Virus record (IMG/VR): IMGVR_UViG_3300002895_000002 | Span: 32,001-96,000 of that record | DNA from: a virus | Taxonomy: Duplodnaviria; Caudoviricetes | DNA length: 64,000 nt | Strand: one strand, 5' to 3' | In this document: one piece after another, positions 1 to 64,000 of the stretch | Layout: every line of letters begins with the position of its first letter | Numbering within the stretch: position 1 is the first letter of the stretch | Notes under the pieces: model-generated | The model's database searches: none | What the model saw: only the letters and a program-made list of their open reading frames with translations | What the model was told of the DNA's origin: nothing | Made by a program: the position numbers and the translations under genes

Positions 1-18
1 CGATAGCAATAAAAAGTA

Positions 19-48
19 TTGACATGTAACCCCCCTTTCCTGTATTAT
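19..48 (+). promoter_or_regulatory. sigma70-type promoter
   Basis: TTGACA(19-24)-18 nt-TATTAT with TG extension, upstream of the ligase. Confidence 0.75.
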
Positions 49-77
49 GGAAACATAATATGCGAAAGGGGTTTACA

Positions 78-1883
78 ATGATTGAATCACTGAAGAAAGA
101 TATTGAAAGACTGAACCGGGCATACCGTAATGGTGACCCTATCGTTTCCGATACTGAGTATGATGACATGCTCGATGAGCTGAAGAACCGTATGGGCAAC
201 GATGCAGAGTTCGAAGCCTTCCGTGCCACCCTTGCCGATACCACTGACGGTAAAGACATCAAACACCTGACAGTCATCGGCTCCCTTGATAAGGTCAAGG
301 CCGAAGACAAGGTCCTCCCTGAAGTTCTCAAAAAGATTTGCCCTTCCAAACGTGCTACCATCATGCCGAAAGTAGATGGGATGTCCTTCGTTGCCACCTA
401 CAAGAAAGGCCGACTCGTCCAGGTAGCATCACGTGGCGATGGTTATGTCGGTGAAGACATGACCGCCAAGGCACGCTTCATCCTCCCTGCTGAAATCAAC
501 TGTACCAAACCTCATCGCGAGTTCCGCGGGGAGTTCACACTGACCGGTGATGATCATCTGAAACTTGGCTATAAGAACCGCCGCAATGGAACGGTCGGTG
601 TCATGAAGGCCAAGACTTGGGACTCCAAAGATGTCCGCCTGGTGAAAGGTATAGTTTACCAGGAGATCACTTCTACCGAATCCCGTAGCGGGCAGATAGT
701 AAATGCTCAACGGCTCGGTTTCAAGACCGTTTGTGCTTACAGTGACAACATCTCTCTGTTGAATGATGAGAATGTGGTCGAGCTCCTGAAGAAATGGCGG
801 AGTGAACTTGAGTACGACATTGACGGCTTGGTGATCTGTGATGAGCAGTACGTGGCAGAGACCGACCAGTTCATCCCGAAGGGAATGTTCGCCTACAAAG
901 TGAATGATCAAGTAGCGGTTGCCAAGTTCAGAGGCATTGAGTGGAATACCAGCAAGAACGGCTTGGTCAAGCCGGTGGTTCTCATCGAGCCGGCTGAACT
1001 GTGTGGTGTTACTGTAAACCGGGTATCTGGATACAACGCAAGGAACATCATCGACAGCAAAATCGGTGAGGGTGCTGAGCTGGAGATTGTCAGAAGTGGC
1101 GATGTCATCCCAAAGATTCTCCGGGTCCTAAAGCCGGGCAAAGTGGAGTACCCTGAGAACTGCCCGTCATGTGGAGAGCAACTCGGGCTGGGTGATGTGG
1201 ACCTAGTGTGCACTAACGAGAACTGTGGTGCGATGGGAGTGATGAAGGTTGAGTCATTCATCAAGGCCCTCGAGATTGAGAACGCATCAGCTAAGAGCTT
1301 CGAGAAGTGGGGAATCACTACCATGGACGAACTGCTCGCATGGAAGCCCAGCAAAGGCAAAGCAGAGATTGGCTTCAATGATGAACTGAACAAGAAATTG
1401 TTCACTAAGAAACCATTCAATCTCCTGGCCGCGATGAACTGGAACGGTGCAGCAGGGACCAAGACTGCGCTGCTTATTCTTAATCACTACGGTGATTCGC
1501 TTGCAAAAGGAACATGGCGGTCAAAAGAGTTCCCGGCTGGAGTGGGCGAGCGGACGATGGAAGTCTTTATGGACTGCTGGGATGAGAATGTTCGGATCCT
1601 TGATTTGATCGTCATGGATGAGCGGTATAAACCGGTTGAAGAAGAGGTGAAGGAAGTAAAGCAGAGCGGTATCACTGGGAAAAGCTTCTGCATAACGGGT
1701 ACCCTGAGCAAACCCAGGAAGCACTTCGAGACCCTCGTCACGGATAACGGCGGTACCCTAGGTTCGGTGAGTAAGAACCTGGACTTCCTCATCGTCGGTG
1801 CTGATGCTGGGAGCAAGGAAGACAAGGCCAAGAAGCTCGGCATCAAGATCATCAGTGAGCAAGAGTTTCTGTCCATGATCTAA
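78..1883 (+). CDS. ligA: NAD-dependent DNA ligase
   Basis: SDTEYD N-terminal motif, KVDG adenylation motif, TRGDG-like SRGDG, RSGDVIP OB fold, Cys4 zinc finger CPSC...CTNENC, C-terminal BRCT (FCITGTL...GSVSKNLDFLIVG). ORF opens at 60; the SD-like AAGGGG favours ATG 78. Confidence 0.97.
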   Translation: MIESLKKDIERLNRAYRNGDPIVSDTEYDDMLDELKNRMGNDAEFEAFRATLADTTDGKDIKHLTVIGSLDKVKAEDKVLPEVLKKICPSKRATIMPKVDGMSFVATYKKGRLVQVASRGDGYVGEDMTAKARFILPAEINCTKPHREFRGEFTLTGDDHLKLGYKNRRNGTVGVMKAKTWDSKDVRLVKGIVYQEITSTESRSGQIVNAQRLGFKTVCAYSDNISLLNDENVVELLKKWRSELEYDIDGLVICDEQYVAETDQFIPKGMFAYKVNDQVAVAKFRGIEWNTSKNGLVKPVVLIEPAELCGVTVNRVSGYNARNIIDSKIGEGAELEIVRSGDVIPKILRVLKPGKVEYPENCPSCGEQLGLGDVDLVCTNENCGAMGVMKVESFIKALEIENASAKSFEKWGITTMDELLAWKPSKGKAEIGFNDELNKKLFTKKPFNLLAAMNWNGAAGTKTALLILNHYGDSLAKGTWRSKEFPAGVGERTMEVFMDCWDENVRILDLIVMDERYKPVEEEVKEVKQSGITGKSFCITGTLSKPRKHFETLVTDNGGTLGSVSKNLDFLIVGADAGSKEDKAKKLGIKIISEQEFLSMI

Positions 1884-1884
1884 T

Positions 1885-1912
1885 TTGACATTCAAGATAA
1901 AGGTGTTATGTT
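1885..1912 (+). promoter_or_regulatory. sigma70-type promoter, predicted leaderless start at ATG 1919
   Basis: TTGACA(1885)-TG-TATGTT(1907-1912); +7 nt falls on the A of ATG 1919; no SD present. Confidence 0.55.
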
Positions 1913-1918
1913 ATAGAC

Positions 1919-2947
1919 ATGCATTGTACCTATACAACCCATATCAAGGTTAATCGAACAGATATTGATAATGTCAAAGAAATTTTGGCTAAAGGTATCT
2001 GTTCTGCTACTCTCCGAGACATCAAAGGGAAACACCTTACCTATATCATCGAATCAGGAAGGATTGATACCCTCCATAAAATAGCAGAAATTTTAACCTC
2101 AAAAGGGATTCCTGCTACATATAATCCCAAAGGTTCGGGTTCATCTGTTGGACGGGTGGAGGGCGTTGGTTTTGTTATCTTTGTCCGGCCAAAAAACCTT
2201 CGTTTTGGTGAGTCAGCGAACTCTCTCAATGAGAAACATCTTTTTGATGAAATCCAAAGAATTTCGTCGCCAGATCATCCTGTTGATGTTATATTCGATT
2301 CAGAGGATAAGAAGTTTGAAGTGACTGGTGTTATTGGGGCTGTTCAGTGTAATACCAAAACAAAAAACGCAAAAGGGCAGGCACTCAAAGCAGATGTAAC
2401 CATCAAGACAGTTAATGGGGATGTGCCCATATCAATCAAGTTTGATAATGCTGATTTTTATGCTTCAATCAGTAATGACGAAGATGAGGTTTCAAAGATA
2501 GCGGAACGAGTCATTGAATGGATAAGAAAAACAAATCCTGGAATTATCAAACAAAACCGGGATCTGTTTTCAATGTTTGGAACCGGTGTGATTGCGATTG
2601 AAGTTGACAAAGCATTGATTGTTGACTACATGTTTGGTGCTGACATTCTCAATGGTGGGGCTATTCTGTTCTATAACTATCACGATGAACGTTCAAAGAT
2701 GCACAATGTCCCAGACAAAAAATCAACATACAAGATGCATGTGAAGGATATCATAAGAAATGTTGATGATATAAATAAAGAAGGACTAGGCCTAGATTAT
2801 CCGGTTTTGACGATCCTAAATCATTCCCGAAAAAGGCTGGGTAAATACAAAGGGTTGAATCTTCGGTTAGCAACAAAACGACGAGCAAGGTCAGCAAAGT
2901 TCTGGTTTACATATCACAACGGAAATCTCTCCATTAAAAAGGAATAG
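1919..2947 (+). CDS. hypothetical protein, possible PD-(D/E)xK restriction-like nuclease
   Basis: 342-aa AT-rich ORF containing KADVTIKTVNGDVPISIK, which fits a D-x(n)-[DES]xK pattern. Confidence 0.5.
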   Translation: MHCTYTTHIKVNRTDIDNVKEILAKGICSATLRDIKGKHLTYIIESGRIDTLHKIAEILTSKGIPATYNPKGSGSSVGRVEGVGFVIFVRPKNLRFGESANSLNEKHLFDEIQRISSPDHPVDVIFDSEDKKFEVTGVIGAVQCNTKTKNAKGQALKADVTIKTVNGDVPISIKFDNADFYASISNDEDEVSKIAERVIEWIRKTNPGIIKQNRDLFSMFGTGVIAIEVDKALIVDYMFGADILNGGAILFYNYHDERSKMHNVPDKKSTYKMHVKDIIRNVDDINKEGLGLDYPVLTILNHSRKRLGKYKGLNLRLATKRRARSAKFWFTYHNGNLSIKKE

Positions 2948-2959
2948 AGGACAAAGATA

Positions 2960-3294
2960 ATGAATCAAAAATTTGTTTTAATGATCGAAGAGGCAGGAAT
3001 AGAAGATCATTCTAAAATCCACGAATTTCTCTCAAAAATTCACCCAAGACAAAACTCGAAGTCAATAAAACAGGAAGGATTCTGACTGTTACTGGACCTC
3101 ACGGAACTGCGGTTGTTCAGAAGGGTGCCGGGGACGGTAAGTGGCGTGCTCGCTGAGGTGAAGGGAACGTTGATGAAGTAGCATCTGCTCATAGTGGTGT
3201 TGAGCATGTTCTCGACTGGGTTGACAAGGATTATGGTCAGACAAAATTCAAAAAGCAATCAGCAGTAGCTGCCGAAGGAGAAGATGATGAATAA
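2960..3294 (+). pseudogene. frameshifted small protein with internal-protein-like N-terminus
   Basis: MNQKFVLMIEEAG... continues across frames at the A-run 3051-3054 and G-run ~3130 (KLEVNKTGRILTV...; NVDEVASAHSGVEHVLDW...). Confidence 0.45.
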
Positions 3295-3742
3295 TTTCAA
3301 AAAGATTCTTGAAGAAACATACACCGATCCGGAGTATACTGCACACCGCAATGCTCTCGATCGGATCAGAAACAAACTGGGTCTTCATTCGGGCGAAACT
3401 ATTCGTGTTCCCCTGGTAAAGAAGACTGGAGCGAATGATCATCCGATCGGTTTTGCTCCGACCTCAGATGTCTACAAGGCCAAAGAGGTTGAAATCACAC
3501 CAACCGACATCAAGTACACCGGCCGGGACTATCGTGGGTATTCCCTCCAAGCTCATAACTGGGAAGACCATCTCGACCTTGATGCTATGAAGGGTCATGT
3601 TGAAACCAAGCGTTCTGAAAATGCCGAAAGGATCAAGAAGGCGAAAGAGCACAGCAACAAACCGTCCCAACATGACATGGAAGCCCATGCTTTAAAGCAT
3701 TATTATGGAAATGATACTGCTGCCTTTACGAAAGGAACCTGA
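3284..3742 (+). CDS. hypothetical, putative internal head protein
   Basis: SD GGAG; N-terminus MMNNFKKILEE resembles a T4 capsid-targeting sequence. Confidence 0.75.
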   Translation: MMNNFKKILEETYTDPEYTAHRNALDRIRNKLGLHSGETIRVPLVKKTGANDHPIGFAPTSDVYKAKEVEITPTDIKYTGRDYRGYSLQAHNWEDHLDLDAMKGHVETKRSENAERIKKAKEHSNKPSQHDMEAHALKHYYGNDTAAFTKGT

Positions 3743-4131
3743 TGAGATCCTTCAAACAACACCTGAATGAAGACATCAAAACATCGAGAGCTGATGTTGA
3801 TGTATTGGATGGTTGGCATAAGTTCCCGGGCAAAGTAACTATGATTCACCCCGCCCCCGAAGGTGAGAAAGGTCATGGTGATTATGCAGTCCAGAAAGTT
3901 GAAGGCTCCGCTCAACATGGACAACACGCTTTGTATTACAAGGTCAATGACCCTAATGCAGAAGGTGGGAAGGGGTTCCGGTGGGAGTTGACTGCGATTA
4001 GACCAACCGTTGGAGAGCTCAAGAAGCATGTCCAATCACATTACGATATCCGGAAAAGGACTGGTTTTGAGCACCCGAAGTTTGAGAACTCTGCTGTTAT
4101 TCCTAATCACAAGAAATCCGGAAATCTTTAA
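3742..4131 (+). CDS. hypothetical, putative internal head protein
   Basis: TGATG coupling; N-terminus MRSFKQHLNE. Confidence 0.75.
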   Translation: MRSFKQHLNEDIKTSRADVDVLDGWHKFPGKVTMIHPAPEGEKGHGDYAVQKVEGSAQHGQHALYYKVNDPNAEGGKGFRWELTAIRPTVGELKKHVQSHYDIRKRTGFEHPKFENSAVIPNHKKSGNL

Positions 4132-4268
4132 TGTGGTCTTACCTTTGCAAGAAATGTGGGTCTAAGGACGATTGGATGTCAAAGCCAATCGCTCGTTGCC
4201 CGAAGTGTGGGTCTACTGTTTCATCACTGAGAACCAAAGCATCAGCAGGAAGACGACCACCTAGATGA
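4131..4268 (+). CDS. small zinc-ribbon protein (45 aa, absent from ORF track)
   Basis: TAATG coupling; MWSYLCKKCGSKDDWMSKPIARCPKCGS (CxxC...CPxC). Confidence 0.65.
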   Translation: MWSYLCKKCGSKDDWMSKPIARCPKCGSTVSSLRTKASAGRRPPR

Positions 4269-4789
4269 TTCGTTTCCGTGAATATCTTAATGAGGACACC
4301 TACCTGGATTCCATCAAGCCGAATGGATGGAAGAAAGGTGATCCTCTGATTGACATATACAAAAACCCATCCAAGACCGACATCGCCAAGATGAAGAAGG
4401 TTCGGTTCATTCTCGATGCTCAAACCAAGACCTGCTATATGTGGGACGCTTCGGTGATGCATTGGGACGCTACTCAAGTAATCAACAAACATGCGGACAT
4501 CCCTGAAGATATGATGGCTTCCAGCTTGTATGGCCTGCTTGACAAGGGGTGGCTTAGGTATTTCCTTGGCTCAAGGAGTGGGGATAAGGTCGAGTCTGAT
4601 ATCCTTGACTCGTTCTCTTTTGATGACTGGGCATGGAATCGAGGAGAGAAGGGCGAGGTGGAGAAGGCTAAGAAGCAGGTACAGAAGATAGCTGCGATGG
4701 ACTGGTCCTGGGCTTCCCGCTATGGGATCGATCCTGGCAAGATCAAGAAGATACTGGACGATCTGAAGCATGAGACCGAGAAACGATAA
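4265..4789 (+). CDS. hypothetical, putative internal head protein
   Basis: ATGA coupling; N-terminus MIRFREYLNE. Confidence 0.75.
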   Translation: MIRFREYLNEDTYLDSIKPNGWKKGDPLIDIYKNPSKTDIAKMKKVRFILDAQTKTCYMWDASVMHWDATQVINKHADIPEDMMASSLYGLLDKGWLRYFLGSRSGDKVESDILDSFSFDDWAWNRGEKGEVEKAKKQVQKIAAMDWSWASRYGIDPGKIKKILDDLKHETEKR

Positions 4790-4955
4790 CCTCATCGATA
4801 TGCTCGAACAAGTTTGGAATCACAAATCTGCGTTCGGGACTGACTATACAGCGATCCCGACTCCCGATGTAATTTCTACTCCTGAGAATGACCCCTCCTT
4901 GTCAAAAAATCCTATAAAGAAAAAGAAAAAACGGTTCAGAGACTTCGCTAAATAG
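4770..4955 (+). CDS. small basic hypothetical protein
   Basis: 61-aa ORF ending KKKKKRFRDFAK; start uncertain. Confidence 0.45.
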   Translation: MRPRNDNLIDMLEQVWNHKSAFGTDYTAIPTPDVISTPENDPSLSKNPIKKKKKRFRDFAK

Positions 4956-4973
4956 TTGCGGAGGAATGAATCA

Positions 4974-5651
4974 ATGACCATAAAGAATTTTATCACCTGC
5001 GACCTATCACTCAAGAGCTCGGGTCTCTGTTATTTCAGAGACGGCGAGCTTTTTGATTTTGAGGTCATTGACTCGCTCGAGCCAGCCGAGCCCGAGCTGG
5101 TCCTGATCGCAAACTCCACCAGGATCGTAGAGTTTGTTAAGAAATATGCGGAGGATCTTGATCTCATTGCTCTTGAACGGTTTGCCTTTATGGCCAAGAG
5201 CGGAGATAAAGATCGCTTGTGGGCTAATTGCTGGATGGCCCGGTGTGGTATTCGATCCAAGGGTATTACATCTCCATTCCGTGAAATCTCTGTCTCAACG
5301 TGGCGAGGGCCGCTGTTCGACAAATTTGAGAAGGATGGGGTAAAGCTCGCTGCTCAACAGCTCAAGACCTGCAAACTCAAGGGACTGAAAGGTGAGGCCA
5401 GGAAAGAGATGCTGGCCAAGAGGGAAAAGCTTGAGCGGCTCGCTGATATAAAATGGGCGACAGTGAAGAAGCTCCCAGGTGAGGTCCGGTGCCGGTTTGA
5501 GACCTACCTTGAGAAGAGGGAGCTCCCGGAAGAATGCATCTTTGACATCACTGACGCGTATTTTATTGGCCAGTATGTTCTGAGCGGGAAAGAGCCGGTG
5601 AAGAAGCCCCGGAAACCTCGAAAGGCAAAGAAGGGATCTCAAGAGGACTGA
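4974..5651 (+). CDS. RuvC-like Holliday junction resolvase
   Basis: RNase H-fold motifs FITCDLSLKSSG, IALERFAF, DITDAYFIG; SD GAGGA. Confidence 0.8.
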   Translation: MTIKNFITCDLSLKSSGLCYFRDGELFDFEVIDSLEPAEPELVLIANSTRIVEFVKKYAEDLDLIALERFAFMAKSGDKDRLWANCWMARCGIRSKGITSPFREISVSTWRGPLFDKFEKDGVKLAAQQLKTCKLKGLKGEARKEMLAKREKLERLADIKWATVKKLPGEVRCRFETYLEKRELPEECIFDITDAYFIGQYVLSGKEPVKKPRKPRKAKKGSQED

Positions 5652-5688
5652 ATGAATCCAAACGACTATTGAACCCTCGCCCCCATCT

Positions 5689-5731
5689 GCGATTTGAAGA
5701 TAACACAGATTTTCTGTGTTGTCAAATTCGC
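5689..5731. other. intergenic imperfect hairpin
   Basis: GCGA-TTTGA-(AGA)-TAACACAG/CTGTGTTG-TCAAA-(T)TCGC. Confidence 0.45.
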
Positions 5732-5780
5732 AACGTAAACCGCGGAAATCTCACGAAAGACGCCATCCGTCAAAAATAAC

Positions 5781-5809
5781 TTGACAGGTCGCGTCTTTTC
5801 TATTATACT
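5781..5809 (+). promoter_or_regulatory. sigma70-type promoter
   Basis: TTGACA-17-TATACT. Confidence 0.75.
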
Positions 5810-5921
5810 CGTATCATAACTTGATAAATTACCGCAGTGAATGTCCGAACCAACAGCAGATAATCAAAACGGGTCCTAGACCCAAATAGCATTGAAAAAG
5901 ACATCAAATCTGGAGGCAAGA

Positions 5922-7535
5922 ATGGGCCTGTCCTGGTTCACAGATGAAGAAGTAGTTCCCAAGAAGGAAGCCAAACAAAAAGCAGCGAAAGGTGAGGCTC
6001 CCCTTCGTAAGGACGACATCAAGGAGATGAACGATGTCGAGCACATCCTTCACCGGCCGACTATCTACATCGGTTCCGTCCTTGAAGAAGACATCGAGAC
6101 TTTCGTCTACGAAAATGGGCGGGTGGTGTCCAAGCCTGTGAAGCAGATTCCGGGTCTGTGTAAGATCATTGACGAGATCATAGACAACTCCGTTGACGAG
6201 GCGATCCGGACCAAATTCCAGTATGCCACGAAGATTGATGTAACCTTCAAAGATGGAACGGTAACGATCGAAGACAATGGTCGTGGTCTTCCCATCGAGC
6301 AACGGGAAGATGGCAAGTGGACCCCGGAAGTTATCTTTACCAAAACCAAATCCGGCTCTAACTTCAACGACGACGGCCGGGCTACGATGGGAATGAACGG
6401 GGTTGGCTCATCCCTCACTAACATTTTCTCAACCATCTTCAGTGTAGATACCGCCAACGGTGTCAAGCGGTTCCGTCAGACCTACGAAAATTCCATCTCG
6501 AAGATTGGGAAGCCGAAGATTGAGCCTGGCAAGAGCAACTACACCCAGGTTTCCTTCAGACCGAACTATGATTACTTCAAAGCGTCAGCTGAGACCATAT
6601 CCAACCTGCCGTTGTTGATCGAGAAACGGATCAGGAACCTGGCGTTTGCGTTCCCTGAAATCCAGTTCCGGTTCAACGGTCAGAAGATTGCAGGCGGAAA
6701 CCTCCGTCAGTTCCTGTCACAGATCCACGAGGTGTTTGAGTACAACGAAACAGATGACGCCAGGATTGGCGTGTTCTTCTCAGAAAATGATTTCCAGCAG
6801 ATCTCGTTCGTCAACGGTCTCGAGACCCGCCGGGGTGGTGTACACATCGACCAGATAATGAACAGGATCGTTGACTACCTGCGGGACTACCTGAAGAAGA
6901 AGCACAAGATCGAGGTCAAGCCGGCGGACATCAAGAGCAAGATCTTCCTGATGTTCTCGATGCGTATGACCAACGCCCAGTTTGATGGCCAAACCAAAGA
7001 ACGACTGATGAACAGCATCACTGAGTTCAAGGACACAATCGAGGGTGTGATAACTGAGAAGTTTCTCAAGACCATCGCCAAGAACGAAGAGATCATTGCT
7101 CCCATCGTTGAGTCCTACAAGCTCCAGCAGCAGGTCAAGGAGAACCTGGAGCTCAAGAAAATGTCCAAGGTGGCCAAGAAGGTCAAGGTGGACAAGTATT
7201 TCTCAGCTACCAACGAGCAACGGTATCTTATGTTGTGCGAAGGCGACTCAGCGGCAGGTGGATTGATGGCAGCTCTGGGTAGGGACCAGTTCTCTTACTT
7301 CGCCCTCCGTGGTGTACCCCTCAACGCTCACGAAGCTAAGGTCAGTAAGATCACTGACAACGAAGAGCTCAAGAACGTGGTGCAGATACTGAATCTGGAC
7401 CTCACTAAGGACTTCCAGGACATTCCTGAAGGCAGCTTATGGTTCGAAGTTGAACTTGACGGTGAGAAAATAGTAGTAAATGAAAACGATGAAGTATATG
7501 TCAATGGTAAATGGATAAAGGTAACAGAACTATGA
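5922..7535 (+). CDS. DNA topoisomerase II large subunit, N-terminal part (T4 gp39-like)
   Basis: GHKL ATPase motifs EIIDNSVDE, EDNGRGLP, GMNGVGSSLTN; TOPRIM start CEGDSA and LRGVPLN; lacks DxDG; SD GGAGG before ATG 5922. Confidence 0.95.
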   Translation: MGLSWFTDEEVVPKKEAKQKAAKGEAPLRKDDIKEMNDVEHILHRPTIYIGSVLEEDIETFVYENGRVVSKPVKQIPGLCKIIDEIIDNSVDEAIRTKFQYATKIDVTFKDGTVTIEDNGRGLPIEQREDGKWTPEVIFTKTKSGSNFNDDGRATMGMNGVGSSLTNIFSTIFSVDTANGVKRFRQTYENSISKIGKPKIEPGKSNYTQVSFRPNYDYFKASAETISNLPLLIEKRIRNLAFAFPEIQFRFNGQKIAGGNLRQFLSQIHEVFEYNETDDARIGVFFSENDFQQISFVNGLETRRGGVHIDQIMNRIVDYLRDYLKKKHKIEVKPADIKSKIFLMFSMRMTNAQFDGQTKERLMNSITEFKDTIEGVITEKFLKTIAKNEEIIAPIVESYKLQQQVKENLELKKMSKVAKKVKVDKYFSATNEQRYLMLCEGDSAAGGLMAALGRDQFSYFALRGVPLNAHEAKVSKITDNEELKNVVQILNLDLTKDFQDIPEGSLWFEVELDGEKIVVNENDEVYVNGKWIKVTEL

Positions 7536-7723
7536 ACAACGAACGTTATCTAGTATATGACCCTGATGGCAACTTCGTAAACATACTTGACCTGACTTCT
7601 ATTCTTCATGACCATGCCGCATATAAAAAGCAATGGAAAGAAAAACAACAATGGAAAACCTCGGGTATACATTCGTTGAAGACATCGCATAAAAAACCGT
7701 CTAAATCATGGTCACATTTATAA
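7532..7723 (+). CDS. small hypothetical protein inside the topoisomerase cassette
   Basis: ATGA overlap with the gp39-like stop; 63 codons. Confidence 0.4.
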   Translation: MNNERYLVYDPDGNFVNILDLTSILHDHAAYKKQWKEKQQWKTSGIHSLKTSHKKPSKSWSHL

Positions 7724-7726
7724 ATA
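7719..7726 (+). promoter_or_regulatory. T4-type late promoter
   Basis: TATAAATA directly upstream of the HEG SD (GGAGG 7732). Confidence 0.75.
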
Positions 7727-7744
7727 GACATGGAGGAAAAAACA

Positions 7745-8827
7745 ATGCCATGTCCATTCTGTAACCAAGAAGTCATCAGTGAAAAACCATTTCGTTGCGT
7801 AAATGATGAATGCCGTTCTAAAGTGTTGAACAAACAGTCTAAAGAGTACATCAAAGTAAAAAATGGTTGGACCGATGAACAGGTAAAAGAGTATCTGTCA
7901 TCTAAGACCAAAGCCGGCCATTCCAAACGAGACCATTCGGTAAACCCCAATAGTCGAGAAGCATGGCGGCGTAGAGGACTTTCTGAAGAAGAAATAGACA
8001 CCGTCATGAAAGCCAAAGGACAGAAAGTAAGTAAAACACGAAAAGAACTCGGTCTTGGACGTGGCGACTCAAATAGCATGTCCAAGAAAAAAATGCTTGA
8101 AAGTGGAATGAGTGCTGAAGATGTGGAACTGTTTACCAGATCGCGCATTCATTCTTGTCCTGAGTACTGGGAGAAACGTGGTTACGACCGCCAGCAGGCA
8201 GAAAAACTCGCGGCTGATGCTGGCAAAACTATCACAAAAGAAAAACTTGGAGAAGAAGGTTTCAAACTAGCAAAACACCGGATGTCTAAAGTTGGTAGGA
8301 TGGAAAAACTCATCAAAGAAGTCGGTATTGAAAACGCCGAGAACGAGTTCATAAAGCGTTACATCAAGAACTCCTATATAAAGGTCGGCCGTTCATCGAA
8401 ACATGCGATGCGGCTATTTCTTCCCATTTATAAAATGTTGCGAAAAAGTGGTATGACGAAAAAAGACTTCTTTATCGGAACACATAAACGAAATGAAATG
8501 TTCATTCGCGATGGTAATGACATATTCTTCTATGACTTCGTTATCAAACCACTAAACCTTATATTCGAGTTCAAAGGAACTCACGTTCATCCTTCGCCGA
8601 ACATGTCCATTGAAGAAAGAAATCAGTGGCGGCACGCGTATTCAAAATGCTCAGCCGACGAAGTAGATAAAAAAGATAATCGCAAAAAAATAGTTGCAGA
8701 AAGTAGAGGTTATGTGTTATATTATATCTACAGCAACAACACCGACGAGCATAACATTTCTGAAATGGAAAGGATCATCAAATGCAAGATGCAAGATGTA
8801 AAAAGAAACTCATTGACCCGAAGGTAG
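7745..8827 (+). mobile_element. free-standing homing endonuclease, Vsr/DUF559-like PD-(D/E)xK catalytic domain
   Basis: N-terminal CPFC...CVNDEC zinc motif; C-terminal FFYDFVIKPLNLIFEFKGTHVH; AT-rich; splits the topoisomerase gene. Confidence 0.8.
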
Positions 8828-8925
8828 CCAAGAACCTTTATCAGAAACGGCCCAATGTTCGCCGGTCAACCAACATGTCACATGAATGCGTCGTGTTCGC
8901 TTCCGACCAAGACCTAGATGGTTGA
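8782..8925 (+). CDS. gp60-like ORF1 (47 codons, pre-bypass segment of the topoisomerase TOPRIM C-part)
   Basis: SD AAGGA 8770-8774; MQDARCKKKLIDPKVAKNLYQKRPNVRRSTNMSHECVVFASDQDLDG-stop; not in ORF track. Confidence 0.9.
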   Translation: MQDARCKKKLIDPKVAKNLYQKRPNVRRSTNMSHECVVFASDQDLDG

Positions 8926-8967
8926 CCTTCGGGTCAACTATCGATCCAACCTAAAGAGTAAATCGGC
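8917..8967 (+). other. programmed ribosomal bypass (hopping) element, 45-nt coding gap
   Basis: GAT GGT TGA CC TTCG GG TCAAC TATC...AAAGAG TAAATC GGC; 11-bp hairpin with C(UUCG)G loop; stops at 8923 and 8959; the hop restores DxDGxHI. Confidence 0.88.
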
Positions 8968-9366
8968 ATTCATATTCGTGGCTTATTATTGGCATTCTTC
9001 CACCGTTTCGCTCCGAGTCTCATCAAGCAGGGCCGTATCTGCTACCTGCAGACTCCCATCGTAACTGGCAAGAAGAAGGGCAAGATCGTCAAAGTGTTCT
9101 TCGATCTGTCAGAGTACCGTGCCTTCGCTCAGACAGAAGAAGCCAAGCAGTACCAGTTCGACTATCGCAAGGGTTTGGGAAGCTGGGACATTGACAGCGG
9201 CGAACTCCAGGAGGTCATCAAGCTCGTTGGAATGGAGAACATGCTGAAACCCTTCGAATGGTCCGATGAAGCTCCCAAGAAGATTGATGACTGGCTTGGT
9301 GGGAAGAACTCGGATGTTCGGAAGACCTACCTGAACGGTCGCAGCTTCAGCATCGACGGGATATGA
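8968..9366 (+). CDS. gp60-like ORF2 (post-bypass segment of the topoisomerase)
   Basis: IHIRGLLLAFFHRFAPSLIKQGRICYLQTPIV...YRKGLGSW; has no start codon before the essential HIR residues. Confidence 0.9.
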   Translation: MHIRGLLLAFFHRFAPSLIKQGRICYLQTPIVTGKKKGKIVKVFFDLSEYRAFAQTEEAKQYQFDYRKGLGSWDIDSGELQEVIKLVGMENMLKPFEWSDEAPKKIDDWLGGKNSDVRKTYLNGRSFSIDGI

Positions 9367-9371
9367 AATTC

Positions 9372-9400
9372 TTGACATTGATACCTATACCTGTTATTAT
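9372..9400 (+). promoter_or_regulatory. sigma70-type promoter
   Basis: TTGACA-17-TATTAT with TG. Confidence 0.75.
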
Positions 9401-9424
9401 GTAGAAAATGTCAAGGGAGGCTAA

Positions 9425-10753
9425 ATGAAGATTGCAGATTTCTTTGCAAATGATTACACCGATTTTGCCACCTATGATAACTACCGCAACCTCGGTAGCT
9501 ACATAGATGGACTGAAACCGTCCATGCGGAAGATCGTCCACGTCTTTGACAAGAACAACATCACCACCCCAACCAAAGTAGAACAGCTCCAGTCCAAGAT
9601 CGCTGAGCAGACAGAATACCTGCATGGCTCCCATACGTTGGCGGGTGTTATCGTTAACATGTCAACGAGCTACCCTGGCACCAACAACATGCCGCTCCTT
9701 CTCCCTAAGGGTAACTTCGGTACGCGCTGCGTTCAACGTGCGGCGGCTGGCAGGTACATCTACGCATCAAAGGCACCGGCATTCAGTAAACTGTTCAGGG
9801 CGGAAGACAGACCCATCCTCATCGAGCAGGAGTTTGAGGGGACCATCATTGAGCCGAGATTCTTTCTCCCTGTCCTTCCCTTGCTCCTAGTAAACGGTTC
9901 TGAGGGCATTGGAAACGGCTACAGCCAGAAGATCCTCCCTCGTGATCCCAAGCTCCTAGCCAAACTAGTCTTTGAATACCTGACCAAAGGCAAGCTCCCC
10001 AAGAACATCCCACCTTACTTCGAGGGCTTTCAGGGAACAGTCTCTCCCGTTGAAGACAACCCGGGCTCGTGGGTTATTACCGGATGTCTCGAGAAGACAG
10101 ATCGGGCAACTCTCAGAATAACCGAAGTCCCGGTTGGGTATGATCTCGAGGGTTACACCAAGAAGCTCGACGACCTTGAAGAGAAGAAAGTAATCAAAGG
10201 CTACACCGACCGCTCCGACGGTAAGAACAAGATCTGTTTCGACGTCAGGGTTGATCTCGAGTTCATGCGGAAGCCGTTGGAGTGGCAGTTAGCTCAACTC
10301 AAACTCACCCGCAAGTTTAGTGAGACTTACACCTGTCTTGATGAGAATAACGGAATCCGTGAGTTTGAATCTGAGGTTGAAATCCTTAAGGCCTACTGTG
10401 ACTTCCGTGTCAAACAGTATGATGTCCGGAAAGCCTATATTGAAGGAAAGCTCAAGCAGGATATTGGTGTACTGAAGGAAAAGGCCCGCTTCGTTGAACT
10501 GGTAGTAACCGAGAAGATAAAGATCTTCAGGATGACTAAGGTCTATATCGAAGAGCAGTGTGAGAAACATAAGCTCTCGAAGAAGGATGGCTCGTATAAT
10601 TACCTGACCGGCCTTCCCATCCATTCCCTCACCGAAGAGAAGATAGATGAACTCAAGGCTGAGGTTGTGAAGAAGGAAGAGGAGCTTGACTGCATCAGTA
10701 AAACCCCAGCTCAAACCATGTGGATCAACGATATCAAAGAGGCAGTAAAATAA
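9425..10753 (+). CDS. DNA topoisomerase II medium subunit (T4 gp52-like)
   Basis: DGLKPSMRK, YLHG, GNFGTR...AAGRYIY (catalytic Tyr), LVNGSEGIGNG. Confidence 0.95.
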   Translation: MKIADFFANDYTDFATYDNYRNLGSYIDGLKPSMRKIVHVFDKNNITTPTKVEQLQSKIAEQTEYLHGSHTLAGVIVNMSTSYPGTNNMPLLLPKGNFGTRCVQRAAAGRYIYASKAPAFSKLFRAEDRPILIEQEFEGTIIEPRFFLPVLPLLLVNGSEGIGNGYSQKILPRDPKLLAKLVFEYLTKGKLPKNIPPYFEGFQGTVSPVEDNPGSWVITGCLEKTDRATLRITEVPVGYDLEGYTKKLDDLEEKKVIKGYTDRSDGKNKICFDVRVDLEFMRKPLEWQLAQLKLTRKFSETYTCLDENNGIREFESEVEILKAYCDFRVKQYDVRKAYIEGKLKQDIGVLKEKARFVELVVTEKIKIFRMTKVYIEEQCEKHKLSKKDGSYNYLTGLPIHSLTEEKIDELKAEVVKKEEELDCISKTPAQTMWINDIKEAVK

Positions 10754-11265
10754 TGGGCGAGCATGTTGTATTCACATTGGACCAGATTAGAATAGCAACA
10801 CAAAGAGTTGCTGCCGATGTATACAGGGACATCTTTCACCAACCTGCTGTTGTTCTTACCGTGATGAACGGCGGCCTCATGTTCGCTGCTGAACTGGTCA
10901 AGAACTTGCCTCTGGATATTGAGATGGATTATATCCACGCAACCCGGTACAGTGATGGCCTAACTCGAAACGACATTCGGTTTCTTGCGTACCCTAATAC
11001 CGATCTCAAGGGTAAGATCGTTCTGCTCGTTGACGACGTCTGGGATGAAGGCCATACTCTGGAAGAGATCAGGAAGTGGTGCAAGAGTGCAGGAGCGACA
11101 GATGTCCGAGCTGTTGTTCTCGTAAACAAGGAACACGATCGGAAGGTAGGACCCACCCCTGAATATATCGGCTTGACTTGTCCGGACTGGTATCTCTTCG
11201 GGTACGGTATGGACCTCGACGGAACCTGCAGGAACATGACATCGATTTGGAGAGTGACAGAATGA
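10753..11265 (+). CDS. hpt: hypoxanthine/guanine phosphoribosyltransferase
   Basis: VMNGGLMFAAEL, VLLVDDVWDEGHTL PRPP-binding loop, YLFGYGMD. Confidence 0.9.
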   Translation: MGEHVVFTLDQIRIATQRVAADVYRDIFHQPAVVLTVMNGGLMFAAELVKNLPLDIEMDYIHATRYSDGLTRNDIRFLAYPNTDLKGKIVLLVDDVWDEGHTLEEIRKWCKSAGATDVRAVVLVNKEHDRKVGPTPEYIGLTCPDWYLFGYGMDLDGTCRNMTSIWRVTE

Positions 11266-11450
11266 AAATGACAGGCATCGACAAAGCCGGGAATGAAGTG
11301 ACTCTTGAGCTTTCGGACACTGCTCAGCTGAAAGTGAGCATCGAGTACGTCAGGCCATTTGGTGGTGACCTCAACGAGTTTGCAGACAAGCTCGGAGTAC
11401 AGATCACTGAGGTCGATTATCAGACCACCACGGAAAGGATGGTGCACTAA
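11262..11450 (+). CDS. hypothetical protein
   Basis: ATGA coupling, phage-like codon usage. Confidence 0.65.
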   Translation: MKMTGIDKAGNEVTLELSDTAQLKVSIEYVRPFGGDLNEFADKLGVQITEVDYQTTTERMVH

Positions 11451-11746
11451 TAGCAAAACTAACGGCAGCACAGGCCCGGGAAGAAAGCCTGAAGAACCTC
11501 AAAGGTCCGGCAATTCAGGCATATATCGACCACATTGATAACCGCATTGAAGAGGCCATCAACCAGGGAAAGACCATCATATATCATCCGTTTGCTAAGC
11601 TCGACAGCATTCTCAGACGGCCAACCATCGAAGAACGGGAGGCAACACTCAAGCATTTCACTGATGAAGGGTGCACTGTGAAGTATTATCCGAACCCTGA
11701 CCCAGGACACCCTGCAAGCAGCGACTATCACACCATCGAGTGGTGA
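11450..11746 (+). CDS. hypothetical protein with apparent ATA start (98 aa, absent from ORF track)
   Basis: TAATA overlap; open frame AKLTAAQAREESLKNLKG...DYHTIEW; no ATG/GTG/TTG back to the upstream stop at 11408. Confidence 0.6.
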   Translation: MAKLTAAQAREESLKNLKGPAIQAYIDHIDNRIEEAINQGKTIIYHPFAKLDSILRRPTIEEREATLKHFTDEGCTVKYYPNPDPGHPASSDYHTIEW

Positions 11747-11807
11747 AGACATGACACCAAACCCACTGAAATTCTATCGTCCAGTAACCAACACAGGAGA
11801 CAAAACA

Positions 11808-12065
11808 ATGGCAGCTACCTCAGGTCCGTCCGAATCCTTGAACCTCACCCCCACCCGCGAAGAGCAGTACGAGCGTATGATCCTGAACGTCCAGAACTCC
11901 CATGGATGCTCCCGCAGTAAGGCCCGTCGCATCTTGGAATCCATTGCTCGCAAAGAGACCAAGAAGTTCATCAAGGCCGGCAAGAAGCGTCAGGCAGCAC
12001 TTGCGGCGGCTGGCAAGCTGGTTACCCCCGAAGATCTTTTGGGACAGGAGGAAGCTGATGCCTAA
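11808..12065 (+). CDS. hypothetical protein
   Basis: SD GGAG; 85 aa. Confidence 0.65.
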   Translation: MAATSGPSESLNLTPTREEQYERMILNVQNSHGCSRSKARRILESIARKETKKFIKAGKKRQAALAAAGKLVTPEDLLGQEEADA

Positions 12066-12288
12066 CAGACCGGCAGAATGGCCAGTCATCCAGGCGTTTG
12101 AAGTAGTGAACCAACTGGCGGAGGACGAACTTATGGTTACTCCATGTACTAAGTCCTCCTGCTGGTACAACTCAGGGAAAGACCAGGAATGCACCCGCAA
12201 ACTGGATAACATCACGCCGAACTCATACGACTGTCTCGAGTATCGGGATGCCTTTATCACCCCACCAAAAGATCAACCCTACCGATAA
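12058..12288 (+). CDS. small Cys-containing hypothetical protein
   Basis: overlaps the preceding gene; CxxxxC...C...C. Confidence 0.6.
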   Translation: MPNRPAEWPVIQAFEVVNQLAEDELMVTPCTKSSCWYNSGKDQECTRKLDNITPNSYDCLEYRDAFITPPKDQPYR

Positions 12289-12294
12289 TTTCTG

Positions 12295-12323
12295 TTGACA
12301 ATCGTTCTCCCTTCTGTTATTAT
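12295..12323 (+). promoter_or_regulatory. sigma70-type promoter
   Basis: TTGACA-17-TATTAT with TG. Confidence 0.75.
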
Positions 12324-12353
12324 GGAAACATAAAAACATGAAGGGAGAACGAT

Positions 12354-13102
12354 ATGATGTTCCAACCTACCCAGTACCACAAGTTTTTTCGCGGCGGTGT
12401 CCTGCCAATCGAATTCTTCAACATGACCACTGAACAGATCACGGGTATTCAATCCGAACACGAGTACGACGTGCAGATCAACAAGCAAGTTCGTGAGAAT
12501 GCTGCGGCTGCTCGTGCTGCTGCTATCAAGAAGACCAAAGAGCTCTTCGAGTCTTTCGGCATTCGCACTACCGAGTACAAAACTCCTCGCGGTGGTAAGG
12601 CTGGTCATTACCCCACCAAGCAGATGGAAAAGTGTACGAGATCGCTACCGAGCCGTTCATCTTCCGCGAGCCGTATCAGTCATCTACCATGGAGTGTAAG
12701 CTCCCTGACGGTTCCACCTTCCGGAACGCCTGCTCCCCGTGCACCCTCGTGGAACTCCACACCAATGCCCATCGGTTCTGGAACAACCGTCAGACCGCCA
12801 AGAAGCGGGAAGGTGAAGCATTCGCCGGCTATCTGAAGTACGCTATCGAGAACGGCATCCAGGTTTCCGTAGAGCAAGCGTCAGATCCCCAGGTGTTCAT
12901 GCGGACCGTGGACGAGATCGCCTCGGAGAAGTGGTTCAAGGAGACCTACCCGAAAGGCTCCGAGGTTTCCATCTCGTGCTGCCCTGAGTGTTCCACTCAC
13001 ATTGTCGGCGAAAACCGGTGCTTATGTGGAAACGTCCGGGTAGAACTCAATGTCGAAGGTTCTGTACTCAACGGGTTCTATCTTTACGACCAACGGCACT
13101 AG
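12354..13102 (+). pseudogene. hypothetical protein broken by one frameshift
   Basis: ORF 12354 (...PTKQMEK) continues as VYEIATEP... in the 12632 frame at the A-run 12628-12631. Confidence 0.6.
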
Positions 13103-13111
13103 GAGAAAACC

Positions 13112-13264
13112 ATGAATGAAATCCCATGTAAGATGCACTGCGTGTTCGCTATAGACGGTTGTTGTACATGCAAGCCGTTCAACATAGCACCCAACAGTAA
13201 GGCATGCCCTTCATACTTGACGGTTGAACATATGCACATCTATCGGCCGCTTGAGAATCAGTGA
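13112..13264 (+). CDS. small Cys-rich protein (50 aa, absent from ORF track)
   Basis: SD GGAG; MNEIPCKMHCVFAIDGCCTCKPFNIAPNSKACPSY. Confidence 0.55.
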   Translation: MNEIPCKMHCVFAIDGCCTCKPFNIAPNSKACPSYLTVEHMHIYRPLENQ

Positions 13265-13274
13265 AAAAAAACTG

Positions 13275-13303
13275 TTGACAAGTTCCTCCTCATTTGTTAT
13301 AGT
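13275..13303 (+). promoter_or_regulatory. sigma70-type promoter
   Basis: TTGACA-17-TATAGT with TG. Confidence 0.75.
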
Positions 13304-13332
13304 AAAACTACAATAAATGAGGAGGTAACACA

Positions 13333-13593
13333 ATGACCACAACTGTTGAAGAACTCATCGCATATCTCAAAACCCTTCCCCAAAAAGCTGAAGTTTCCTG
13401 TGCCGTTCATGTAGACGGTTACGACGGTGGATGGACTTCTTCAGAAGAACTTGAGCTTCCTATCCGTCGTGAAGATGGTACCTTCGAACAGTGTTCCGAT
13501 AACATCGACTTCACCAGCCTTGTCGGCAACCAGTTCGTAAAGGAAACCGACCCCCGCTTCGGTAAGTCTTACCTCTTCATAGGAAGGAGATAA
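13333..13593 (+). CDS. hypothetical protein
   Basis: SD GGAGG. Confidence 0.75.
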   Translation: MTTTVEELIAYLKTLPQKAEVSCAVHVDGYDGGWTSSEELELPIRREDGTFEQCSDNIDFTSLVGNQFVKETDPRFGKSYLFIGRR

Positions 13594-13595
13594 TC

Positions 13596-13793
13596 ATGAA
13601 AGAAGAAATCCTCAAGAAAATTGCCGAAGTTGAACTCGAGAAGAAGCAAGCATATGATTGTGCATATTACAACGGTAGCATGCACCCCGCTTACGAAAGC
13701 AATCAGGCAATGTATGATTACTGTTTGAAAAAAACTCAGAGAGCTTCTTTAGAAGGACATCATGAGCGAGACCAAGTCCATAATGACAGATGA
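13596..13793 (+). CDS. hypothetical protein (3' end probably altered by an indel)
   Basis: SD GGAG; removing one A from the A7 run 13728-13734 gives the ending LKKLRELL-stop. Confidence 0.55.
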   Translation: MKEEILKKIAEVELEKKQAYDCAYYNGSMHPAYESNQAMYDYCLKKTQRASLEGHHERDQVHNDR

Positions 13794-14071
13794 GCTTACC
13801 GGCCGGTGATATGGCTTTCAAACTCCATATCGCCGTAGAATGGCTCAGTGGGCATGACACTAGATGTGATGTCTGTAATGGTACCGGGAAGATAGAGGAC
13901 ATGTGGGGAGATGATAAGCCATGTCATTATTGTCACGGGTTTAGCCGGATACCAGACCCGCTTCCTCGGGTGCCTAAGGACTTACACGACCACATGATCG
14001 CCGCATGGGTTGAGTTCTGGAATGCACGTAGACCGAAGGAAGAGTTTCTCGACGGAGGGATGAACATATGA
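13790..14071 (+). CDS. DnaJ-type CxxCxGxG zinc-finger protein
   Basis: CDVCNGTG and CHYCHGF. Confidence 0.6.
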   Translation: MSLPAGDMAFKLHIAVEWLSGHDTRCDVCNGTGKIEDMWGDDKPCHYCHGFSRIPDPLPRVPKDLHDHMIAAWVEFWNARRPKEEFLDGGMNI

Positions 14072-14268
14072 TACTCAAGCAAGGTGCCACCTATCGCTAT
14101 ACGCAGAACGGTGTTGTTCGTTCGGTGATCATCGAAGAGATCGTGGTGTACATGTCTGAAGGTGTCATCCATGCGACTGTGCATTACAGTGAACCAGCAT
14201 TCAATGCACATATCACTGAGTCGGCTGAAGCATTTCTCAGCAAAACACCGACCATCATCTACTACTAG
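14068..14268 (+). CDS. hypothetical protein
   Basis: ATGA coupling, SD GGAGG. Confidence 0.65.
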   Translation: MILKQGATYRYTQNGVVRSVIIEEIVVYMSEGVIHATVHYSEPAFNAHITESAEAFLSKTPTIIYY

Positions 14269-14276
14269 GAGGAGCC

Positions 14277-14459
14277 ATGCAAGTTTTTCTATGTGTTCTC
14301 AACAAGCAGACCAATGCCAGGATGTCCAAGGTGCACTCCAATACTCCCAGGGTTGCAGAGGGGATGAAGGAGCACGTCGCCAAGCTGCAGAAGATGTTCG
14401 GTGGGGAGTATGTGGTTGCTCGGTTCATTCAAACCAAAAAAGGGCTGAAGCGCTTATAA
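14277..14459 (+). CDS. hypothetical protein
   Basis: SD GGAGG. Confidence 0.65.
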   Translation: MQVFLCVLNKQTNARMSKVHSNTPRVAEGMKEHVAKLQKMFGGEYVVARFIQTKKGLKRL

Positions 14460-14465
14460 TTTCAG

Positions 14466-14494
14466 TTGACCTTTTCTTTTTGTGGTGTTATCAT
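14466..14494 (+). promoter_or_regulatory. sigma70-type promoter
   Basis: TTGACC-17-TATCAT with TG. Confidence 0.65.
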
Positions 14495-14532
14495 GTTTTT
14501 AAGATGGACACAACACAAAGCGGAGGTAGACA

Positions 14533-14967
14533 ATGAGCCTCATTAGCAACGAGCGTGCAAAGGTCATCGAGAACTACACTGAGGAACTCCGTTGTCGTCA
14601 GGAAGAGAAGAAAAAGCCGCTGGTGCTCCCAGAGCGGCTCGAGCAGGTCATCCAAGAGATGCACCGTGGGGTGACGTACGGTCCTGCCGGGCTCGTGCCT
14701 GTCGCTGTCTGGGATGAACGGTTCGTCCTCATCAAGAGGCCCGGGCGGTTCGGGAGGCGTGGCTGCGGTTCCCGTTCGTACATCCCGACAGCATACACCC
14801 TGCATGACCTCCATGAGTACGTCGTGGGTTCCATGTGTGGTATCACTCTCTTCTACAAGACCACCGTCTGGGAAGCTCCTGAAGGTACCCGTCTCAACAA
14901 GGTGCTAACATCAGCAGCAGTACTCGCGATAAACGCCCGGGTTGCGAATGAGACACAAAATCTTTAG
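14533..14967 (+). CDS. hypothetical protein
   Basis: SD GGAGG, 144 aa. Confidence 0.7.
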   Translation: MSLISNERAKVIENYTEELRCRQEEKKKPLVLPERLEQVIQEMHRGVTYGPAGLVPVAVWDERFVLIKRPGRFGRRGCGSRSYIPTAYTLHDLHEYVVGSMCGITLFYKTTVWEAPEGTRLNKVLTSAAVLAINARVANETQNL

Positions 14968-14975
14968 GCTGAAAT

Positions 14976-15004
14976 TTGACAGAACCCCTCGTTCATGTTA
15001 TGTT
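14976..15004 (+). promoter_or_regulatory. sigma70-type promoter
   Basis: TTGACA-17-TATGTT with TG. Confidence 0.65.
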
Positions 15005-15046
15005 GTATTCATAACAAATGAACCAACCAACAAAGGAGAATAACGA

Positions 15047-15742
15047 ATGGCAAAAGGTAAAGAAACAACTGCAGGATTCAGCTTCTCTGAGGTCGAGATC
15101 AACGTTCTCAAAAACTTCGCTTCCGTCAACCCCAGCATGGTGATCTCGCCGGAAGGTCTCGGGGTCATCAATACCGCCAAGTCGGTGATCGCCAACTATC
15201 CCTTCGCCAAACCGTATGCCTTCGAAGAGTTCGGTGTCTACGAGGTTCCCGAGCTCCTGTCCGTCCTGGGCGCCTTGTCCAATCCGGTCATCGAAGCGAA
15301 CGACAAGTACCTGCTCATCAAGGACGGCGAGTCCAAGACCCGCTACTTCACTACCGCCAAGGACCTGCTCCCGAAAGTGCCGGCTGTCGAGAACAAATTT
15401 TCCCAGGTCAAGTGCGAACTGGACTTCACCCTCCCTGCTGAGAAGCTCGCTGCACTGTTCAAGATGGCGGCAATCATCAAGGCAGAGTGGCTCTTCCTCG
15501 AGAGCGACGGCAAGAAGATCCGCCTCACTGTCGGTAAGGAACTGGACACCTCCAGCAATACCTTCGACGTAACGATCACCGCCGACATCGCCGCAAACGA
15601 TCTCGAGAAGCCAGTCAAGGTTCCCCTCTCGGACCTCAAAGTTCTCCCTGGTGGGTATGATGTGAAGATTTCCACCGCCGGCATTTCCAGGTGGACCGCC
15701 GACGTTGGGGCTACGTATTACATCGGGGTCAAGACTCTGTAA
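15047..15742 (+). CDS. sliding clamp (T4 gp45-like)
   Basis: INVLKNFASVNPSMVI, FGVYEVPELLSVL, LKVLPGGYDVKIS; 231 aa; upstream of the clamp loader. Confidence 0.88.
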   Translation: MAKGKETTAGFSFSEVEINVLKNFASVNPSMVISPEGLGVINTAKSVIANYPFAKPYAFEEFGVYEVPELLSVLGALSNPVIEANDKYLLIKDGESKTRYFTTAKDLLPKVPAVENKFSQVKCELDFTLPAEKLAALFKMAAIIKAEWLFLESDGKKIRLTVGKELDTSSNTFDVTITADIAANDLEKPVKVPLSDLKVLPGGYDVKISTAGISRWTADVGATYYIGVKTL

Positions 15743-15761
15743 ACAGATCAACACTAAACGG

Positions 15762-15798
15762 AAAAGACGCGGATTGTTATTAGATCCGTGTCTTTTTT
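15762..15798 (+). terminator. rho-independent terminator
   Basis: AAAAGACGCGGAT/ATCCGTGTCTTTT followed by T-run. Confidence 0.75.
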
Positions 15799-15799
15799 A

Positions 15800-15828
15800 T
15801 TGACATCATTTTAGAGTCATGTTATCAT
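15800..15828 (+). promoter_or_regulatory. sigma70-type promoter
   Basis: TTGACA-17-TATCAT with TG. Confidence 0.7.
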
Positions 15829-15874
15829 TTTTTAACGATACAGAATGCAACCCAACCGACTAGGAAGACATATC

Positions 15875-16090
15875 ATGGAAAAGTTTCACGTTCTTTCAGC
15901 CGCCTGCCTCTTTGTCCTGCGGTATGTTGTAAGCACTCTTTCAATGATTCAGTACAACAGCAAGTCAGGTGAACTTGAACGGCTCTTAGATGGTATGAAA
16001 GGATACCGCAAGGTTTACAAGACTGGCGGCAAGGATCTTCTGCTTGCTCTGTTGTCCATCGCGTGGCTCGTCGTTTACTACTTCGGATAA
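15875..16090 (+). CDS. small membrane protein
   Basis: two hydrophobic segments. Confidence 0.55.
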   Translation: MEKFHVLSAACLFVLRYVVSTLSMIQYNSKSGELERLLDGMKGYRKVYKTGGKDLLLALLSIAWLVVYYFG

Positions 16091-16101
16091 GGAGAACACT
16101 C

Positions 16102-16329
16102 ATGATCGAACCAGGAACACTCATCGCCGTACTTTTTCTCACCGCCGTCCTCTTCATTCTCATCTCTGCTTTGCTTGCTTTCAAACTTCGCCGGGAGAAG
16201 GACAACCACCGGAACACCCAGTGTCATTTGGATGACTTCATGAGTTCATCCGCACAGCTCATCATCGATAACCATCAGCTTCGTCAACAGATCGCCGGTG
16301 TCGTGGACGATGAAGAGACACACTCATGA
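16102..16329 (+). CDS. small membrane-anchored protein
   Basis: SD AAGGAG; N-terminal TM segment. Confidence 0.65.
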   Translation: MIEPGTLIAVLFLTAVLFILISALLAFKLRREKDNHRNTQCHLDDFMSSSAQLIIDNHQLRQQIAGVVDDEETHS

Positions 16330-16517
16330 TGTTCATCTGCAATCATGCCAGGGAGTTTGGTGTATGCTCTGACTGTTCCCATGATAAACCACACGAGAAA
16401 CAACCCATGAAGATGCTCGGGGATCGCTTCTCCTGCCAAGTTTCTGGACCATGTCAGTTGGATGGAACCGTCGTTGGCTGCCATTGCAAACCTATCGGCA
16501 GTCGTGCCAAACAATAA
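16326..16517 (+). CDS. small Cys/His-rich protein
   Basis: CNH...CSDCSHDKPH...C...C...CHC. Confidence 0.6.
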   Translation: MMFICNHAREFGVCSDCSHDKPHEKQPMKMLGDRFSCQVSGPCQLDGTVVGCHCKPIGSRAKQ

Positions 16518-16529
16518 AGAGATCACAAT

Positions 16530-17006
16530 ATGCTTGAAAACATCAAGATTCTTTTCACCACCTTCCTCATCTTCGGCATTCTCGTAGTCTCGCTCTACTT
16601 CGCGCCGGCATATCCGATTGCCAAGTTTGCTCTTGGGGTTATCAACACGATACTCATCTTCTGGGCGATCGTTCTTGTTATCGGTGCAGCGTTCCTTTGC
16701 TCAAACAGTGCTCGTTCGGATATTTCTAGCAAAATTGTGAAGGATGCTGCCTTTCGTGCGGACACCACAACGAAAGTACGCAACATTCTTTCCAAGACCA
16801 CATATATCTACGTCTGGAACTTCTGCATCGTCCTCTGCTACATTGCAGCATGTGCCTACGCCACAGCCAACAGTTTCTTCTTCACTGCATCCTTGATGCT
16901 CGTGTTGTCTATCGTAACATTCATCTTCCCTAGGGCAGTCGTTTCATTTGCGGAGTACTGTAATGATGTGATCATCAGGTATGACGAACGCGCAAGCTGG
17001 CGGTAG
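16530..17006 (+). CDS. multi-pass membrane protein
   Basis: about four hydrophobic segments. Confidence 0.7.
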   Translation: MLENIKILFTTFLIFGILVVSLYFAPAYPIAKFALGVINTILIFWAIVLVIGAAFLCSNSARSDISSKIVKDAAFRADTTTKVRNILSKTTYIYVWNFCIVLCYIAACAYATANSFFFTASLMLVLSIVTFIFPRAVVSFAEYCNDVIIRYDERASWR

Positions 17007-17010
17007 TAAT

Positions 17011-17039
17011 TTGACAGAACAATCATCTTCAAGTAATAT
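17011..17039 (+). promoter_or_regulatory. sigma70-type promoter
   Basis: TTGACA-17-TAATAT. Confidence 0.65.
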
Positions 17040-17067
17040 AAAAACAACAACAAACGAAGGAGAAAAT

Positions 17068-18009
17068 ATGAAACATATTGGTACGAGTAGTTTATGGGTA
17101 GAAAAATACCGCCCAAGATGCGTCGCAGACTACCTGGCAACACCTAAGGTCAAATCAATTCTCGACCACATCATTCAGACCAACGACATTCCTCATCTCC
17201 TGCTCTACTCCAAGAGCCCAGGCACAGGTAAGACCACGTTCGCAAACGTGGTGGCTAAAGAGCTCGAATGTGACCTGCTCTACAAGAACGGGTCAATCGA
17301 CACTAGCATCGACAGCATCCGGTATGACGTGCAGCAGTTCACAATGACCAGCTCACTGATGGGTGGGAAGAAGCTCGTGGTGCTCGACGAGGCAGAGCGG
17401 CTCTCACAGAATGCCCAGGAAGCACTGAAAGTCCTGATGGAACAGTGTGAAGGAAACGCACGGTTCATCATCTGTACCAACAACATGCAACGGGTGGTGG
17501 CTCCGGTTATCAGTCGTTGTCAGATCGTTGAGTTTGACCATACTGAGGCGGACAAGCAAGCACTGATGATTCAGTATTTCAAGCGGGTCCAGTTCATCCT
17601 CTCCAACGAAGGAGTTGAGTACGACAAAGCAGTGCTCGCAGAGCTCATCAAGAAGCTCTACCCAGACCTTCGCAAGACTATCGGTCAGCTCCAGCAATTC
17701 TCCAAAACCCACAAGAGCATCACCCAAGAAGTGTTAGGTGATCTCGACGATAGTCAGACCCTGGATCTCGTTGCGAAGATGAAGGCAAAGAAGTTCGAAC
17801 CGATCCGAGCAGCCTGCAGTAACATTGACCCAAGTGGATTTTTCTCAACGTTCTATGCTGAGATATCAAATCTTCTTCAGCCAGAGTGCATTCCCGATAC
17901 AATTTTGATTTTAGCCAGGTACGCGAACACGCATTGCCTAACTACAGATACCGAAATAAATCTCGCGGCATGCATCGTTGAGCTCATGTCAACCATCAAG
18001 TGGAAATAA
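17068..18009 (+). CDS. clamp loader large subunit (T4 gp44/RFC-like AAA+)
   Basis: LWVEKYRP, Walker A SPGTGKTT, Walker B LDEAE, SRC motif; SD AAGGAG. Confidence 0.95.
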   Translation: MKHIGTSSLWVEKYRPRCVADYLATPKVKSILDHIIQTNDIPHLLLYSKSPGTGKTTFANVVAKELECDLLYKNGSIDTSIDSIRYDVQQFTMTSSLMGGKKLVVLDEAERLSQNAQEALKVLMEQCEGNARFIICTNNMQRVVAPVISRCQIVEFDHTEADKQALMIQYFKRVQFILSNEGVEYDKAVLAELIKKLYPDLRKTIGQLQQFSKTHKSITQEVLGDLDDSQTLDLVAKMKAKKFEPIRAACSNIDPSGFFSTFYAEISNLLQPECIPDTILILARYANTHCLTTDTEINLAACIVELMSTIKWK

Positions 18010-18910
18010 TTACAGAAGATTCTATCCGGAGAGACCAACCAGGTGTTGAAGAAAGTCTCCGGATAGAATCTTTCTTTTTCAAACCAGGGCTGATATTGAT
18101 TGGAGGGACAACAGTTCCTTTGTTGGCTAGGAGCTGTTTTGGTGATAGGAGATGCTCATTACAGAAATCCCAAAGATCTGCCGTTTTAAATTCCTTACCA
18201 TCAGGGCTGGTTAGTATATAGAGTTTATTTGTTATCCTTATGTTTTTGCCTTGGGTCTTTTCCGGCAATGGGCTGAATTGATTTGGGGCATCATATAGTT
18301 CGGACAACAACCATCCTTCGGTGTTCATGAGACGTTGGACTGAATTTGGTTTGTGTAGGCCCAATGGAATTTCGATTTTTGGGACAACAGATCCAAGATG
18401 AGCCAAGAGATGCTTAGGAGAAAGGGTTAGGTGAGTACACCACTGAATCAGGTCATTGATTAGATATTCATTGCCATTTGGGTCTGTGAGATTGTAGAAT
18501 TTTTTATTGTGTGGTGTCGATCCTTTTATGAATGGTTTCATTCTTTCTCTGATTTGTGGTTGGTTTGTTATTTTCCCTTGATAGTTTGGGTTATTTTCTC
18601 CGGATCGAAACCCAGAACCGCCCGGAATTTGATTATAAGTGTCTGTTCTAGATATAAACCAGTCATCAACAATCATTTTTTCTAGTTCATAGGCGTGTTC
18701 ATCCGATAAAGCTTCGTGAAGAATTATTCGTTCGAAGTTTTCTCGGCCATAAAGTTTGATTGCATCAGAAATTATGGTTCCGGACCCAAGGTATGGATCA
18801 CTTTTGGTATGAGAAGAATGTTTTCCAACGTAGATTTTACCGTTGATCTTATTGCGGATGAGATAAACGAAATGATAGACTGGGTCTTTTTTACCACGAC
18901 GGGAACGCAT
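17996..18910 (-). mobile_element. GIY-YIG homing endonuclease (Seg-like)
   Basis: FVYLIRNKINGKIYVGKH; tandem DNA-binding repeats (LTDPNGNEY / LTSPDGKEF); SD GAGGTG before ATG 18910. Confidence 0.9.
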
Positions 18911-18922
18911 GACATTCACCTC

Positions 18923-19012
18923 AATAAATAGATGTGACGGGGACAGTGGAGTTTCACCTCCTCCATTGGTTGTCAGTGCCACCTGCAACCTTACCTGTTC
19001 CTTTTATTTATC
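18923..19012. ncRNA. structured HEG-leader element, copy 1
   Basis: two hairpins bounded by opposed ATAAATA boxes; 72 nt (18924-18995) identical to copy 3. Confidence 0.7.
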
Positions 19013-19046
19013 ATTTCCCAAAAAATAAAGAAAATAGAGTCAACTA

Positions 19047-19226
19047 ATGAATAAAGAAATGAAGATCAGATGTCAGGTTTGTGGGGAATGGATTCCTGTT
19101 CGTTATATTCACGAGCATGTTGATTGGCAACACCAGGTCAATACTGAATACCATAGTTACATCATGAGTTTAACAATCGAACAGATATTAGAAAATTCCA
19201 AGAATCAATTCCAGATTAGAATTTGA
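19047..19226 (+). CDS. 59-aa C2H2-like zinc-finger protein, copy 1 (absent from ORF track)
   Basis: MNKEMKIRCQVCGEWIPVRYIHEHVDWQH...; paralog at 32502 differs mostly at synonymous sites. Confidence 0.75.
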   Translation: MNKEMKIRCQVCGEWIPVRYIHEHVDWQHQVNTEYHSYIMSLTIEQILENSKNQFQIRI

Positions 19227-19251
19227 CAAGATTTGAGTTCGGTGTTACTGT
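19223..19251 (+). promoter_or_regulatory. sigma70-type promoter overlapping the zinc-finger stop
   Basis: TTGACA (contains the TGA stop)-17-TACTGT with TG. Confidence 0.65.
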
Positions 19252-19270
19252 ATAGAAAAGGAGATGATCC

Positions 19271-19654
19271 ATGGCTAAGCTATTCGATTACATTGACGCT
19301 CTGACCACCAAGAAGCCAATCAAAGAGGACCCGGATGTCTTCCAGAAAGACTTCCAACCGTTTATCATCAATCGAGTGTTTTCGTGTGATAATAACCTGG
19401 TTCTCATCGCCAATCTCTGTAACCAGGGTGGAATGACCAAGGAGATGATCCGGGATCTGTATTATTACGGAGTCCCGAAAGGCAAACGGTTTATCAAGTA
19501 TTCCGCAAAGAAAGAAAAGTCAGACGGACTGATCAAATACCTGATGGACTACTTCGGAGTCAACCAACATACAGCGAAGCAATATGCTGTGCTTCTGGAT
19601 AAGAAAGAGATTGACGAAATTGTCGAGTTTTACGAGAAAAGAGGGAAGGGTTAG
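19271..19654 (+). CDS. clamp loader small subunit (T4 gp62-like)
   Basis: LFDYIDAL, FQPFIINRVFS, YYYGVPKGKRFIKY, YFGVN...AKQY. Confidence 0.85.
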   Translation: MAKLFDYIDALTTKKPIKEDPDVFQKDFQPFIINRVFSCDNNLVLIANLCNQGGMTKEMIRDLYYYGVPKGKRFIKYSAKKEKSDGLIKYLMDYFGVNQHTAKQYAVLLDKKEIDEIVEFYEKRGKG

Positions 19655-19743
19655 TCCAGACAATCGTCAAACCCAAAGTCCGTTCATACGCATGGATTGG
19701 ATGTCCGATTCATAGAAATATTAACCAAAGAAAGGAATGTCAC

Positions 19744-20208
19744 GTGTCACAACCGCAACTCGGATTCACAAGAACAAAAGATGTACAAGCACCAAACCGG
19801 GGAACCCCCAAATCCGCTGGTGTTGATTTCTATGTCCCGGATACCTTCAACGACGGACACCCACTCACTATTCGCCCCGGGGAGCATGTCAAGATTGAGA
19901 TGGGCATCCATGTCCGAATCCCGTCTGGCTTTGCTCTCATTCTGTCCCTCGACAAGAGCGGGATTGGTGCGAAGGGTATCAAGGTCACTGGTGGGGTCAT
20001 TGACGAGGACTACCAGGGTGAGATCATGCTGTTCTTCTACAACATCGGTCAAGAGCCGCAACTCATCAAACCCGGCCAGAAGATTGCTCAAGGCCTGCTC
20101 ATTCCTGTCCTGTACGCAGATGTGGTTGAGTACGAGTACAAAACTGATCTGTATGCCGACCATAAATCCGAGCGTGGTGAAGGCGGCTTCGGCTCGACAG
20201 GAGTGTAA
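19744..20208 (+). CDS. dut: trimeric dUTPase
   Basis: SAGVDF, KSG, GVIDEDYQGE, KIAQ, RGEGGFGSTG. Confidence 0.95.
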   Translation: MSQPQLGFTRTKDVQAPNRGTPKSAGVDFYVPDTFNDGHPLTIRPGEHVKIEMGIHVRIPSGFALILSLDKSGIGAKGIKVTGGVIDEDYQGEIMLFFYNIGQEPQLIKPGQKIAQGLLIPVLYADVVEYEYKTDLYADHKSERGEGGFGSTGV

Positions 20209-20210
20209 CC

Positions 20211-20675
20211 ATGCACGTCGAAGGAATCTACAAGGGTTATGTGGTATTCACCAATGACCGGGAGGGACTAGTGAACCCCCGCTCTATCTACTCATACGAG
20301 AAACCCGGCGCAGTCAAGACCGGCGACATCCGGGTTATCGAAGGGTGTATCTGGTATGTCAGCACCATCGACGAGATCACCGAGGAACGCCGGATGCCGC
20401 TTGAAATGTTCTTGGGACCGAAGCACGTCCGTGACCAGGTGTGGTGGCGCCGGGTTCCTGAAAAGAGCACCAAAGCCATCGAGGACATCCAGCACCGCCT
20501 GGGTGAAATCGAAAACTGGTTGAACAGTCCCGCTCCGTGGTGCACCGTGGATGATGTGAAGGCTCTCATAGCCGATGCCATTACCGCCAACCCGAGCATC
20601 ACCGCTGCTGAACTGGATGAAACCATCCGGCATCATCTGGATACTTACAAGCACAAGGAGCGGACAAATGGCTAA
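20211..20675 (+). CDS. hypothetical protein
   Basis: 154 aa, phage codon usage. Confidence 0.7.
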   Translation: MHVEGIYKGYVVFTNDREGLVNPRSIYSYEKPGAVKTGDIRVIEGCIWYVSTIDEITEERRMPLEMFLGPKHVRDQVWWRRVPEKSTKAIEDIQHRLGEIENWLNSPAPWCTVDDVKALIADAITANPSITAAELDETIRHHLDTYKHKERTNG

Positions 20676-21432
20676 GGTGATCGGTATCGCCGGCAAGATC
20701 GGCAGCGGCAAGGGCTACTTCGCCTCCAAGCTCATCGCTGACCTGAAGAACGACGGGAAGAGCGTGGCCTACACTGCATACGCCGATCCACTCAAGGACG
20801 TGCTCCTCAGGAACTTCGGCCTGACCAAGACTGGCTTCAAGGGGTACTCTCCACTCGACTACCAAGGTGACGGTTACACCAACACCAAGGTCAGGTTACG
20901 GAAGGGACTCTGGCATTGGCACAAGAAGATCGTCAGCTGGGACTTATTGTCATTCCATGATCAACTCAACGAGAGCCGATCGTTTGATGCTCTCTTTGAG
21001 GAACTCTTCGACACCTACGGCCCGAAACTGGTAGGGCTGATGCGGAAGATCGGTGATGCCGAGGCGAACTATGATGACACGTTCCGCCAGATCATCCAGA
21101 TGGTCGGCACGGAGTTCGGCCGTGGCATCAACGAGAACTTCTGGATCCTCGCCACCTTCGCCAAGATCCATGCAGCACTCGAGGGTGGCTTCGATGCCGC
21201 CGTGATCGACGATGTACGCTTCCCGAACGAGAAGACCGAGCTGGAACTCTTCTGTCAGGAGGCGGACTACATCTGCGAGGTGTGGGGTGTTACTGCATCG
21301 GATAAAGTGAGAGCTCAGCGGAGGGGCATGACCGTAAATGCCATGACTGAGTTTGATCAACACGGCTCCGAGCGGTATATTGACGATATCATCGCCACGC
21401 TACCGCCGGAGTTTATTGTGGTGAACGACTAA
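20668..21432 (+). CDS. deoxynucleoside monophosphate kinase (T4 gp1-like)
   Basis: IGIAGKIGSGKG, ADPLK, RQIIQMVGTEFGR, VIDDVRFPNE. Confidence 0.9.
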   Translation: MAKVIGIAGKIGSGKGYFASKLIADLKNDGKSVAYTAYADPLKDVLLRNFGLTKTGFKGYSPLDYQGDGYTNTKVRLRKGLWHWHKKIVSWDLLSFHDQLNESRSFDALFEELFDTYGPKLVGLMRKIGDAEANYDDTFRQIIQMVGTEFGRGINENFWILATFAKIHAALEGGFDAAVIDDVRFPNEKTELELFCQEADYICEVWGVTASDKVRAQRRGMTVNAMTEFDQHGSERYIDDIIATLPPEFIVVND

Positions 21433-21439
21433 ATTGCTC

Positions 21440-22195
21440 TTATTTCACTTTGAATATAGTAGCAGCATGGATCGAAGCAGGTCCATGCTGCTTCAAAATC
21501 CTGCTTCCTTCTGCAATCGTTGATCCAGACGTTAGGAAGTCATCCAGAATGAGAACATGCTTGCCTTGAACTTTCTTGGTCATTTCTGGATCTGCCTTCA
21601 GAAATCCACGAAGGTGTCTCCTCTCATTACCAAGCACCCTCTTCATTTCGAGAGTTTGGTTCCCTTCCTTTTTCAGGCGGTCTATTGTTTTTGTCAGATT
21701 CTTATGTACCTTCTCATTATCGAGATCAGGGCTGATGGTGACATTATCGATGTGGGCCTTATCAAGTGAGCCAGGGTGATAGGAAACACCAGGCATCCGG
21801 GTCATGAGGTGATGGGCAAAACGGTGAACAAGGTCCGACGATGACTTTGGCGTAACAATCATGTCGAACTTTTTGCCCTTGAGGTCTGTGGCGAGAAGGT
21901 GTTGAGCAGTCCTCGAAAGGAAATGTTCCCGGTCCTCATGCTCGAATGTGATATCCGGGTGTTTCCCTTTGAGAGCTTTCATGATATCGCCTGACTGCTC
22001 AATGTCATGCCCAACATGGTAGCTCGAGGAAACAGGAACCTTATCCGTCTGGGTGCTGTGAGTGGAGAACGGTGTTTTCTTCTTTCCCTTCCCGAATTTG
22101 GTTGATATGCCCTCTTGGCTACTGTAGTCGAATTTTAGTTTCCCGTCGACAGTAATGCCCTCGTTGATCTCTATGAATTTTTTGAATGATATCAT
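21440..22195 (-). CDS. phosphoribosyltransferase-fold protein with capsid-targeting-like N-terminus
   Basis: VLILDDFLTSGSTI PRPP loop; starts MISFKKFIEINE; SD GGAGG; late-type box AATAAATA on the minus strand at 22219-22226. Confidence 0.8.
   Translation of the reverse strand: MISFKKFIEINEGITVDGKLKFDYSSQEGISTKFGKGKKKTPFSTHSTQTDKVPVSSSYHVGHDIEQSGDIMKALKGKHPDITFEHEDREHFLSRTAQHLLATDLKGKKFDMIVTPKSSSDLVHRFAHHLMTRMPGVSYHPGSLDKAHIDNVTISPDLDNEKVHKNLTKTIDRLKKEGNQTLEMKRVLGNERRHLRGFLKADPEMTKKVQGKHVLILDDFLTSGSTIAEGSRILKQHGPASIHAATIFKVK
21461..21492. terminator. hairpin between convergent genes
   Basis: AGCAGCATGGATC/GGTCCATGCTGCT. Confidence 0.6.
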
Positions 22196-22230
22196 GTGTC
22201 CCTCCAAAATTATATCCTTATTTATTTCTA

Positions 22231-22259
22231 TTGACATTCTCCTCCTGTTCTGTTATCCT
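22231..22259 (+). promoter_or_regulatory. sigma70-type promoter
   Basis: TTGACA-17-TATCCT with TG. Confidence 0.65.
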
Positions 22260-22287
22260 GTTTATAACATAAAAGGAGGTTCTTATT

Positions 22288-22478
22288 ATGAAAAATCAAT
22301 CCGATTGTTTACGAGATGAAGAAAAGTTCGGCCCATCCGCCGTGCCTGAGACTGAATACATTGGCGAGGGGAACATAAGGGGTTCTTCGGATATACCGGT
22401 GAGGAGTCCAAGCGCATCTGTAAGATCTGTGGTGCGGTTAAGTATTTTTACAACAATGAGGAAGAAGACAATGAGTAA
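22288..22478 (+). pseudogene. small CxxC protein with apparent indels
   Basis: SD AGGAGG; frame reading HKGFFGYTGEESKRICKICGAVKYF ends at TAA 22478. Confidence 0.4.
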
Positions 22479-22770
22479 ACTTGAAACACATTATTTCGAC
22501 TGTATATGTTCCTCACCCGAGCATACCCTCCGCTTCACTCTGGATAAAACACCGAGTGAACCCGAGATGTACGTGGAGGTTTACCTACATGAACGGAGCT
22601 TCCTGTCACGTCTGTGGTATGGCCTGAAGTACATCTTCGGCTATAAGTGCCGCTATGGTGCATGGGACTGCTGGACCCTCAAGTCCGAGGACATCGGCAG
22701 GATGAAGAATCTCCTGGATGTCTACGAGATGCTCGAGAAGGCTCCCAGTGATAAGCCGAAACCCTACTGA
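22471..22770 (+). CDS. hypothetical protein
   Basis: MSKLETHYFDCICSSPEH... Confidence 0.7.
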   Translation: MSKLETHYFDCICSSPEHTLRFTLDKTPSEPEMYVEVYLHERSFLSRLWYGLKYIFGYKCRYGAWDCWTLKSEDIGRMKNLLDVYEMLEKAPSDKPKPY

Positions 22771-22773
22771 TTT

Positions 22774-22802
22774 TTGACAATCACCCCTTCCTGTTATACA
22801 AT
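22774..22802 (+). promoter_or_regulatory. sigma70-type promoter
   Basis: TTGACA-17-TACAAT. Confidence 0.7.
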
Positions 22803-22831
22803 AAGGAATCAACGAACGAAGGAGTCTCACC

Positions 22832-24361
22832 TTGGGAAAGAATTATATCAACGTCTACGAGTCTGATAAAGATGTCATCACCCATGTCTACGTGGAGGAT
22901 GGTGTTCGGAAGGTAGAGAAGGAAATCTTTCAACCGTTTTGTGCTGTCAACTCGGTTGTGCCTACCGGTTGGACTGACATTCACGGAAGAGATGTCAACC
23001 CCAAAATGTTCCGAAGCATGTCCGATTATCGGGCATGGAAGAAAGAAAATGATGGATTGTTTGACATATACGGAGATGTCAAGCCCGAATATCAATTCAT
23101 CGCCAAAAACTACCGAGAAACAATCGTTCCCAACAAAGAGGGAATGAACATCTACAACTTCGATATCGAGGTTGAGGTCCCGCCCGGAAGTGGTTTTCCT
23201 GACACGGAACAGGCTCTGTTCCCAATCAACGCCATCACAATCCAGAACATGGTGAAGGACCGGTACTACTCCTTCGCATACAAGAAACCCAAGGCATTAC
23301 CTGACGGCGTTGACGTTGTCTATGTCCAATGTGAATCTGAGATTGACATGCTGGACAAGTTTCTCAAGTTCTGGACTGACTACCCATGCGACATCATGAC
23401 AGGGTGGAACATCAGAATCTTCGATATTCCCTACCTCATCAATCGTTTGAATAGGGTTTGTGGTTCAAATACTCACCTCAAACTCTCACCGTGTCGGAAG
23501 ATAGGCAAGCATGAGTCAAAGCACATGCCGGGCGAGTTCTACTATGTGATCCGTGGTGTAACGGACATGGACTACATCGAGCTCTACAAGAAATTCACCT
23601 ACGAGTCCAGGGAACGGTATTCCCTCGATTACATCGCACAGTACGAACTCGGGAAAGAGAAGATCAAGTTCAAAGAAGACCACGAAGACCTGTATGAGCT
23701 CTACCATCAGGATTTCACCAAGTTCCTAGCATACAACATCAAAGACGTTGAGCTTGTATCTGACCTGGATAAGAAGCTCAAGTACATCGACCTGGCTCTC
23801 TTCGTTATGTACAAGGCCAAGTGCCTTCCGGAAGATATCTTCGGTACGGTGAAGATCTGGGATTCATACCTCTACAACGTCCTGATGGACCGGAAGATCT
23901 TCTGTCCGCCCAACAAGAGGCACAGTGCTCAAGAATACCCGGGTGGGTATGTTGGTGATCCTGAGGTTGGGATGCATCGTTGGGTCATGGTGTTTGACGT
24001 TGCATCATCTTACCCGAACCAGATCCGATCATACAACATGTCACCGGAAACGATTATTGACGAACACCAGTTGTCCTCTGAATTGAGAGACATCCGTGCT
24101 AATTTTGGATCAATCGAGGGATGCTTAGACCAGGATATCCTCGAGAAGGACAATATAAGTGAAGTTCTTCAGAGACATAACGTTTCAATGGCACCGAACG
24201 GACATTTCTTCGACATATCACAAGAAGGGATTCTTCCGGGTGTGATTGGTGAACTGTTCAATGAAAGAAAATCAGTCAAAAAATCGATGGGTTTATTGAA
24301 GAAAGAATTGGAGGACCTTAGGAGGAAGCTTTCTGATGGCGATTTTGAAATGCAAGATTGA
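22832..24361 (+). CDS. family B DNA polymerase, N-terminal subunit (gp43A-like)
   Basis: ExoI FDIE, ExoII GWNIRIFDIPY, ExoIII YNIKDV, motif A DVASSYP; ends in the fingers helix; TTG start after AAGGAG. Confidence 0.95.
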   Translation: MGKNYINVYESDKDVITHVYVEDGVRKVEKEIFQPFCAVNSVVPTGWTDIHGRDVNPKMFRSMSDYRAWKKENDGLFDIYGDVKPEYQFIAKNYRETIVPNKEGMNIYNFDIEVEVPPGSGFPDTEQALFPINAITIQNMVKDRYYSFAYKKPKALPDGVDVVYVQCESEIDMLDKFLKFWTDYPCDIMTGWNIRIFDIPYLINRLNRVCGSNTHLKLSPCRKIGKHESKHMPGEFYYVIRGVTDMDYIELYKKFTYESRERYSLDYIAQYELGKEKIKFKEDHEDLYELYHQDFTKFLAYNIKDVELVSDLDKKLKYIDLALFVMYKAKCLPEDIFGTVKIWDSYLYNVLMDRKIFCPPNKRHSAQEYPGGYVGDPEVGMHRWVMVFDVASSYPNQIRSYNMSPETIIDEHQLSSELRDIRANFGSIEGCLDQDILEKDNISEVLQRHNVSMAPNGHFFDISQEGILPGVIGELFNERKSVKKSMGLLKKELEDLRRKLSDGDFEMQD

Positions 24362-24505
24362 TGATATTACTCCATGCAAACACAGATGTCATGGTTGTTC
24401 GGAAGGTTTATGGTTTTGTATCCGTTGTCATGCATGGATCAGACCAGCTCAGGATCGGTGGGTATCCTGTCCGAATTGCGGAAACGAAAACATAACATTA
24501 GAACC

Positions 24506-25537
24506 CTAGAGTATCAAAAGTTCAAATACATACCCAGCACTTTTTGTTGCTTCCCATTTAGCATTGTTCCTATCAACATCTTGGGTAGCTGTATATAATG
24601 ATTTTACTTCGATAATAAGATTTTCCGATGGGATGAAAATATCAGGATAATATCGCCGATGTTTTCCTTCAAAGGTGTACATGATTTTGGGTATACGGGA
24701 TTTTTCGACAATGATATCATCCTCTGAATATCACTCAAGCAACAGATCCAGAGCTTTTGGTTCATTACCTTGGACACGAACAATTTTGCCGGACGGAAAT
24801 GTATATTGCTTTTGAGAAAACCAATCCCTCCGGTCAAGATACTCCGGTACGTGCATGTTACTTTCTACTCCGTATCTATCCATTAGACTCTGTCTGCTTT
24901 TTATTCTGAACTCGGGAGTTGACATAAAGAAACGATTCCCGTGGTTTTGTAGGTTTGACTCTTCGACCTTTTGTTGAATATTTTTGTTTTGGAATGGAAA
25001 CTCGACACCATATCTTTCTTGATTTGTTTTGGTAATTCTTGCTCTCAATATAGGGCTATTCATGGGACCAGAGCCACCATACCGTTCAATCATAGTGTCA
25101 GTGCCCTTTTTCTTTATTTCTGGGTTTTTATTATGATGAGACACCCCATATCGTTCTTCACATGTTTGCTTTGCTCCGGATCTATTATTATACGTTTCCG
25201 AACCATGTCTTTCTAGTAAGGTTTGTTTCCGTTTATCATTCCATTCTTTGCCTCTGCTCCGGCAAGAATGTGAACAGTAGGTTTCTTTATAGGGGACAGT
25301 TGCGGAACAGAATTTTGTTATTGGCTGGTTACATGTTGGGCAGATTTTAGGATAATCAGACCAATCGTTTAGGATCCAAACAATCCGCTCTATTATATTG
25401 TCACTTTTACATTTTTGGGTTGATGTGAATATTTCATGTTTTATTTCTTCAGGACATTGTTTGACTTTTGAAGGATTTATGCCTCTGGAATGAAATAAAT
25501 TATTTCTAATAAATGTTTTCAAATCAAGTCCGCTCAT
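24506..25537 (-). mobile_element. homing endonuclease (TnsA-like PD-(D/E)xK) with in-frame TGA at 24731-24733
   Basis: ERYGV/ERHG repeats, CPTC zinc motif; the catalytic YYPDIFIPSENLIIEVKS lies 3' of the TGA in the same frame, which closes at TAG 24506. Confidence 0.8.
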
Positions 25538-25549
25538 GTGATGCCTTTC

Positions 25550-25578
25550 TTGACGACAATGTGTAATCATGTTATTAT
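25550..25578 (+). promoter_or_regulatory. sigma70-type promoter for the polymerase C-part
   Basis: TTGACG-17-TATTAT with TG. Confidence 0.65.
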
Positions 25579-25609
25579 TTATAAAACTTGAACAAAAAAG
25601 GAGTATATT

Positions 25610-26671
25610 TTGACTAAGACAGAAATAGAAAATAGAATCAAGGAGATACAGAATCAGCTGGCCGCAATGGACGCAATGCAACAATCCATAAAAATCCTTA
25701 TGAATAGCGCGTATGGTGCCTTTGGTAACCAGCACTTCCGGTATTTCGATATCCGCATAGCGTCTGGTATCACCACTGCAGGTCAGGTTACGATCCGTGG
25801 AGTGTCTCAATATTGTGAGAGCAAGATACCGTTGCTGTCGAACATCTACAACGACACAGACTCGATCTTTCTGGCCCTGGAGCCGATGGTCAAGAAGCGT
25901 TTCCCGAATGGTGCTTCAATCAAGGAGACAGCAGATTTTATTCTCAAGCTCTCTGATCAGGTTATCTCTCCCACGATAGAGGAATACTTTACCAGACTGA
26001 GCAAGAACCTCAACATGCGAATCTTGACTATATCACTGGAGCCTGAGTGCATCTCAGACGTCTGTTTCTTCAAGGCAAAGAAAAAGTATGCCATGAAGCA
26101 AACCTGGGTAGAAGGGTCGTGGTATCTGGACAAGACTAAGCTGAAGATCAAAGGTATTGAGATTGTCCGGACGTCAACACCTCAGTTCTGTCGGGATACA
26201 TTGAAGAAGGCTGTTGAGCTTATCTTCGAAACCCAGGACAACCAGACAGTGGTTGACTATATCAAGAAGGTTAAGGAAGAGTTCCTTCAGCTCCCGTTCG
26301 AACAGAAGGCCTTCCCGCGTGGAGTGAATGGGATTGATAAGCATCAGATTGGTGGACCCGGCATACCCATTCACGTCAGAGCGGCATTGATCTACAACAA
26401 TGCAATCAAGTCCATGAAGCTAACGAAGAAATATCCCCTGATTGCTGAGGGGAATAAGCTCTTGTTTGGGTTTATCAAGACACCCAACAAGCTCGGGACT
26501 GAGGTTATTGCATGTCCCGAAAAGATGCCTGAAGAGATTCTCAGCATGATTGAGATGGACGATGAGGTTCAATTCGAGAAGGCATACCTCTCCCCGATCA
26601 TGAGTATATTTGAAGCGATAGGGTGGCACTTGGAAAAGAAACAACAGAGCCTGGAAGATTTCTTCGGGTAG
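25610..26671 (+). CDS. family B DNA polymerase, C-terminal subunit (gp43B-like)
   Basis: motif B KILMNSAYG, motif C YNDTDS, KKKYA, KGIEIVRTSTP, C-terminal PIP-like SLEDFFG; SD AAGGAG + TTG. Confidence 0.95.
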   Translation: MTKTEIENRIKEIQNQLAAMDAMQQSIKILMNSAYGAFGNQHFRYFDIRIASGITTAGQVTIRGVSQYCESKIPLLSNIYNDTDSIFLALEPMVKKRFPNGASIKETADFILKLSDQVISPTIEEYFTRLSKNLNMRILTISLEPECISDVCFFKAKKKYAMKQTWVEGSWYLDKTKLKIKGIEIVRTSTPQFCRDTLKKAVELIFETQDNQTVVDYIKKVKEEFLQLPFEQKAFPRGVNGIDKHQIGGPGIPIHVRAALIYNNAIKSMKLTKKYPLIAEGNKLLFGFIKTPNKLGTEVIACPEKMPEEILSMIEMDDEVQFEKAYLSPIMSIFEAIGWHLEKKQQSLEDFFG

Positions 26672-26680
26672 AAAGGAACG

Positions 26681-26923
26681 ATGATGGCTAACCCACCAAA
26701 TTCAGCGAATGGAATAGGAATGTCGTACAATTACAACGAGGGAACATACCACTTCCGGGAAAGTAATATCGACGTGAGTTATATCCCGAAAGAGAAGCTT
26801 GACCCAGCTTTCGTGAATACTGTGGATGCTCTGACAACGGTCATTCGTCATCAACAATCCGAGATTGAGCGGTTGACGAAGATGGTGAACGAGCTCTATT
26901 TTCCAATGAGGAGCCGCGAATGA
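26681..26923 (+). CDS. hypothetical protein
   Basis: SD AAGGA. Confidence 0.65.
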   Translation: MMANPPNSANGIGMSYNYNEGTYHFRESNIDVSYIPKEKLDPAFVNTVDALTTVIRHQQSEIERLTKMVNELYFPMRSRE

Positions 26924-27171
26924 GTGAGATAAAGATGCCGGAACTTATCACTCCAACACCACAAACCGACCGCCATACAAAAGGGTTTGACCGTCATGCC
27001 CCCAGACAGATTGGATTTTCAGAGAGAACCCCTCTGAGAAACGGGCCGACCCTTGCTGATTGGGAGGCTGCGGTCCTTACCGGTCAGGTTGGGGATAAGA
27101 CCATGACTGACGAGCTGATCAAAAAGCTCCAGGAAGAAGAAAAACCACAGATGCTGACAGAAAAGATTTGA
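26920..27171 (+). CDS. hypothetical protein
   Basis: ATGA coupling. Confidence 0.65.
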   Translation: MSEIKMPELITPTPQTDRHTKGFDRHAPRQIGFSERTPLRNGPTLADWEAAVLTGQVGDKTMTDELIKKLQEEEKPQMLTEKI

Positions 27172-27196
27172 CACCCAACCCCCTTCATGTTATTAT
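27168..27196 (+). promoter_or_regulatory. sigma70-type promoter
   Basis: TTGACA-17-TATTAT with TG. Confidence 0.75.
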
Positions 27197-27227
27197 TGAA
27201 TTACAATAAAGACATGAAGGGGTTACA

Positions 27228-27824
27228 ATGAACACCACTGCATTTGATGAATTCTTTCAAGTAACCAGCAAATATGAGGCGGTCATTCACGTTCGTTTGT
27301 TTAGAATGATCGAAGCATACATCACCAACCACACCGATGAGCTCGGACGGGTGTCCTTTCCAAGCGATCCCTGGTCACGTGTTCCCTACAACTTCACTAT
27401 GACATCATCACCAGACATGCGGTGGTTAAAAACAAACTTGCCAACCGGGACTTCACCGTTGAGAGCGGCCGGCGGTACTTCACTCTGCTGGATGATTGGC
27501 GGACCCCTGTCATGGTTCGGATCCTTAAAGAGGCTGAAGCAATTGTTGCTGGGTGGCAAATGAAGATGAAAGACAAGCTGGAACTCATCTTCAAACACCG
27601 TGACGACCCGGAAGGATTTGAAGCAGTCGGAACCCACGATCAGGGAATGTTCAGGGTACACTTCAAAAACGGTGACTCCTTTACCGTTCAGAATAAGATG
27701 ATCATCAACGTCAGCAAGAACGGTAAACTGTTCAATCAGTGGCCCTGTACTTTTGGAAACATCAAAAAAGGTGGGGGAGTTGTACAAGAAACAATCCGAG
27801 AAATGGATGAAGTCTGAATTCTAA
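27228..27824 (+). pseudogene. hypothetical protein with two apparent frameshifts
   Basis: frame switch near 27395 (to HYDIITRHAVVKNKL) and at the G5 run 27773-27777 (to GELYKKQSEKWMKSEF-stop). Confidence 0.55.
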
Positions 27825-27833
27825 GGAGCTATT

Positions 27834-28031
27834 TTGAGAGACTACAGGGATCAAGGCATCAAGGGATTAGCACCTGACCAACTCAGGTATCTCTTCGAGG
27901 AGGAGATTTACCCTGCCGCAAAAGGCATGCCGTTCAGGGAAGCCGATAACAAGTATGAAGAACGCATTTTGAATTTTGGCTATCAGTGCTTCATCCGTGG
28001 TGTCAAGCTCGGAAAGGAGCGGTTCAGATGA
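27834..28031 (+). CDS. hypothetical protein
   Basis: SD AAGGAG + TTG. Confidence 0.6.
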   Translation: MRDYRDQGIKGLAPDQLRYLFEEEIYPAAKGMPFREADNKYEERILNFGYQCFIRGVKLGKERFR

Positions 28032-28369
28032 GCAAGAAAACCTATCAGATACCCTTTGACTTTGAAGGGAACCAACTGGCTTATCCTGATTCCAGATACA
28101 ACCCAAACACGCGGACCTGGGATACTATCTGGAAAGACAACTACTTCTTTGAAGCTACACTTACCTATGATGGGTTCAGCCGCGGTCGCTCTGCTGCTGG
28201 TTTCGATCTGAAGGATGAGGAAGGACATCTCTACTACCTGATGATGTCCGAGATGGACCGTATCATGGCTCTTGGTGGCTGGGATGGCAATAAGATCACT
28301 GGGAAATGGACCTTCGTCAAGAAAGGTCAGAACTACGGGATCACGCTGATAGAGAGGGCCGAGAGATGA
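28028..28369 (+). CDS. hypothetical protein
   Basis: ATGA coupling; OB-like GRSAA...WTFVKKGQNYG. Confidence 0.75.
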   Translation: MSKKTYQIPFDFEGNQLAYPDSRYNPNTRTWDTIWKDNYFFEATLTYDGFSRGRSAAGFDLKDEEGHLYYLMMSEMDRIMALGGWDGNKITGKWTFVKKGQNYGITLIERAER

Positions 28370-28473
28370 TCGAAGGAGCCGCTCTTCTTGGAAAGCTCGT
28401 CCTCACACTGGTGCTCTACCTGAACGTGGCATATCTCATGGCAGAGCTCATCAAGAAAAATCGGGGTGACTGA
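28366..28473 (+). CDS. 35-aa membrane peptide
   Basis: ATGA/TGATG coupling; hydrophobic core. Confidence 0.5.
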   Translation: MIEGAALLGKLVLTLVLYLNVAYLMAELIKKNRGD

Positions 28474-28636
28474 TGAAAGTCATGATAGCTGGTGGATCCG
28501 TGCATAGAGCCGAGATCGTAAGGAGAATTATGGACACGATGGAGAAGGACGGGATTACATCTACGCCGGGGTGCTTGAACTGGCGGTGCTGGGTGAACGC
28601 ATCACAAGTGACACCATGGAACAGTACGATCTCTAG
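28473..28636 (+). pseudogene. small protein with a frameshift
   Basis: MKVMIAGG...MEKDG then DYIYAGVLELAVLG... in the shifted frame at GGG 28551-28553. Confidence 0.45.
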
Positions 28637-28642
28637 GAGGCA

Positions 28643-29299
28643 TCATTGATAATGAAGATGCATGGCTAAGATAATTATAAGTTCCTTTCTTTCTCGTGCT
28701 AATCTTTTATGTGTAGCTGACATTTTATTTTTAGTTTCTTCTGAAATTATCTGTTTTGCCCGGGCTTCCTTGATTTTATTTTTAGATTCATCTGAATGTT
28801 GTTTTCCAAAGAACGAATTTTTATTTCCTTTGTGGGAATCGCTTTGTTGTTTGATGTAGTCCTCGGAATAGGCATACCCATTTGCAAATTTAGAATGCCT
28901 GGTTTTTGATATTTTTTGTTTAGTGCTTTCGGATTGAATGTAACCCATTTTAGCATCAGATATTTTTTGTTTATGTTCGTCTGAATGTGAATAATTTATT
29001 CGTAAAAGTAAATAATCTTTTGACCCATATCTCTTACAATTTGTCATTCTTAGAATTGCTTTAGCCATTTTTGGGCCTTTGACTTTATGGCCACGCCAGA
29101 TACGAGCAAGAAGCAGATGGGCAATGAAGTGTTCCCTGATGGGTAGATTGACTCTGTTCCATGAACCATGTATATCTTCTATTCCATCAAGCTTTGCAAA
29201 CGACTTTGGAATAATGTGATGACTTTCGGTTTGTTTTTTGATCTTGGAAGTGTTTCAGTTGTGTTCAATAAGACGGTCGTAAATGGACTGGTAATTCAT
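28643..29299 (-). mobile_element. HNH homing endonuclease (Mob-like, NUMOD3 repeats) with in-frame TGA at codon 15
   Basis: MNYQSIYDRLIEHN*...ESHHIIPKS...NRVNLPIREHFIAHLLLARIW; NUMOD3 NSFFGKQHSDESK; TGA at 29255-29257. Confidence 0.85.
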
Positions 29300-29310
29300 G
29301 ACAGTTCCCC

Positions 29311-29402
29311 TATAAATAGATGTGACGAGGACAGCAGGGAAGTTCCCCTCTCTGTTGGTCGTGTACGCCCATACCGACCTTACTCGTTCTATTCTATTTA
29401 TA
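29311..29402. ncRNA. structured HEG-leader element, copy 2 (diverged)
   Basis: same flanks as copies 1 and 3, with compensatory stem changes. Confidence 0.7.
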
Positions 29403-29418
29403 ATTTCTTTTCAAATAG

Positions 29419-29446
29419 TTGACTTTTTATATCAATGTTGTATAAT
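29419..29446 (+). promoter_or_regulatory. sigma70-type promoter
   Basis: TTGACT-16-TATAAT. Confidence 0.6.
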
Positions 29447-29470
29447 TTAACTTATTTGTAAGGAGAAAAT

Positions 29471-29875
29471 ATGACAATTTATTATCTCGGTGGACCGATC
29501 CGCAGGCACGGCAGCTTCGAGCAGTATGACAAGCGGTGGCGTGACATTTTCATCAAGACTGTCCAGGATCGCGGCTTGGATGTCGCCTTTGAGAACCCGA
29601 TGGAGTTCTTCAGTCAGCGCAATGATCCGATGGTGATCGGTATGCGGGATCGGATGCTTATGGACAGATGCAATGCCGGTCTGTTCAATCTCTTCCCATT
29701 CACCAAGGACAAGTACCCATGCATCGGTGCTCTCTGGGAGATGGGCTACATGGCTGCCCAAGGCAAACCGGTCTTTGTCATGGCAGCTCCTGATAGCCCG
29801 TTCAGAACTCATCCCATGACGTGCTATTCAGGATTCTTCAACAGTCTCCAGGATGCACTGGACGAGCTATTTTAG
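29471..29875 (+). CDS. nucleoside 2-deoxyribosyltransferase / nucleotide N-glycosidase-like protein
   Basis: YYLGGPI, NPMEF, DRMLMDRC, IGALWEMGYMAAQGKPV. Confidence 0.75.
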   Translation: MTIYYLGGPIRRHGSFEQYDKRWRDIFIKTVQDRGLDVAFENPMEFFSQRNDPMVIGMRDRMLMDRCNAGLFNLFPFTKDKYPCIGALWEMGYMAAQGKPVFVMAAPDSPFRTHPMTCYSGFFNSLQDALDELF

Positions 29876-29906
29876 GAGATAATCATAGGTACTCCCAGGA
29901 TAAAAT

Positions 29907-29935
29907 TTGACATCCAAACCTAAATAAGGTATACT
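29907..29935 (+). promoter_or_regulatory. sigma70-type promoter
   Basis: TTGACA-17-TATACT. Confidence 0.7.
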
Positions 29936-29965
29936 GTAAGTATCAAATGAACGAAAGGATTTCTG

Positions 29966-30802
29966 ATGTCAAGTGCAATAGTCATTCGTAATTTTACCTG
30001 CCTCGACCATGCATACGTCGACGCTGCTGGGATGGTTTGTGGTGGGTCATACAACGTCTCTGTCACTCTTCGGGGTGAGGTAGTGGGTAATGAAGCGGTA
30101 GTGATTGATTTCTCGAAGGCCAAAAAGGCCTGCAAAGAAGCAATCGACGACAACCGGACTGGGTATGATCATAAGCTCATTCTTTATCCGTGGTCGAAGG
30201 TTGAGGTAACACCGCTTCGACATGGTCTAACCCTTATATCACCGTTCCTTGAGATATGCTGTCCCGAAGATGCTGTCAATGTTGTTACCATTTCTCTCGA
30301 GGCTGAGCTGGAACGACTGATTGACAATAAACTGAAGAATCTGTTTCCTGAAGCCCAGGTGTCATCCGATGTTTCTCTTTCCACCCATCCATTCAGTGAT
30401 GGTGAATATTCCATGTTCTCATACGTGCATGGTCTAAAGCACTCCAGCTCCTACGGTTGCCAGAATATGAATCACGGACATCTCAGTTTTATCGAGGTGG
30501 AGGGCCCAACGGCTCGGCTCGTCGCAGATCAGATTGCTGGATACCTGAATGGGACCGTCTTCATTAACAAGGAAAACATAGTCTTTGAGGATGATGAATG
30601 GATCTCAATAGGCTACCAGTGTAACCGGGGATACTTTCGGTCTAAATACAGCAAGGAACACAAGATTGTCATTCTCAATTCTGAGACGACTGCCGAGAAC
30701 CTCGTTGAGTACGTTCAACTCATGTTCCCTCAGTACATGACATCTCGATACAAGATCATCATTTCAGAAGGCCTTCAGAAAGGGGCGATCGTCAATGAAT
30801 AG
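29966..30802 (+). CDS. queD: QueD-like 6-carboxytetrahydropterin synthase (tandem T-fold)
   Basis: DFSKAK...DHKL, HGL...CQNMNHGHLS, ETTAENL; adjacent to queE. Confidence 0.75.
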   Translation: MSSAIVIRNFTCLDHAYVDAAGMVCGGSYNVSVTLRGEVVGNEAVVIDFSKAKKACKEAIDDNRTGYDHKLILYPWSKVEVTPLRHGLTLISPFLEICCPEDAVNVVTISLEAELERLIDNKLKNLFPEAQVSSDVSLSTHPFSDGEYSMFSYVHGLKHSSSYGCQNMNHGHLSFIEVEGPTARLVADQIAGYLNGTVFINKENIVFEDDEWISIGYQCNRGYFRSKYSKEHKIVILNSETTAENLVEYVQLMFPQYMTSRYKIIISEGLQKGAIVNE

Positions 30803-31616
30803 GCTTCCCATCGTTGAAAAATTCGGTCCGGCCATCCAGGGTGAGGGGTTACTTGCAGGAACACCGTCACTCTTCATTCGGGTCTTTGGTTGCAACCTTC
30901 GTTGTCAGTTTGGGTGCTCCTCTGACGAATACGCAGCGTTCCGAAAGCAACTTGCTGAGGATACCGCTGGGATCACCAATCTCGATGATTTCCCGGTTGT
31001 GTCGACGGGGTGTGATACCCCTTACTCCATCTTCCCTGAGTATCGCCGGTTCACAAAGACGGAAAGCCCCCTGGACCTTGAGCGGTGGGTTGTTGAACGG
31101 CTCACTCGGGACATGCATTTGGTTATCACTGGTGGTGAACCACTGCTCCCGGGTTATCAGGAAGCATGGGAAGAGCTTCTTGAGAATCTCAAAATACAAG
31201 GATATGATCTCGGAAAGGTCACGTTCGAGACCAACGGAACTCAGCCACTAACTGGGTGGTTCTCCAGGTTCCTTTGGCGTAACGATGATGTCAATTTTTC
31301 TATCAGCCCAAAGCTCTCATGCTCCGGGATGGCTCCTGAAAAAGCACTGGTCCCTGATGCTATTCAGTCATATGAAGACGCCGGCGTCAATATGTGGTTC
31401 AAATTTGTCGTTGCATCAGACAAGGACGCAGAGGAGGCTCTGGAAGCGGTTAAGAGCTTTGGCTTGTGCTGTGATTACCCGATCTACTTTATGCCGATGG
31501 GTGGCACGAAAGATACGCTCTCTGAAAGAGCAACATACGAGCTGGCTCTCAAGTATGGCGTCCGGTATAGCCCGAGACTACAGGTATCTATCCTTGATAA
31601 TGGGATTGGTGTTTAG
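30795..31616 (+). CDS. queE: 7-carboxy-7-deazaguanine synthase (radical SAM)
   Basis: IQGEGLLAGTPSLFIRVFGCNLRC...GCDTPY, VITGGEP, FETNGT, ISPKL, YSPRLQ. Confidence 0.9.
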   Translation: MNRLPIVEKFGPAIQGEGLLAGTPSLFIRVFGCNLRCQFGCSSDEYAAFRKQLAEDTAGITNLDDFPVVSTGCDTPYSIFPEYRRFTKTESPLDLERWVVERLTRDMHLVITGGEPLLPGYQEAWEELLENLKIQGYDLGKVTFETNGTQPLTGWFSRFLWRNDDVNFSISPKLSCSGMAPEKALVPDAIQSYEDAGVNMWFKFVVASDKDAEEALEAVKSFGLCCDYPIYFMPMGGTKDTLSERATYELALKYGVRYSPRLQVSILDNGIGV

Positions 31617-32367
31617 GTTTGCTACATCCGGGAATTCGACCCCGGACCCAACCCATTTCTAAATAATGTTGAGCTTGCTCTGGAGAAACCAGGAAATGCT
31701 GAGAATGGTTAGTCACCCATACCTTACCTTTGGTGTTACTGACCATCCCTTTCATTGTTTGTTTTCTTTTTTCGTTTGATTCGGGTGTTGGTGGCTGTCC
31801 TTTGGGGTGAGAATAGAATTTTTCTTTCGTGTGAGCAGGCCACCCCATCTGGTATCCCATTTCAAGATACCGAGGAACCTCTTCGGGTGGTACTCGAAAA
31901 CACCCAGAACTGTTATGAACAACCTTTCTTCCCGTAAACTTTTTAGATCGATTGATATAACCAGCCTTGCAATTTTCAGTTCCGTGAGGAGGAGTATCCC
32001 CTCCATCCGTACTGTTTGTCAATGGACCACCATTGATCGTTCTACCAATCAAAGAAATAAGAAACGGTTCGTAGCAATACAGAGCAGTAAACTCAACCAG
32101 GTTGGAAGATGTTTTTATAATATAATCTCTTATATCAAAATGCTGCATTATAGCCCGAATGGTGTTGTTTTTATGTTTATTCGTACATCTCTCCATGCTT
32201 TTCTTCTGCAAGTGATATCTCCATCTATCACCAGTACCCTTACCAACATAGAAAGGTTCATAGAAGAAGGTAACGAAATTTCCGTAGGTATATCTTCCGG
32301 GCTTCCGAGGGTCAAGATAGATGTAGACATAATACTTGGGTTCGTGGGAGAACTTTGCTGTTTTCAC
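31588..32367 (-). mobile_element. GIY-YIG (LEM-3-like) homing endonuclease
   Basis: YYVYIYLDPRK...PFYVGKGTGDR; repeated KVVHNS/KVWVTNH domains; SD GAGGTG + GTG. Confidence 0.85.
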
Positions 32368-32378
32368 GATTTCACCTC

Positions 32379-32470
32379 TATAAATAGATGTGACGGGGAC
32401 AGTGGAGTTTCACCTCCTCCATTGGTTGTCAGTGCCACCTGCAACCTTACCCGTTCCATCCTTATTTATC
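32379..32470. ncRNA. structured HEG-leader element, copy 3
   Basis: 72-nt identity to copy 1. Confidence 0.7.
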
Positions 32471-32501
32471 AAATCCTAAGAAAATCAATGGAAATAAACC
32501 A

Positions 32502-32681
32502 ATGAATAAAGAAATGAAGATCAGATGTCAGGTTTGTGGTGAATGGATTCCAGTTCGGTACATTCATAACCACGTGGATTGGCAACACCAGGCCAACACC
32601 GAATACCATAGTTACATTATGGGATTAACAGTCGAAGAGATATTAGAAAATTCAAAGAATAATTTCCAGCTCAGAATTTGA
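32502..32681 (+). CDS. 59-aa C2H2-like zinc-finger protein, copy 2 (absent from ORF track)
   Basis: 52/59 aa identical to 19047-19226. Confidence 0.75.
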   Translation: MNKEMKIRCQVCGEWIPVRYIHNHVDWQHQANTEYHSYIMGLTVEEILENSKNNFQLRI

Positions 32682-32706
32682 CAGATCCCTCTCTTCATGT
32701 TACCAT
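32678..32706 (+). promoter_or_regulatory. sigma70-type promoter overlapping the zinc-finger stop
   Basis: TTGACA-17-TACCAT with TG. Confidence 0.65.
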
Positions 32707-32745
32707 ACTTTTACATTGAACATGTGAACAAGAAAGGAACCACCA

Positions 32746-33423
32746 ATGGCATTTGATCCATCAAAACTCGACAAAACACTCGGCAATCAAATTCACGAAC
32801 ATCTGAAGACACTCGGGATTGAAACTCCCACGACAGATCTGCTTTTGCTGGATGATGAACAGAAGATCCAGACCATTATGCCACACGTCCAAGCAATTCT
32901 CGAGACTCTCGGTCTTGACCTGACCGATGACAGTCTTCAGGACACTCCGAAGCGGGTTGCGAAGATGTGGGTTCGAGAAAAGTTCTGGGGTCTGTGTCCG
33001 GGCAAGTTCCCGAAGATGATGACTATCGAGAACAAGATGAAATACCAACAGATGGTCTGTGAGAAAAACATTCGGGTCCTGTCCGACTGTGAACACCACC
33101 TGGCTCAGATCGATGGTTTCGCTCACGTCGCGTATATCTCCAACGGCAAGATTCTCGGTCTGTCCAAGCTCAACCGGATCGTTCAGTATTTCTCGGCAAG
33201 ACCCCAGGTCCAAGAGAGGATTGGCGAGCAGATCGGTGAGGCTCTCAAGTTCATCCTGGGCACAGAAGACGTCGCTGTATGCATCGAAGCTTCTCATTAC
33301 TGCGTGATTGCTCGTGGTGCAAGGGACTACGAATCTTCGACCACCACATCGTTCCTTTCCGGCGTATTCAGGGATGATCCCATGGTCCGGTCGGAGTTCT
33401 ACTCCATGGTCAACGGAAAATAA
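32746..33423 (+). CDS. folE: GTP cyclohydrolase I
   Basis: DTPKRVAKMW, SDCEHH, GLSKLNRIV, RPQVQER, HYCVIARG. Confidence 0.97.
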   Translation: MAFDPSKLDKTLGNQIHEHLKTLGIETPTTDLLLLDDEQKIQTIMPHVQAILETLGLDLTDDSLQDTPKRVAKMWVREKFWGLCPGKFPKMMTIENKMKYQQMVCEKNIRVLSDCEHHLAQIDGFAHVAYISNGKILGLSKLNRIVQYFSARPQVQERIGEQIGEALKFILGTEDVAVCIEASHYCVIARGARDYESSTTTSFLSGVFRDDPMVRSEFYSMVNGK

Positions 33424-33436
33424 AACCGGTATAAAT

Positions 33437-33480
33437 GAGAGGTGGGTGAATTTGACATCCACCTCTCATTCTGTTACTAT
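33437..33480 (+). promoter_or_regulatory. hairpin overlapping a sigma70 promoter
   Basis: GAGAGGTGG/CCACCTCTC stem encloses TTGACA 33452; -10 TACTAT. Confidence 0.6.
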
Positions 33481-33507
33481 AAGGTATCAAACAAAGGAAG
33501 GAACCAA

Positions 33508-34767
33508 ATGGCCAATCATCTTGAGTATGTTCTGTCTGGTGTAGGGTTTACTCGCCTCGTGGCAAAACCCCTCCAGGAAAGTGCCGAAGGTGTTGCATGG
33601 GTCAACGATATGTTCACCTCCATGCAAAGTGTCGGTGCTACCCACGGATTTTCCCTTCTGTACAACGCATGGATCGAGCATAGCTTTGGTGAGATTTTCA
33701 AGCTGTTCCGACCTGGGCTTGAAAACGTGTATGCTGACTCGGGTGGTCTTCAGATCGTTACCCAGGGTAAGGCGATCACTGAGGATATGAAGGAGAAGGT
33801 CTACTTCAACCAGGCAAACGGATCTACTAAGGCCATGTGTTTTGATGAGATCCCGGTAACAATCCTGGGTGACAAATCAACCCGGCTGGATCTCGGGTCT
33901 CGTTTCTTTGATGAGACCAAATTCATGGACTGTGCGATCCTTACCGGCAAGAATATTGCCCGGCAGATTGAGATCTTCCTGGATGAGAAAACCAAGTCCC
34001 AACCGATCCTAATCACCCAAGGTAACTGTCTCGAGACCTACATGCAGTGGACTGATCTCGTTCTCCAACAGATCCCAACGAGCCACCACAAGTATATCGG
34101 TGGTATTGCTATGGGGGCGGCGGCTCTCGGCCATGGTCAGCTCGAAGATATCAAACGGGCGTTTTATTTTACCCAGCTCCCGTTTGAGGCAGCTCATAAT
34201 CACGTTCACATCCTGGCTCTCGGATCAGTAACCAGAATCCTTCCTTACCTCATCTTCATGCAAAACGGGGTGTTTCAGGATCTGCACCTGTCATACGACT
34301 CCACCACCCACAGCTCAGGGATTCACATGGGTCGGTATTACAGCCGAAAGGGTGCAAATCTTGAGTTTGGACGGAAGATGGGCCCTGAGTGGGCTGAGAT
34401 CTACGAAGATGTTTGTGCATTGGCTGATGTCGGTCTCGACTTTGAGGAGTTTGTTCGAGTTATTAATATGCCGGCAACCGCGTACGAGAAAGAAACCGGT
34501 GATAGAGTTCCTGCGGTGAAAGCTCTTGCTGCGATGTGTTGTGCATCAGTAAAAAACTTCATTCAGCACGTGGAAAGATGTGTACAATCAAGGAAAGATG
34601 TGTTAAAATTAGCAGACAGTCGGAAGAGCTACCTGGCGTTCAAGCATTTGCATGAGGTCAAGACCCTGCAGGACTTCGTACATTGGGAGACCCAGCTTGG
34701 ACGGTTCCTTCACTCTGTCCCTGTTCAAAGCTCAAGGCCGGCAACACTCGAAAATTTCTTTGAATAA
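33508..34767 (+). CDS. dpdA: DNA guanine transglycosylase (TGT-like, DpdA family)
   Basis: VYADSGGLQ, MCFDEIP, ITQG, HILALGS, SYDSTT; within the folE/queD/queE cluster. Confidence 0.8.
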   Translation: MANHLEYVLSGVGFTRLVAKPLQESAEGVAWVNDMFTSMQSVGATHGFSLLYNAWIEHSFGEIFKLFRPGLENVYADSGGLQIVTQGKAITEDMKEKVYFNQANGSTKAMCFDEIPVTILGDKSTRLDLGSRFFDETKFMDCAILTGKNIARQIEIFLDEKTKSQPILITQGNCLETYMQWTDLVLQQIPTSHHKYIGGIAMGAAALGHGQLEDIKRAFYFTQLPFEAAHNHVHILALGSVTRILPYLIFMQNGVFQDLHLSYDSTTHSSGIHMGRYYSRKGANLEFGRKMGPEWAEIYEDVCALADVGLDFEEFVRVINMPATAYEKETGDRVPAVKALAAMCCASVKNFIQHVERCVQSRKDVLKLADSRKSYLAFKHLHEVKTLQDFVHWETQLGRFLHSVPVQSSRPATLENFFE

Positions 34768-34780
34768 GGAGAACGAACGA

Positions 34781-35143
34781 ATGATCAAAAGGTACATTGA
34801 AGTTCAGATTGTTAAGGAAGGGTGTCACCGTTATCCAGCAGCAGAAACAGATCCAAAACTGGCTGACGTTGATTATCTAGCAAACAGACATTTTCACTAT
34901 TTCTACATCACGGTCAAGATTGAAGTATTTCATAATGATCGGTGTCTTGAATTTCAACAATTTCGTCGATATCTCGAGAAACTCTATAATCAAGGAATTC
35001 TCGAGATAGATTTCAAGTCATGTGAAATGCTCGCCGAAGACCTCATCGGAACTTTGAGCCGAACATATCCAGACCGGGATATGTCAATTCGAGTGTTTGA
35101 AGATAATATCAACGGTGCTGAATTAGTGTATACTGTTGACTAG
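34781..35143 (+). CDS. small QueD-like T-fold protein, DpdL (CDG decarboxylase) candidate
   Basis: HRYPAA...RHFHYF...HNDRCLEF...SCEMLAE; follows dpdA directly. Confidence 0.45.
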   Translation: MIKRYIEVQIVKEGCHRYPAAETDPKLADVDYLANRHFHYFYITVKIEVFHNDRCLEFQQFRRYLEKLYNQGILEIDFKSCEMLAEDLIGTLSRTYPDRDMSIRVFEDNINGAELVYTVD

Positions 35144-35917
35144 GATTGAACTGACAGTTTCTGGGTTATTGTATATTTCAGATTCTTTGAATCGAATGAC
35201 ACGATAACCCAGACTGTCAGCAATCAATTCACATTCATTATCGCGTTTTATTGTTTCTGGTTTTGAATGCCAATAATCACCATCTACTTCAACTAGGATG
35301 TTTGTATTTTTGATCAAAAAATCATAACAGTGGCGCCAATTTGAATTTTTGGTCTTTTTGAATTGGATAAGAAATTGTTGCTCATATTCTATTCCAAGAG
35401 ATGACATGATCTCAATCATTTTCCTCTCTGGTTTAGTATTGGAACCCAAACGACCGGATTTGATTAGAGAAATAACATTTCTCGACGTTGCATCTTTGTG
35501 TTTTTCCGTTCTGGTATATCGCCCAATTCTAGAATTATCACGAACAGCAGCAGATCTCTTCATTTTTTCTTTTGCATCTTCAGAATGGGTCTTTCCAAAC
35601 ATGGGATTATTTTCACCAATCGTTTTGCCCTTCTTTGCATTGGAAATATTCTCATTTCTATTCTTTACCCATTCTGGATCTTTTGATTTTTCATCTATTG
35701 ATTTTCTTGCACGTTCAGCCATTCTTTTTGCATGGCTGGATCTTTCTTCCGGGGTTGTTCTCGCTTCTCTTGATTCTTTTTGTCTTCTAATTATTTCGGG
35801 GCATTTGGTTATTGATTTTTGACATCGCTTTGTTTTTGTGTTATAACTGATGTATAGAGCAGGAAGACCACAATATGCACAGACGTCTTGTTCGGTTGGG
35901 TTCTCAATCAATGGCAT
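35123..35917 (-). mobile_element. homing endonuclease, NUMOD3 + Vsr/DUF559-like domain
   Basis: GENNPMFGKTHSEDAK; CYDFLIKNTNILVEVDGDYWH; SD GGAG. Confidence 0.85.
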
Positions 35918-35980
35918 GGTAAATACTCCAGACATAAATTCATTCTATCCATCATTATTTATCAAGAAAGGCAAGAAATA

Positions 35981-37036
35981 ATGAAAAAACAGCTCTTTAT
36001 CTTCTCTCTGGAGCCATTGGAGTCCCGCTACACCAAGCAATGGTTCACTCATTTGCCGAAAGTGTTTGGCGAGAAGCTTCCTGAGTTTGAAATCATTCAG
36101 CTCAACGGAACAACGACGTCAGGAAAGCCCACGGAGGGTGCTTTCCTTGACTTCGCTGCAACCAACCTGTGGAAGAACGAGCAAATGAACCTCTTCTTTC
36201 AACGGCTGGGAGCAGGTCAGATTGATGACAATGCTGTGATCCTGTTCACTGACGCATGGAACCCGACTATCCTTGAGGTCAAGTACACCAAGGATCTACT
36301 CAAGAAGAATTGGAAGTTGGTTTCGATCTGGCACGCAGGGTCCTACATAGATGAAGACCCACTCGGTCAGCTCATTCAGGACAAGAGATGGTCCTTGGCT
36401 GCCGAGCGTTCGTTCTACGAGGCATGTGATGTCAACCTGTTCGCCAGCGTTGATCACATTCGCCGGTTTGTTCATGTTATGCCGGGTATCAATGTCAAGA
36501 AGGCACACCGGACAGGATTTCCGATGGAATATATCAGTGAGATTGAACTTCCAAAGGTTCCAAAGAAGAATCAGATTCTGTTTGGTGCTCGACTCAGTCC
36601 TGAGAAGCAACCGGATATTTTCGACGCTCTGTCTGTCCTGCTCCCTGAGTACGAGTTTGTTGCTCCCTTGAGGGATCCCAACCCAACGAAAGAAAAGTAT
36701 CACCTGGCTCTGGCGGAATCAAAGGTCGCTGTTTGGTTCTCAACTCTCGAGACCCTTGGCATAGGTCAGCATGAGGCTCTCCACGCTGGGGCGATACCGC
36801 TAGTTCCTTCCCGGTTGTGTTATCCAGAGCAGTATCCGATCAACTCACCGTTCATCTACCCAGGGGAATGGGCTCAGAATCTTGCTACATCCAATTTACC
36901 TGCGTTGGCTAAGAAGATCAAAGACCTGGTTGAGAATCACGAGAGCTACCATGAAGAAATGGCAAGTGCATATCACTTCCAGCGTGAGAATTTCTTTGGC
37001 TGTGACATTATGTGTAATATCATAAGGGGACTCTAA
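35981..37036 (+). CDS. GT-B glycosyltransferase
   Basis: ILFGARLSPEKQPDIF, ETLGIGQHEALHAGAIPLVP (E-x7-E-like). Confidence 0.85.
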   Translation: MKKQLFIFSLEPLESRYTKQWFTHLPKVFGEKLPEFEIIQLNGTTTSGKPTEGAFLDFAATNLWKNEQMNLFFQRLGAGQIDDNAVILFTDAWNPTILEVKYTKDLLKKNWKLVSIWHAGSYIDEDPLGQLIQDKRWSLAAERSFYEACDVNLFASVDHIRRFVHVMPGINVKKAHRTGFPMEYISEIELPKVPKKNQILFGARLSPEKQPDIFDALSVLLPEYEFVAPLRDPNPTKEKYHLALAESKVAVWFSTLETLGIGQHEALHAGAIPLVPSRLCYPEQYPINSPFIYPGEWAQNLATSNLPALAKKIKDLVENHESYHEEMASAYHFQRENFFGCDIMCNIIRGL

Positions 37037-37566
37037 TGAAGAGAGACTATTCGGACGGCAACACAAACAAAGCAGTTAAATTCTTTGTAGGTAATGAGAT
37101 TGAAAAGACCTCAGCCTATGGAAAGAAGACTCTGTTTGTCGTAATCGACGAAGGCCTTACCAAAGAAGAAGTTGTTGATCAGCTTGTCAACGATGTATCC
37201 ATTGAGCATGTGTATCTCGGAGCAAACAAGTCCAACGAAAACAAATTCAGAGAGGCGTTGCTTGAAAGGATAATCAGGTCAATTCTTATCCTTGATCACC
37301 GACCCATCCACGTCACCATCGATGTCCCATACGAGAAATATGCGAATGTTACTCGGTGGGATCCGGAACTGATGCTTCATAATCGGGTTCATGTGAACTT
37401 GTCTGTTCCTGTTGATAACATCAAGAGGATTAAAAATCTCACAATTAAGATAGACGATATCGGATTCAATATCACCAACGATGGGGTCTGGTGTTTCGAG
37501 CTTGACAAACATCCCGAGTGCAAAACTACATGGGACGAATACAAAGATGACAAGATCATCGAATAG
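37036..37566 (+). CDS. hypothetical protein of the deazaguanine cluster
   Basis: TAATG-coupled to the glycosyltransferase; FFVGNEIEKTSAYGKKTLFVV, HVYLGAN. Confidence 0.7.
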   Translation: MKRDYSDGNTNKAVKFFVGNEIEKTSAYGKKTLFVVIDEGLTKEEVVDQLVNDVSIEHVYLGANKSNENKFREALLERIIRSILILDHRPIHVTIDVPYEKYANVTRWDPELMLHNRVHVNLSVPVDNIKRIKNLTIKIDDIGFNITNDGVWCFELDKHPECKTTWDEYKDDKIIE

Positions 37567-37576
37567 AGGAATCAAT

Positions 37577-38116
37577 ATGATACGATCTGGACTTATCATC
37601 TTCGCACTCATCATCATGAGCATTCTCGGTGTTCATGCCTCTGCGTATGGCGTCGAGTTACTCGTGGAGAACATCAAGGTTTCTGACGGTGACACGTTCA
37701 AAGGGATGTACTACCAACTCCCAATGACTGTCCGTCTAAAGGGCATCGACACTTTCGAGAGTCGACTCGGAGCACGCCTAAACACCCAGATGAACCGGTT
37801 TGGCTTCACTGACCAGTATGAGGCTAAGGCGGTCGGTGTGGCTGCTCGTGAACGACTGAAGCAGATCATGGCCAGCACCCGAGCATGCGTGGTGATTGAT
37901 GAGAATGACCCTACCGACAGCTACGGTCGGTTTGTCGGAAAGGCTCGTCCTGGCACGTGCGGCATTCAGTCGGTCTATGCCATGGACACACTCGTCCGGG
38001 AAGGACTGGCATACGTGGACTACCGCGGCACCACTGATGTGTACTATGCTGATTTGAAGTTGATCGAGGCTCAAGCCAAGGCAGCCAAGCTGGGCATCTG
38101 GAAATACACCAAGTAA
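37577..38116 (+). CDS. thermonuclease (SNase) family protein with signal peptide
   Basis: hydrophobic N-terminus; SDGDT, RLKGIDT.E, DSYGR, LVREGLA. Confidence 0.9.
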   Translation: MIRSGLIIFALIIMSILGVHASAYGVELLVENIKVSDGDTFKGMYYQLPMTVRLKGIDTFESRLGARLNTQMNRFGFTDQYEAKAVGVAARERLKQIMASTRACVVIDENDPTDSYGRFVGKARPGTCGIQSVYAMDTLVREGLAYVDYRGTTDVYYADLKLIEAQAKAAKLGIWKYTK

Positions 38117-38138
38117 TTACGATGAAAGGAAAGAACGA

Positions 38139-38840
38139 ATGAGCAATCTGAAGGTCGTACTTTTGCAGCACACCCCTGAGCCTGAGCGGACATGTGCTCT
38201 CGCGGCTCGGCTCTGCTACTCTCCGGTTGGCATCGAGCAGCTCCAGGAGAAGATGAGCGACAAGGACTGTCGTACGCTGTTGGAGAAGATCATGTCCATC
38301 GGGCACTTCTCGGTGCTGGAGCACGCCTCCTTCACCTTTGGCATCGAGGGGATCAGCCGAGCCTTGAGCCATCAGTTGGTCCGGCACCGTCTGGCATCAT
38401 ACTCCCAGCAGTCCCAGCGGTATGTGAAGTTCAGCGGTGGTATCCCGGCGGTTATCCCGGAGAGCATCAGGGCAAACGAGGATGCCATGAATCTCTTCGA
38501 GTGGGTCATGGAGACATGCGAGCAGGCTTACAACGAGCTGATAGAGCATGGGATACCGGCTGAGGATGCCCGCTTCGTGGTACCGAATGCTGCCGAGACG
38601 AAGATCATCATGACCATGAACGCCCGGGAGCTGCTCCACTTCTTCGGTCACCGCTGCTGCAACAGAGCACAGTGGGAGATCCGGAAGATGGCCGACGAGA
38701 TGCTCAGGCTCTGCTACCAGGTGGCGCCGATCATCTTCGAAAAGGGCGGACCGAGCTGCGTCTCTGAAGGTGTATGCCATGAGGGCAAGATGTGCTGCGG
38801 CACGGTCAGGACCAAAGAGGAACTGCTTTACGGAGTCTGA
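38139..38840 (+). CDS. thyX: FAD-dependent thymidylate synthase
   Basis: GHFSVLEH, RHRLASYSQQSQRY signature, EDARFVVPNA. Confidence 0.97.
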   Translation: MSNLKVVLLQHTPEPERTCALAARLCYSPVGIEQLQEKMSDKDCRTLLEKIMSIGHFSVLEHASFTFGIEGISRALSHQLVRHRLASYSQQSQRYVKFSGGIPAVIPESIRANEDAMNLFEWVMETCEQAYNELIEHGIPAEDARFVVPNAAETKIIMTMNARELLHFFGHRCCNRAQWEIRKMADEMLRLCYQVAPIIFEKGGPSCVSEGVCHEGKMCCGTVRTKEELLYGV

Positions 38841-38859
38841 GGAATGACATTTCGTCCAT

Positions 38860-38902
38860 GATAAATAAAGGTGCTTGGGACATAAACCCAAGCACCTTTA
38901 TT
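38860..38902 (+). promoter_or_regulatory. late promoter overlapping a 16-bp hairpin
   Basis: GATAAATA 38860-38867; AATAAAGGTGCTTGGG/CCCAAGCACCTTTATT. Confidence 0.65.
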
Positions 38903-38919
38903 CTTATTTGAGGATAATC

Positions 38920-39378
38920 ATGGACAAATTTATTGGAATACTCGAAGAACAAATTATGATCGATCTTATTAATGAAGAAAGATCACAAACTCAAAAGGAT
39001 GCGATGGAACGAGACTATAAAGCTCTCAAAAGTATTCATCGAATCACCGGAAAATTTATTCCTCTTTCAAAAATGGATGGATTGAGATACTCTGTAAATA
39101 ACAAAGGTCAGCATTTCCATCTTATACATGATAGTATTGGTGTTGATCACAAAGTCAGTTTTGATGACGTCAACCATCATGCTGGAATTGGAACACATGA
39201 ATTTGCAGATTTCCTTAATAGACACGGTGCAAGACAAGTAGATTACAATGGGAAAGATATCCCAGATCATCTCAAGTTTGCTCCATCCAGAGTTGCCTCA
39301 TCGTCAAATAATCAAAATGGATCAAAATCATGGAAACAGGTTGGTCCTAACGGATTTTGGAAACTCGTCGACGCCTAG
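38920..39378 (+). CDS. hypothetical late protein
   Basis: SD GAGG; MDKFIGILEE. Confidence 0.7.
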   Translation: MDKFIGILEEQIMIDLINEERSQTQKDAMERDYKALKSIHRITGKFIPLSKMDGLRYSVNNKGQHFHLIHDSIGVDHKVSFDDVNHHAGIGTHEFADFLNRHGARQVDYNGKDIPDHLKFAPSRVASSSNNQNGSKSWKQVGPNGFWKLVDA

Positions 39379-39387
39379 GAGAATAAT

Positions 39388-41181
39388 GTGAAACGCTTTC
39401 TTCAATATCTAACAGAAGCTCCCCTCAGCCCCAAGCATAAAAAAGAATTGCACCTTATGATGGGGAAAGAATACCCAGAACCAACCAAGGATGATCGGAT
39501 CGAGATTCCTTTACACTCAGGACCTGATGTTACTCCACATCCCGATGTACAATCCCACCTGGAGAAGCACGGTTATCAGATCAAGGATTACAAGGCTGGT
39601 ATTGCCTACCACCCCGAGAAGAAGCAGGAAATCAAAATCGGTAAAGCTCTGGAGAAAACCAAAGCTGAAGGATCGGTTGTTGCTGCGTTCAGAGATGACC
39701 CAAGGCGTGCTCTGTCAAAGAAGGCTGATAGTGATCTGAAGGTTGTTATCACCAAACATCCCCACGATATCGCCAACAAGAGCACCAACCAACACTGGAC
39801 TAGCTGCATGGATATGGATGGTGGGTCAAATCGTCATTATATTCCAGCTGATATTCGTGCTGGTGCTCATGAGGCATATCTGGTTCACAAAGATGATCAC
39901 AATCTCGAGAACCCACTTGGTCGCATCTCACTCAAGCCGTTCCACTCATACGATATCGAACATGGAGACCACACCATCCTCCGCCCTGAGGGTAAAACGT
40001 ATGGTGCCGGTCATGCTGCGTTTCATAAGACAGTTCAGGATTGGGCTGAGAAGACACACCCAGCACATCCCGAACGAGTCTATACCAAAGACGAAGATCT
40101 GTACAATGATGATGACCGTCATAAGATTTACGGATCGAAAGTGATGGATCGCTTCTCTAAATCAGAAGACTTTGATCAACGCAGTTACGCAGCACAACAT
40201 GGTGAAGCTCATCATATCGACAACATAATCAAAACGATGGGAAATCATCCGTATAGCTATGGAATAACGAAAGCAATCGCCCAAAACCCACATGCGACTC
40301 CGGAACACCTTCGGACTCTCGCACACCATGAGCGGGCTTCAGCTACTTTGATGGGTCATGTTGTTAATCATCCAAACGCTCCCGATGATGTGATCGATCA
40401 TGCAATTGACCGATTTGATACTCATGCAATAGAGTTTGCTAAGAGTCCAAATCTGAAACCGGCTCACATTGATAAGCTGTTAGCGAAGGGAAGTGGAAAC
40501 GTTGCTCGGGTTCTTGGCTCTCACCACAACCCGCAACCACATCACTTCGACGCGTTGGCGAATCACGAACATTGGACCGTCCGGCAAGCTGTTGCTGAGA
40601 ACCCAAGGCTCCCCGTTCATCACCAAGAGAAACTGGCTGAGGATGAGGATAGTGACATCAGGGAGAGCCTGACAAAGAACCCGAATCTGAAACATCACGT
40701 CATAAGCAAACTGATTCAGGATCCCGTCAACTCGGTTATCCAACATGTTGCTGAACATGCTAAGGTCAATGATGATCACGTCAAGGAGCTTGCAAAGCAT
40801 CCGAATAACGGGGTCCGATTCAATCTTGTAAACAACCCACACCTCAAGTCTCATCATCTGGATCATATTATCGATCACAGTGATGATGAGACGGTTCATA
40901 ATCTGGTTCTAGAGAATCCTCTTGTCACTAAAGATCACATCCATAAGATGATCAAGAAGGGCAAGGTATTTGGCGGCAGAGTCATTGAGCATCCTTTGAC
41001 TGATGAAAGTCACATGGAAGCAATGGCAAAATCACCAATTGAGGATATGCGGTTCACTGTTGCTCGGCACAGAAACGCACCAGAGCATGTTCTCAAGCAT
41101 TTGTCTAATGATTCTGATGAAATGATCCGCAGTAGAGCACAGAGACAGCTCAGACTACGTTTCGACCACGATACTGAATAA
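39388..41181 (+). CDS. putative internal protein with C-terminal leucine-rich-variant/HEAT-like repeats
   Basis: MKRFLQYLTE; about 12 repeats of type AxNPxxxxxHxxxL. Confidence 0.75.
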   Translation: MKRFLQYLTEAPLSPKHKKELHLMMGKEYPEPTKDDRIEIPLHSGPDVTPHPDVQSHLEKHGYQIKDYKAGIAYHPEKKQEIKIGKALEKTKAEGSVVAAFRDDPRRALSKKADSDLKVVITKHPHDIANKSTNQHWTSCMDMDGGSNRHYIPADIRAGAHEAYLVHKDDHNLENPLGRISLKPFHSYDIEHGDHTILRPEGKTYGAGHAAFHKTVQDWAEKTHPAHPERVYTKDEDLYNDDDRHKIYGSKVMDRFSKSEDFDQRSYAAQHGEAHHIDNIIKTMGNHPYSYGITKAIAQNPHATPEHLRTLAHHERASATLMGHVVNHPNAPDDVIDHAIDRFDTHAIEFAKSPNLKPAHIDKLLAKGSGNVARVLGSHHNPQPHHFDALANHEHWTVRQAVAENPRLPVHHQEKLAEDEDSDIRESLTKNPNLKHHVISKLIQDPVNSVIQHVAEHAKVNDDHVKELAKHPNNGVRFNLVNNPHLKSHHLDHIIDHSDDETVHNLVLENPLVTKDHIHKMIKKGKVFGGRVIEHPLTDESHMEAMAKSPIEDMRFTVARHRNAPEHVLKHLSNDSDEMIRSRAQRQLRLRFDHDTE

Positions 41182-41190
41182 TCTGAGAGG

Positions 41191-41198
41191 AATAAATA
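41191..41198 (+). promoter_or_regulatory. late promoter
   Basis: AATAAATA. Confidence 0.55.
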
Positions 41199-41205
41199 AT
41201 ACAAG

Positions 41206-41880
41206 ATGAAGATTTTTGGACCGATAGACATAAACCTGAACCAGGCCATCGAGCTTGGCCTGGAGAGACTGCCTGACTTTCCGCCGGTAGATGATGCCAA
41301 GCTCGGCCGGGTGTTCTTCCATCTCGGGAACTCCACTGCATACCTATGCATTCTTGAGTATGACCCGCTGAATCCAACTACCACACCGATCTGGAAGAAC
41401 ATTGGCGGCGGTGCAGAGATCAGCGACACTGAAGTTACTCTGTTCAAGACGTGGTCGTCCCAGAAGATTCGTGATGAGATCGACCTGGCCAAGCTCAACC
41501 GTCAGACGGTGTATGACATTGCTGGATCTATCCATGGGGTTGTGCCGGGTGGTGAAGTTGCAGTCATGCGTTTCGTTGCTGTTACACCGTTCTACTTCGA
41601 GAACAACTTCCCGAACAGCCAAGGGCGGTGTGAGAATGTGGATCACATGGGCATCGACCTGGGCATAGTCATCTCGTTCACTATGTGCAAGAACGGTGTA
41701 CCATTTGGACAGATGACATTCACCTCTGAATATGCGGTGTTCACTGGGCCGCGGACAGACTTCGAGATTCGGGATGTGCTGACTGTACTCTCACCAGCAG
41801 TCGTGCCAACGGTTGAGTTTGCTGGAAACCCATACACGCCATCCAATGCCGAATGGACATTGGTTGCTACTTTACGATAG
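41206..41880 (+). CDS. virion/tail-associated protein
   Basis: shares the N-terminal module and TWSSxKI motif with the 48111, 51852 and 55597 proteins. Confidence 0.7.
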   Translation: MKIFGPIDINLNQAIELGLERLPDFPPVDDAKLGRVFFHLGNSTAYLCILEYDPLNPTTTPIWKNIGGGAEISDTEVTLFKTWSSQKIRDEIDLAKLNRQTVYDIAGSIHGVVPGGEVAVMRFVAVTPFYFENNFPNSQGRCENVDHMGIDLGIVISFTMCKNGVPFGQMTFTSEYAVFTGPRTDFEIRDVLTVLSPAVVPTVEFAGNPYTPSNAEWTLVATLR

Positions 41881-41886
41881 GAGAAT

Positions 41887-43101
41887 ATGATGGGTCACTT
41901 TGTTAGAAAGCATGGGTTCGTCTCATGGCCTGATCTGATAGGAGACGTGGTTACCGAGATGAGCAATAACGGCTTCAATCTCGTTTTCACGGGTGTGGAT
42001 AAGTACACGTTGGAGGCCACAGCCACGGTAGATCCGTTGGCTGCTACCCAACCTTGGCGGATTCACTTTGATGCTGCTTACTTTGAGTACAAGTATCTCC
42101 CGCCGATTTCCACGAACCATGTTGTGAATGTTGACAACGAGTTCGTAAAGATTGTGGATGTGCCTGAAGATGTTTCCGGACGGCTTCGTTGTCAAACCAA
42201 GCGTGTTACTGACTACGGAAAGATCTACGTCGGTACACCCATTCAACTCCCTGATGATGGAAGTGTAGCTTCGTATTCCCCGACCATTCGGATGTATGAC
42301 AAGTATCTCCGGAAAGTTACGAAGATCTTCCCAGGTCAGCTTTACACCCAGATCCCGACGACTGCCTATAACTTCGACCAAACCTCGGAGATCTCTCATC
42401 CGTCCGATGACTTTGTGCCGGGCAACATCGATACGATCTTCAACAGCATCGACATGAACCCGTGCAATCCATGCACTTACACGTTGGCCATCAGTGATCA
42501 CGGGTTTGTTCTCTCGGTCGTATCTGAAAGCAAGGCGTTGGGTACCGGAAATTTCTGGATGAACTGTCAGCGATTGGTTGACAGTAAGACCGGGGAGATC
42601 TTCACCACGGGTCACAGTCCGGTAGTTTGCCTGTATCACATCGATGTTCTTGATACCGAGACCACCACATTCGTTCTCGGTGACGATAACGTCTTCGTTC
42701 CTGACTGTCTATCATTCAATCTTGCTCGTTATGACAACACCAACATGATCATCATCAGGGAAGCGGATGTATATGCTCCAAACCTACCGGTGCCGGTCAA
42801 TCAGAGCAACCAGTACATCAACGGAATATGGAATGCCAATAAGCAGCTCTCCATCTCCAAGACGGATGAGTATATCGTGAACTTCCCCGACGGCATCACC
42901 ACTGACCGTCACTTTTATCCGAACATGCGGATAGACATGGTAGGCTTCATCTCGGCTCAGGTAATCGCTGAAAGCTCGGTCTTCCCCATCACCCTGCATG
43001 AGGAACCGACACAACGTACATACATTGCACAAAGATCCAATGTGGGTTACATGGAAGGCTCACGGATGGTCATGCAGAAATCCGGTCAAGGAATTGACTA
43101 A
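41887..43101 (+). CDS. virion structural protein, paralog A
   Basis: aligned motifs with 43123 (VDPL, LAISD.G.VL, QRLVD..TGE, .R.DM..F). Confidence 0.7.
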   Translation: MMGHFVRKHGFVSWPDLIGDVVTEMSNNGFNLVFTGVDKYTLEATATVDPLAATQPWRIHFDAAYFEYKYLPPISTNHVVNVDNEFVKIVDVPEDVSGRLRCQTKRVTDYGKIYVGTPIQLPDDGSVASYSPTIRMYDKYLRKVTKIFPGQLYTQIPTTAYNFDQTSEISHPSDDFVPGNIDTIFNSIDMNPCNPCTYTLAISDHGFVLSVVSESKALGTGNFWMNCQRLVDSKTGEIFTTGHSPVVCLYHIDVLDTETTTFVLGDDNVFVPDCLSFNLARYDNTNMIIIREADVYAPNLPVPVNQSNQYINGIWNANKQLSISKTDEYIVNFPDGITTDRHFYPNMRIDMVGFISAQVIAESSVFPITLHEEPTQRTYIAQRSNVGYMEGSRMVMQKSGQGID

Positions 43102-43122
43102 ACACTAAAGGAGAAATAACTC

Positions 43123-44331
43123 ATGGGATTCACTGTTGAAAGAGGCGGATTCGTAGATATCGCAACGCTGATGAACGCCATCATTAACGATCTTGCTGGA
43201 CACGGCTTCACCCCGAAGTATGTAGACCTCGGAGCAACCACTGACACTCCAGGAACTATGACTGCCACCAAGGCTACCTTTGAGGTAAGCTCGGCTGTTG
43301 ACCCACTCAATGGTACACAGACCTGGCGTCTGATGGTGGACGGTACTGTCCCGGGTGGCCATGTTGTTTTTGGTACTGCTCTTCAGCTTCCGGATACTGG
43401 CGAATGCTACAGGAGCAACGGCACGGTCGTTCCTGCTGGTAACACCACATTCATGGCTGACATCAAGGGCTCGTTCGGTGCACCGTTTGCTGACGCTGCT
43501 TACATCAACCCGGCTACTCCGTGGAGCTACCGTCTGGCTATCTCCGATCGCGGCCTGGTTCTCGAGACCTGGCAGAACGCTCCGATTGCTCAGCGTCGGT
43601 TCTCCTGGTTCTGCGCACAGCGACTGGTTGATGCGCGGACTGGTGAGGTGTATGTAGTAGGCCATGCACCGGTAGTTGCTCTCGGTTCGTTCAATGCTTC
43701 CGCTACGGTCAGCAAGATTGTCATCCGTGAGAACGACGTGTTTGCTCCGACTCCGCCGGAAGTCGTCTCGGCCAACTCTGACTACATTGGTGCTGTCATC
43801 AATGCCGTGAAGCAGATCAGTCTGGCAGAGTCCAACCAGTACTACGTCACCTTCCCGGCCGGCTTCAACACCGAACGGCATCTGTACAACGAAGAGATGG
43901 ACATGCTGGCATTCACCTCTGCTGGTGTTCTCTCCCAGTTCAACGATGCGGTCATCAACGTCTACGGTCACCGTAACATTCAGGTCGTCAACGGTACCTT
44001 CGCCAACACCGCTCTCATCAAGGGTACCGAGATTGTTGGTGTTACTTCCGGTGCACGTGCCAAGATCCTTGCTCTGAATAACGAGGCAGGTACCTGGAGC
44101 ATCGGCACTGGTACTGGTGTTCTCTTCGTCTCCATGTGCGGCGGGGAGTTCGTTGACGGTGAGCTCCTGAAGATTGGTACTCCTACCGGTGATACCCTGG
44201 CTACTACCGAGATCATCTCCCAGGAGTCCACTGTCATCACCCGTACCTACAAGGGCGGCAATGCCAACTACATCAACGACTCCGAGGGTATGCGGATTCT
44301 CATTCTGGTTGGTGGCGGCGGAGTAGTCTAA
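43123..44331 (+). CDS. virion structural protein, paralog B
   Basis: SD AAGGAG; paralog of 41887. Confidence 0.75.
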   Translation: MGFTVERGGFVDIATLMNAIINDLAGHGFTPKYVDLGATTDTPGTMTATKATFEVSSAVDPLNGTQTWRLMVDGTVPGGHVVFGTALQLPDTGECYRSNGTVVPAGNTTFMADIKGSFGAPFADAAYINPATPWSYRLAISDRGLVLETWQNAPIAQRRFSWFCAQRLVDARTGEVYVVGHAPVVALGSFNASATVSKIVIRENDVFAPTPPEVVSANSDYIGAVINAVKQISLAESNQYYVTFPAGFNTERHLYNEEMDMLAFTSAGVLSQFNDAVINVYGHRNIQVVNGTFANTALIKGTEIVGVTSGARAKILALNNEAGTWSIGTGTGVLFVSMCGGEFVDGELLKIGTPTGDTLATTEIISQESTVITRTYKGGNANYINDSEGMRILILVGGGGVV

Positions 44332-46062
44332 GTGTTCATTCCAAGAGGGACCATAGCGAGGCTGCCATTTGACGGCAGCCTCGCGGATGTTATCGGTACA
44401 TCCGATGCCACCCTTTTGGATGGAGTGGCTCAGTACAGCACTGAGGCCGTGGATAACCAGTGCTTCGTTGCCAACGGTGTGGAGTATGCCAGTATGCCCT
44501 TCACACCCACTACCGAGTGGACCGTACTCTTCTACTCTAGACCAACAGTCAGTGAGCAGAATGCCAGTTCGTCTTTCTTCATCCTGGACGACGGTGTTGG
44601 GAGATATGGCATAGGGGTGTACATGCCACCGGGCTACGGCGAAGATGAGTATAGCCTGGGGAACCACGGTGGATGGGGTTCGCTTGGACTCATCAACAGC
44701 AATGACGTGCCATCCTATACGGATAGTCAGATGCTGATCATGGACCCGCTCTTCCAAGCATGGGCACTGCGGCTGAGCGGTGGATCGGTGGATGTGTTCC
44801 TGAACGGTGTCAAGCTGCCGGTGTCCATCACCAATCTACCGGTACTCACTGCACCCACGGCGTATCTCTTCGGGAATGCTGATGACGGGGGTTTGGTCAC
44901 CAGGACCGACGAGCTGGTAATCAGTGAGGTTGCTCTGACCGATGAGGAGATCCTGGAATGGGTGAACCGCAGGAGACCATTGAAGCTCACGTTCTACCGT
45001 AGGCCTGTCACAGTGCAGTTCATCAAGGCAGAACGGAGTGATGCACTGTTGGTGGATGCCAAGCCTGCGGTGAAGAAGATCCGCTCCACCGAGAAGCAGG
45101 TGAGTATTCTCCCAGAGTGGTTGGCATCATCCCAGAAGTACACCATGAGCACTGAGTTCAGCAAAACTACCAGAAATCTGCTGATGAATCCGGCCATCCC
45201 GTCGTATGTGAAGAAGCTCACTAGTGTGCACCATGAGCATATGATCAAGCGGGATGTCATCAAAAGAACTAGGCAGTCAACCGCGAACATCCAGCAGATG
45301 CGGTTGATAGTTGGTGAAGGCAGAGGTCATCTGAACATTGCTCTACCGAAGTACAAGGAAGCACTGCATGTCTCAACGATCGCGGCCGGGTACAGTCTGG
45401 TCGAGGGCATGGGACGGTTCGGTTATCTGAACGGAGCGGCGTTCAAGTTCATCACTGACCAGGAGCATAACGAAGCCGTCCAGATGATCTATGAGACATC
45501 AGCAGTCATCTCTCACCTCGGGCAAGTCCAACGAGCCATGGAAGAAGCAGGTAGGTTGGCCAAGATTGTCCAGCAGCGGATGGTCAACGAAACCCAGCAG
45601 AAGTCCCATGTTACCAATCAGACGATGCAGAGTACGGCAGTCAGACCAAACATTGCCACCATCGTTACCAACAGCGATCCGCTCCTGAACAAGAAGATCA
45701 CCTCCAACGGTTTCGCTGATAGAAAGTATCAGCTGCCGAAGACGAAGGTGATTGTTCCCGGCACGATAGATCCGCAACGGCCGAAGATTCAGACGACCGT
45801 TCGTACTCCAATCAAGAAGCAACCTGTCATTCGTCGTGGGGTAAGCCACGAAGGTAAATACATAAAAAGAGAGCTGAATGTTGCGGTGAATGCTGAGGAG
45901 AAGGCGTTCATCAAGAAGATTGCTCCACAGAACCCCACTGTCCGGGCGAGCTATGCTAAGTATCTCGACAAGAAGAGAAAACTCAGCAAGTATGTCACGT
46001 CGAGTACAGGCAACATTCAGCGCATCATCATAAACTGCACCCCGTGGAAAGGTGAAGAATAA
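44332..46062 (+). CDS. virion protein with N-terminal LamG/ConA-like domain
   Basis: WTVLFY...FFILD...LSGGSVDVFLNG...TDELVISEVALTDEEI; basic C-terminal half. Confidence 0.65.
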   Translation: MFIPRGTIARLPFDGSLADVIGTSDATLLDGVAQYSTEAVDNQCFVANGVEYASMPFTPTTEWTVLFYSRPTVSEQNASSSFFILDDGVGRYGIGVYMPPGYGEDEYSLGNHGGWGSLGLINSNDVPSYTDSQMLIMDPLFQAWALRLSGGSVDVFLNGVKLPVSITNLPVLTAPTAYLFGNADDGGLVTRTDELVISEVALTDEEILEWVNRRRPLKLTFYRRPVTVQFIKAERSDALLVDAKPAVKKIRSTEKQVSILPEWLASSQKYTMSTEFSKTTRNLLMNPAIPSYVKKLTSVHHEHMIKRDVIKRTRQSTANIQQMRLIVGEGRGHLNIALPKYKEALHVSTIAAGYSLVEGMGRFGYLNGAAFKFITDQEHNEAVQMIYETSAVISHLGQVQRAMEEAGRLAKIVQQRMVNETQQKSHVTNQTMQSTAVRPNIATIVTNSDPLLNKKITSNGFADRKYQLPKTKVIVPGTIDPQRPKIQTTVRTPIKKQPVIRRGVSHEGKYIKRELNVAVNAEEKAFIKKIAPQNPTVRASYAKYLDKKRKLSKYVTSSTGNIQRIIINCTPWKGEE

Positions 46063-46970
46063 TGCCGACAGTTTACACCACAACGCCGAACCTGGGCCTG
46101 AAGAAAATCGCTGACGGTGAGCGTAACTGGGGTCCATTCACCCGGGAGAACCTGGATAAGCTTGACCTCATCTCCGCCTATCTGTTGTCAAGCGGTAAGA
46201 TCAAGATCGGTCTCACACCTCAGTCAGCTGCACTTGTTGGTAAGGCGAATGAGCCGGTTATTTACGGCATCCAGGGAGCAGTCACCTCCTGGTACGAGCT
46301 CCGTTATCCCAACTCCGACAGTGCTGCCTTTTGGGTCATTCCTGGATGCATCACTGCTGACTTCACCAATGACCTGCTGAAAGCCACAATCCGCTGGAAG
46401 ACTCCCACTGTCGGTCCGGTGGTGTGGCAAGTCCAGATGGCCGCGATCCTACCGGGTGATGCCATGGATGTGGTGATGCAACCGGCCAGACTGTTCTCGG
46501 CAGTGGCTGCTGCTGGTGCTGAGAAGATGGTGGAGTCGGAGATCACCTTCACCCCGACCATGCAGGAACTCCGAGCCGGTTACCCGTGCATCATCTCCAT
46601 ATCCAGATTGGCGACTGATCCGGGAGACACACTGGCTGATGTGGCGAATCTGGTTGACGGCAGTGTAACCCTGAGCCTGCCGTTCGTTCAGCCGACCTTC
46701 ACCATCAACACTGGAGACATCGTGGGTGAACCGGATGCTTCCCAGGCAGTGTACAGCTATGACGCTGAAGGACGTGTCATTGGAGTCAGCGAGATGGTTG
46801 ACAGCGTGCTGAAGACCACCACGATCACCTACTACCCTGATGCAGACCCGAACTATCCGGAAGGGAAGATCCACACCGTCGCTGAGCAGTACGGCGGCAC
46901 AACCCGCACCGAGACCTACACCTACAATCCGGATGGTACCATAGCTGGAATGACAGCCACGGTGGTGTAA
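46062..46970 (+). CDS. tail-associated protein with YD-like C-terminus
   Basis: TPNLGLKK N-terminus; YSYDAEGRV, YTYNPDGTI. Confidence 0.65.
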   Translation: MPTVYTTTPNLGLKKIADGERNWGPFTRENLDKLDLISAYLLSSGKIKIGLTPQSAALVGKANEPVIYGIQGAVTSWYELRYPNSDSAAFWVIPGCITADFTNDLLKATIRWKTPTVGPVVWQVQMAAILPGDAMDVVMQPARLFSAVAAAGAEKMVESEITFTPTMQELRAGYPCIISISRLATDPGDTLADVANLVDGSVTLSLPFVQPTFTINTGDIVGEPDASQAVYSYDAEGRVIGVSEMVDSVLKTTTITYYPDADPNYPEGKIHTVAEQYGGTTRTETYTYNPDGTIAGMTATVV

Positions 46971-46972
46971 TC

Positions 46973-47569
46973 ATGCCAGTCCTGAAGAGAGAAGGGTATG
47001 ATGTCTATACCTCACCCCTAGACACACGGTTCGCCAACAACACTCTGTGGAGCCTTGGGAACTTCTACAACGGTCAGACCATCCACTTCTCTCGGACATC
47101 CACATCCAACATCGTCTGGGGGACTACCTACAAGGTGCACATGGTATGGCGGATGATCTCTGGTGGAGGTTATCATCAACTCGTGCATCGGTCTGCTGGT
47201 GGAGTGGACACCTACTTCCCGCTGCCGTACGAAGGGCTCGGTAACGCGGTGGCGAACGCATGGAGAACCACCAAGTATGACATCGTGATCGACCATACAT
47301 CACCGGGTGTCATCAACATCACCGGGCTTTACAAAACCGGCCCATTCAGCTTCAGCGGTGCCACCGATCCTATCCCAAGCATTCCACTGAACGTCACTGT
47401 AAACGTACCAGTAGAAGACGGTAGGCTGAACATCTACGTCGGTAACGGTGGATGGTGGGAGTTGTACATCGTGGATGACCTCGAGGACCAAGGTCCACTT
47501 ATGGGCTCCTATGTGAAAGCGGCAAGACCAGATTCAACTTACATCACAAATGCCCCGATTTCTGGATGA
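46973..47569 (+). CDS. virion protein (beta-rich)
   Basis: 198-aa ORF in the late operon. Confidence 0.65.
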   Translation: MPVLKREGYDVYTSPLDTRFANNTLWSLGNFYNGQTIHFSRTSTSNIVWGTTYKVHMVWRMISGGGYHQLVHRSAGGVDTYFPLPYEGLGNAVANAWRTTKYDIVIDHTSPGVINITGLYKTGPFSFSGATDPIPSIPLNVTVNVPVEDGRLNIYVGNGGWWELYIVDDLEDQGPLMGSYVKAARPDSTYITNAPISG

Positions 47570-47575
47570 TAAATA
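47568..47575 (+). promoter_or_regulatory. late promoter
   Basis: GATAAATA. Confidence 0.6.
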
Positions 47576-47584
47576 AGGCTGACC

Positions 47585-48100
47585 ATGATAAACATAGCCA
47601 AGATCATATCCGTCGTCAAGTCTCTGCTCGTCAACTATTACACCAAGAGCCAGGTTGACAATTTGGTGGTAAGCGGTCTTTTCTGGAAATCTCCAGTAGA
47701 CACTTATGCCGACCTAGCCACTACCTACCCAACACCGGAGGAAGGGTGGACTGTTTCCGTATCGGACACCAATGAGGTCTATCGGTACAATGCGGTAGCA
47801 CCTGATGTGGGTTGGCTACGGATTGACAGCGGCGCACTTGCCACTACCGAGGTTGCTGGCAGAATTGAGCTTGCCACATCGGCAGAAGTAACAGCAGGCA
47901 CCGATAGCACACGTGCCGTTGTTCCGTCTACTCTCAAGACCGAGTTGGATAAAAAAGAGGACGATCTGGGCAACCCGTCCATAAACGGACAGATGCTGGT
48001 AAGTACCACAACTGGCGTAAGATCATGGGCCACGCCACCAACAGGCGGAAGTGGAGGAGCTGACATTGAAGGACTTTTTCACATGCAAGATCATGGATAA
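47585..48100 (+). CDS. tail fibre-like protein
   Basis: AGRIELATSAEVTAGTDSTRAVVP fibre repeat. Confidence 0.7.
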   Translation: MINIAKIISVVKSLLVNYYTKSQVDNLVVSGLFWKSPVDTYADLATTYPTPEEGWTVSVSDTNEVYRYNAVAPDVGWLRIDSGALATTEVAGRIELATSAEVTAGTDSTRAVVPSTLKTELDKKEDDLGNPSINGQMLVSTTTGVRSWATPPTGGSGGADIEGLFHMQDHG

Positions 48101-48110
48101 GGAGAAATAG

Positions 48111-48653
48111 ATGAGGATTCTCGGTAACGTCAACCTCAAACATAACCAACTTCAAGAGTCAATTATGGAGTTGGTTTCATCTTTTCCGGCCGCTTCAGTC
48201 GGAAAGTTCGTTTTCAGGTTGGATCTGGCACAGGCATATATCTGCATCAGTGATTCGCCGGTTGCCTGGTTGCCTATCGGTAATAAAGCAGCCTATGTGC
48301 ATTATCAAGCTGTTCCTGCGATGTTGTGGACCGTCACCCATAACTTCGACAGCACCGACCTCTTCTTTGAGGTGTATGACACTGCGGGGAATGTGATCAT
48401 TGCTGATGAGATCACTATCGTTGATGCCAACTCCATTACCGTGTCATTCGGCACCTCCTCAGTGTCTGGTAGAGTTGTCATTGCCGCTCTTGACGGCAAT
48501 GCTGCACAAAATCTTCAGCTCATCAACGATGCATTGGAAGGACCTAACACCACATGGTCATCCGATAAGATCGCTGCCGAGATTGCTGCTGGTGGCGGAG
48601 GAGGCGGTGGAGTAATGGATGGGCTGCATCTGATGGGTGGTATGGGTGAGTAG
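48111..48653 (+). CDS. tail-associated protein
   Basis: shared N-terminal module, HNF..D..VYD domain, TWSSDKI. Confidence 0.7.
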   Translation: MRILGNVNLKHNQLQESIMELVSSFPAASVGKFVFRLDLAQAYICISDSPVAWLPIGNKAAYVHYQAVPAMLWTVTHNFDSTDLFFEVYDTAGNVIIADEITIVDANSITVSFGTSSVSGRVVIAALDGNAAQNLQLINDALEGPNTTWSSDKIAAEIAAGGGGGGGVMDGLHLMGGMGE

Positions 48654-48669
48654 AACACATCCACGAGCT

Positions 48670-48677
48670 GATAAATA
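48670..48677 (+). promoter_or_regulatory. late promoter
   Basis: GATAAATA. Confidence 0.6.
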
Positions 48678-48705
48678 GACATAGTTCAATACGGAGGATA
48701 ATCAC

Positions 48706-49047
48706 ATGGCAGTTTACACACCTGTTTCACTTTACCAAGGCGTTCTTGTTGATAGCGATACGGAAATTATTACCGACGTCGCCAACAAGACTATCATCAA
48801 GGAAATCATTCTCTGCAACACCACCGGAAACATCGTAAACGTCGACCTGAAAAAGCTTCTTTCCGGCGAAACTGTACCTGCAGCTAAGAACATCCTGTTC
48901 AATTCAAACGGGTTGACCCTTCAAGCCTTTGAGACCAAACAACTCACTCTGAGCATTGTTCTCGAGACTGGTGATTCTCTCTGGGCCAAGAGTAATGCTG
49001 CTTCTTCGGTTGCATGCCAGGTTTCCGGCGTCAGCGTAACGGCATAA
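48706..49047 (+). CDS. small virion protein
   Basis: SD GGAGG; 113 aa beta-sandwich-like. Confidence 0.7.
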   Translation: MAVYTPVSLYQGVLVDSDTEIITDVANKTIIKEIILCNTTGNIVNVDLKKLLSGETVPAAKNILFNSNGLTLQAFETKQLTLSIVLETGDSLWAKSNAASSVACQVSGVSVTA

Positions 49048-49059
49048 GGAGACTATGCA

Positions 49060-50112
49060 ATGATTCATAGCTCGCTCGGCACGGTTGTCCAAGAGACATC
49101 CAACTTTCTGGTGGAAGAGAAGATTATTGCTTCTCCAACTACCTCCGTCACTTTCTCAGATCTAGATGGGATAAAAGATGCTGGTTATGTCCTGGAGATC
49201 GCCGGCATTATTAACTCAGCCGCTGCCTCACGTTGGTTCTGTTATGTCAATGGCGATACTACCTTAGCAAACTATCATTCAACATGGGTCGGTCAATCCA
49301 GCAATACCGGGGGCACAGCGGCATACTCAATAGTAGCCGAGCCTTATCAAGCATTTGGTGTTGGGGTAGGCACGCGAGTCTTTTCAAAGGCAGATATTCT
49401 CTTCTGTCCCGGAAGTGGTCTCACTACCTTTTTCTCAATGACACGTTCATTCCATCCAACTTCTACAACAAACGGTGGTTGGTCTGGATATCATGAACAT
49501 CGTGTTGCACAAGTAAACATCACCTCGCTTACTATAACATCGGATGTTGCTAATGCAATAGGAGCTGGAACTGTCATTCGTTTGTATCGCAAGAAGCAGG
49601 GCGTTCCTTCGGCGTTTCCATCGGCACAAGGGATGCTGGTTGCGGACATTCTAGTTCCTACCAATGTAACACAGATTGACATCACTGGTCTGGATGCAAA
49701 TCTGCATGGTGGATATACCATTCTTGCCAATGTAAGTAATGCAACATCATCATCTTCATTGATTTCATGTTATGTGAATGACGATGTAACCGCTGCTAAC
49801 TATTATACACAACAAATAAACGCCGATTCAACATCTTTGACTGCTACCAGATATAACACCAATAGATGTATGGCAATGGAAGCTTCTCTTGGAGCTGCTG
49901 TTTTTGGAATGATTGAAGTTTCTTTAGGTGGTGGTGATAGGTGCAGGATTTCATCGACTACCTCAAGAGGCAATGGATCTGGGATTACCATTGACCAAGA
50001 GTTCTGTACAAAGGTCGCAACTGTTTCTAATATTACCAAGTTATCTTTTGTTGCTGCAGTTGCCAGTTCCATAGCTGCAGGATCAAGGATTAGTGTGTAT
50101 CGTCGCAAATAA
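49060..50112 (+). CDS. two-domain putative receptor-binding protein A
   Basis: internal duplication LVEEKI...TF..LD...GY / LVADI...ITGLDANLHGGY; ends VYRRK. Confidence 0.65.
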   Translation: MIHSSLGTVVQETSNFLVEEKIIASPTTSVTFSDLDGIKDAGYVLEIAGIINSAAASRWFCYVNGDTTLANYHSTWVGQSSNTGGTAAYSIVAEPYQAFGVGVGTRVFSKADILFCPGSGLTTFFSMTRSFHPTSTTNGGWSGYHEHRVAQVNITSLTITSDVANAIGAGTVIRLYRKKQGVPSAFPSAQGMLVADILVPTNVTQIDITGLDANLHGGYTILANVSNATSSSSLISCYVNDDVTAANYYTQQINADSTSLTATRYNTNRCMAMEASLGAAVFGMIEVSLGGGDRCRISSTTSRGNGSGITIDQEFCTKVATVSNITKLSFVAAVASSIAAGSRISVYRRK

Positions 50113-50136
50113 CACTTTACCATAGGAGAAACACTC

Positions 50137-50736
50137 ATGGCAACAAATAAGATTCTTTCGTTCGATGCATCCACTGGTGAAATGACCGAGACCACCGTGC
50201 CGTTCGTGCTCCCGGACGTTGCTGCACTCAAGGAGCAGAAGAAGGCTGAAATCGAGGCTGCTTGTGCCGCCGAGATCAACAACGGGACCGAACTTGGCCT
50301 GCTCAGCTCACTCGGCTATCGGGTCTATGACGCCAAGGAGGACCTCGGGAACTACCAGGTTGCTCTTGCCGCCATGCAAGCTCAGGGGATGACCGAGAGA
50401 ACAATCAAGGTGAAGGACCCGGTTGATCCGTTCAAGACTGTCACCGAAGCACAACTCAAGATCATCCTGGGTGAACTGACTGTTCGGGGCGACAATCTGT
50501 TCCTGAAGAAGTTCACGTTGAAGGGTCAGGCAGATGCCATTACCCAGGAAGCATATGAAGCTGCTTATGCTGCTGGTGTAGCAACTGCCCAAGCCGCCGT
50601 GGTCGCCGCTGCTGCTCTTCCGGAAACAACGGATGAGGAGAAGGCAGCAAAGGCTGATGCAGTTGCCGCTGCTGCTGCTGCTCTCGAAGTTGCTGAATTG
50701 AAGACCGACTATCTCTTCGAAACGATCGTTTGGTAA
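50137..50736 (+). CDS. putative tail fibre assembly/chaperone protein
   Basis: LKEQKKAEIEAAC...LQVALAA helical protein between fibre paralogs. Confidence 0.55.
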   Translation: MATNKILSFDASTGEMTETTVPFVLPDVAALKEQKKAEIEAACAAEINNGTELGLLSSLGYRVYDAKEDLGNYQVALAAMQAQGMTERTIKVKDPVDPFKTVTEAQLKIILGELTVRGDNLFLKKFTLKGQADAITQEAYEAAYAAGVATAQAAVVAAAALPETTDEEKAAKADAVAAAAAALEVAELKTDYLFETIVW

Positions 50737-50760
50737 TCCAACAGAAAGGGAGACATCAAT

Positions 50761-51765
50761 ATGATCAGTTCATCTTTCGGTCAACAACTTGCACAGTATC
50801 AGACGAGTTTCTTGGTTGAGGAGAAGATTCTCGCTGCGGCGGCCACCTCGGTAACCTTTAGTAACCTGAATGCACTACGTGATGGTGGGTATACTATTGA
50901 TATCTTAGCCATATCCAACACAACAGGCCAACCCAATATAAATCTCATAGTTAACGGTGATACCAACACCGCTAATTATACCGGCAGAATGATGTATGCA
51001 TCCAGCAACAGTGCTCTAGGTTTAGCAACAACCAATCGCATATCTGCTCTTGCTCCAGCTGTCGGTCAACTATGTGCATCATTTACTGATGTTGCATTTG
51101 CTGGTGGAAAGATATCGGCTTATACAAGAGCTACCGATCAGTTCCCGGAAGTCTTTGTTGTTGGTACTCAATACACACCAACAGTAAGCAATATCACTTC
51201 TATTACTATCGAATGTGCAACTGCATCTGGATTGGCTGCAGGAACGATCATTCGTCTTTATCGTAAGCTTAACGGAAACACCGCGACATTTACTCCACTT
51301 CAGAACAATCTTGTTGCGGACATCATGATTACATCAGCAGCTACTCAGGTGGACATTACTGGGTTGGATGCAAATCTTCATGGTGGCTATGATGTTATTT
51401 TTTGTGGTGTGCCTGGTGTAGCAAGTGCTATTAATACCTACATAAATGGTGATACCAATAATGCAAATTACGCAGGAAGAAGAATATATACTTCCGGCAG
51501 CGGCACCCCGGGTGAATCGGTTCTGCAATCCTTTGCGACATCAGATACACAGTTGGCATTCGCAAAAATTAATATAAGTCCTGTGATTAATTCCAAAGCT
51601 TTAATGCTGAGTCATTTCAGTTATCAAGGTGCAGGAACTGAATATCTTATGTATACCTCAGTTAGATATAGAATAGCAATTTCAAACATAAACCAACTTT
51701 CATTTGTTGGCACAACAAATGCTTTCGGTGTAGGATCAAGATTCCAGGTGTACCGTAGGAAATAA
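50761..51765 (+). CDS. two-domain putative receptor-binding protein B
   Basis: paralog of 49060. Confidence 0.65.
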   Translation: MISSSFGQQLAQYQTSFLVEEKILAAAATSVTFSNLNALRDGGYTIDILAISNTTGQPNINLIVNGDTNTANYTGRMMYASSNSALGLATTNRISALAPAVGQLCASFTDVAFAGGKISAYTRATDQFPEVFVVGTQYTPTVSNITSITIECATASGLAAGTIIRLYRKLNGNTATFTPLQNNLVADIMITSAATQVDITGLDANLHGGYDVIFCGVPGVASAINTYINGDTNNANYAGRRIYTSGSGTPGESVLQSFATSDTQLAFAKINISPVINSKALMLSHFSYQGAGTEYLMYTSVRYRIAISNINQLSFVGTTNAFGVGSRFQVYRRK

Positions 51766-51777
51766 AAGGCCTTTAAC

Positions 51778-51828
51778 TTGACTACCGAGTCTCATCTATC
51801 TACACTGATAAATAGACTCGGTAGTCAA
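51778..51828 (+). promoter_or_regulatory. long hairpin containing a late promoter
   Basis: TTGACTACCGAGTCT/AGACTCGGTAGTCAA with GATAAATA at 51807-51814. Confidence 0.65.
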
Positions 51829-51851
51829 CCATCGTATGAAAGGATGGAACA

Positions 51852-52583
51852 GTGAAGGTCTTCGGGTCCATCGATCTCAATAATAATGAAATAAAGCAAA
51901 CGGGCTTCGAAGTCCTGACCTACTTTCCAGCAGCCAAGGAAGGCAAAGTAGTTTATCGGTCAGACTACGGTGACACCTATGTTTGTGTCTCTGTTTCTCC
52001 ACCGGTTTGGATGCCAACCACCAACGCCGCTGCATACACTCATCATCAACCCGGTGGAGGGATGATATGGGATGTTATGCATATGCTTGGAACGACTGAG
52101 GTGTTCGTTCAGGTATATGACGATAACGGTCAGCAGATCATACCAGACTCCATCAACATTATCAACCAGGACAACATCGTCATCACATTTGGGTCATCCA
52201 CTGTAGCAGGAAAAGCGGTTGTCTCTGCTCTCAAGGATCACGTCGGCATTACTCTTGAGGGTGCCACCATTTCCGACATAACGACCACCACGACTGCTAC
52301 TTGGTCCTCCCAGAAGATCCAGGACACCATCAACGCAGCGGTGTCTGGCAACATCACACCAATCGTTGCTCAAATATTATACCCAAATGTCACTCAGGAC
52401 GATGTGTTGATTTTGGATTGTAAGACCGTTGTGGGTATCTATGAGTTTGATGGTTCTGGGTATGACCAATTGATACCCGGTATTGATTATAGCATTAGGC
52501 GTGAATTTGCCGATGGTTCCCAGATCCACGTCATTACCAAAATAAAGCAAACCACGGCTGATCTTGTCGTGGATTACATGTAG
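51852..52583 (+). CDS. tail-associated protein
   Basis: shared N-terminal module, TWSSQKI. Confidence 0.7.
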   Translation: MKVFGSIDLNNNEIKQTGFEVLTYFPAAKEGKVVYRSDYGDTYVCVSVSPPVWMPTTNAAAYTHHQPGGGMIWDVMHMLGTTEVFVQVYDDNGQQIIPDSINIINQDNIVITFGSSTVAGKAVVSALKDHVGITLEGATISDITTTTTATWSSQKIQDTINAAVSGNITPIVAQILYPNVTQDDVLILDCKTVVGIYEFDGSGYDQLIPGIDYSIRREFADGSQIHVITKIKQTTADLVVDYM

Positions 52584-52591
52584 GAGCTGAT

Positions 52592-53044
52592 ATGGCCCGC
52601 AAACCAACTGTAATGAGTAGAACCTGGCTGCGATCCCGTTTTGAGAACGGTGACACACCAGATCAGAATGAATGGTATGTAATATTTGACAGCTTCGTCC
52701 ATAAGGTAGAAGACAGCCATCTATTCAATTTTGCGGACATCATTGATGACGATGTAACTGCTCTTGATAAGACTTGGTCATCAGAAAAAATTGCTGATGA
52801 GATTGCTGCTAATGCTTCACCTATTTTGAAGATTAAACAGACCTTCACAAATGCAAGCATTGTTGACATATATCACAATTTTAATACTGACTACATCACA
52901 TACAAAGCATTTTATCCAGGACCTGATGGTTATGAAGAATTCATTCCTTCTAGGTTTATTCTGATAAATAGTAACCACGCCAGGATGGAAATGAACCCAC
53001 CAACATCCGGATTCGTTATTCTAATGGGAACAGAAATCGCGTAA
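52592..53044 (+). CDS. tail-associated protein
   Basis: FENGDTPDQNEW...FDSFVHK, TWSSEKI, HNF domain. Confidence 0.7.
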   Translation: MARKPTVMSRTWLRSRFENGDTPDQNEWYVIFDSFVHKVEDSHLFNFADIIDDDVTALDKTWSSEKIADEIAANASPILKIKQTFTNASIVDIYHNFNTDYITYKAFYPGPDGYEEFIPSRFILINSNHARMEMNPPTSGFVILMGTEIA

Positions 53045-53089
53045 CAACTGTCGGGTGGTCCGACATACAACACAAAGGAGAAAACACGC

Positions 53090-55525
53090 ATGAAACTGTA
53101 TGGTAACCTCAAGCTTCACGGAGGCGAGCTTCAGAACCTCAAGCTGGAAGTTCTGACAGATGATCCGACTGGCATAGGTCTGTTTGAAGGTCGTCTGTGG
53201 TACAACAGCACCGCTGATGCTATCAAGTATTATGACGGGGCTGATGTACAAATCGTTGGTGATACCGCCGAACTCCAAACTGTCATCAACAACCTCAACA
53301 CCGAGATCACCGCACGTCAGAACGCAGATACTACTCTTCAGGCTAACATTGACGCTGAAGAAACTGCTCGTGTTGCTGCCGATGCTACTCTGACTTCTAA
53401 CCTTGCTGCTGAGGTTACGAACCGCCAGAATGCAGATTCCACTCTGCAAAGCAACATCAACACCGTTCAGAGCAACCTGAACACCGAGGCAACGACTCGT
53501 CAGAATGCAGACACAACTCTTCAGGCCAATATCGACGCTGAAGCAACTACTCGCGCTGCTGCGGACACAACTCTGACCAACAACCTGAATGCAGAGATTA
53601 CTGCACGTCAAAATGCAGATTCAACGCTGCAAGCAAACATTGACGCTGAAGCAACTGCTCGTGCTGCGGCTGATTCCACATTGACATCGAACCTTGCTGC
53701 TGAGGTTACGAACCGTCAAAATGCCGACTCTACTCTCCAGGCTAACATTGACACTGAAGCAACTGCTCGTGCTGCTGCTGATACGACGTTAACCAACAGC
53801 CTGGATGCAGAGGCAACTGCTCGTGCTAATGCTGACACCACTCTCCAGGCTAACATCGATAATGAAGTCTCGGCCCGTACCGCTGCCGTTGCTCTGAAGG
53901 TAAGCAAGTCCGGCGATAGCATGAGCGGTAACCTGGCCATGGGCGGAGTTGCCAAAGTAACCGGCATGGTTGCCCCGACTGATCCGACTGATGCTGCTAC
54001 CAAAGCATACGTTGACAGTCTGGCTTCCGGTCTTGTCTGGCGTGATCCGATCGTTCTCATCAACTTCACGGGTTCTGCTTCTGCTCCGGTTGCTTCTCCT
54101 GTCAAGTACGATTCGTATGTCATCGATGTCGGCGGCGCTACTGGTGCATGGGCAGGCTTTGCTGAAGGTGATGTTGTTCAGTGCACCGATGAAGCTGGCC
54201 CGGTTTGGACCAAGGTAACCGATTTTACCGTTGGTCAGCACTATGTAATCTCCGGTATCACTGAGACCACCCCGATTGGTATTGCTGCTGGTCACCTCAC
54301 CGATTACATGACCGTAACCAATGCTGTTCCGGGTTCGTATGCAGCTACCTTTGACGAGCCTATCGAGGGCAACGCAGTGTTCGTTGGTGATCCGGGTGCC
54401 GCTCTGTTCGGCCGTTCATACACCTATGCCGCTTCTACCGCTGCACCGACCGGCAACCCGACCCATACCTGGATTCAGTTCGGCGGTCCGGGTGCTACTG
54501 GCGCAGGCGTTGGTCTGTACTACGAAGGCAACGTTCTTCACGTCAACCTCGGTGCTGGTATTGCTCAGCTCCCGACTGACGAAGTTGGTATCGACCTGTA
54601 TGCAACTGGCGGTCTTGAACTGGTTGATCCGGGTACCGGTCTTCCGTCGAATGCTTCGGATGCAGTTCTTGCTATCAATGCAGCTGATACATCCATCACT
54701 GTAGACGGCAATGGTATCAAACTTGCTACTACGCTTCAGACGGCAATCTCTTCCAACACTTCTGCCATTGCTGCTGAGACGACTGCTCGTCAGAATGCCG
54801 ATACCACACTGCAGGCTAACATCGACGCTGAAGCAACTGCTCGCATTGCAGCAGACAGCACTCTCCAGGCAAACATCGATGCTGAAGCTACCACAAGGGC
54901 AGCAGCTGATACGACATTGACCAACAACCTCAATGCAGAGATCACGGCACGTCAGAACGCAGACAGTACGCTCCAAGCTAACATCGATGCAGAGGTAACG
55001 GCAAGGACCGGTGCAGATACCACCCTTACTAACAACCTCAACGCTGAGATCACTGCACGTACCAACGCTGACACTACGCTCCAGGCTAACATTGATGCTG
55101 AAGCAACTGCTCGTGCCAACGCTGATACGACACTGACCAACAATCTCAACGCTGAGATCACTGCCAGGACGAATGCTGATACGACTCTCCAGGCTAACAT
55201 CGATGCAGAGGCAACCGCAAGAGCCAATGCTGATACGACGCTCCAAGCCAATATCGATGCTGAAGCAACTGCTCGTGCTAACGCCGACACAACGCTCCAG
55301 ACCAACATCGATGCATGTGCCAAGCGTTATCAGTTCACTGCCGGCGCTGCGAACACCTCGTTCACCATCAACCACAACCTCGGTTACAAGTATGTCAACG
55401 TAACTGTATACGACTCGGTTGACGACGAAGTTATCATCCCGAACAGCATCCAGGCAATCAGCACCAACAGCCTAACAATCACCTTTACCTCCGCTGTTCA
55501 ACCGATCGTCAAGATCGTTGCCTAA
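53090..55525 (+). CDS. long fibre protein with coiled-coil repeat shafts
   Basis: two blocks of 18-aa repeats (TLQANIDAEATARAAADS / TLTNNLNAEITARQNADS) around a central beta domain; C-terminal HNLG...VYD domain. Confidence 0.8.
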   Translation: MKLYGNLKLHGGELQNLKLEVLTDDPTGIGLFEGRLWYNSTADAIKYYDGADVQIVGDTAELQTVINNLNTEITARQNADTTLQANIDAEETARVAADATLTSNLAAEVTNRQNADSTLQSNINTVQSNLNTEATTRQNADTTLQANIDAEATTRAAADTTLTNNLNAEITARQNADSTLQANIDAEATARAAADSTLTSNLAAEVTNRQNADSTLQANIDTEATARAAADTTLTNSLDAEATARANADTTLQANIDNEVSARTAAVALKVSKSGDSMSGNLAMGGVAKVTGMVAPTDPTDAATKAYVDSLASGLVWRDPIVLINFTGSASAPVASPVKYDSYVIDVGGATGAWAGFAEGDVVQCTDEAGPVWTKVTDFTVGQHYVISGITETTPIGIAAGHLTDYMTVTNAVPGSYAATFDEPIEGNAVFVGDPGAALFGRSYTYAASTAAPTGNPTHTWIQFGGPGATGAGVGLYYEGNVLHVNLGAGIAQLPTDEVGIDLYATGGLELVDPGTGLPSNASDAVLAINAADTSITVDGNGIKLATTLQTAISSNTSAIAAETTARQNADTTLQANIDAEATARIAADSTLQANIDAEATTRAAADTTLTNNLNAEITARQNADSTLQANIDAEVTARTGADTTLTNNLNAEITARTNADTTLQANIDAEATARANADTTLTNNLNAEITARTNADTTLQANIDAEATARANADTTLQANIDAEATARANADTTLQTNIDACAKRYQFTAGAANTSFTINHNLGYKYVNVTVYDSVDDEVIIPNSIQAISTNSLTITFTSAVQPIVKIVA
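53278..53880 (+). repeat. 54-nt coding tandem repeats, block 1
   Basis: synonymously diverged 18-aa units. Confidence 0.8.
54760..55320 (+). repeat. 54-nt coding tandem repeats, block 2
   Basis: same unit as block 1. Confidence 0.8.
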
Positions 55526-55530
55526 TCTGA

Positions 55531-55585
55531 ACAACTTCGGTTGTCATCAGGGGAGGAGGGTTTCCTCCTCCTCCCCTTTCTTTAT
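55531..55585 (+). terminator. UUCG hairpin plus rho-independent terminator
   Basis: ACAAC-TTCG-GTTGT; GGGGAGGAGG/CCTCCTCCCC then T-rich tail. Confidence 0.75.
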
Positions 55586-55596
55586 AAGGAGTCTCA

Positions 55597-56433
55597 ATGA
55601 GAGTACACGGTAACGTCAATCTCAACGATAACGAACTACAGGACTTCCTGATTCATCCAACATCCGAGTTTCCCGGCACCGCTAAAGTCGGTAAAGCGGT
55701 GTTCAGGGTGGACCTGGGTCAGGTTTATGTCTGTGTTCAGGAGTCACCGGCTATCTGGTACCCGATGGCCAACCATAACACCTACGTGCACACCCAAGCC
55801 TCTCCCTCTGCACAGTGGAACATCACGCATAACCTCGGCACCACCGACGTGTTTGTCCAGACCTACGGTGACGACGGTGAGATCTTCATGGCTGACACCA
55901 AGGTCATCGATGAGAACACCGTGCGTATCACCGCGAGCACCACGATCACCGGTAAGGCAGTCATCGCTGCGCTGAACGATCTCGTCGGCATACCGGTAAC
56001 ACATAGCCACACCAACAAGGCCGTGCTTGACCAACTCTCTGATGTTGGGGGTGCTCTCTACTACAACGGGAATGCCATCGGTGGGGGTGGAGGCGGTGCT
56101 GACTCGGTCATACTCAATCAGCCAGGTGCAGTGACGGTACTGTCCGGCTCAGCACGTTGGTATGCACCGGGAAACATCACTGTGGATGACGTCATGGTAG
56201 CATGTGGGGTTGCTCCGACCGGTCAGAACCTCGTCATCGATGTGAAGAAGAACGGGGTGTCCATTTTCAACAGCACGAAACCGACTGTCACTGCTGGTCA
56301 GAATGCTGGTTCAACGGTAGCACCGTATGTAGCCACCACAATGACCGATACCGACTACCTGACCGTGGATGTCACTCAAATTGGAAGTATAAACCCGGGT
56401 GCAGACATGACGGTCCGCATCCGTTATCACTGA
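55597..56433 (+). CDS. tail-associated protein
   Basis: shared N-terminal module; HSHTNKAVLDQL motif; Gly linker. Confidence 0.7.
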   Translation: MRVHGNVNLNDNELQDFLIHPTSEFPGTAKVGKAVFRVDLGQVYVCVQESPAIWYPMANHNTYVHTQASPSAQWNITHNLGTTDVFVQTYGDDGEIFMADTKVIDENTVRITASTTITGKAVIAALNDLVGIPVTHSHTNKAVLDQLSDVGGALYYNGNAIGGGGGGADSVILNQPGAVTVLSGSARWYAPGNITVDDVMVACGVAPTGQNLVIDVKKNGVSIFNSTKPTVTAGQNAGSTVAPYVATTMTDTDYLTVDVTQIGSINPGADMTVRIRYH

Positions 56434-56439
56434 TAAATA
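56432..56439 (+). promoter_or_regulatory. late promoter
   Basis: GATAAATA. Confidence 0.55.
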
Positions 56440-56463
56440 ATCACAACAACATCATAGGAGCAG

Positions 56464-56682
56464 ATGATGACCAAGAGAGAAATAGCTACACTTTTCATTC
56501 CTGAAGCAGTCGACCCTGAGTATGTGATCGATGCTTCCCTCCGGTTCTACGAAGTACCGGGAGAAACCGTGCAGTCCGCCGGAGAGCATGCGGTGACTGA
56601 CATTTTCGCTACCCCTATCGACGGCGGCATTGCCGTTATGACTGCTGGTGAGTACTTCGCCGGTACGGAGGTTACTGCATAA
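56464..56682 (+). CDS. small hypothetical protein
   Basis: SD AGGAG. Confidence 0.65.
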   Translation: MMTKREIATLFIPEAVDPEYVIDASLRFYEVPGETVQSAGEHAVTDIFATPIDGGIAVMTAGEYFAGTEVTA

Positions 56683-57629
56683 TGGCTGTAAACAATATTG
56701 TTATCGGACCTAACTCCCATCGCATCCAGTACGGCCCGGCGACAGCTCTCGCAGATCTACGGGCAGCTGTTGAAGCGGCTATTCTTGCTTCTCACGGCTG
56801 GGAAGTACACGACGCTGCTGCTGGTACAAATGCGGTCTGCTATCGTGCACTGAATGCCGATGGTATCACCTACAAGTATGTTGTCCTTGACTTCAACACT
56901 GCTGGGTATATGTTGTTGAAAGCCTTCGAGTCTTGGAACAGTACAACCCACGTCGGAACCAACCAATGTTATCTCATGGAGTCAACAAACTACAATCAGC
57001 GCGTTGATCTTACCAACGGTGGCAACATATACATCTTCGTCAGTCCGAGATGGTTGGCTGCGGTGTCATATAACAACGGCGTGATCGGATCATCCAGCGG
57101 ACAATCGTTCACTGGCTGCTTCGAGAGGACTCGGGTTGAAGATGAACTTGCTTCCGGGTCAACTGATCTGCCGCCGTTCATTGGTGCTATCCCGGGGTGG
57201 ATAAACGGTATATTGAACTTGCCTGGATTCAGTGCACCAAGAATCAAATCAAGCAACTTTGTTGGCATCAATGCTTTCTGCAGATTGAGTGATGGTATTC
57301 GTACCCTCGCCAACTGTTCATCCAACCCGTATCTGCCATATCCGAACCAACCGAGTCCTTGGACTGGGAAATACGTTGTTCGTGACATTGTTGTTGCATA
57401 TAACAATGCTCAGGCAGGCTCGAGTTCTGGCGTGGGTAACGACGAGCCTCTTGGTAAACTTTATGGTCTGAAAGTAACCGCTAGAAGTGTTGGTACCATT
57501 CTCGATGAAATGACCATCAACCTGGACGCCAACTACTTCTGCGACCCGGCCGGATCGCCTGCAGGATGTTGGTTGCTTACAGAAGCAGCCAATGCAAACG
57601 CGGGTTACCGATACGTCATTCCGAAATAA
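56682..57629 (+). CDS. virion protein
   Basis: TAATG coupling; 315 aa. Confidence 0.7.
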   Translation: MAVNNIVIGPNSHRIQYGPATALADLRAAVEAAILASHGWEVHDAAAGTNAVCYRALNADGITYKYVVLDFNTAGYMLLKAFESWNSTTHVGTNQCYLMESTNYNQRVDLTNGGNIYIFVSPRWLAAVSYNNGVIGSSSGQSFTGCFERTRVEDELASGSTDLPPFIGAIPGWINGILNLPGFSAPRIKSSNFVGINAFCRLSDGIRTLANCSSNPYLPYPNQPSPWTGKYVVRDIVVAYNNAQAGSSSGVGNDEPLGKLYGLKVTARSVGTILDEMTINLDANYFCDPAGSPAGCWLLTEAANANAGYRYVIPK

Positions 57630-57639
57630 GGATCTCATC

Positions 57640-57855
57640 ATGGCAATCATTGATGCTATTGTTGGTGGAGTGGCAACGAACAGGGATGCTTCATACATCG
57701 ACAGACAACCCGGTCTTATGGGGTTATATCCAGAAGTTGTGAGCATCTTTACAGTCAAGAAGTCAGATATGACTTCTCTTGGTATTGCTGCTGGTGTTTC
57801 CACGATCAACGGGCAAGCCCAGGCTGCTCCAGTTCCATTCCAGGTTTGGGGATAA
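57640..57855 (+). CDS. small hypothetical protein
   Basis: SD AAGGA. Confidence 0.6.
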   Translation: MAIIDAIVGGVATNRDASYIDRQPGLMGLYPEVVSIFTVKKSDMTSLGIAAGVSTINGQAQAAPVPFQVWG

Positions 57856-57895
57856 AACAAGGGGGAGGGGAACCTCCCCCACCAAAGGACATCAC

Positions 57896-58258
57896 ATGAA
57901 GTCATTCAAGTCATTCATTGCTGAAGGAAAGATCCCTTCTGAGGTTGCTGCCAGGAACGAGCAGATCGACATTGAGGCCGTTGTGCGCGATGCCGTCAAG
58001 GAGTTTCATGGTATGGATGATGCAGCCATCAAGGCCATCACTGACTATATGCGTCCGAAGAAAGTGTTCAGCCTTGGCAAGATGATCGACGATCTTCCTT
58101 ACGGTGCAGGTGCAATGAAGGCTGCCATCGAAGCGGTCAAGAAGGCTGCTTCCACTGCCGGGTTCGGTAAGACGGGTGGTGGGTCTAAACCTCAGACCCA
58201 GGCTCAGAGAATAGACACGTACCTGAAGCAGAAGCACATCGGACCAATCAAGAGATAA
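57896..58258 (+). CDS. putative internal head protein
   Basis: MKSFKSFIAE closely matches the T4 IP targeting sequence MKTYQEFIAE. Confidence 0.7.
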   Translation: MKSFKSFIAEGKIPSEVAARNEQIDIEAVVRDAVKEFHGMDDAAIKAITDYMRPKKVFSLGKMIDDLPYGAGAMKAAIEAVKKAASTAGFGKTGGGSKPQTQAQRIDTYLKQKHIGPIKR

Positions 58259-58267
58259 GGAATAAAC

Positions 58268-58555
58268 ATGCGGTTCTATGGTGATGTAGATACACAAGGC
58301 ACAGGTAAGGTACCCTGGGAAGATGTAGCCAAGACAGGTGCAACTCCAGCTGATATCGGAGCAGCATCTTCGACTGACCTACAGAACCACATCAACGACG
58401 GCCAAGCTCATTCCGGCTCCGCCTCTGTAGCTACACTGTCTGATGCTGTTATTACTACACCGGCTGACGGGGAAGTGTTGACATATGAAGCATCTACCCA
58501 AAAGTGGAAAACGTTGCACCTACTGGTGGACCCGGTGGCGGTGCATCGGAGATAA
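58268..58555 (+). CDS. short tail-associated protein
   Basis: MRFYGDVD N-terminus; LSDAVITTPADGEVLTY...KWK. Confidence 0.55.
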   Translation: MRFYGDVDTQGTGKVPWEDVAKTGATPADIGAASSTDLQNHINDGQAHSGSASVATLSDAVITTPADGEVLTYEASTQKWKTLHLLVDPVAVHRR

Positions 58556-58602
58556 ACGGTATGAATGTTATGATGGAGTGGTAAATCAAAAAAATCCATC
58601 TT

Positions 58603-58610
58603 TATAAATA
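58603..58610 (+). promoter_or_regulatory. late promoter
   Basis: TATAAATA. Confidence 0.7.
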
Positions 58611-58665
58611 AACGTAGAATTGTTCAAGACGCTCTCGGAAGCGATAAAACAAGGAGACATTACAC

Positions 58666-59247
58666 ATGAAGAAATTTACTGACATGATCCGGGAAGCTGC
58701 TGAGACCAAAGCGGGATCCCAGGCACTGACCGACTTTGTTGGTCTGCTCAACGATTTCATCGAGCAGGACGTTGAAGAAGGCTGCTGTGAGTCTGCTGAA
58801 GATCATCCCCTCAACGCTCTCATCTATATTGCCAACACCCTGCCGGAAGACTGCCTCGGAAACATCACCCACGGTCTGATGGACTTCTACGGATATGACA
58901 CCGACGAGACTGCTGGTGAGGACGACGAAGATGACGTGATTGAAGAGTCCATCGATCCGGAAGAGTTTTATCTCATCACGGAAGGGTCCGTTGCTTCTGA
59001 TATGATCGCTCGTGCACGCCACGCTGTTGAGAAGAGCAAGGAAGCTCACGGCAAGAAGGGCATCCAGGCTCTCATCGCTCACGGCTACAGTGCAGAAGGT
59101 GCTCGTGCACTCCTGAAGCAGGCCAAGAAGAACCTCAAGAAGGGTCGCAAGAAGGCTCTCATGACGAGGAAGAAGCACCGCAAGATCATCGCAAAGCTCC
59201 GTGATAAAATAAGCAAGATCCGGTCTAAGATGGTCGGCAAAGACTAA
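58666..59247 (+). CDS. putative prohead core/internal protein
   Basis: MKKFTDMIRE; acidic middle with several (I/L)xE sites; very basic C-terminus. Confidence 0.6.
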   Translation: MKKFTDMIREAAETKAGSQALTDFVGLLNDFIEQDVEEGCCESAEDHPLNALIYIANTLPEDCLGNITHGLMDFYGYDTDETAGEDDEDDVIEESIDPEEFYLITEGSVASDMIARARHAVEKSKEAHGKKGIQALIAHGYSAEGARALLKQAKKNLKKGRKKALMTRKKHRKIIAKLRDKISKIRSKMVGKD

Positions 59248-59272
59248 CCGAAGGTCAAGACAACGGTTGACG

Positions 59273-59301
59273 AAGGGGAGCAAGAGATTGCTCCCCTTTT
59301 T
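59273..59301 (+). terminator. rho-independent terminator
   Basis: AAGGGGAGCAA/TTGCTCCCCTT followed by TTT. Confidence 0.8.
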
Positions 59302-59330
59302 CTATGAAAAGAACATCAATCCAAATAAAT

Positions 59331-59359
59331 TTGACAGATAGTCAGATCTGTGTTATCCT
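59331..59359 (+). promoter_or_regulatory. sigma70-type promoter
   Basis: TTGACA-17-TATCCT with TG. Confidence 0.6.
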
Positions 59360-59433
59360 TGAATCAGAGGTTGGGGCTTGGTTCTATATCCATTCCTGAT
59401 CATTGTCTATCGTTTGAGAAAAAAGGAGAACGA

Positions 59434-60090
59434 ATGATTGCTATTTCGGCAAGTATCGAAAAAATTGAAGCAAACCCAGAATTTGATTTTCAGTGGTCTC
59501 TTTTCGAGTGCACTGAACATTACATCCAACGGCTCTGGGACAATAACATCCCTGACAACGTGGCAGTTATTCACCTCCCACCAAAGAGCACTGAGGCTCA
59601 GATCGAGAGGTTGATTGGATGGGCAGCAATCAATAATGATAGGCCGGTTGTTGTCCACCCAAACCATACGGTGATGCGGGTCCTCGGTAAACATGAGAGA
59701 CAGGGTCTCACTCACATCTGTCTAGAGAATTTTCCATACTCCAGCAAGAAACCACTCCGGACACCACTGAACATTATGGACTATGCTGTCAGGAACGGCT
59801 TCGGGATCTGTTACGATTATGCTCACGTGGATCCGGATAATGAGCCAGCCTTTCGCTCACTAGAATTCCTCAGATCATATCTCCCGTTCGTTAGAGTGAT
59901 TCATTTCTCAGGGAACCGACACGATAAGCTCACTGAAGATGACTGGAGGGTGTGGAAGAACCTCATTCTCAATTACCCTGGAAGCTTGAGTGGTGTTGAA
60001 TGGTTCTGTCTTGAGCATAAACATGAAGCAGACAAAACAAATGACGGGAACAGGTTGGCAAAGGTGTTTAGTGAATTGTCTAAACAATAA
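59434..60090 (+). CDS. xylose-isomerase-like/AP-endonuclease-2 TIM-barrel protein
   Basis: metal-ligand motifs VIHLP, ICLENF, ICYDYAH, VIHFS, FCLEH. Confidence 0.65.
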   Translation: MIAISASIEKIEANPEFDFQWSLFECTEHYIQRLWDNNIPDNVAVIHLPPKSTEAQIERLIGWAAINNDRPVVVHPNHTVMRVLGKHERQGLTHICLENFPYSSKKPLRTPLNIMDYAVRNGFGICYDYAHVDPDNEPAFRSLEFLRSYLPFVRVIHFSGNRHDKLTEDDWRVWKNLILNYPGSLSGVEWFCLEHKHEADKTNDGNRLAKVFSELSKQ

Positions 60091-60093
60091 ATA
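60086..60093 (+). promoter_or_regulatory. late promoter
   Basis: AATAAATA just before ATG 60099. Confidence 0.5.
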
Positions 60094-60098
60094 ATGAC

Positions 60099-61019
60099 AT
60101 GGTAAAGTCATTCAAAAAATATCTTGCGGAAGAAGAATCGGTATCTGCTACTAAAAGGCAGAATATGCAACATCTCACCCAAATGAAGCCCCGGGAATTT
60201 ATAGATCTCATGCGGCAGTTTCGGGATGAGCTCAACGGGATTATTTCTTCAGAGAAGGTTGATGTCTCAGAGAAGGTTGATGGCTTCGGTATCCGTTTTG
60301 GGGTTGATGATGGTGGTAAGTTCTTCATTGAATCATCCCGGTCCGGACCACAGTTCCACCACGGAGCATTCTCAGCCTACGCAAAAGCAAAGTTTGGCGT
60401 CGCTGATAACATCTCAGCAGGGTATGATGATATTTTCAAGAAGCTTGGAGAGTATAAGCAACTTCAGGATCTTTTGAAGAAGAATGGCCCAGTCAAGGTC
60501 ATTGGTGAGTGTCTTTACAATCCGAACGCTACTCTGACGGATCATGGGCTGAAATTCATTGCCACAACATACAACCCGAAGCTGCTCGGGAAGTGGGCGA
60601 CCTTCGTTCTCTTCCATACTGATCCGGATAAGGATCACCTCATAGATCAGATCAAGGCATTATCCACTCATGAGATCAAGTTCGCAACACCAGAAGTTGA
60701 TTATAATGATGTGGATATTACCTATCACATCAAAGACTTCTTCCAATTCGTTGATCAATATCCTAATATCAAAGAGATTCTCGCTTCCAGAAAAGCAGCG
60801 GATCGAGACCTCAAGAAAATGATCATTGACACATTCCAACGCTTCCAGAAGGATGTGACTGACAAGATAGCTTCGGGGATTGAGAAAGGGCAGTTTGGTC
60901 CGGAGGTTGAGGGAGCTGTCTTTGGGGTCAATGATACCAAGTTCAAGGTAACCACTCAGAGCTTCAAGAAGAACAAAGAACTGTTCAACACAGAATTCAA
61001 GGCCAAGAAGGGATTATAG
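60099..61019 (+). CDS. RNA-ligase-like (KxDG) nucleotidyltransferase with capsid-targeting-like N-terminus
   Basis: SEKVDG motif I, VIGECLY, VEGAVF, KFK; starts MVKSFKKYLAEEE. Confidence 0.65.
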   Translation: MVKSFKKYLAEEESVSATKRQNMQHLTQMKPREFIDLMRQFRDELNGIISSEKVDVSEKVDGFGIRFGVDDGGKFFIESSRSGPQFHHGAFSAYAKAKFGVADNISAGYDDIFKKLGEYKQLQDLLKKNGPVKVIGECLYNPNATLTDHGLKFIATTYNPKLLGKWATFVLFHTDPDKDHLIDQIKALSTHEIKFATPEVDYNDVDITYHIKDFFQFVDQYPNIKEILASRKAADRDLKKMIIDTFQRFQKDVTDKIASGIEKGQFGPEVEGAVFGVNDTKFKVTTQSFKKNKELFNTEFKAKKGL

Positions 61020-62147
61020 ATGGGCGGTAATGCTTCGGTATTCAAGGATGGTCAACTCGTTGCTCAGGCTGAGAAGATAGACCTCAGCAAAGTAAGCAGA
61101 GGGTCCATAATTCCTGAGGTCAAAAAGACCCTTCATGCTATCGACTCTGCTTTCGCAAAGGAGTATGGTGTCCATCTCTGGCCCAATCATTCCATCATTG
61201 ACAACGGGTCGATCTTTGCTGGGTCGTCACAGTTCTTCATGGACCAGAGTATTAGTCACGATGAGTTTACACAACACAAACCGACCGTGGGTGACATTGA
61301 TGTCCAGATACCTCATGCGTACAAAGATCACCTGGACAAAATTCTCAAGCCAGGAAAACATTTTGGGTTGATGAAATATCACGGTCGGGCTGATACTTCT
61401 CTGTCTCAGCTCAACTGCGTGTTTGAACTCAAAGCTGGAATACACACCATCAACATCCAGATCGACTTCGAACCCGTTGATTGGCACGAGGAAGGCCCGA
61501 CTGGTTGGTCGCAGTTTGCTCATTCAGCAGATTGGGACGACATCAAGAGCGGTGTCAAGGGAGTCTTTCACAAATATCTGGTTGGTGCGGTTGACTTTGC
61601 TTACCAAAAACCAATCACTGTCCTTACAAGAAAAACCCTGAAGCCGAAGAAGGTTGATGCCCACGATTATGCCTTCAGTGTAGAGAAGGGCCTCCGTCAA
61701 AAATATGTCCTGGCCAAAGATGAGCACAGCAAGCCGATCATGGTTGATGGTGTCCAGGCCTTCTTCGAGATAGACCCCAAAGAGGCTGACTATATCACCG
61801 ACGTGGCTAGCATCTTCGTGGTTCTCTTTCGTATCGTTCCTGATCACGATGATCTGAAAAAGTTTGCGAGCTTCACTGGTGTTGTTGACCTGATTGATCG
61901 GGAGTTCAGTGGTTCCCAGCAGGCTTTGATCGTTGACGAGTTCCTGAAGCGGTGCTGGGGCAAGGGGGCTCAAGCTTTAGAAAGGGACGCACCAGAAATA
62001 GACGCTAAAGCTAAATGGGCAGCCGTCAACTATTTGGCCGATAAGTTACAAATGCCAAGCATTATAAAGAAAGCAGAATTATTAGTCGGCGAGTATTATA
62101 AGTCATATAAGATGAGTAAAGACAGGAGGGAGTATGCTAAAAGTTGA
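61020..62147 (+). CDS. Pol-beta-like nucleotidyltransferase
   Basis: FAGSS, VGDIDVQI, IQIDFE. Confidence 0.6.
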   Translation: MGGNASVFKDGQLVAQAEKIDLSKVSRGSIIPEVKKTLHAIDSAFAKEYGVHLWPNHSIIDNGSIFAGSSQFFMDQSISHDEFTQHKPTVGDIDVQIPHAYKDHLDKILKPGKHFGLMKYHGRADTSLSQLNCVFELKAGIHTINIQIDFEPVDWHEEGPTGWSQFAHSADWDDIKSGVKGVFHKYLVGAVDFAYQKPITVLTRKTLKPKKVDAHDYAFSVEKGLRQKYVLAKDEHSKPIMVDGVQAFFEIDPKEADYITDVASIFVVLFRIVPDHDDLKKFASFTGVVDLIDREFSGSQQALIVDEFLKRCWGKGAQALERDAPEIDAKAKWAAVNYLADKLQMPSIIKKAELLVGEYYKSYKMSKDRREYAKS

Positions 62148-62673
62148 CGAAGTACCAACAACTCCAGGACATGATAAAGTGACAGTGCTTATCGGTCGCT
62201 TTCAGCCTGTCACTTTCGGCGGCCATGGGAAGATGTACAATGAGGCCAAGAAGCTCGGTCATCCAGTAGTCATCTTCGTCGTCCGTGGAGAGAAGTCTGA
62301 CCCCAAAAAGAGTCCGTTCCCACTGGATCTAACGATAGAGATGGTGAGGAGTACATTTCCGGAGGCGACTGTATTACATGTTGGTTCCGCCTTTATAGGA
62401 GATTTCGTAAAGATTCTGCGGGATCAAAACATGGAACCAACCACTATCTTTTGTGGAACGGATCGGGCTAAAAGCTACAGAAAACAGATTGAATCATACA
62501 GTGATGTATGGAATCTAAAACTGGATTTACATGAAGTTGAACGAAATTCAGAAGATGTAAGTGCTACCTCAGTTCGGGATGCAATCAAAAATAACGACCG
62601 GATTCTTTTCCAAAACATGACAGCACCTCAGTGTCATCACTATTTCGACAAGCTGTTGTCCTTTCTCAAATAA
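62134..62673 (+). CDS. cytidylyltransferase-like (HIGH-family) nucleotidyltransferase
   Basis: IGRFQPVTFGGHG, CGTDR, VSATSVR. Confidence 0.8.
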   Translation: MLKVDEVPTTPGHDKVTVLIGRFQPVTFGGHGKMYNEAKKLGHPVVIFVVRGEKSDPKKSPFPLDLTIEMVRSTFPEATVLHVGSAFIGDFVKILRDQNMEPTTIFCGTDRAKSYRKQIESYSDVWNLKLDLHEVERNSEDVSATSVRDAIKNNDRILFQNMTAPQCHHYFDKLLSFLK

Positions 62674-62684
62674 GGAGAGAACAA

Positions 62685-62834
62685 ATGAAAGAGCAGTGGA
62701 AGACTTTGGTTATTGAAATTGACTTCATGCCACCAAATGACGAAGCTGAGCAGAGTTTCGTTGATTATGCTATTAAGGCGATGAGTCCGCAACAAATAGC
62801 AGATTTCCGATACAAAGTCATTGAAAAGAAGTAA
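62685..62834 (+). CDS. small hypothetical protein
   Basis: SD AAGGAG. Confidence 0.5.
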   Translation: MKEQWKTLVIEIDFMPPNDEAEQSFVDYAIKAMSPQQIADFRYKVIEKK

Positions 62835-62845
62835 TAATCACCTGT

Positions 62846-62853
62846 GATAAATA
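62846..62853 (+). promoter_or_regulatory. late promoter
   Basis: GATAAATA. Confidence 0.6.
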
Positions 62854-62884
62854 GTTCCAGTTAAATTGAAGGGAGACTATTATC

Positions 62885-63115
62885 ATGGCACATTTTGATA
62901 AGATCATCAATGCTCTGGAGAGTGGCAGGACAGCAGAACAACAGGTTGGTGACAAGTCGAACGATCCGGCTGAGAAGAGGCGGTATTACGACGCGATGCA
63001 CGATTCTTCGATTGCTATCCATACTGGGTCAAAGAGAGAACACCAAGAAGCTCTCAAGAACCACAAGGACGCTCTGTCAAAAGCAACTACTCCGGAGATA
63101 ATCGAAAAAGCATAA
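62885..63115 (+). CDS. hypothetical protein
   Basis: SD GGGAG. Confidence 0.65.
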   Translation: MAHFDKIINALESGRTAEQQVGDKSNDPAEKRRYYDAMHDSSIAIHTGSKREHQEALKNHKDALSKATTPEIIEKA

Positions 63116-63157
63116 AGAGTACATCGAATATCACTCCAAAGAGATAGGAGTATAACA

Positions 63158-63409
63158 ATGGCTGACGACTTGATGGCAATATACAAGGAAATTCGGGAAA
63201 AGAATCCAACCGTGATAGAGGAAGCACTGGATCCAATGAAAATGGGGAAAGTTAAGCTCATCTCTTTTCTTCTCCCCATTGTCAAGGTGTCTGAGAAATT
63301 CCTCAAGAAAATGGCTGAAGAAGATCTCCGCATTATGGCTGCACTTTTCCTCAAGTTCGGGAAATCCAGACTGGATAAAGATCTCGAAGGCATTCACGTA
63401 GAAGAGTAA
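63158..63409 (+). CDS. hypothetical protein
   Basis: SD AGGAG. Confidence 0.65.
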   Translation: MADDLMAIYKEIREKNPTVIEEALDPMKMGKVKLISFLLPIVKVSEKFLKKMAEEDLRIMAALFLKFGKSRLDKDLEGIHVEE

Positions 63410-63418
63410 GGTACTATC

Positions 63419-64000
63419 ATGACAACTGGTTATAAAAAGAACGGAGTTGATATAGACACGCTGTTGGAACCTCGTACCACCGGTGACCCTCAAGCAGCTG
63501 CCACCGGTTACAAGGTCAACGACGTGGATATATCCACGATGTTCTATCCATTGGCTAGTGGTGGTACTGCACCATCAGTGATTGGAATGAAGGTCAATGG
63601 TGATGATCTAAACACCATCTTTGCTGCTATCGGCACTGTTAGTACTACCGGGTCTGGTATTTTTACCGCATATTGGTTTGATTCTGCTGGAAGCATGTTT
63701 GTGGATGGTGTTGCCATTCCGTATGACACACTCATGGATGTTGTTATTGATGACCCGGCTGACATAACAGCCGGAGCTGATGGTTCTGGGTCATTTGATG
63801 TTTATGATTTTTCAACCCAGGGTTTAGTTGGAACGGTGGCTTGGCCGAATGGAGGAACCGATACATTAGGATTAACTGTTCTCGATGGACATTATTATGG
63901 AAATGTGACAGTGACAGTAATAAATGAACTCGGTCCTGGAGAAATAATAAAAGCCTACCCAACCATACCAACAATCGCGGGTGAAAGTTATGCATCGGCA
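63419..64000 (+). CDS. partial virion/tail protein running off the window end
   Basis: MTTGYKKNGVDIDTLL... with three [TG]xKxNGxD[IL] repeats; no stop before 64000. Confidence 0.6.
   Translation, partial: MTTGYKKNGVDIDTLLEPRTTGDPQAAATGYKVNDVDISTMFYPLASGGTAPSVIGMKVNGDDLNTIFAAIGTVSTTGSGIFTAYWFDSAGSMFVDGVAIPYDTLMDVVIDDPADITAGADGSGSFDVYDFSTQGLVGTVAWPNGGTDTLGLTVLDGHYYGNVTVTVINELGPGEIIKAYPTIPTIAGESYASA

Follow-up and report, generated by a model that had tools for sequence, protein, structure and literature searches.

A probable gene 60-type bypass cassette with a Vsr-like putative homing endonuclease in the topoisomerase gene of a distant T4-like phage

Translational bypassing in gene 60 was long thought to be a one-off of phage T4, whose topoisomerase shows an insertion of about 70 residues in its cryo-EM structure. 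Manning & Atkins (bioRxiv 10.1101/2022.08.31.505936) concluded that the cassette concerned consists of a mobile frame with exchangeable nuclease cargo. Among the loci listed in their preprint is MGS12, which comes from an IMG/VR UViG of Chocolate Pots hot-spring enrichment cultures and is assigned to clade 11; in it, as the authors state, a putative VSR endonuclease occupies the place of the HNH endonuclease MobA, and the take-off and landing codons are GGU and GGC. The locus described here lies in a 64,000-nucleotide stretch of viral DNA, hereafter the window, and is identical to MGS12: strings from the tail of ORF1, from the ORF2/bypass DNA and from the nuclease occur verbatim in the MGS12 entries, the stretches printed there match the window, ORF1 is 'cl11_ORF1_MGS12' and the nuclease is identical to 'MGS12_VSR_endo'. 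Since the main insight is already published for this very sequence, the value of the present analysis lies in confirmation and small refinements. The additions are evidence for the fold of the nuclease, a mapping of the boundaries, a small coupled ORF, a conserved late-promoter segment, a presence/absence pair for a Vsr-type cassette and, in other phages, a Vsr-like homologue lodged in a genuine split intein. The searched parts of the preprint and its supplements hold no mention of the small coupled ORF, the conserved late-promoter segment or a 24-nt recoded landing flank, nor of a match to the I-Bth0305I fold or, for the MGS12 sub-lineage, of a partner that is nearly identical but lacks the cassette (loci L003 and L013).

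The locus is very probably a mobile cassette of the T4 mobA/gene 60 type, inserted in the Toprim region of the topoisomerase II large-subunit gene of a distant T4-like phage, in which a Vsr-like (EDxHD-type) homing endonuclease takes the place of the HNH enzyme MobA. As judged from the sequence, it has the insertion site, the C-terminal extension (CTE), the N-terminal extension (NTE) with homR and the bypass signals by which Manning & Atkins (2022) define MobA-type bypass cassettes. The cargo named in that definition, an HNH endonuclease MobA, is missing: the nuclease has the Vsr/EDxHD fold and no HNH Pfam match. An earlier, sequence-only reading of this DNA had listed a tail, a small ORF, a late-promoter motif, a nuclease and a bypass gene, all of which are found in that order in the sequence and its open reading frames (Table 1). 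It was right about the presence of a cassette but not about its extent, which it gave as 7413-8827; the real limits are wider.

Table 1. Features of the cassette and of the flanking topoisomerase genes in the window
Feature	Coordinates	Strand	Evidence or remarks
Sigma-70-like promoter TTGACA-17-TATACT, upstream of gp39-like ORF1	5781-5809	+	Consensus scan, 11/12 positions; pattern match only
Topoisomerase II large subunit, N-terminal piece (gp39-like ORF1), ending in cassette-encoded tail	5922-7535	+	Pfam HATPase_c, DNA_gyraseB, Toprim EGDSA half
Whole inserted cassette	7422-8991	+	About 1.57 kb; CTE, small ORF, promoter, nuclease, NTE, bypass gap, 24 recoded nt past landing codon
CTE of gp39, non-topoisomerase	7422-7535	+	38-aa tail; missing from unsplit P0015/P0016
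Small ORF, 63 aa	7532-7723	+	ATG overlaps gp39 stop (ATGA)
T4-type late-promoter motif TATAAATA	7719-7726	+	18 nt ahead of nuclease ATG
Possible hairpin GACAUGG/CCAUGUC around nuclease SD and AUG	7727-7754	+	-9.6 kcal/mol, z -1.4
Vsr-like (EDxHD-type) putative homing endonuclease, 360 aa	7745-8827	+	AlphaFold model, fold match, motif alignment
NTE of gp60-like ORF2: unique part, then homR	8782-8922	+	Nascent-peptide motif alignment
Take-off stem-loop, 11 bp, UUCG-closed	8917-8942	+	Holds take-off GGT (8920-8922) and TGA stop (8923-8925)
45-nt coding gap	8923-8967	+	TGA; second in-frame stop TAA 8959; mini-SD GAG 8956-8958; landing GGC 8965-8967
Eight post-landing codons (IHIRGLLL), AT-rich, cassette-type	8968-8991	+	GC3 25% vs 70% further on
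Host-derived rest of gp60-like ORF2 (TOPRIM_C)	8992-9366	+	Pfam PF16898, E 9.8e-10
Sigma-70-like promoter before gp52-like gene	9372-9400	+	Promoter scan
gp52-like topoisomerase II subunit (GyrA/ParC-type)	9425-10753	+	Pfam PF00521, E 2.7e-66

The limits of the insert were drawn from base composition and from unsplit alleles. The third-codon-position GC content (GC3) of the host gene is 69-70% outside the cassette, as against 25-51% in the coding parts inside it and 40% in the 45-nt gap, and this sharp break at the edges delimits the 1.57-kb unit. Its boundaries correspond by homology to the ones obtained by comparing L003, a metagenomic locus with a cassette, with its cassette-free counterpart L013. 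Comparison with P0015 and P0016, two close alleles that are not split, and of L003 with L013, places the insertion in the Toprim domain between EGDSA and DxD, where a short stretch of host codons is replaced. When the cassette parts are removed, the window matches P0015 and P0016, reading KDFQD-SLSHDAVVFASDQDLDG-IHIRGLLL. Near-identical DNA was not found in the phage collection, and scans of IMG/VR for close relatives returned Campylobacter phages only, or nothing.

The N-terminal piece of the topoisomerase starts at ATG 5922 in gene call P0014 (537 aa), while an upstream TTG at 5892 would make it 547 aa. Its supposed T4-like, non-topoisomerase tail was borne out by alignment: 21 of 31 residues are identical to the gp39 tail of the T4-type phage HY01 (68%, E 7e-15, BLASTP), compared with 38% identity for the enzyme bodies, and the sequence given earlier for the T4 gp39 tail proved essentially right when set against that of HY01. 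The CTE DNA is 70.7% identical to its T4-type counterpart. In P0015 and P0016, the protein runs KDFQD-SLSHD... without interruption and without a CTE. A prediction of the complex between gp39 (residues 436-547) and the 47-aa NTE scored 0.01, a value that speaks neither for nor against the pairing.

A different origin for the two tails would make the gp39 tail and the gp60 head a degenerate split intein that lost splicing but kept association. Four metagenomic loci (L005-L008) carry a true split intein in the same Toprim motif (TDAD/C...HN/CDG, slashes marking the junctions), at a site only 9 nt away from the bypass position; between the intein halves lies a homologue of the window's Vsr-like nuclease. 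By eye, the tail resembles the strands of intein block B. However, Pfam Hint and intein domains are absent from five tails, while the control halves from L005 do match; in the window, neither Hint nor Intein_splicing was detected by Pfam in ORF1, the CTE or the NTE. Moreover, when 1.84 billion proteins were searched with a CTE profile, gp39 C-termini and no intein came up, the other matches being spurious ones to beta repeats (WG, SH3, Ig). The split position also differs, lying some 20 residues upstream of where the intein sits, and an IntN is much longer than the tail. An intein origin of the tail was rejected on the Pfam scans and the profile search, which refute it weakly, and is hardly credible. 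The tails are better read as those of a T4-type bypass cassette.

At the downstream junction, homR (approximately 8875-8922) encodes MSHECVVFASDQDLDG, the counterpart of SLSHDAVVFASDQDLDG in the unsplit allele. The NTE and the nuclease ORF have 46 nt in common, read in different frames. The NTE contains a nascent-peptide motif, Y..Q..NVRRS, and in a multiple alignment shares Y20, V26, R28, S29 and D.D.DG with T4-type gp60. It takes this multiple alignment or a DNA comparison to reveal the homology, BLASTP of the 47-aa NTE alone against the T4-type NTE giving no alignment. The take-off stem-loop folds at -17.4 kcal/mol (z -2.3) and has the same architecture in L003, in L004 and in the T4-type HY01, and the GAG mini-SD stands 6 nt before the landing codon. 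From take-off to landing, identity to T4-type DNA is 62.7% for the window and 78% for L003, a single 5-nt gap in the window separating it from the 50-nt T4-type gap. Deleting the 45 nt restores DQDLDG-IHIRGLLL, exactly as in P0015 and P0016. A putative bypass gene had been proposed after the nuclease; it can be delineated as 8782-8922 and 8968-9366, with the bypass signals present. By sequence comparison, then, the frame made up of CTE, NTE, take-off hairpin, GAG-landing spacing and gap sequence is homologous to the cassette of the T4 type.

It is conceivable that the gap is not bypassed, either because a 47-aa peptide is made together with a re-initiated C-terminal fragment or because the gap is taken out of the RNA. 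The 45 nt are in frame, a possible TTG start flanks them at 8989, and no public sequencing runs containing the locus are listed. Yet a product started at 8989 would be devoid of IHIRGLL and would leave the DxD strand on the 47-aa peptide, an intron-like structure was not seen, and the hallmarks of T4 bypassing are all conserved: glycine codons for one tRNA, an adjacent stop, the UUCG hairpin, the GAG spacing and the nascent-peptide motif. Absence of bypassing is very unlikely.

The nuclease between the cassette tails is unrelated to HNH MobA. Its start had been placed at 7730, but alignment with L003 and gene call P0002 show that the real start is ATG 7745, preceded by a Shine-Dalgarno sequence, GGAGG, at 7734-7738. 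The protein comprises an N-terminal zinc-ribbon-like motif (CxxC...C..C), helical repeats and a C-terminal nuclease domain (approximately residues 218-364, numbered from the start at 7730). The N-terminal part, in which repeated helical W..RG.S.EE motifs are seen in the alignment and the model, gave no Pfam NUMOD match. The AlphaFold model has a mean pLDDT of 70, and of more than 85 in the C-terminal domain. It superimposes on the catalytic domain of I-Bth0305I (3r3p_A) with a Z of 9.6 over 95/97 residues (rmsd 2.9, VIA-align) and on Vsr with a Z of 9.5 (1cw0) and 9.0 (1vsr); Foldseek matched it to 1vsr with a probability of 1.00, the E value being only 0.03. In an alignment of 8 sequences, D269, E280, G283 and H287 are invariant and D316 is kept in most. 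The motif of the Vsr-like family comprises an Asp, a family-specific Glu, a His and a further Asp downstream, at the places of D51, position 62, H69 and D97 of Vsr (Dassa 2009, PMC2677866). The D-11-E-7-H spacing of the nuclease equals that of Vsr D51/position 62/H69, and D316 would correspond to D97, a correspondence by spacing and not by residue-level structural alignment. In profile searches, Pfam listed neither Vsr nor DUF559 at E values up to 0.1 and gave no match at gathering score, a PDB sequence-profile search returned no match and no Vsr, and PHROG yielded an unnamed entry only. Of the earlier description 'Vsr/DUF559-like', the fold and the D-E-H motif are retained, whereas a match to a Pfam Vsr or DUF559 profile is not. 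The medium-confidence model and the short motifs assign the predicted domain to the Vsr/EDxHD family.

Upstream of the nuclease, L003 has a 69-aa counterpart of the small ORF at the same place, conserved in the N-terminal part only (Y.VYD..G..VNI.D.T), while L004 has none; searches of Pfam, PHROG and Atlas with the small ORF gave no match. That it is a duplicated CTE was rejected, since a CTE HMM run on six-frame translations of three cassettes found the true CTEs only, and derivation from a GIY-YIG gene is unsupported, a by-eye comparison with the N-terminus of the GIY-YIG protein of L018 being unconvincing. The late promoter proposed ahead of the nuclease holds up at the level of its motif, TATAAATA, of which the window has 7 copies where 0.83 are expected. 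This copy sits in a segment almost fully conserved with L003 (CATAAAAAACC...AATCATGGTCACATTTATAAATAGA), the adjoining coding DNA being about 70% identical. The possible hairpin around the ribosome-binding site is not significant by itself against shuffled sequence in the window, and L003 (z -2.6) and L004 have comparable hairpins over the SD. Its 5' arm would be absent from a transcript started at the late promoter, and any regulatory function is presumptive.

Mobility and exchange of cargo are best seen in relatives. The flanks of L003 and L013, both metagenomic, are 94.5% and 96.3% identical with a clean 5' break, which shows that the unit as a whole was gained or lost recently. The IHIRGLLL codons of L003 differ synonymously at 8 places from those of L013, and the sequence shown downstream is identical. 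As for cargo, among other gp39 genes bearing the tail, the next gene is of the GIY-YIG type in L018, and no nuclease at all follows in the Campylobacter phages and in L016. The frame homology, the L003/L013 pair, the GC3 break and the GIY-YIG and nuclease-less neighbours together support the idea of a conserved mobile frame with exchangeable cargo, an idea that is not new, as it was already drawn by Manning & Atkins (2022).

Whether the cassette of the window itself is still mobile is another matter. For the window's own phage, no allele lacking the cassette was found at more than about 74% DNA identity, so recent mobility is shown for the L003 lineage and not for the window genome. The cassette could then be a fossil in which the Vsr-like gene is a passenger or inactive relic that mobilises nothing, the split and the bypass being merely tolerated. 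The Manning & Atkins preprint reports loss or pseudogenisation of the endonuclease in T4 and in a number of further lineages, and the small ORF of the window appears partly frameshifted relative to L003. Nevertheless, the nuclease ORF is unbroken over its 360 aa and keeps every invariant residue of the catalytic motif, its promoter/SD region is better conserved than the surrounding coding DNA, and the sister lineage is polymorphic for presence or absence of the cassette at about 95% flank identity. I consider a fossil improbable.

A mobile cassette would work as follows. The nuclease, whose expression is probably late and driven by the TATAAATA promoter ahead of it, would cut or nick alleles that lack the cassette in co-infecting relatives, within or close to the conserved DNA that encodes DxDxDG-xHI. 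Recombinational repair would then copy in the whole 1.57-kb unit, as the presence/absence pair in relatives suggests, and approximately 75-100 nt of the host gene would be replaced with a recoded copy (homR plus the eight post-landing codons) that has the 45-nt gap inside. The gap and the recoding presumably render the carrier allele immune. Protection of the T4 allele by the gap was shown for MobA by Bonocora et al., according to the preprint (bioRxiv 2022.08.31.505936), and by analogy the gap of the window may protect its allele from its own nuclease. By homology with T4, ribosomes would hop from GGU to GGC over the gap, keeping the host function, and the cassette-encoded tails (gp39 CTE, gp60 NTE) would help the split Toprim to reassemble.

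A more elaborate scheme is tentative and, taken as a whole, rather doubtful. In it, the cassette has extra functional parts, namely the coupled small ORF and a late-promoter/RBS-hairpin unit that confines the nuclease to late infection; the 24-nt recoded flank and homR are the real determinant of immunity, to which the gap only adds; and the closest relatives of the nuclease form a lineage specialised on Toprim DxDxDG coding DNA, rescued by either of two interchangeable devices that lie 9 nt from each other, the split intein (DAD/CDG) and the bypass (DLDG/IHI). A Toprim target site common to the Vsr-like lineage, if true, would explain the displacement of MobA. More generally, the occurrence in distant phages of the same frame with a different nuclease suggests that bypass plus tails form a portable host-rescue module for selfish DNA, and the 45-nt gap, the GGU/GGC codons and the UGA stop are natural variants for mechanistic work.

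Apart from MGS12 itself, three described systems bear comparison with this locus. The first is the T4 mobA/gene 60 cassette (Bonocora et al. 2011, as cited in the preprint; represented here by HY01, locus L001), which occupies the same Toprim site, from EGDSA to DxD. Both have the CTE, the NTE, homR, the UUCG take-off hairpin, the mini-SD spacing and homologous gap DNA, and in both the nuclease ORF overlaps the start of the NTE out of frame. They differ in the nuclease (Vsr-like in the window, HNH in T4), in the gap (45 nt against 50), in the take-off and landing codons and the stop (GGU/GGC with UGA against GGA/GGA with UAG), in the extra small ORF of the window between CTE and nuclease and in size (about 1.57 kb against about 1.1 kb). 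With I-Bth0305I and the EDxHD homing endonucleases (Dassa 2009, PMC2677866; Taylor 2011, PMC3239194), the nuclease shares the C-terminal fold and a D...E...H motif with an extra invariant Glu, as well as its situation: the gene stands free between the two halves of a fractured phage gene of DNA metabolism, and a hairpin/promoter unit precedes it. It differs from them by its Cys-rich N-terminus and its W..RG.S.EE repeats, and rescue would come from tails and translational bypass instead of an intron or split intein. [quoted passage not shown] Unlike them, the window has no Hint domain, its protein would stay in two pieces, and the interruption within the motif would be skipped by the ribosome instead of being removed by protein splicing.

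ORF1, the gp39-like large-subunit gene, ends in 38 residues of non-topoisomerase sequence, as the sequence-only reading had noticed. The closest unsplit homologues of the topoisomerase II large subunit (Topo2L), P0015 and P0016, are 78–80% identical to it in the region of the tail junction, where they read KDFQD-SLSHD(A/C)VVFASDQDLDG-IHIRGLLL and lack this cassette-encoded tail, hereafter CTE. The relationship to the T4 gp39 tail that the same reading had proposed proved significant: 21/31 residues are identical in the T4-type gp39 of phage HY01 (E 7e-15; tail DNA 70.7% identical), while the enzyme bodies are just 38% identical. A weaker form of the tail occurs in Campylobacter Firehammervirus gp39. 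The database survey, in which a profile built from five tails was run on 1.84 billion representative proteins, produced 35 matches. Because every genuine one is the C-terminus of a gp39 fragment or gene, the others being only WG, SH3 and Ig repeat proteins, the tail motif is, as judged by this profile, specific to split Topo2L. An intein origin of the tail was also considered, and this lead failed.

The virus record is a 213,116-bp genome, rated complete, in which the nuclease gene is present once. The organization of the locus is given in the table.

Genes and signals of the split-topoisomerase locus (window coordinates)
Feature	Coordinates	Strand	Remarks
gp39-like topoisomerase II large-subunit gene (ORF1)	5922-7535	+	gene call; HATPase_c, DNA_gyraseB, EGDSA half of Toprim
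Small ORF, 63 aa	7532-7723	+	ATG overlaps gp39 stop
TATAAATA, T4-type late-promoter motif	7719-7726	+	
Nuclease ORF, 360 aa	7745-8827	+	
47-aa ORF (ORF2 head)	8782-8922	+	ends ...SDQDLDG-TGA
Open frame IHIRGLLLAFF...	to 9366	+	45 nt beyond 47-aa ORF; TOPRIM_C
gp52-like gene	9425-10753	+	

The ORF2 head and T4-type gp60 have in common an invariant Tyr, the DxDxDG strand and a (Q/K)..NVRRS stretch. An 11-bp UUCG-closed stem (-17.4 kcal/mol) contains both the take-off GGT and the TGA; the same stem-loop occurs in HY01 and in the metagenomic phage contigs L003 and L004. The landing GGC is preceded by GAG at 6 nt. Aligning the gap DNA with its T4-type counterpart opens a single 5-nt gap; from take-off to landing, identity to HY01 is 62.7% for the window and 78% for L003. 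Excising 8923-8967 yields the parental protein sequence exactly.

The limits of the insert were set at 7422-8991 by the contrast in GC3, which is 69% in the gp39 body, 26% in the CTE, 36% in the small ORF, 41% in the nuclease, 51% in the N-terminal extension of ORF2 (NTE), 25% in the eight codons after landing and 70% in the rest of gp60. Among empty alleles, even the one nearest to that of the window's phage shares only about 74% identity with it. L003, the nearest relative with a cassette (nuclease 61% identical, layout alike), could be compared with the cassette-free contig L013: the two are 94.5% identical up to the KDFQD codon, where the break is clean, and 96.3% identical downstream, with 8 synonymous differences within the eight post-landing codons and identity in the displayed sequence past them. 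This comparison indicates that the whole unit was recently gained or lost in the L003 lineage.

The nuclease had been read as Vsr/DUF559-like. It has no match in Pfam, or in the PDB at the sequence level, but its motif and predicted fold are Vsr-like. D269, E280, G283 and H287 are invariant in an alignment with its seven database homologues, the spacing (11 and 7) is that of Vsr D51, position 62 and H69, and the additional Glu characteristic of Vsr-like homing endonucleases (Dassa et al.) is present. The AlphaFold model (mean pLDDT 70, C-terminal domain above 85) matched the I-Bth0305I catalytic domain (3r3p_A; Z 9.6, 95/97 residues, rmsd 2.9) and Vsr (1cw0, Z 9.5; 1vsr, Z 9.0); the Foldseek match was weaker than these scores. 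The L003 alignment and the stored gene call place the start at ATG 7745, not 7730.

The small ORF is conserved with L003:1876-2085 only in its N-terminal part; the C-terminal part is apparently frame-shifted, a frame-1 peptide (7651-7692) resembling the C-terminus in L003. This could reflect decay of the ORF, or a role for its 5' part alone. Candidate origins as a CTE duplicate or a GIY-YIG relic both failed.

The proposal that the nuclease cargo is exchangeable is supported: downstream of gp39 genes that bear the tail lies a Vsr-like gene, a GIY-YIG gene (L018) or, in some cases, no nuclease. L004 shares the window's layout except that it lacks the small ORF (nuclease 35% identical). In the metagenomic contigs L005-L008 the same Toprim motif is interrupted by a true split intein (TDAD|C...HN|CDG) at a distance of 9 nt from the bypass position, with a homologous Vsr-like ORF between the intein halves (351 aa in L005:7134-10510, TDAD|C...SHN|CDG) and, upstream of gp39 and abutting its start, a paralogue (378 aa in L005).

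Other fractured genes were observed. The L004 contig, which holds a Vsr-type bypass cassette, has an apparently split RNA ligase gene (RNA_lig_T4_1; 11373-13059) with an intein-splicing match and, in between, an ORF on the reverse strand. The annotation of Campylobacter phage CP21 (173140-179859) divides the gp43-like DNA polymerase into many pieces, and between them lies CP21_248, a distant homologue of the window nuclease. In contigs encoding P0024, and also P0034, Topo2L is fractured several times within one phage; the P0024-type order is an IntC fragment at EGD|SA, Toprim with CTE, a 343-aa ORF, TOPRIM_C and a gp52-like gene that itself contains an intein. The arrangement resembles MGS5 in the preprint by Manning & Atkins (bioRxiv 10.1101/2022.08.31.505936).

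That preprint defines a MobA element consisting of CTE, MobA, NTE (a unique part plus homR) and bypass, reports metagenomic clades in which MobA is replaced by GIY-YIG or VSR nucleases, and discusses cargo exchange. The entries for "MGS12, clade 11" in its supplementary tables hold the searched ORF1 tail, ORF2/bypass DNA and nuclease strings, and their printed stretches agree with the window; the source is given as an IMG/VR UViG from Chocolate Pots hot-spring enrichment cultures. Hence the sequence-only reading was correct and well made, but what it found was already known. The additions made here are minor: the fold, the boundaries, the small coupled ORF, the conserved late-promoter segment and the Vsr-like homologue in a split intein. 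The cryo-EM study of T4 topoisomerase II portrays the Toprim insertion of roughly 70 aa as an external pendant that serves to aid assembly.

Near-perfect sigma-70-type promoters precede the gp39-like gene (5781-5809, TTGACA-17-TATACT) and the gp52-like gene (9372-9400, TTGACA-17-TATTAT with TG), suggesting early transcription of the topoisomerase genes of this T4-like phage by host polymerase. The TATAAATA motif is enriched eight-fold in the window (7 copies, 0.83 expected), the other copies lying at 2770, 25576(-), 29311, 29395(-), 32379 and 58603. Upstream of the nuclease, the segment CATAAAAAACC...AATCATGGTCACATTTATAAATAGA is almost fully conserved with L003, the adjoining coding DNA being about 70% identical. 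In each of the three cassettes (window, L003 and L004) a hairpin can be drawn over the SD and AUG of the nuclease, its 5' arm falling at the expected late start or upstream of it; the hairpin is statistically significant in L003 only and visually strong in L004. I infer that the nuclease would be regulated by the late promoter together with the hairpin. Such an arrangement recalls T4 homing endonucleases, whose expression has been described as late-only, and the hairpins themselves resemble those reported by Dassa et al.

Follow-up and report, generated by a model that had tools for sequence, protein, structure and literature searches.

A phage DNA stretch of 64,000 nucleotides, here called the window (bases 32001-96000 of a 213-kb IMG/VR phage record), probably encodes a programmed translational bypass of the T4 gene 60 type, carried by a homing-endonuclease cassette that splits the gene for the large subunit of topoisomerase II. 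From the sequence evidence presented below we assign this reading a probability of about 0.8. Bypassing in gene 60 is the extreme textbook example of recoding, and from natural variants of the gene one learns which bypass rules are general. The variant studied here has GGU as take-off and GGC as landing codon, which suggests that the two codons need only share a tRNA and that a cognate triplet within the take-off hairpin can be tolerated. Both points were already drawn in 2022 from MGS12 and its relatives. The feature is genuine, but it is typical of its family and not new, the locus being letter for letter MGS12 of clade 11 (Manning and Atkins, bioRxiv 10.1101/2022.08.31.505936). The DNA of ORF2 including the whole gap, ORF1 and the endonuclease protein are those of MGS12 in Table S2 and Files S1, S2 and S5 of that preprint. 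Our additions are modest. They comprise two further natural copies of the cassette in Logan assemblies (L002 and L052, the latter with a 44-nt out-of-frame gap), uninterrupted partner genes (L045 and L046) that fix the junction and the 3′ end of the cassette, comparisons indicating that take-off and landing codon both belong to the cassette, an explanation from hairpin structure for the sequence of the hidden triplet, and a possible rule for the direction of wobble pairing.

Gene layout and signals at the split topoisomerase gene

The region 5892-10753 encodes a T4-type topoisomerase II in pieces. The positions given in the original prediction all agree with the sequence. Its features, in window positions, are as follows.

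5892..7535, + strand: ORF1, gp39-like N-terminal part of the topoisomerase II large subunit (Pfam HATPase_c, DNA_gyraseB and Toprim)
7730..8827, + strand: homing-endonuclease gene of the cassette, overlapping the start of ORF2 (match to phrog_22677, function unknown)
8782..8922, + strand: N-terminal extension of ORF2, 47 aa, ending in ...NVRRS...VVFASDQDLDG; Y..NVRRS and the D.D.DG end are shared with residues 1-46 of T4 gp60
8917..8942, + strand: take-off stem-loop, 11 bp closed by C(UUCG)G, from folding and covariation
8920..8922, + strand: predicted take-off codon GGT (Gly), last sense codon of the extension, conserved in L002 and L052
8923..8925, + strand: TGA stop directly after GGT 8920, in the A site at the predicted take-off
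8932..8934, + strand: hidden cognate GGT at the top of the 3′ arm, paired with A8925, C8926 and C8927
8956..8958, + strand: mini Shine-Dalgarno GAG, 6 nt before the landing codon, a spacing shared by T4, S16, KARL-1, Pm5461, L002 and L052
8959..8961, + strand: TAA, second in-frame stop within the gap, read from the sequence
8965..8967, + strand: predicted landing codon GGC, the sole GGN yielding DLDG-IHIRGLLL
8965..8994, + strand: cassette-borne 3′ end, landing codon plus about 8 synonymously recoded codons, from L052 and L002 versus L045
8968..9366, + strand: C-terminal part of ORF2, gp60-like, TOPRIM_C (Pfam PF16898; phrog_543 and phrog_7229)
8980..8982, + strand: downstream in-frame GGC, possible overshoot site
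9425..10753, + strand: gp52-like topoisomerase II subunit A (Pfam DNA_topoisoIV, E = 2.7e-66)

The insertion lies at the invariant Asp45/Gly46 of the Toprim D.D.DG motif and divides the large subunit between ORF1 and ORF2. The break comes after DQDLDG, and the uninterrupted genes are colinear across this point. ORF1, which shares about 40% identity with large subunits of phage topoisomerase II (the closest cultured ones being from Campylobacter and T4-like phages), holds the start of the Toprim domain. Its colinearity with the uninterrupted genes of L045 and L046 is lost after ...DFQD, and its C-terminal extension is encoded by the cassette. A 70-aa open frame is present at 7511-7723, between the end of ORF1 and the endonuclease gene. 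A Pfam search with the endonuclease gave no match; in File S5 of the 2022 preprint it is listed as MGS12_VSR_endo, a Vsr-like protein (bioRxiv 10.1101/2022.08.31.505936).

The 47-aa extension of ORF2 provides a replacement for the Toprim segment and may also act as a nascent-peptide signal. Its residues Y20, N25-V26-R27-R28-S29 and S41 align with T4 KYKLQNNVRRS, the T4 signal comprising Y16, V22, R23/R24 and T/S40, and the T4 residues Q19 and Y33 are without counterpart. The exception at Y33 was already remarked upon for MGS12 (bioRxiv 10.1101/2022.08.31.505936).

In the take-off hairpin, nucleotides 8917-8927 pair with 8932-8942 around a TTCG loop at 8928-8931, and the 28-nt hairpin folds at -17.7 kcal/mol. 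Across six cassettes 97% of the cells are paired and 6 of the 11 pairs show compensatory double changes, a covariation score that was reached by none of 500 shuffles. The 66 nt before take-off and the 66 nt after landing folded no better than shuffles (z = +0.5 to +1.0), and for this reason we claim no 5′ stem-loop or 3′ barrier. A take-off by tRNA-Asp at GAT 8917 was considered and rejected, as no GAY precedes the resumed frame and the sole GAT of the gap (8943) leads to TAA 8952.

By these signals, bypassing would proceed as follows. The ribosome would translate the 47-aa extension and pause with peptidyl-tRNA-Gly on GGU 8920 while UGA occupies the A site. Next, the tRNA would unpair and remain in the P site while the 11-bp UUCG hairpin forms, the nucleotides of which, including GGU 8932, would pass unscanned by analogy with the T4 experiments. 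GAG 8956 would pair with the anti-Shine-Dalgarno sequence, the tRNA would re-pair to GGC 8965, and decoding would resume at AUU 8968. With host tRNA-Gly(GCC), the third-position pairing would be G.U (wobble) at take-off and G-C at landing. The original prediction had assigned the selection of the landing site to GAG, which agrees with the T4 literature and with the 6-nt spacing conserved across the cassettes; by analogy, such a guiding role is likely here too.

Predicted product junction, sibling cassettes and possible alternatives to a hop

A search for relatives with the C-terminal third of ORF1 yielded two uninterrupted full-length genes, encoding P0004 (652 aa, locus L045) and P0003 (651 aa, locus L046). 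Both proteins read VVFASDQDLDGIHIRGLLL. They contain VVFASDQDLDG-IHIRGLLL, which is exactly what a hop between 8920 and 8965 would produce, with the Gly encoded once. GGC 8965 had been put forward as the only landing site that restores DxDGxHI, and it is indeed the only GGN that gives DLDG-IHIRGLLL as in P0003 and P0004. This comparison directly supports GGC 8965 as the true resumption point. Landing there opens a 132-codon frame starting with IHIRGLLLAFF and stopping at 9364-9366. The predicted hop covers 45 nt and is in frame, and the predicted joined product has 179 aa with the junction DLDG-IHIR. The in-frame GGC at 8980 is also present as originally described, and landing on it would delete IHIRG. 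It is not conserved, the corresponding codon being GGA in L002, L052 and L046 and GGT in L045.

In the window and in the copies L002 and L052 alike, GGT is followed by TGA and the hairpin tip, a second GGT lies at +12, and GAG precedes GGC by the 6-nt spacer. L002 is 93% identical to the window over 8700-9366. For this pair dN/dS was 0.23 in the N-terminal extension and 0.21 in the 3′ part, showing that purifying selection acts on both coding halves. The gaps of L002 and the window differ at 3 of 42 positions, and one of the differences turns a G.U pair of the stem into G-C. We had considered these few differences (against a dS of about 0.4-0.5) as a sign of selective constraint on the gap. 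This was dropped, because the adjacent remnant of the dead endonuclease is also 97% identical and recent shared ancestry explains the similarity of the gaps equally well. The endonuclease of L002 is decayed (L002:1857-2310, Logan SRR24236065 contig), an 81-aa C-terminal fragment being left, followed by a frame break. As the bypass signals and both halves of ORF2 are intact in L002 without the endonuclease, the predicted hop would outlive the endonuclease.

A full HMMER search with the 47-aa N-terminal extension recovered L052. The endonuclease of this copy is intact, with 61% amino acid identity to that of the window, and the extension is 71% identical. In L052 (1152-1201) the gap is one base shorter, which makes the predicted hop 44 nt long and out of frame, and the take-off codon has its third base bulged from the stem. 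The gene-caller annotation of L052 shows a 147-aa frame beginning at a TTG inside the hairpin. The sequence GACCAAGACCTNGATGGTTGACCTTCGGGTC is identical in the window (8904-8935), L002 (2424-2455) and L052 (1139-1170) except for one synonymous site, at an endonuclease identity of 61%. This synonymous conservation upstream of take-off may reflect RNA structure or a site of immunity to the endonuclease.

Comparison with uninterrupted L045 also delimits the cassette, the pair of L052 and L045 marking its boundaries on both sides. ORF1 of L002 is 96% identical to L045. L052 differs from L045 by 10 synonymous changes at offsets 5-24 past the landing codon and is 96% identical further on. Similarly, L002 is 63% identical to L045 at 8965..8994 and 95% identical over the next 66 nt. 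The recoded block that follows the landing codon in L052 indicates that the cassette carries the landing codon as well as the take-off codon. By these comparisons the GGU/GGC pair apparently moves as a unit and is no accident of the codon present in the recipient gene. Further downstream L002 is a mosaic: the block 8995-9060 is 95-96% like L045, as is ORF1; the block corresponding to window 9061-9270 (L002:2587-2796) resembles the window (95%) far more than L045 (65%); and the last 96 nt are again nearer to L045. Such a pattern suggests patchy co-conversion, or else recombination, near the cassette.

Other searches gave no further copies. Megablast of 7500-9500 against GenBank phages found no match, and a search for related loci with the C-terminal part of ORF2 found none in IMG/VR. 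A two-sequence alignment search of JGI metagenome contigs was likewise negative. Scanning IMG/VR for the hairpin GGNTGACCTTCGGGTCANC gave 42 matches, all of them unrelated terminator-like hairpins without topoisomerase context, and a scan for T4-type hairpins gave only Proteus phage Pm5461. A word-based protein search with the N-terminal extension recovered only the proteins of the window and L002. With tblastn of a cassette N-terminal extension against GenBank phages, all genera obtained were those of the 2022 preprint and no new clade appeared.

Explanations that dispense with a hop were also considered. The 47-aa peptide could simply end at UGA and the C-terminal part could be started on its own, for example at TTG 8989, from which a 125-aa frame is open, or at AUU 8968 behind GAG, which could act as a weak ribosome-binding site; gene callers do call such frames in L002 and L052. 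A start at 8989, however, loses the conserved IHIRGLL segment, and a Gly codon cognate to the take-off codon is conserved before AUU 8968 in all three copies. In addition, all of the T4 bypass signals are conserved and covary, and T4, having the same layout, makes one polypeptide. We consider separate expression of the two parts very unlikely. Alternatively, the 45 nt might be removed by RNA splicing or editing, or be neutralised by read-through of both stops at the cost of a 15-aa insertion, and the in-frame gap of the window and L002 would allow this. An Rfam search of 8700-9100 revealed no intron or other RNA family. Read-through is excluded by the 44-nt out-of-frame gap of L052, which also shows that the frame relation is irrelevant, as hopping predicts. 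Moreover, this genome uses TGA and TAA as ordinary stops (TGA ends 48 of the 165 long ORFs of the phage), none of the 19 phage tRNAs is a suppressor, and the 15 additional residues would split the invariant Toprim motif. Removal or read-through of the gap is thus extremely improbable.

Codon pairing and the triplet hidden in the hairpin

Among the 19 tRNAs encoded by the phage, the only one for Gly has the anticodon UCC, as in T4, and a tRNA-Gly(GCC) is absent. The tRNA-Gly(UCC) gene is located outside the window at G000:C1:13215-13296, in a tRNA cluster extending over 11354-27248. According to ARAGORN it is an unusual molecule of 82 nt, in which the acceptor stem has 8 bp, the D stem has 3 bp and the extra arm is long. 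Among the Gly codons of the phage, GGT (40%) and GGC (20%) are the most frequent. Most likely the acting tRNA is the tRNA-Gly(GCC) of the host. By standard wobble rules, the anticodon GCC has GGC as its Watson-Crick partner and GGU as its wobble partner. It follows that wobble would occur at take-off, not at re-pairing, and that the hidden GGU would be the weaker match. The original prediction of wobble re-pairing by a different tRNA than in T4 is therefore sustained in part: a single GGY-reading tRNA fits the comparative evidence and the T4 literature, but the wobble belongs to the take-off, and the landing would be Watson-Crick.

The third base might, however, matter less than this model implies, because in T4 mutants tRNA-Gly(UCC) landed on GGU 54-56 and GGC 94-96 (Wills, Parsawar and Atkins, bioRxiv 10.1101/2024.12.09.627546). 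In the extreme case it would be irrelevant for bypassing: two G-C pairs and the spacing of GAG would suffice, any tRNA-Gly including the UCC species of the phage could serve, and the GGU/GGC pair would merely record neutral history. Consistent with this, the phage possesses just that UCC species, the authors of the T4 study judge the third base to be probably unpaired in the P site (bioRxiv 10.1101/2024.12.09.627546), and considerable latitude in P-site pairing was noted earlier (bioRxiv 10.1101/2022.08.31.505936). Against it, in all natural cassettes the two codons are either identical or readable by one tRNA, GGT and GGC are unchanged in the three diverged copies while a synonymous site next to them (CTA/CTT/CTC) varies, and all five non-identical natural pairs share one direction. 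On balance we think it unlikely that the third base plays no part.

The direction common to these five pairs is from wobble to Watson-Crick for the expected anticodons, and none runs in reverse. Three groups (S16, Stupor/Abraxas/MG1 and MGS12/L002/L052) pass from GGU to GGC, the Proteus phages from GGG to GGA, and KARL-1/Aci03 from GAU to GAC. A rule that natural cassettes leave a wobble-paired codon and land on a Watson-Crick-paired one can be suggested only tentatively from these sequences and is doubtful, as the sample is about five events that are not fully independent, the Asp case hinges on queuosine, the preference of which is ambiguous, and identical wobble pairs (GGU/GGU) exist. We found no statement of such a rule in the 2022 preprint (bioRxiv 10.1101/2022.08.31.505936). 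If it were true, weak pairing would favour take-off and strong pairing landing, and the hidden GGU would be a poorer landing site on two counts.

Between take-off and landing the only GGN triplets are GGG 8931 and GGT 8932, both within the hairpin. GGT 8932 lies 12 nt past the take-off codon in frame, and landing on it would, as originally stated, end at TAA 8959; 8 codons would be read before this stop. In the original prediction it had been viewed as an exact-match decoy masked by the hairpin. [quoted passage not shown] In accordance with this, the 3′ parts of the gaps were previously found to be without premature landing triplets (bioRxiv 10.1101/2022.08.31.505936). The position of the triplet in the window is the same as that of GGC in the hairpins of T4, S16 and Pm5461, and the base at its third position is paired with the one that ends the stop codon (UAG with GGC, UGA with GGU). 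The exact match of GGU is consequently a by-product of the CC-UUCG-GG hairpin tip and the use of UGA. Concealment in the hairpin would fit the comparative evidence and the T4 literature, but the triplet, which for GCC would be the weaker match, is no separate feature; it is a general, structurally determined trait of the family. In T4, mass spectrometry showed that the wild type leaves a cognate GGG at gap nucleotides 9-11 unscanned and that this triplet comes into use solely after mutation of the normal landing codon (Wills, Parsawar and Atkins, bioRxiv 10.1101/2024.12.09.627546).

Comparison with known bypass cassettes

The sequence had been proposed as a new natural test of bypass rules, to be pursued with reporters and mass spectrometry. 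Neither is new: the same sequence with its GGU/GGC pair is contained in the 2022 preprint (bioRxiv 10.1101/2022.08.31.505936), and such tests of landing choice have already been done for T4 (bioRxiv 10.1101/2024.12.09.627546). The former describes dozens of gene 60 homologues with a conserved hairpin and mini Shine-Dalgarno sequence, GGU/GGC wobble pairs in Stupor, Abraxas, S16, MGS1 and MGS12, a UGA stop in three metagenomic sequences including MGS12, and a Vsr-type endonuclease for clade 11 (bioRxiv 10.1101/2022.08.31.505936). There MGS12, which appears in File S3 as clx11_nMG13, is traced to an IMG/VR record from enrichment cultures of the Chocolate Pots hot spring (bioRxiv 10.1101/2022.08.31.505936). 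In contrast to the present analysis, the preprint neither singles out the in-frame GGU of the hairpin arm nor presents an uninterrupted partner or close sibling for MGS12.

We tabulated the cassettes of T4, S16, Stupor, KARL-1 and Pm5461 (GenBank records and an IMG/VR copy) together with those of the window and L002. The bypass layout of the window is also present in the records of these five phages. Only for T4 do we note an annotated joined CDS with a 50-nt bypass region; in the records of L049 (S16, HQ331142.1), L050 and L051, Stupor and KARL-1 being among the three, the halves of gene 60 appear as separate CDS without a join or bypass feature.

T4 gene 60 with its mobA cassette is interrupted at the same site within the Toprim D.D.DG motif, and its architecture matches that of the window element by element. 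The differences concern the individual elements. As the original prediction held and the tabulated cassettes confirmed, T4 uses GGA for both take-off and landing, whereas the window has GGU and GGC. The stop is UAG in T4 and UGA in the window, and the hop is 50 nt and out of frame in T4 compared to the predicted 45 nt in frame. The hidden triplet is GGG at +11 in T4 and GGU at +12 in the window, and the endonuclease is the HNH protein MobA in T4 and Vsr-like in the window. Moreover, a 5′ stem-loop and a 3′ barrier contribute in T4, whereas no significant one folds in the window.

The gene 60 cassette of S16 (Gelderlandvirus) resembles the window in having GGU as take-off and GGC as landing codon, an in-frame hop (48 nt), GAG 6 nt before the landing codon and an in-frame cognate GGY at +12 in the 3′ arm of the hairpin. 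It differs from the window by its UAG stop, a hidden GGC, an HNH endonuclease and a T4-like N-terminal extension.

Follow-up and report, generated by a model that had tools for sequence, protein, structure and literature searches.

A three-way-junction leader with a loop copy of the ribosome binding site precedes genes for selfish nucleases in one group of T4-like phages

A short element that lies directly ahead of nuclease genes in a distant T4-like phage appears, from its covariation, to be a real and strongly supported new family of structured RNA. We consider it probable (roughly 85%) that the element is a late leader RNA that acts on translation initiation and serves as a portable expression cassette. 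The window analyzed here, a stretch of 64,000 nucleotides, comprises bases 32001-96000 of a 213,116-bp IMG/VR virus record that is complete according to CheckV. The phage encodes a gp44 clamp loader and a gp43 polymerase that is split in two, as judged by Pfam and protein matches, and its nearest cultured polymerases, those of the Methylophilales phage Melnitz and of cyanophages, are 35 to 39% identical. Most of its genes lie on the plus strand, and its sequence is contained, in small shares, in three soil DNA sequencing runs and in no RNA run. The two parts of gp43, a family B DNA polymerase, are encoded by plus-strand open reading frames (ORFs) at window positions 22832-24361 and 25610-26671. 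Between them, and overlapping the start of the second half, lies a minus-strand DUF7487 gene (24731-25810) without the leader; DUF7487 genes with the leader occur in other contigs (L173).

BLAST and nhmmer recovered 16 copies of the element in the 213-kb genome, and the E values, 1e-11 to 1e-22 in nhmmer, place it far above chance. All 16 are on the minus strand and sit between a (G/T)ATAAATA box on that strand and the Shine-Dalgarno (SD) sequence of a nuclease gene, which is of the Mob-like HNH/NUMOD3 type in 10 cases and of the GIY-YIG type in 6; several of these genes are decayed. From 5' to 3', the parts are the box, a three-way junction of helices P1, P2, and P3, an A/U-rich tail of about 13 nt that ends in UAUUUAU, the SD sequence, and the start codon. 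Downstream of the copy at genome position 6964, a GIY-YIG gene (6243-6965 of the genome, minus strand) changes frame in a run of seven A residues (NLINEKK...); decay to a pseudogene, slippage, and an error of sequencing are all candidate causes.

Three copies fall within the window, on the minus strand at the places where an initial annotation of this DNA had put them, each 5' of the SD of a nuclease gene; all coordinates of these leaders and their genes are on the minus strand. The first leader, from late-promoter box to ATG, spans 18908-19012 (covariance model score, 105.1 bits). Its box, GATAAATA, lies at 19005-19012; the transcript is predicted to begin some 6 nt beyond it, at the foot of P1, in which ACAGG (18994-18998) pairs with CCCGU (18937-18941) with one A.C mismatch. 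The P2 hairpin (18968-18990; 5+3 bp, a bulged A, and the loop GUGGCA) is followed by the P3 hairpin UGGAG-GAGGUGAAA-CUCCA (18947-18965), the loop of which is a copy of the ribosome binding site (RBS) of the gene, GAGGUGAA. The junction strand CUGUC, the 3' strand of P1 (CCCGU), and the tail CACAUCUAUUUAU, whose final 7 nt are an inverted late-promoter box, together occupy 18924-18946; the SD, spacer, and ATG (UGAGGUGAAUGUCAUG) follow at 18908-18923. The gene itself (17996-18910) encodes a SegE-like GIY-YIG homing endonuclease (Pfam, E = 1.8e-5). The second leader (29297-29402; 104.9 bits) consists of the box TATAAATA (29395-29402), P1 in the form ACGAG/CUCGU (29383-29387 with 29325-29329), P2 (29357-29379), P3 (29335-29354) with the RBS mimic AGGGGAACU, the tail (29312-29324), and the RBS and ATG (29297-29311). 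The third (32365-32470; 103 bits) has the box GATAAATA (32463-32470), P1 in the form ACGGG/CCCGU (32450-32454 with 32393-32397), P2 (32424-32446), P3 (32403-32421) with the mimic GAGGUGAAA, the tail (32380-32392), and an RBS with a GTG start (32365-32379), and it precedes a LEM-3-like GIY-YIG nuclease gene (31588-32367; Pfam, 2.3e-8). The two GIY-YIG assignments of the initial annotation, Seg-like and LEM-3-like, are borne out by Pfam; the HNH gene that it placed behind the second copy is a pseudogene. This Mob-like HNH/NUMOD3 remnant (28643-29299) meets a stop after 14 codons, and a NUMOD3 remnant persists within it at 28643-29068. A near-consensus sigma-70-type promoter, TTGACT-N17-TATAAT, is found at 29419-29450 on the plus strand, between the late box of the second copy and a nucleoside 2-deoxyribosyltransferase gene, and similar early-type promoters follow the copies at genome positions 193238 and 206388.

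The near identity first noticed between copies 1 and 3 amounts to 2 differences in 87 nt, with 71 identical nt between them. Each adjoins a Cys/His-rich ORF of 59 amino acids on the plus strand, one just past the promoter of copy 1 (19047-19226) and its paralogue next to copy 3 (32502-32681). The many synonymous differences said to separate these ORFs are present as well: 22 of 180 nt differ, affecting 11 codons synonymously and 7 nonsynonymously. The leader is duplicated together with the 59-aa ORF, while the nuclease differs. Both ORFs carry a CxxC...HxH pattern, with a third partial match near window positions 1952-1981, and neither gave a match in Pfam or PHROGs. Elsewhere in the window (53216-55366), eight copies of a repeat with a 108-nt period, 60 to 73% identical, lie in an Ala-rich coding region that probably specifies a repetitive structural or fiber protein.

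The fold was derived with RNAalifold and a covariance model built on the 16 genome copies. P1, ACGGG/CCCGU, covaries to ACGAG/CUCGU, ACAGG/CCUGU, and ACCGG/CCGGU; P2 keeps the layout that the initial annotation had drawn for its first stem, 5+3 bp with a bulged A and a 6-nt loop, and this loop is variable; P3 has 3 to 5 bp and a loop of 6 to 10 nt. UAA (J12), AA (J23), and NUGUC (J31) connect the helices. In a set of 20 leaders, 97.7% of the cells were paired, compared with 34 to 45% in slid controls; 16 of 25 pairs had changed on both sides, and none of 500 shuffles was as good. With 38 distinct leaders from about 20 contigs, 96.6% of the cells were paired, 19 of the 25 pairs showed double changes (240 cells), and again no shuffle out of 500 matched the alignment. 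The covariation first seen within the window holds in this wider alignment and grows stronger there, which supports the original idea of a portable, covarying structured element common to unrelated nuclease families. Two details of that picture were revised. The flanks GAACRRG and CCYCGU, taken for single strands, instead pair and covary as the third helix, P1. The pseudoknot suggested between GUGGC in the P2 loop and GUCAC was not upheld: 46.9% of the cells were paired, 373 of 500 shuffles did as well, and part of GUCAC belongs to P1.

Among 475 cells in P1 and P2, 463 were Watson-Crick pairs, 3 were G.U, and 4 were A.C. The near absence of G.U means that the fold is equally available to both strands, and with 3 G.U against 4 A.C, the wobble pairs are uninformative as to which strand is the functional one. 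A slipped register, in which the 5' strand of P3 pairs with CUGU of J31, is 95% pairable, through wobbles alone and in the subfamily of this genome only, and it is therefore not a feature of the family. In agreement with the initial failure to recognize an RNA family, Rfam 15 gave no match in the window at the gathering score, and searching the 16 copies at E<=5 returned only a chance snoRNA match (19 bits, against a gathering score of 50).

Searches with a pattern for the exact tail matched just four further contigs, and a tail-specific pattern gave only chance matches in collections of metagenome and genome contigs. A broader pattern (promoter box plus GGUAAG plus UGUCC), followed by the covariance model, was applied to IMG/VR contigs and yielded at least some 19 (about 20) additional leaders in other phages, on contigs that hold T4-type genes (portal, gp41-like helicase, and gp46-like and gp47-like proteins). 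Megablast and blastn detected no copy in 50,697 phage records, the sole match being 20 nt long with a chance-level E of 1, and none of 80 HNH relatives elsewhere in IMG/VR had the leader. Taken over all leaders, the genes served encode LEM-3-like GIY-YIG, SegE-like GIY-YIG, and GIY-YIG/NUMOD3 proteins, two kinds of HNH protein, DUF7487 with a C2H2 finger, DUF4379/DUF723, a ResIII-like protein, and TnpB, the latter with OrfB_IS605 and a Cas12f-like TNB domain. Given this range of families across contigs, the element is a general leader of selfish nuclease genes in one group of T4-like phages. The repeated leader probably doubles as a joint for recombination, in the manner of the PeSL cassettes of these and other T4-like viruses (PMC2839356, PMC4122927).

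All 16 leader-bearing genes of the present genome are antisense to the backbone. That the leader occurs only on nuclease genes in this orientation is true here and false elsewhere, since six leaders in other contigs share the strand of their neighbors; antisense placement is thus not a rule of the family. Nor does every nuclease gene of this genome have the leader: three homing endonuclease genes on the plus strand and at least two on the minus strand have a plain late box and an SD only. Leaderless homing endonuclease genes of this kind lie at genome positions 97660-98424 (minus strand) and 25554, 120107, and 211949 (plus strand), and at the one at 97660, the boxes ATAAATA and TATTTAT still face each other at a distance of 29 nt, with a small hairpin between them. 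In the window, a minus-strand gene for a Vsr/DUF559 plus NUMOD3 nuclease (35123-35935; promoter at about 35950-35965) is preceded by a short leader made up of GATAAATA, a similar spacer, the tail-like GAAUUUAU, and an SD, with the three-way junction absent. In this form, the short leader resembles either the cassette after a deletion or its precursor.

The features that bear on the mechanism are four that the initial annotation lacked: helix P1, the late promoter and its inverted counterpart in the tail, and the copy of the RBS in the loop of what was there called stem 2 (P3). The P3 loop repeats the SD and spacer of its own gene, sharing with it words such as GAGGUGAAA, AGGGGAACU, GGGAGAAU, GGAGUCAC, GGAGAAACCG, CAGGAUAACU, and GCAAGGAAG. 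The longest word common to P3 and its own RBS averaged 7.59 nt, against 4.87 nt (standard deviation, 0.18) on permutation, with 0 of 20,000 permutations as good (N = 37), in a test that kinship among the leaders inflates. At least 15 different RBS words each have their own match in P3, and in the AGGA(A/G)AC subfamily the base before AGGA (G, U, or C) co-varies as well. The conserved tail that separates P3 from the RBS should let recombination uncouple the two, so that the persistence of the match argues for selection. Moreover, the match holds for any sequence, which points to base pairing with a partner that necessarily changes in step. An excess of wobble-compatible differences between the two sites, with A on the mimic side and G on the RBS side, came down to just 2 to 5 independent events, too few to be informative. 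The TnpB gene mentioned above, which lies in another phage contig (L212:1722-3027, minus strand), has the same leader upstream, including an RBS copy, AUAGAGG. No description of a loop that copies and tracks a downstream RBS was found in Rfam or in the literature searched.

Two partners in cis were considered. The 3' strand of P3, acting as an anti-SD, fits the AGGGG/UUCCCU subfamilies and, on reading the sequences, fails for GAGGUGAAA and GGAGAAAC. An anti-RBS upstream of the promoter fared no better, as own pairs (-6.45 kcal/mol) and permuted pairs (-6.47 kcal/mol) did not reveal any copy-specific complementarity. With both cis partners failing, a transcript of the opposite strand is the partner that remains.

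The box (G/T)ATAAATA is one that we take, by analogy with T4, to be a gp55-type late promoter; its activity, like every function of the element, we infer from sequence. Outside the elements, it occurs 58 times on the plus strand and 5 times on the minus strand, mostly just upstream of gene starts. The strand bias of this word is extreme, and almost all minus-strand late boxes belong to nuclease genes. T4 late boxes lie at -13 to -6, and by this spacing rule the late transcript would start 0 to 3 nt before P1. UAUUUAU, the inverted complement of the box, ends the tail in 34 of 38 leaders and was outside the search pattern. The inverted repeat is often longer than the box and is perfect over 17 nt/17 bp in the copy at genome position 108274. 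The opposite strand reads NATAAATA at symmetric spacing, and the predicted transcript start there is the other foot of P1.

As the most likely mechanism, ranked ahead of a 30S decoy and a temporal switch, we tentatively propose an antisense transcript that would start from the inverted box and present a loop matching the RBS. The gp55-type late box would start the mRNA about 6 nt on, at the foot of P1, and the mRNA would begin with the compact three-way junction, to be followed by the A/U-rich tail, SD, and start codon. The inverted box, which faces back over the junction, would fire a late antisense transcript from the other foot of P1. This RNA would fold as a mirror three-way junction, because nearly every pair is Watson-Crick. 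Since P3 copies the RBS, the antisense P3 loop would have two complementary targets, the P3 loop of the sense RNA and the genuine RBS beyond the overlap, and by pairing with either it would tune or repress translation of that nuclease. We count in favor of the antisense transcript the P3/RBS match, the near absence of G.U pairs, as expected if both strands must fold, and the inverted box in 34 of 38 leaders; it is the sole model that accounts at once for the mimic, for helices limited to Watson-Crick pairs, and for the inverted box.

Several observations speak against the antisense transcript. The first base of the inverted box is laxer than that of the 5' box, with A or C in 9 of 34 leaders (T16, G9, A6, C3; T or G in 25 of 34) against 3 of 37 (T23, G11, A3, C0), even if all six leaders that share the strand of their neighbors have G or T at this position of the inverted box. 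The four leaders of 38 that miss the inverted box retain a good RBS copy (for instance, L018, L033b, and L195). A promoter beyond the RBS is a simpler design, to which the mimic is an odd, roundabout solution. Finally, transcription of the backbone in this genome runs opposite to every one of the 16 nuclease genes, so that an anti-RBS RNA exists without an inverted box. In its full form, the proposal would be a cognate "remote-RBS" antisense circuit, in which two face-to-face late promoters have the junction of about 80 bp transcribed both ways and the loop matches an RBS that is not overlapped; we regard this as possible but a little less likely again. If it is true, each selfish nuclease gene (HNH, GIY-YIG, DUF7487, or even TnpB) would come with a repressor of its own, packed into a portable module of 100 bp and matched to that gene.

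Kissing-loop cis-antisense systems such as CopA/CopT, RNAI/RNAII, and hok/sok likewise have stem-loops able to fold on either strand, and SD-like sequences in 5' untranslated regions (UTRs) that bind 30S subunits without initiation are known as 5' stabilizers or standby sites. We know of no kissing-loop or standby system, however, in which a loop copies and co-varies with a downstream RBS. In the cyanophage S-PM2, CfrI is an antisense RNA of about 225 nt that was detected experimentally at one locus, linked to psbA (cited in PMC2984593). Like CfrI, for which a regulatory role is presumed (PMC2984593), the transcript proposed here would run opposite a homing endonuclease gene in a T4-like phage; unlike CfrI, it is predicted from sequence, and a loop matching an RBS outside the overlap is, as far as we know, undescribed.

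Rather unlikely, in our estimate, is a 30S decoy or standby site, in which the SD copy in the P3 loop would bind the 30S subunit without productive initiation. The copy might compete with the RBS and so keep a toxic nuclease low, preload ribosomes for the RBS about 35 to 45 nt downstream, or stabilize the mRNA in the manner of a STAB-SD. Such binding would dispense with a second transcript, and it fits a mimic with an SD-like purine core in every case, predicted to sit for the most part in the loop and followed in J31 by NUG (CUG, UUG, or AUG) at SD-like spacing. It also fits five copies of one subfamily, in which the SD of the mimic, AGGAAAC, is weaker than the real AGGAGAC. Yet binding to 16S rRNA needs no match in the flanks or spacer, and the mimic follows these too (GGAGUCAC, GGGAGAAU[A/G]UC, and CAGGAUAACU). 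An upstream ORF from the NUG is not conserved, as frames 0, 1, and 2 are mixed and the stops scattered, and a decoy leaves the near absence of G.U pairs and the inverted promoter box unexplained.

A temporal switch of the T4 type we consider improbable as the main mechanism, although it may coexist with the antisense transcript or the decoy. Here, a read-through RNA would pair the box and spacer with the tail (P0; AUAAAUA/UAUUUAU plus more) and lock the A/U-rich region by the SD into a structure of high stability, whereas the late RNA, starting inside P0 and without its 5' arm, would be translated. This late-promoter-in-hairpin control is established for I-TevI, I-TevII, I-TevIII, segB, and Aeh1 mobE of the T4 family (PMC2988022). 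As in these hairpins, the late box in our T4-like phage supplies the 5' strand of an RNA helix just ahead of a gene for a homing endonuclease, a potentially harmful enzyme whose late expression is in our case predicted. The AUAAAUA/UAUUUAU repeat in 34 of 38 leaders, extended past the box in several, agrees with a switch, and in several contigs the leader gene is on the strand of its neighbors, where read-through would be common. The T4-family hairpins, however, are single and gene-specific and sequester the SD, whereas here the SD lies 1 to 10 nt outside the P0 helix, and a conserved three-way junction with an RBS copy recurs 16 times per genome before unrelated nuclease families. P0 is invariant and thus provides no evidence from covariation. 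Predicted SD accessibility changes little (0.45 in the late RNA against 0.33 in the read-through RNA) and is inconsistent between copies, and the upstream sequence, by the energies given above, is not specifically complementary to its own RBS. With all 16 genes antisense to the backbone, sense read-through should be rare in this genome, and the conserved inner junction and the mimic would find no explanation. A closer likeness to an unsequestered site is offered by seg43 of Aeromonas phage 25, a free-standing nuclease gene with a stable hairpin that ends right upstream of an accessible RBS (PMC2988022). That structure is a single hairpin, without a reported multicopy family or RBS mimic (PMC2988022), and we found no sequence similarity between it and the element, the blastn match in the phage collection (20 nt; E = 1) being to an Escherichia phage.

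Still less probable is a binding site for a protein of the phage or its host, for example, an RNA chaperone or a regulator of late translation, or protection of the 5' end from RNase E, with P3 and an RBS hairpin as two similar binding sites. The helices vary, whereas the junction nucleotides (GG/UAA/G, AA, and NUGUC/CC) are conserved, as is the bulged A; the structure is at the predicted extreme 5' end, and in one subfamily the RBS does lie in a small P3-like hairpin of its own. One protein could not follow at least 15 mimic/RBS words, however; a candidate protein is lacking, and the scarcity of G.U pairs and the inverted box are left aside.

We hold it to be very unlikely that the arms act primarily as DNA, as hairpins in single strands or cruciforms, for example, at a recombination hot spot resembling the PeSL cassettes of T4-like phages, which combine an early promoter with a terminator stem-loop (PMC2839356, PMC4122927). 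Nearly all pairs are Watson-Crick and the arms make up a long inverted repeat, and identical leaders are joined to different nucleases, as in copies 1 and 3 and in subtypes common to HNH and GIY-YIG genes (the GAGGUGAA type precedes one HNH and three GIY-YIG genes, and the AGGAGAC type precedes three HNH and two GIY-YIG genes). Recombination between repeats requires homology rather than structure, though, and the tracking of the RBS by P3, the fixed position between promoter and SD, and the conserved unpaired junction bases would be unexplained. Both the leader and PeSLs are short regulatory cassettes repeated across a T4-like genome and possible exchange points between unrelated genes; unlike PeSLs, the leader couples a late promoter to a covarying three-way junction tied to nuclease genes, and by the definition in PMC4122927 it differs in having a late-type box and helices that are not followed by a U-run. 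A riboswitch or a self-cleaving ribozyme, the latter among the suggestions of the initial annotation, is highly improbable: a three-way junction of some 75 nt in a 5' UTR, conserved at its junction bases, would suit either, but no Rfam model, ribozymes included, matched even at E<=5, conservation is limited to about 10 nucleotides of the junction, the loops of P2 and P3 are free to vary in contrast to those of purine-type riboswitches, the junctions UAA/AA/NUGUC lack the hammerhead catalytic core, no alternative pairing joins P1 to the SD, and the pseudoknot fails.

In conclusion, selfish nucleases, including free-standing homing endonucleases, need late, low-level expression to persist in phage genomes, and to our knowledge the sole known means of control are hairpins in T4 and a few related phages, each specific to one gene and sequestering its RBS. 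RNA control linked to a late promoter is a known theme for homing endonuclease genes, whereas the RBS copy is an undescribed feature. The element is a modular, multicopy leader that serves at least six unrelated nuclease families, TnpB among them, with a loop that tracks the RBS of each gene. If the antisense or the decoy mechanism is true, the leader would represent a new design of copy-specific translational control and a compact, programmable regulatory part, and it would also provide a sequence marker for selfish nuclease genes in uncultivated T4-like phages.

Follow-up and report, generated by a model that had tools for sequence, protein, structure and literature searches.

A small zinc-finger gene whose stop codon lies in a putative outward promoter, beside homing endonuclease genes of a T4-like phage

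Gene layout at two homing endonuclease loci

The window analyzed here is a stretch of 64,000 nucleotides (bases 32001-96000) from an IMG/VR virus record that is 213,116 bp long and rated complete. The phage is an uncultured, deep-branching T4-like phage. Pfam searches identified clamp-loader genes like gp44 and gp62 as well as a 7-deazaguanine cluster (queD/queE/folE), and its gp44 shares at most 37% identity with that of any GenBank phage. A blastn search of window positions 17000-21000 against GenBank phages gave no match, and scans of IMG/VR with gp62 and folE found no close relatives.

At two loci, a backwards-facing homing endonuclease gene is followed by a structured element, a 59-codon plus-strand open reading frame (ORF) for a zinc-finger protein, a candidate sigma-70-type promoter, and a core gene (Table 1). 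A preliminary description of this DNA had reported the two ORFs as 52/59 identical at the residue level with mostly synonymous changes, as diverging from two different GIY-YIG genes, and as ending in a TGA that belongs to a TTGACA promoter of the downstream core gene. The coordinates, ligand pattern, and substitution counts agree with this account, both nuclease genes lie on the minus strand and match different Pfam models, and the stop codon falls inside the predicted promoter at both loci. Equally correct was the remark that an HNH locus in the window carries the element without the finger gene.

Table 1. Features of the two finger-gene loci and of a comparison locus (window coordinates)
Feature	Coordinates	Strand	Basis or remarks
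Homing endonuclease gene A	17996..18910	-	GIY-YIG, SegE type; Pfam PF19835 E 1.8e-5, PHROG 314 E 1.9e-33
Element copy A	18905..19025 (core 18915-19001)	+	Covariance model R1, 124 bits; RNAalifold
Zinc-finger gene copy A	19047..19226	+	59 aa, further in-frame ATG at codon 5; dN/dS, AF2, homologue P0003
Outward sigma-70-type promoter A (predicted)	19223..19251	+	TTGACA with finger TGA stop, 17 nt, TACTGT, TGn before; motif class genome-wide
gp62-like clamp-loader small subunit	19271..19654	+	Pfam PF16790 E 2.2e-10, PHROG 225 E 2.9e-24
Comparison locus	29294..29447	+	Element copy 29294-29415, then TTGACT-N17-TATAAT directly; no finger gene; adjoins frame-broken HNH gene
Homing endonuclease gene B	31588..32367	-	GIY-YIG, LEM-3-like, GTG start; Pfam PF22945 E 2.3e-8
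Element copy B	32362..32483 (core 32371-32457)	+	Core 85/87 nt identical to copy A
Zinc-finger gene copy B	32502..32681	+	59 codons; comparison with copy A
Outward promoter B (predicted)	32678..32706	+	TTGACA with TGA stop, 17 nt, TACCAT, TG before; aligns with L014 promoter
folE (GTP cyclohydrolase I), 7-deazaguanine cluster	32746..33423	+	Pfam PF01227 E 1.8e-56

Nuclease gene A probably starts at the ATG at 18910, preceded by the Shine-Dalgarno sequence GAGGTGAA, and its product has no significant similarity to nuclease B (pairwise E 0.25). At 17996-18009, nuclease gene A and the gp44-like clamp-loader gene overlap convergently by their 14 stop-proximal nucleotides, so that the insert abuts the gp44-like gene without a spacer or terminator. 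The DNA shared by loci A and B spans the nuclease Shine-Dalgarno site to the -35 hexamer and ends there, and the promoter spacers are unrelated. Elsewhere in the window, a minus-strand gene at 35123-35935 encodes a DUF559/Vsr-like endonuclease with NUMOD3 and an N-terminal Cys-rich segment. Only a TTATTTATCA motif and no element is found at its start, and the syntenic position in a related phage contig (L014; see below) holds a different nuclease (DUF723).

The motif TTGACA-N17-TAnnnT occurs 52 times on the plus strand of the genome and twice on the minus strand, mostly before genes and with a consensus of TGT-TATTAT at -10. By this distribution it is the predicted early promoter class of the phage, with both finger-gene stops among its members, and the 52:2 strand bias makes the outward promoters credible. 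A strict promoter scan accepted copy B (10/12 match) and left copy A below its threshold.

The finger gene and its product

A profile search of all six frames of the whole genome found exactly two copies of the finger gene. Both encode the ligand pattern C9-x2-C12-x11-H24-x4-H29, and their products differ by seven changes (E23N, V31A, S41G, I44V, Q46E, Q54N, and I57L). Of the 22 nucleotide differences, 6 are at first, 1 at second, and 15 at third codon positions. The preliminary description had proposed a dN/dS comparison, and the Nei-Gojobori estimates are a dS of 0.62 and a dN of 0.067 (dN/dS 0.108, Fisher p 9e-6), against a ratio of 2.1 when the same DNA is read in the +1 frame. Because most differences between the copies are synonymous, the ORF is, by its pattern of substitution, a translated gene under purifying selection. 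The Shine-Dalgarno sites of copies A and B are weak. When the leader and ORF start of copies A and B and of the L014 homologue were folded, no common pairing that masks the start codon was found (z-scores 0.07, -0.5, and -1.8, respectively).

Identity between the two loci is distributed as a mosaic (18915-19226 versus 32371-32681), with 98% in the element, 100% over ORF nucleotides 1-39, and 84% in the remaining ORF; the 45-nt spacer is visibly poorly conserved and contains indels. An identical run as long as that at the ORF start has a P of ~0.06 of occurring anywhere in the ORF and is given little weight. From these identities, the element may have been homogenized apart from the finger gene.

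A phmmer search of 1.84 billion protein representatives returned six matches, of which one, P0003, is a small full-length homologue. P0003 is 56 aa long and shares 45% identity with the finger protein across 47 residues (BLASTP, pairwise E 3e-15), and its ligands C9, C12, H24, and H29 are all invariant. Four of the five larger matches are multi-finger proteins that align repeat by repeat, and the fifth is a repeat protein, P0004, whose ligand set is incomplete. No homologue beyond the genome and the related contig emerged from a word-based search of 5.8 billion proteins with the single sequence and the profile, and none was found by IMG/VR scans with sequence and profile, by a profile scan of JGI metagenomes, by tblastn of both family members against GenBank phages, or by a six-frame profile search of the genome and all fetched loci. 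A check of co-occurrence with homing endonuclease genes had been proposed earlier; no homologue was seen away from a nuclease gene in the protein, IMG/VR, JGI, and GenBank phage searches.

The gene for P0003 sits in L014, a 35.7-kb contig of a related phage (also represented by L015) whose folE is 76% identical to that of this phage. Along this contig, queE is followed by an HNH/NUMOD3-like gene on the minus strand, by the element (124 bits), by the finger gene, whose Shine-Dalgarno site is strong, and then by TTGACA-N17-TACCAT and folE. The TGA of the finger gene likewise lies inside TTGACA, and the promoter and folE leader align with locus B. Before folE, the finger gene and the predicted promoter are thus retained in both phages while the nuclease family differs, GIY-YIG here and HNH in L014. 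The three known finger genes accordingly adjoin genes for an HNH/NUMOD3 enzyme (in L014) and for two GIY-YIG enzymes, one SegE-type and one LEM-3-like. Copies A and B are equidistant from P0003 (26 identities each), and for that reason the copy before gp62 is probably a later duplicate. Two of the three copies occupy one site, before folE, and only one relocation is therefore documented.

An AF2 model from the three-sequence alignment (pLDDT 84, pTM 0.65) has strands at residues 6-8 and 15-17, a helix at 18-28, and further helices at 33-40 and 44-52. As modeled, the product is a small protein of 55-59 residues in which a single C2H2 finger with the beta-beta-alpha fold is followed by two helices. 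The second Cys is separated from the first His by 11 residues, one fewer than in the C2H2 pattern Cys-x2-4-Cys-x12-His-x3-5-His, and this spacing is the same in all three members. Classical C2H2 and UBZ fingers superpose on the model with an rmsd of 0.5-1.2 A over 21-30 residues. Among C2H2 Pfam models, none reached E <=0.1 or its gathering threshold against the finger protein. The nearest UBZ model, zf_UBZ (PF18439), scored 13.4 bits with copy A only (E 0.062), below its cutoff of 25.6. The best PDB sequence match of the three-sequence profile is the UBZ of polymerase eta (E 0.037).

Structural searches point in the same direction, and all their scores are below significance. The top Foldseek PDB matches are the UBZ fingers of RAD18, polymerase eta, and WRNIP1 (rmsd 0.5-2.9 A across 21-31 columns), with no E below 0.9 and thus no significant structural relative in that search. 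VIA-align against 48,161 PDB chains was uninformative (best Z 3.7), PADLOC and NCBIfam searches yielded nothing useful, and the best PHROG matches (E ~0.01) are families of unknown function. In the ESM Atlas, one viral NUMOD3/DUF559 nuclease cluster matched with a TM of 0.56 over 43 residues, a span too short to be informative. When the finger protein was modeled in complex with nuclease A, the score was 0.01 (mark 0.32), which gives no verdict either way.

The finger protein resembles the UBZ fingers of polymerase eta (UBZ3; 2i5o and 3wup) and of RAD18 and WRNIP1 (UBZ4; 5vf0 and 3vhs) in being a single beta-beta-alpha finger whose motif, C-x2-C-G-x2-(I/V)-P-x5-6-H-(V/M)-D-x-x-H, aligns with polymerase eta. 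It differs from them in its His-His spacing of 4 rather than 3 and in its two extra C-terminal helices. With classical C2H2 fingers (PF00096 and PF13894), it shares the Cys2-His2 ligands, the fold, and the repeat-by-repeat phmmer matches to multi-finger proteins (E 1e-8 to 1e-4); it differs in having a single finger with the shorter middle spacing, in matching no Pfam C2H2 model at E 0.1, and in being acidic without a basic recognition helix. Acidic residues outnumber basic ones, and the pI is 6.4 for copies A and B and 5.75 for P0003. Because the protein is acidic to neutral (pI 5.8-6.4), nucleic-acid binding is disfavored, and protein binding would most likely be its own activity. It may serve as a UBZ-like adaptor aimed at a ubiquitin-like defense protein of the host. 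Ubiquitin is not known from the presumed bacterial host.

The three-way-junction element and its companions

A covariance model built from 11 copies detects 16 elements in the genome, all on the plus strand. For 13 of them, the immediate neighbor is a called nuclease ORF of at least 40 aa on the minus strand (GIY-YIG or HNH); the remaining three stand beside a nuclease ORF that is decayed or uncalled. RNAalifold yields a three-way junction of 26 pairs, 13 of them with compensatory changes. The plus strand would form ~14 G-U pairs, compared with 2 positions that would be G-U on the minus strand. The P2 loop of the element repeats the plus-strand sequence at the Shine-Dalgarno or ribosome-binding site of each nuclease gene. 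An Rfam scan of the window assigned no family, to the element or otherwise, and a pattern scan of JGI metagenomes for the element found nothing.

A ATAAATAG motif bounds the element on the plus strand, and most copies have this motif as a boundary on the minus strand as well; the far-side boundary of copy A is the reverse complement of the ATAAATA core. Among the plus-strand sites of TATAAATA outside elements, 16/22 have an ORF of at least 60 aa within 90 nt downstream, and 11/14 of its minus-strand sites lie inside elements. Judged by these positions, TATAAATA behaves as a late promoter in this phage. Outside the window, at genome position 211916, a plus-strand HNH gene (its product starts MNYQSIYDR) lies directly behind TATAAATA. 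This gene has no three-way-junction element, which suggests that the element accompanies backwards-facing nuclease genes only.

At the comparison locus, the HNH/NUMOD3 gene (window 28643-29310) is split into at least three minus-strand frames and is a decayed endonuclease gene; the neighboring element and TTGACT-N17-TATAAT promoter motif are intact. The element also occurs in three AT-rich IMG/VR phage contigs (L016 at 2764-2885, L017 at 2719-2838 and 5807-5925, and L018 at 2095-2213 and 5182-5301) and is therefore not confined to this phage. In these contigs it adjoins a gene for a Cys-rich PD-(D/E)XK-like nuclease, and its P2 loop matches the ribosome-binding site of that neighbor.

Origin and possible role of the finger gene

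The finger gene is present at 2/16 element/nuclease loci of the genome and absent from the other 14, and it is found at 0/3 distinct element loci of contigs L016-L018, which are only ~11 kb long. These counts contradict the earlier view that the gene completes a self-contained cassette. Three contigs with a folE 59-63% identical to that of this phage (L019, L020, and L022) have no nuclease gene before folE, and in the gaps of 32-47 nt that precede it we found neither the finger gene nor TTGACA. The block is thus present in this phage and L014 and absent from these three, but the latter constitute weak evidence because they are distant and their gene order is different. The GC3 of the finger gene (0.38 and 0.43 in this phage; 0.40 in L014) falls within the range of the nuclease genes (0.29-0.45) and below that of the flanking core genes (0.52-0.66). 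Judged by this composition and by its absence from relatives without the nuclease gene, the finger gene would belong to the mobile, AT-rich part of the genome.

We favor, at roughly an even chance of being right, the explanation that an inserted block carries the finger gene as optional cargo. The cassette works without it and its three neighbors are dissimilar, which argues for an optional passenger rather than a nuclease-specific partner. From left to right, the block would comprise the backwards homing endonuclease gene, the element with convergent late promoters on its two sides, the finger gene, and the outward early promoter, beyond which lies the core gene. Its right-hand arm would be made up of the finger gene plus the stop-fused sigma-70-type promoter. 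The finger gene would be transcribed rightward as a cistron after the plus-strand leader of the element, either from the ATAAATAG late-type promoter or by read-through. The backwards nuclease gene would interrupt the core-gene operon, and the promoter in the last codons of the finger gene would restart early transcription of the gp62-like gene or folE. The finger gene would persist and be copied together with the element and promoter scaffold, whatever nuclease lies on the left. Its retention is perhaps aided by the fusion of a needed gene's promoter to its stop codon, which makes simple deletion costly. The preliminary description had further proposed that the block moves as a unit and avoids polar effects. 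The fixed order, the recurrence in L014, and the absence of both finger gene and promoter from relatives without the nuclease gene agree with this, while the mobility as a unit, like the timing of expression and the biochemical role of the finger gene, is something that we infer.

The main rival explanation, which we consider rather unlikely, holds that the finger gene is a resident accessory gene: the gene and its promoter would be ordinary phage DNA upstream of folE, nuclease cassettes would repeatedly land immediately upstream of it, and the gp62-side copy would stem from a single event, either ectopic recombination or co-conversion by way of the shared element. Co-conversion of flanking DNA is the known inheritance mode of free-standing endonucleases (PMC2988022). 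The finger ATG lies 19-22 nt past the element, where the first ordinary core gene starts at 10 other loci, as a resident gene might. An alignment of this phage with L014 matches the finger gene, the promoter, and the folE 5' UTR even though the nuclease differs, so that at this site the finger gene is more stable than any nuclease, and the equal distance of copies A and B from P0003 makes the duplication younger than the split between the phages. However, a resident gene fits poorly with the AT-rich, low-GC3 composition in both phages, which is like that of the nuclease genes and unlike that of the core genes, with the joint absence of the finger gene and promoter where the nuclease gene is missing, and with the lack of any homologue apart from a nuclease gene in the searches made.

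Less probable still is a trans-acting cofactor, one that would tune the expression of all 16 backwards nuclease genes by binding the conserved three-way-junction RNA, the duplex of sense and antisense leaders, or the element as DNA. For this, one or two copies of the gene would suffice genome-wide, and the rightward transcript would be both an antisense regulator and the mRNA of a helper protein, a dual-function RNA. All three known finger genes do lie directly behind an element, on the strand favored for RNA by the ~14 G-U pairs; both judgeable phages have elements and the finger gene; and several C2H2-like finger classes bind RNA or double-stranded RNA. Yet the protein has more acidic than basic residues and a pI of 6.4 or 5.75, it matches no RNA-binding finger family, its nearest look-alikes are protein-binding UBZ fingers, and contigs L016-L018, short as they are, have elements without it. 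A specific partner of the adjacent endonuclease, whether an inhibitor (immunity protein) or a DNA-binding subunit acting in trans, was proposed earlier; adjacency and divergent orientation are all that speaks for it. We judge it very improbable, since the neighbors are two non-alignable GIY-YIG enzymes of different Pfam models and an HNH-type enzyme, with no consistent pairing with one nuclease family as in inhibitor or toxin-antitoxin-like systems, since 14 other nuclease loci do without the gene, and since the protein is acidic. The least credible reading is that of a chance ORF kept because its DNA serves as a leader or promoter. The weak Shine-Dalgarno sites of copies A and B and the lack of homologues outside this phage lineage would suit it, but the substitutions are frame-specific (0.11 in frame against 2.1 in the +1 frame), the frame stays open with all metal ligands at 45% identity, the L014 copy has its strong Shine-Dalgarno site, and the fold is confidently predicted.

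The cargo explanation has its closest parallel in phage T4, where promoters that serve downstream genes lie in or beside homing endonuclease inserts (seg and mob), an arrangement said to favor retention; examples are segG/gene 32, segA, segE, mobB, mobC, and a middle promoter between mobE and nrdB (PMC2988022). In both cases, a selfish nuclease gene displaces the point where host transcription starts, the needed downstream gene would be driven by a promoter that lies in the insert or at its border, retention of the insert would be favored, and flanking DNA would be co-converted on homing. By sequence, the inserts here likewise contain a predicted promoter for the gene downstream. With this precedent, the cassette logic of an outward promoter that repairs polarity appears sound by analogy. 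The present inserts differ from those of T4 in the backwards orientation of the nuclease gene, in a promoter that shares the stop of a separate small zinc-finger gene rather than lying within the nuclease ORF, and in the covarying RNA element that stands between the nuclease gene and the finger gene.

Two features are new: an orphan C2H2-type gene with its stop codon fused to an outward promoter, and evidence, from comparison of the sequences, that would indicate exchange of the nuclease ORF on a constant element-finger-promoter scaffold. They portray a selfish insert as a set of exchangeable modules (nuclease ORF, regulatory element, cargo gene, and restart promoter) in which the nuclease is swappable and the scaffold constant, and in which a small gene may be locked in by a stop codon shared with the promoter of a needed gene. 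With three members, the finger proteins make up an orphan phage family whose finger is eukaryote-like (C2H2/UBZ-type); this fold has seldom been reported from phages. Dual-function RNAs such as SgrS/SgrT and RNAIII/hld combine a base-pairing regulator with an mRNA. Were the plus-strand leader to hold back the nuclease mRNA as an antisense RNA, the finger protein would, by analogy, be encoded on that very transcript, and if that protein acted on the shared element, this would amount to protein-assisted antisense control of homing endonucleases. Unlike those RNAs, 14/16 leaders here run into ordinary genes or promoters.

A similar layout with unrelated small zinc proteins is found outside the window at genome positions 143162-143614 (locus L023). 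A truncated 60-aa HNH stub is followed there by the element, a Cys-rich 61-aa ORF, and a 40-aa zinc-ribbon ORF (Pfam Zn_Ribbon_1, E 8e-6), and TTGACA-N17-TAAACT lies within the last codons of the zinc-ribbon ORF.
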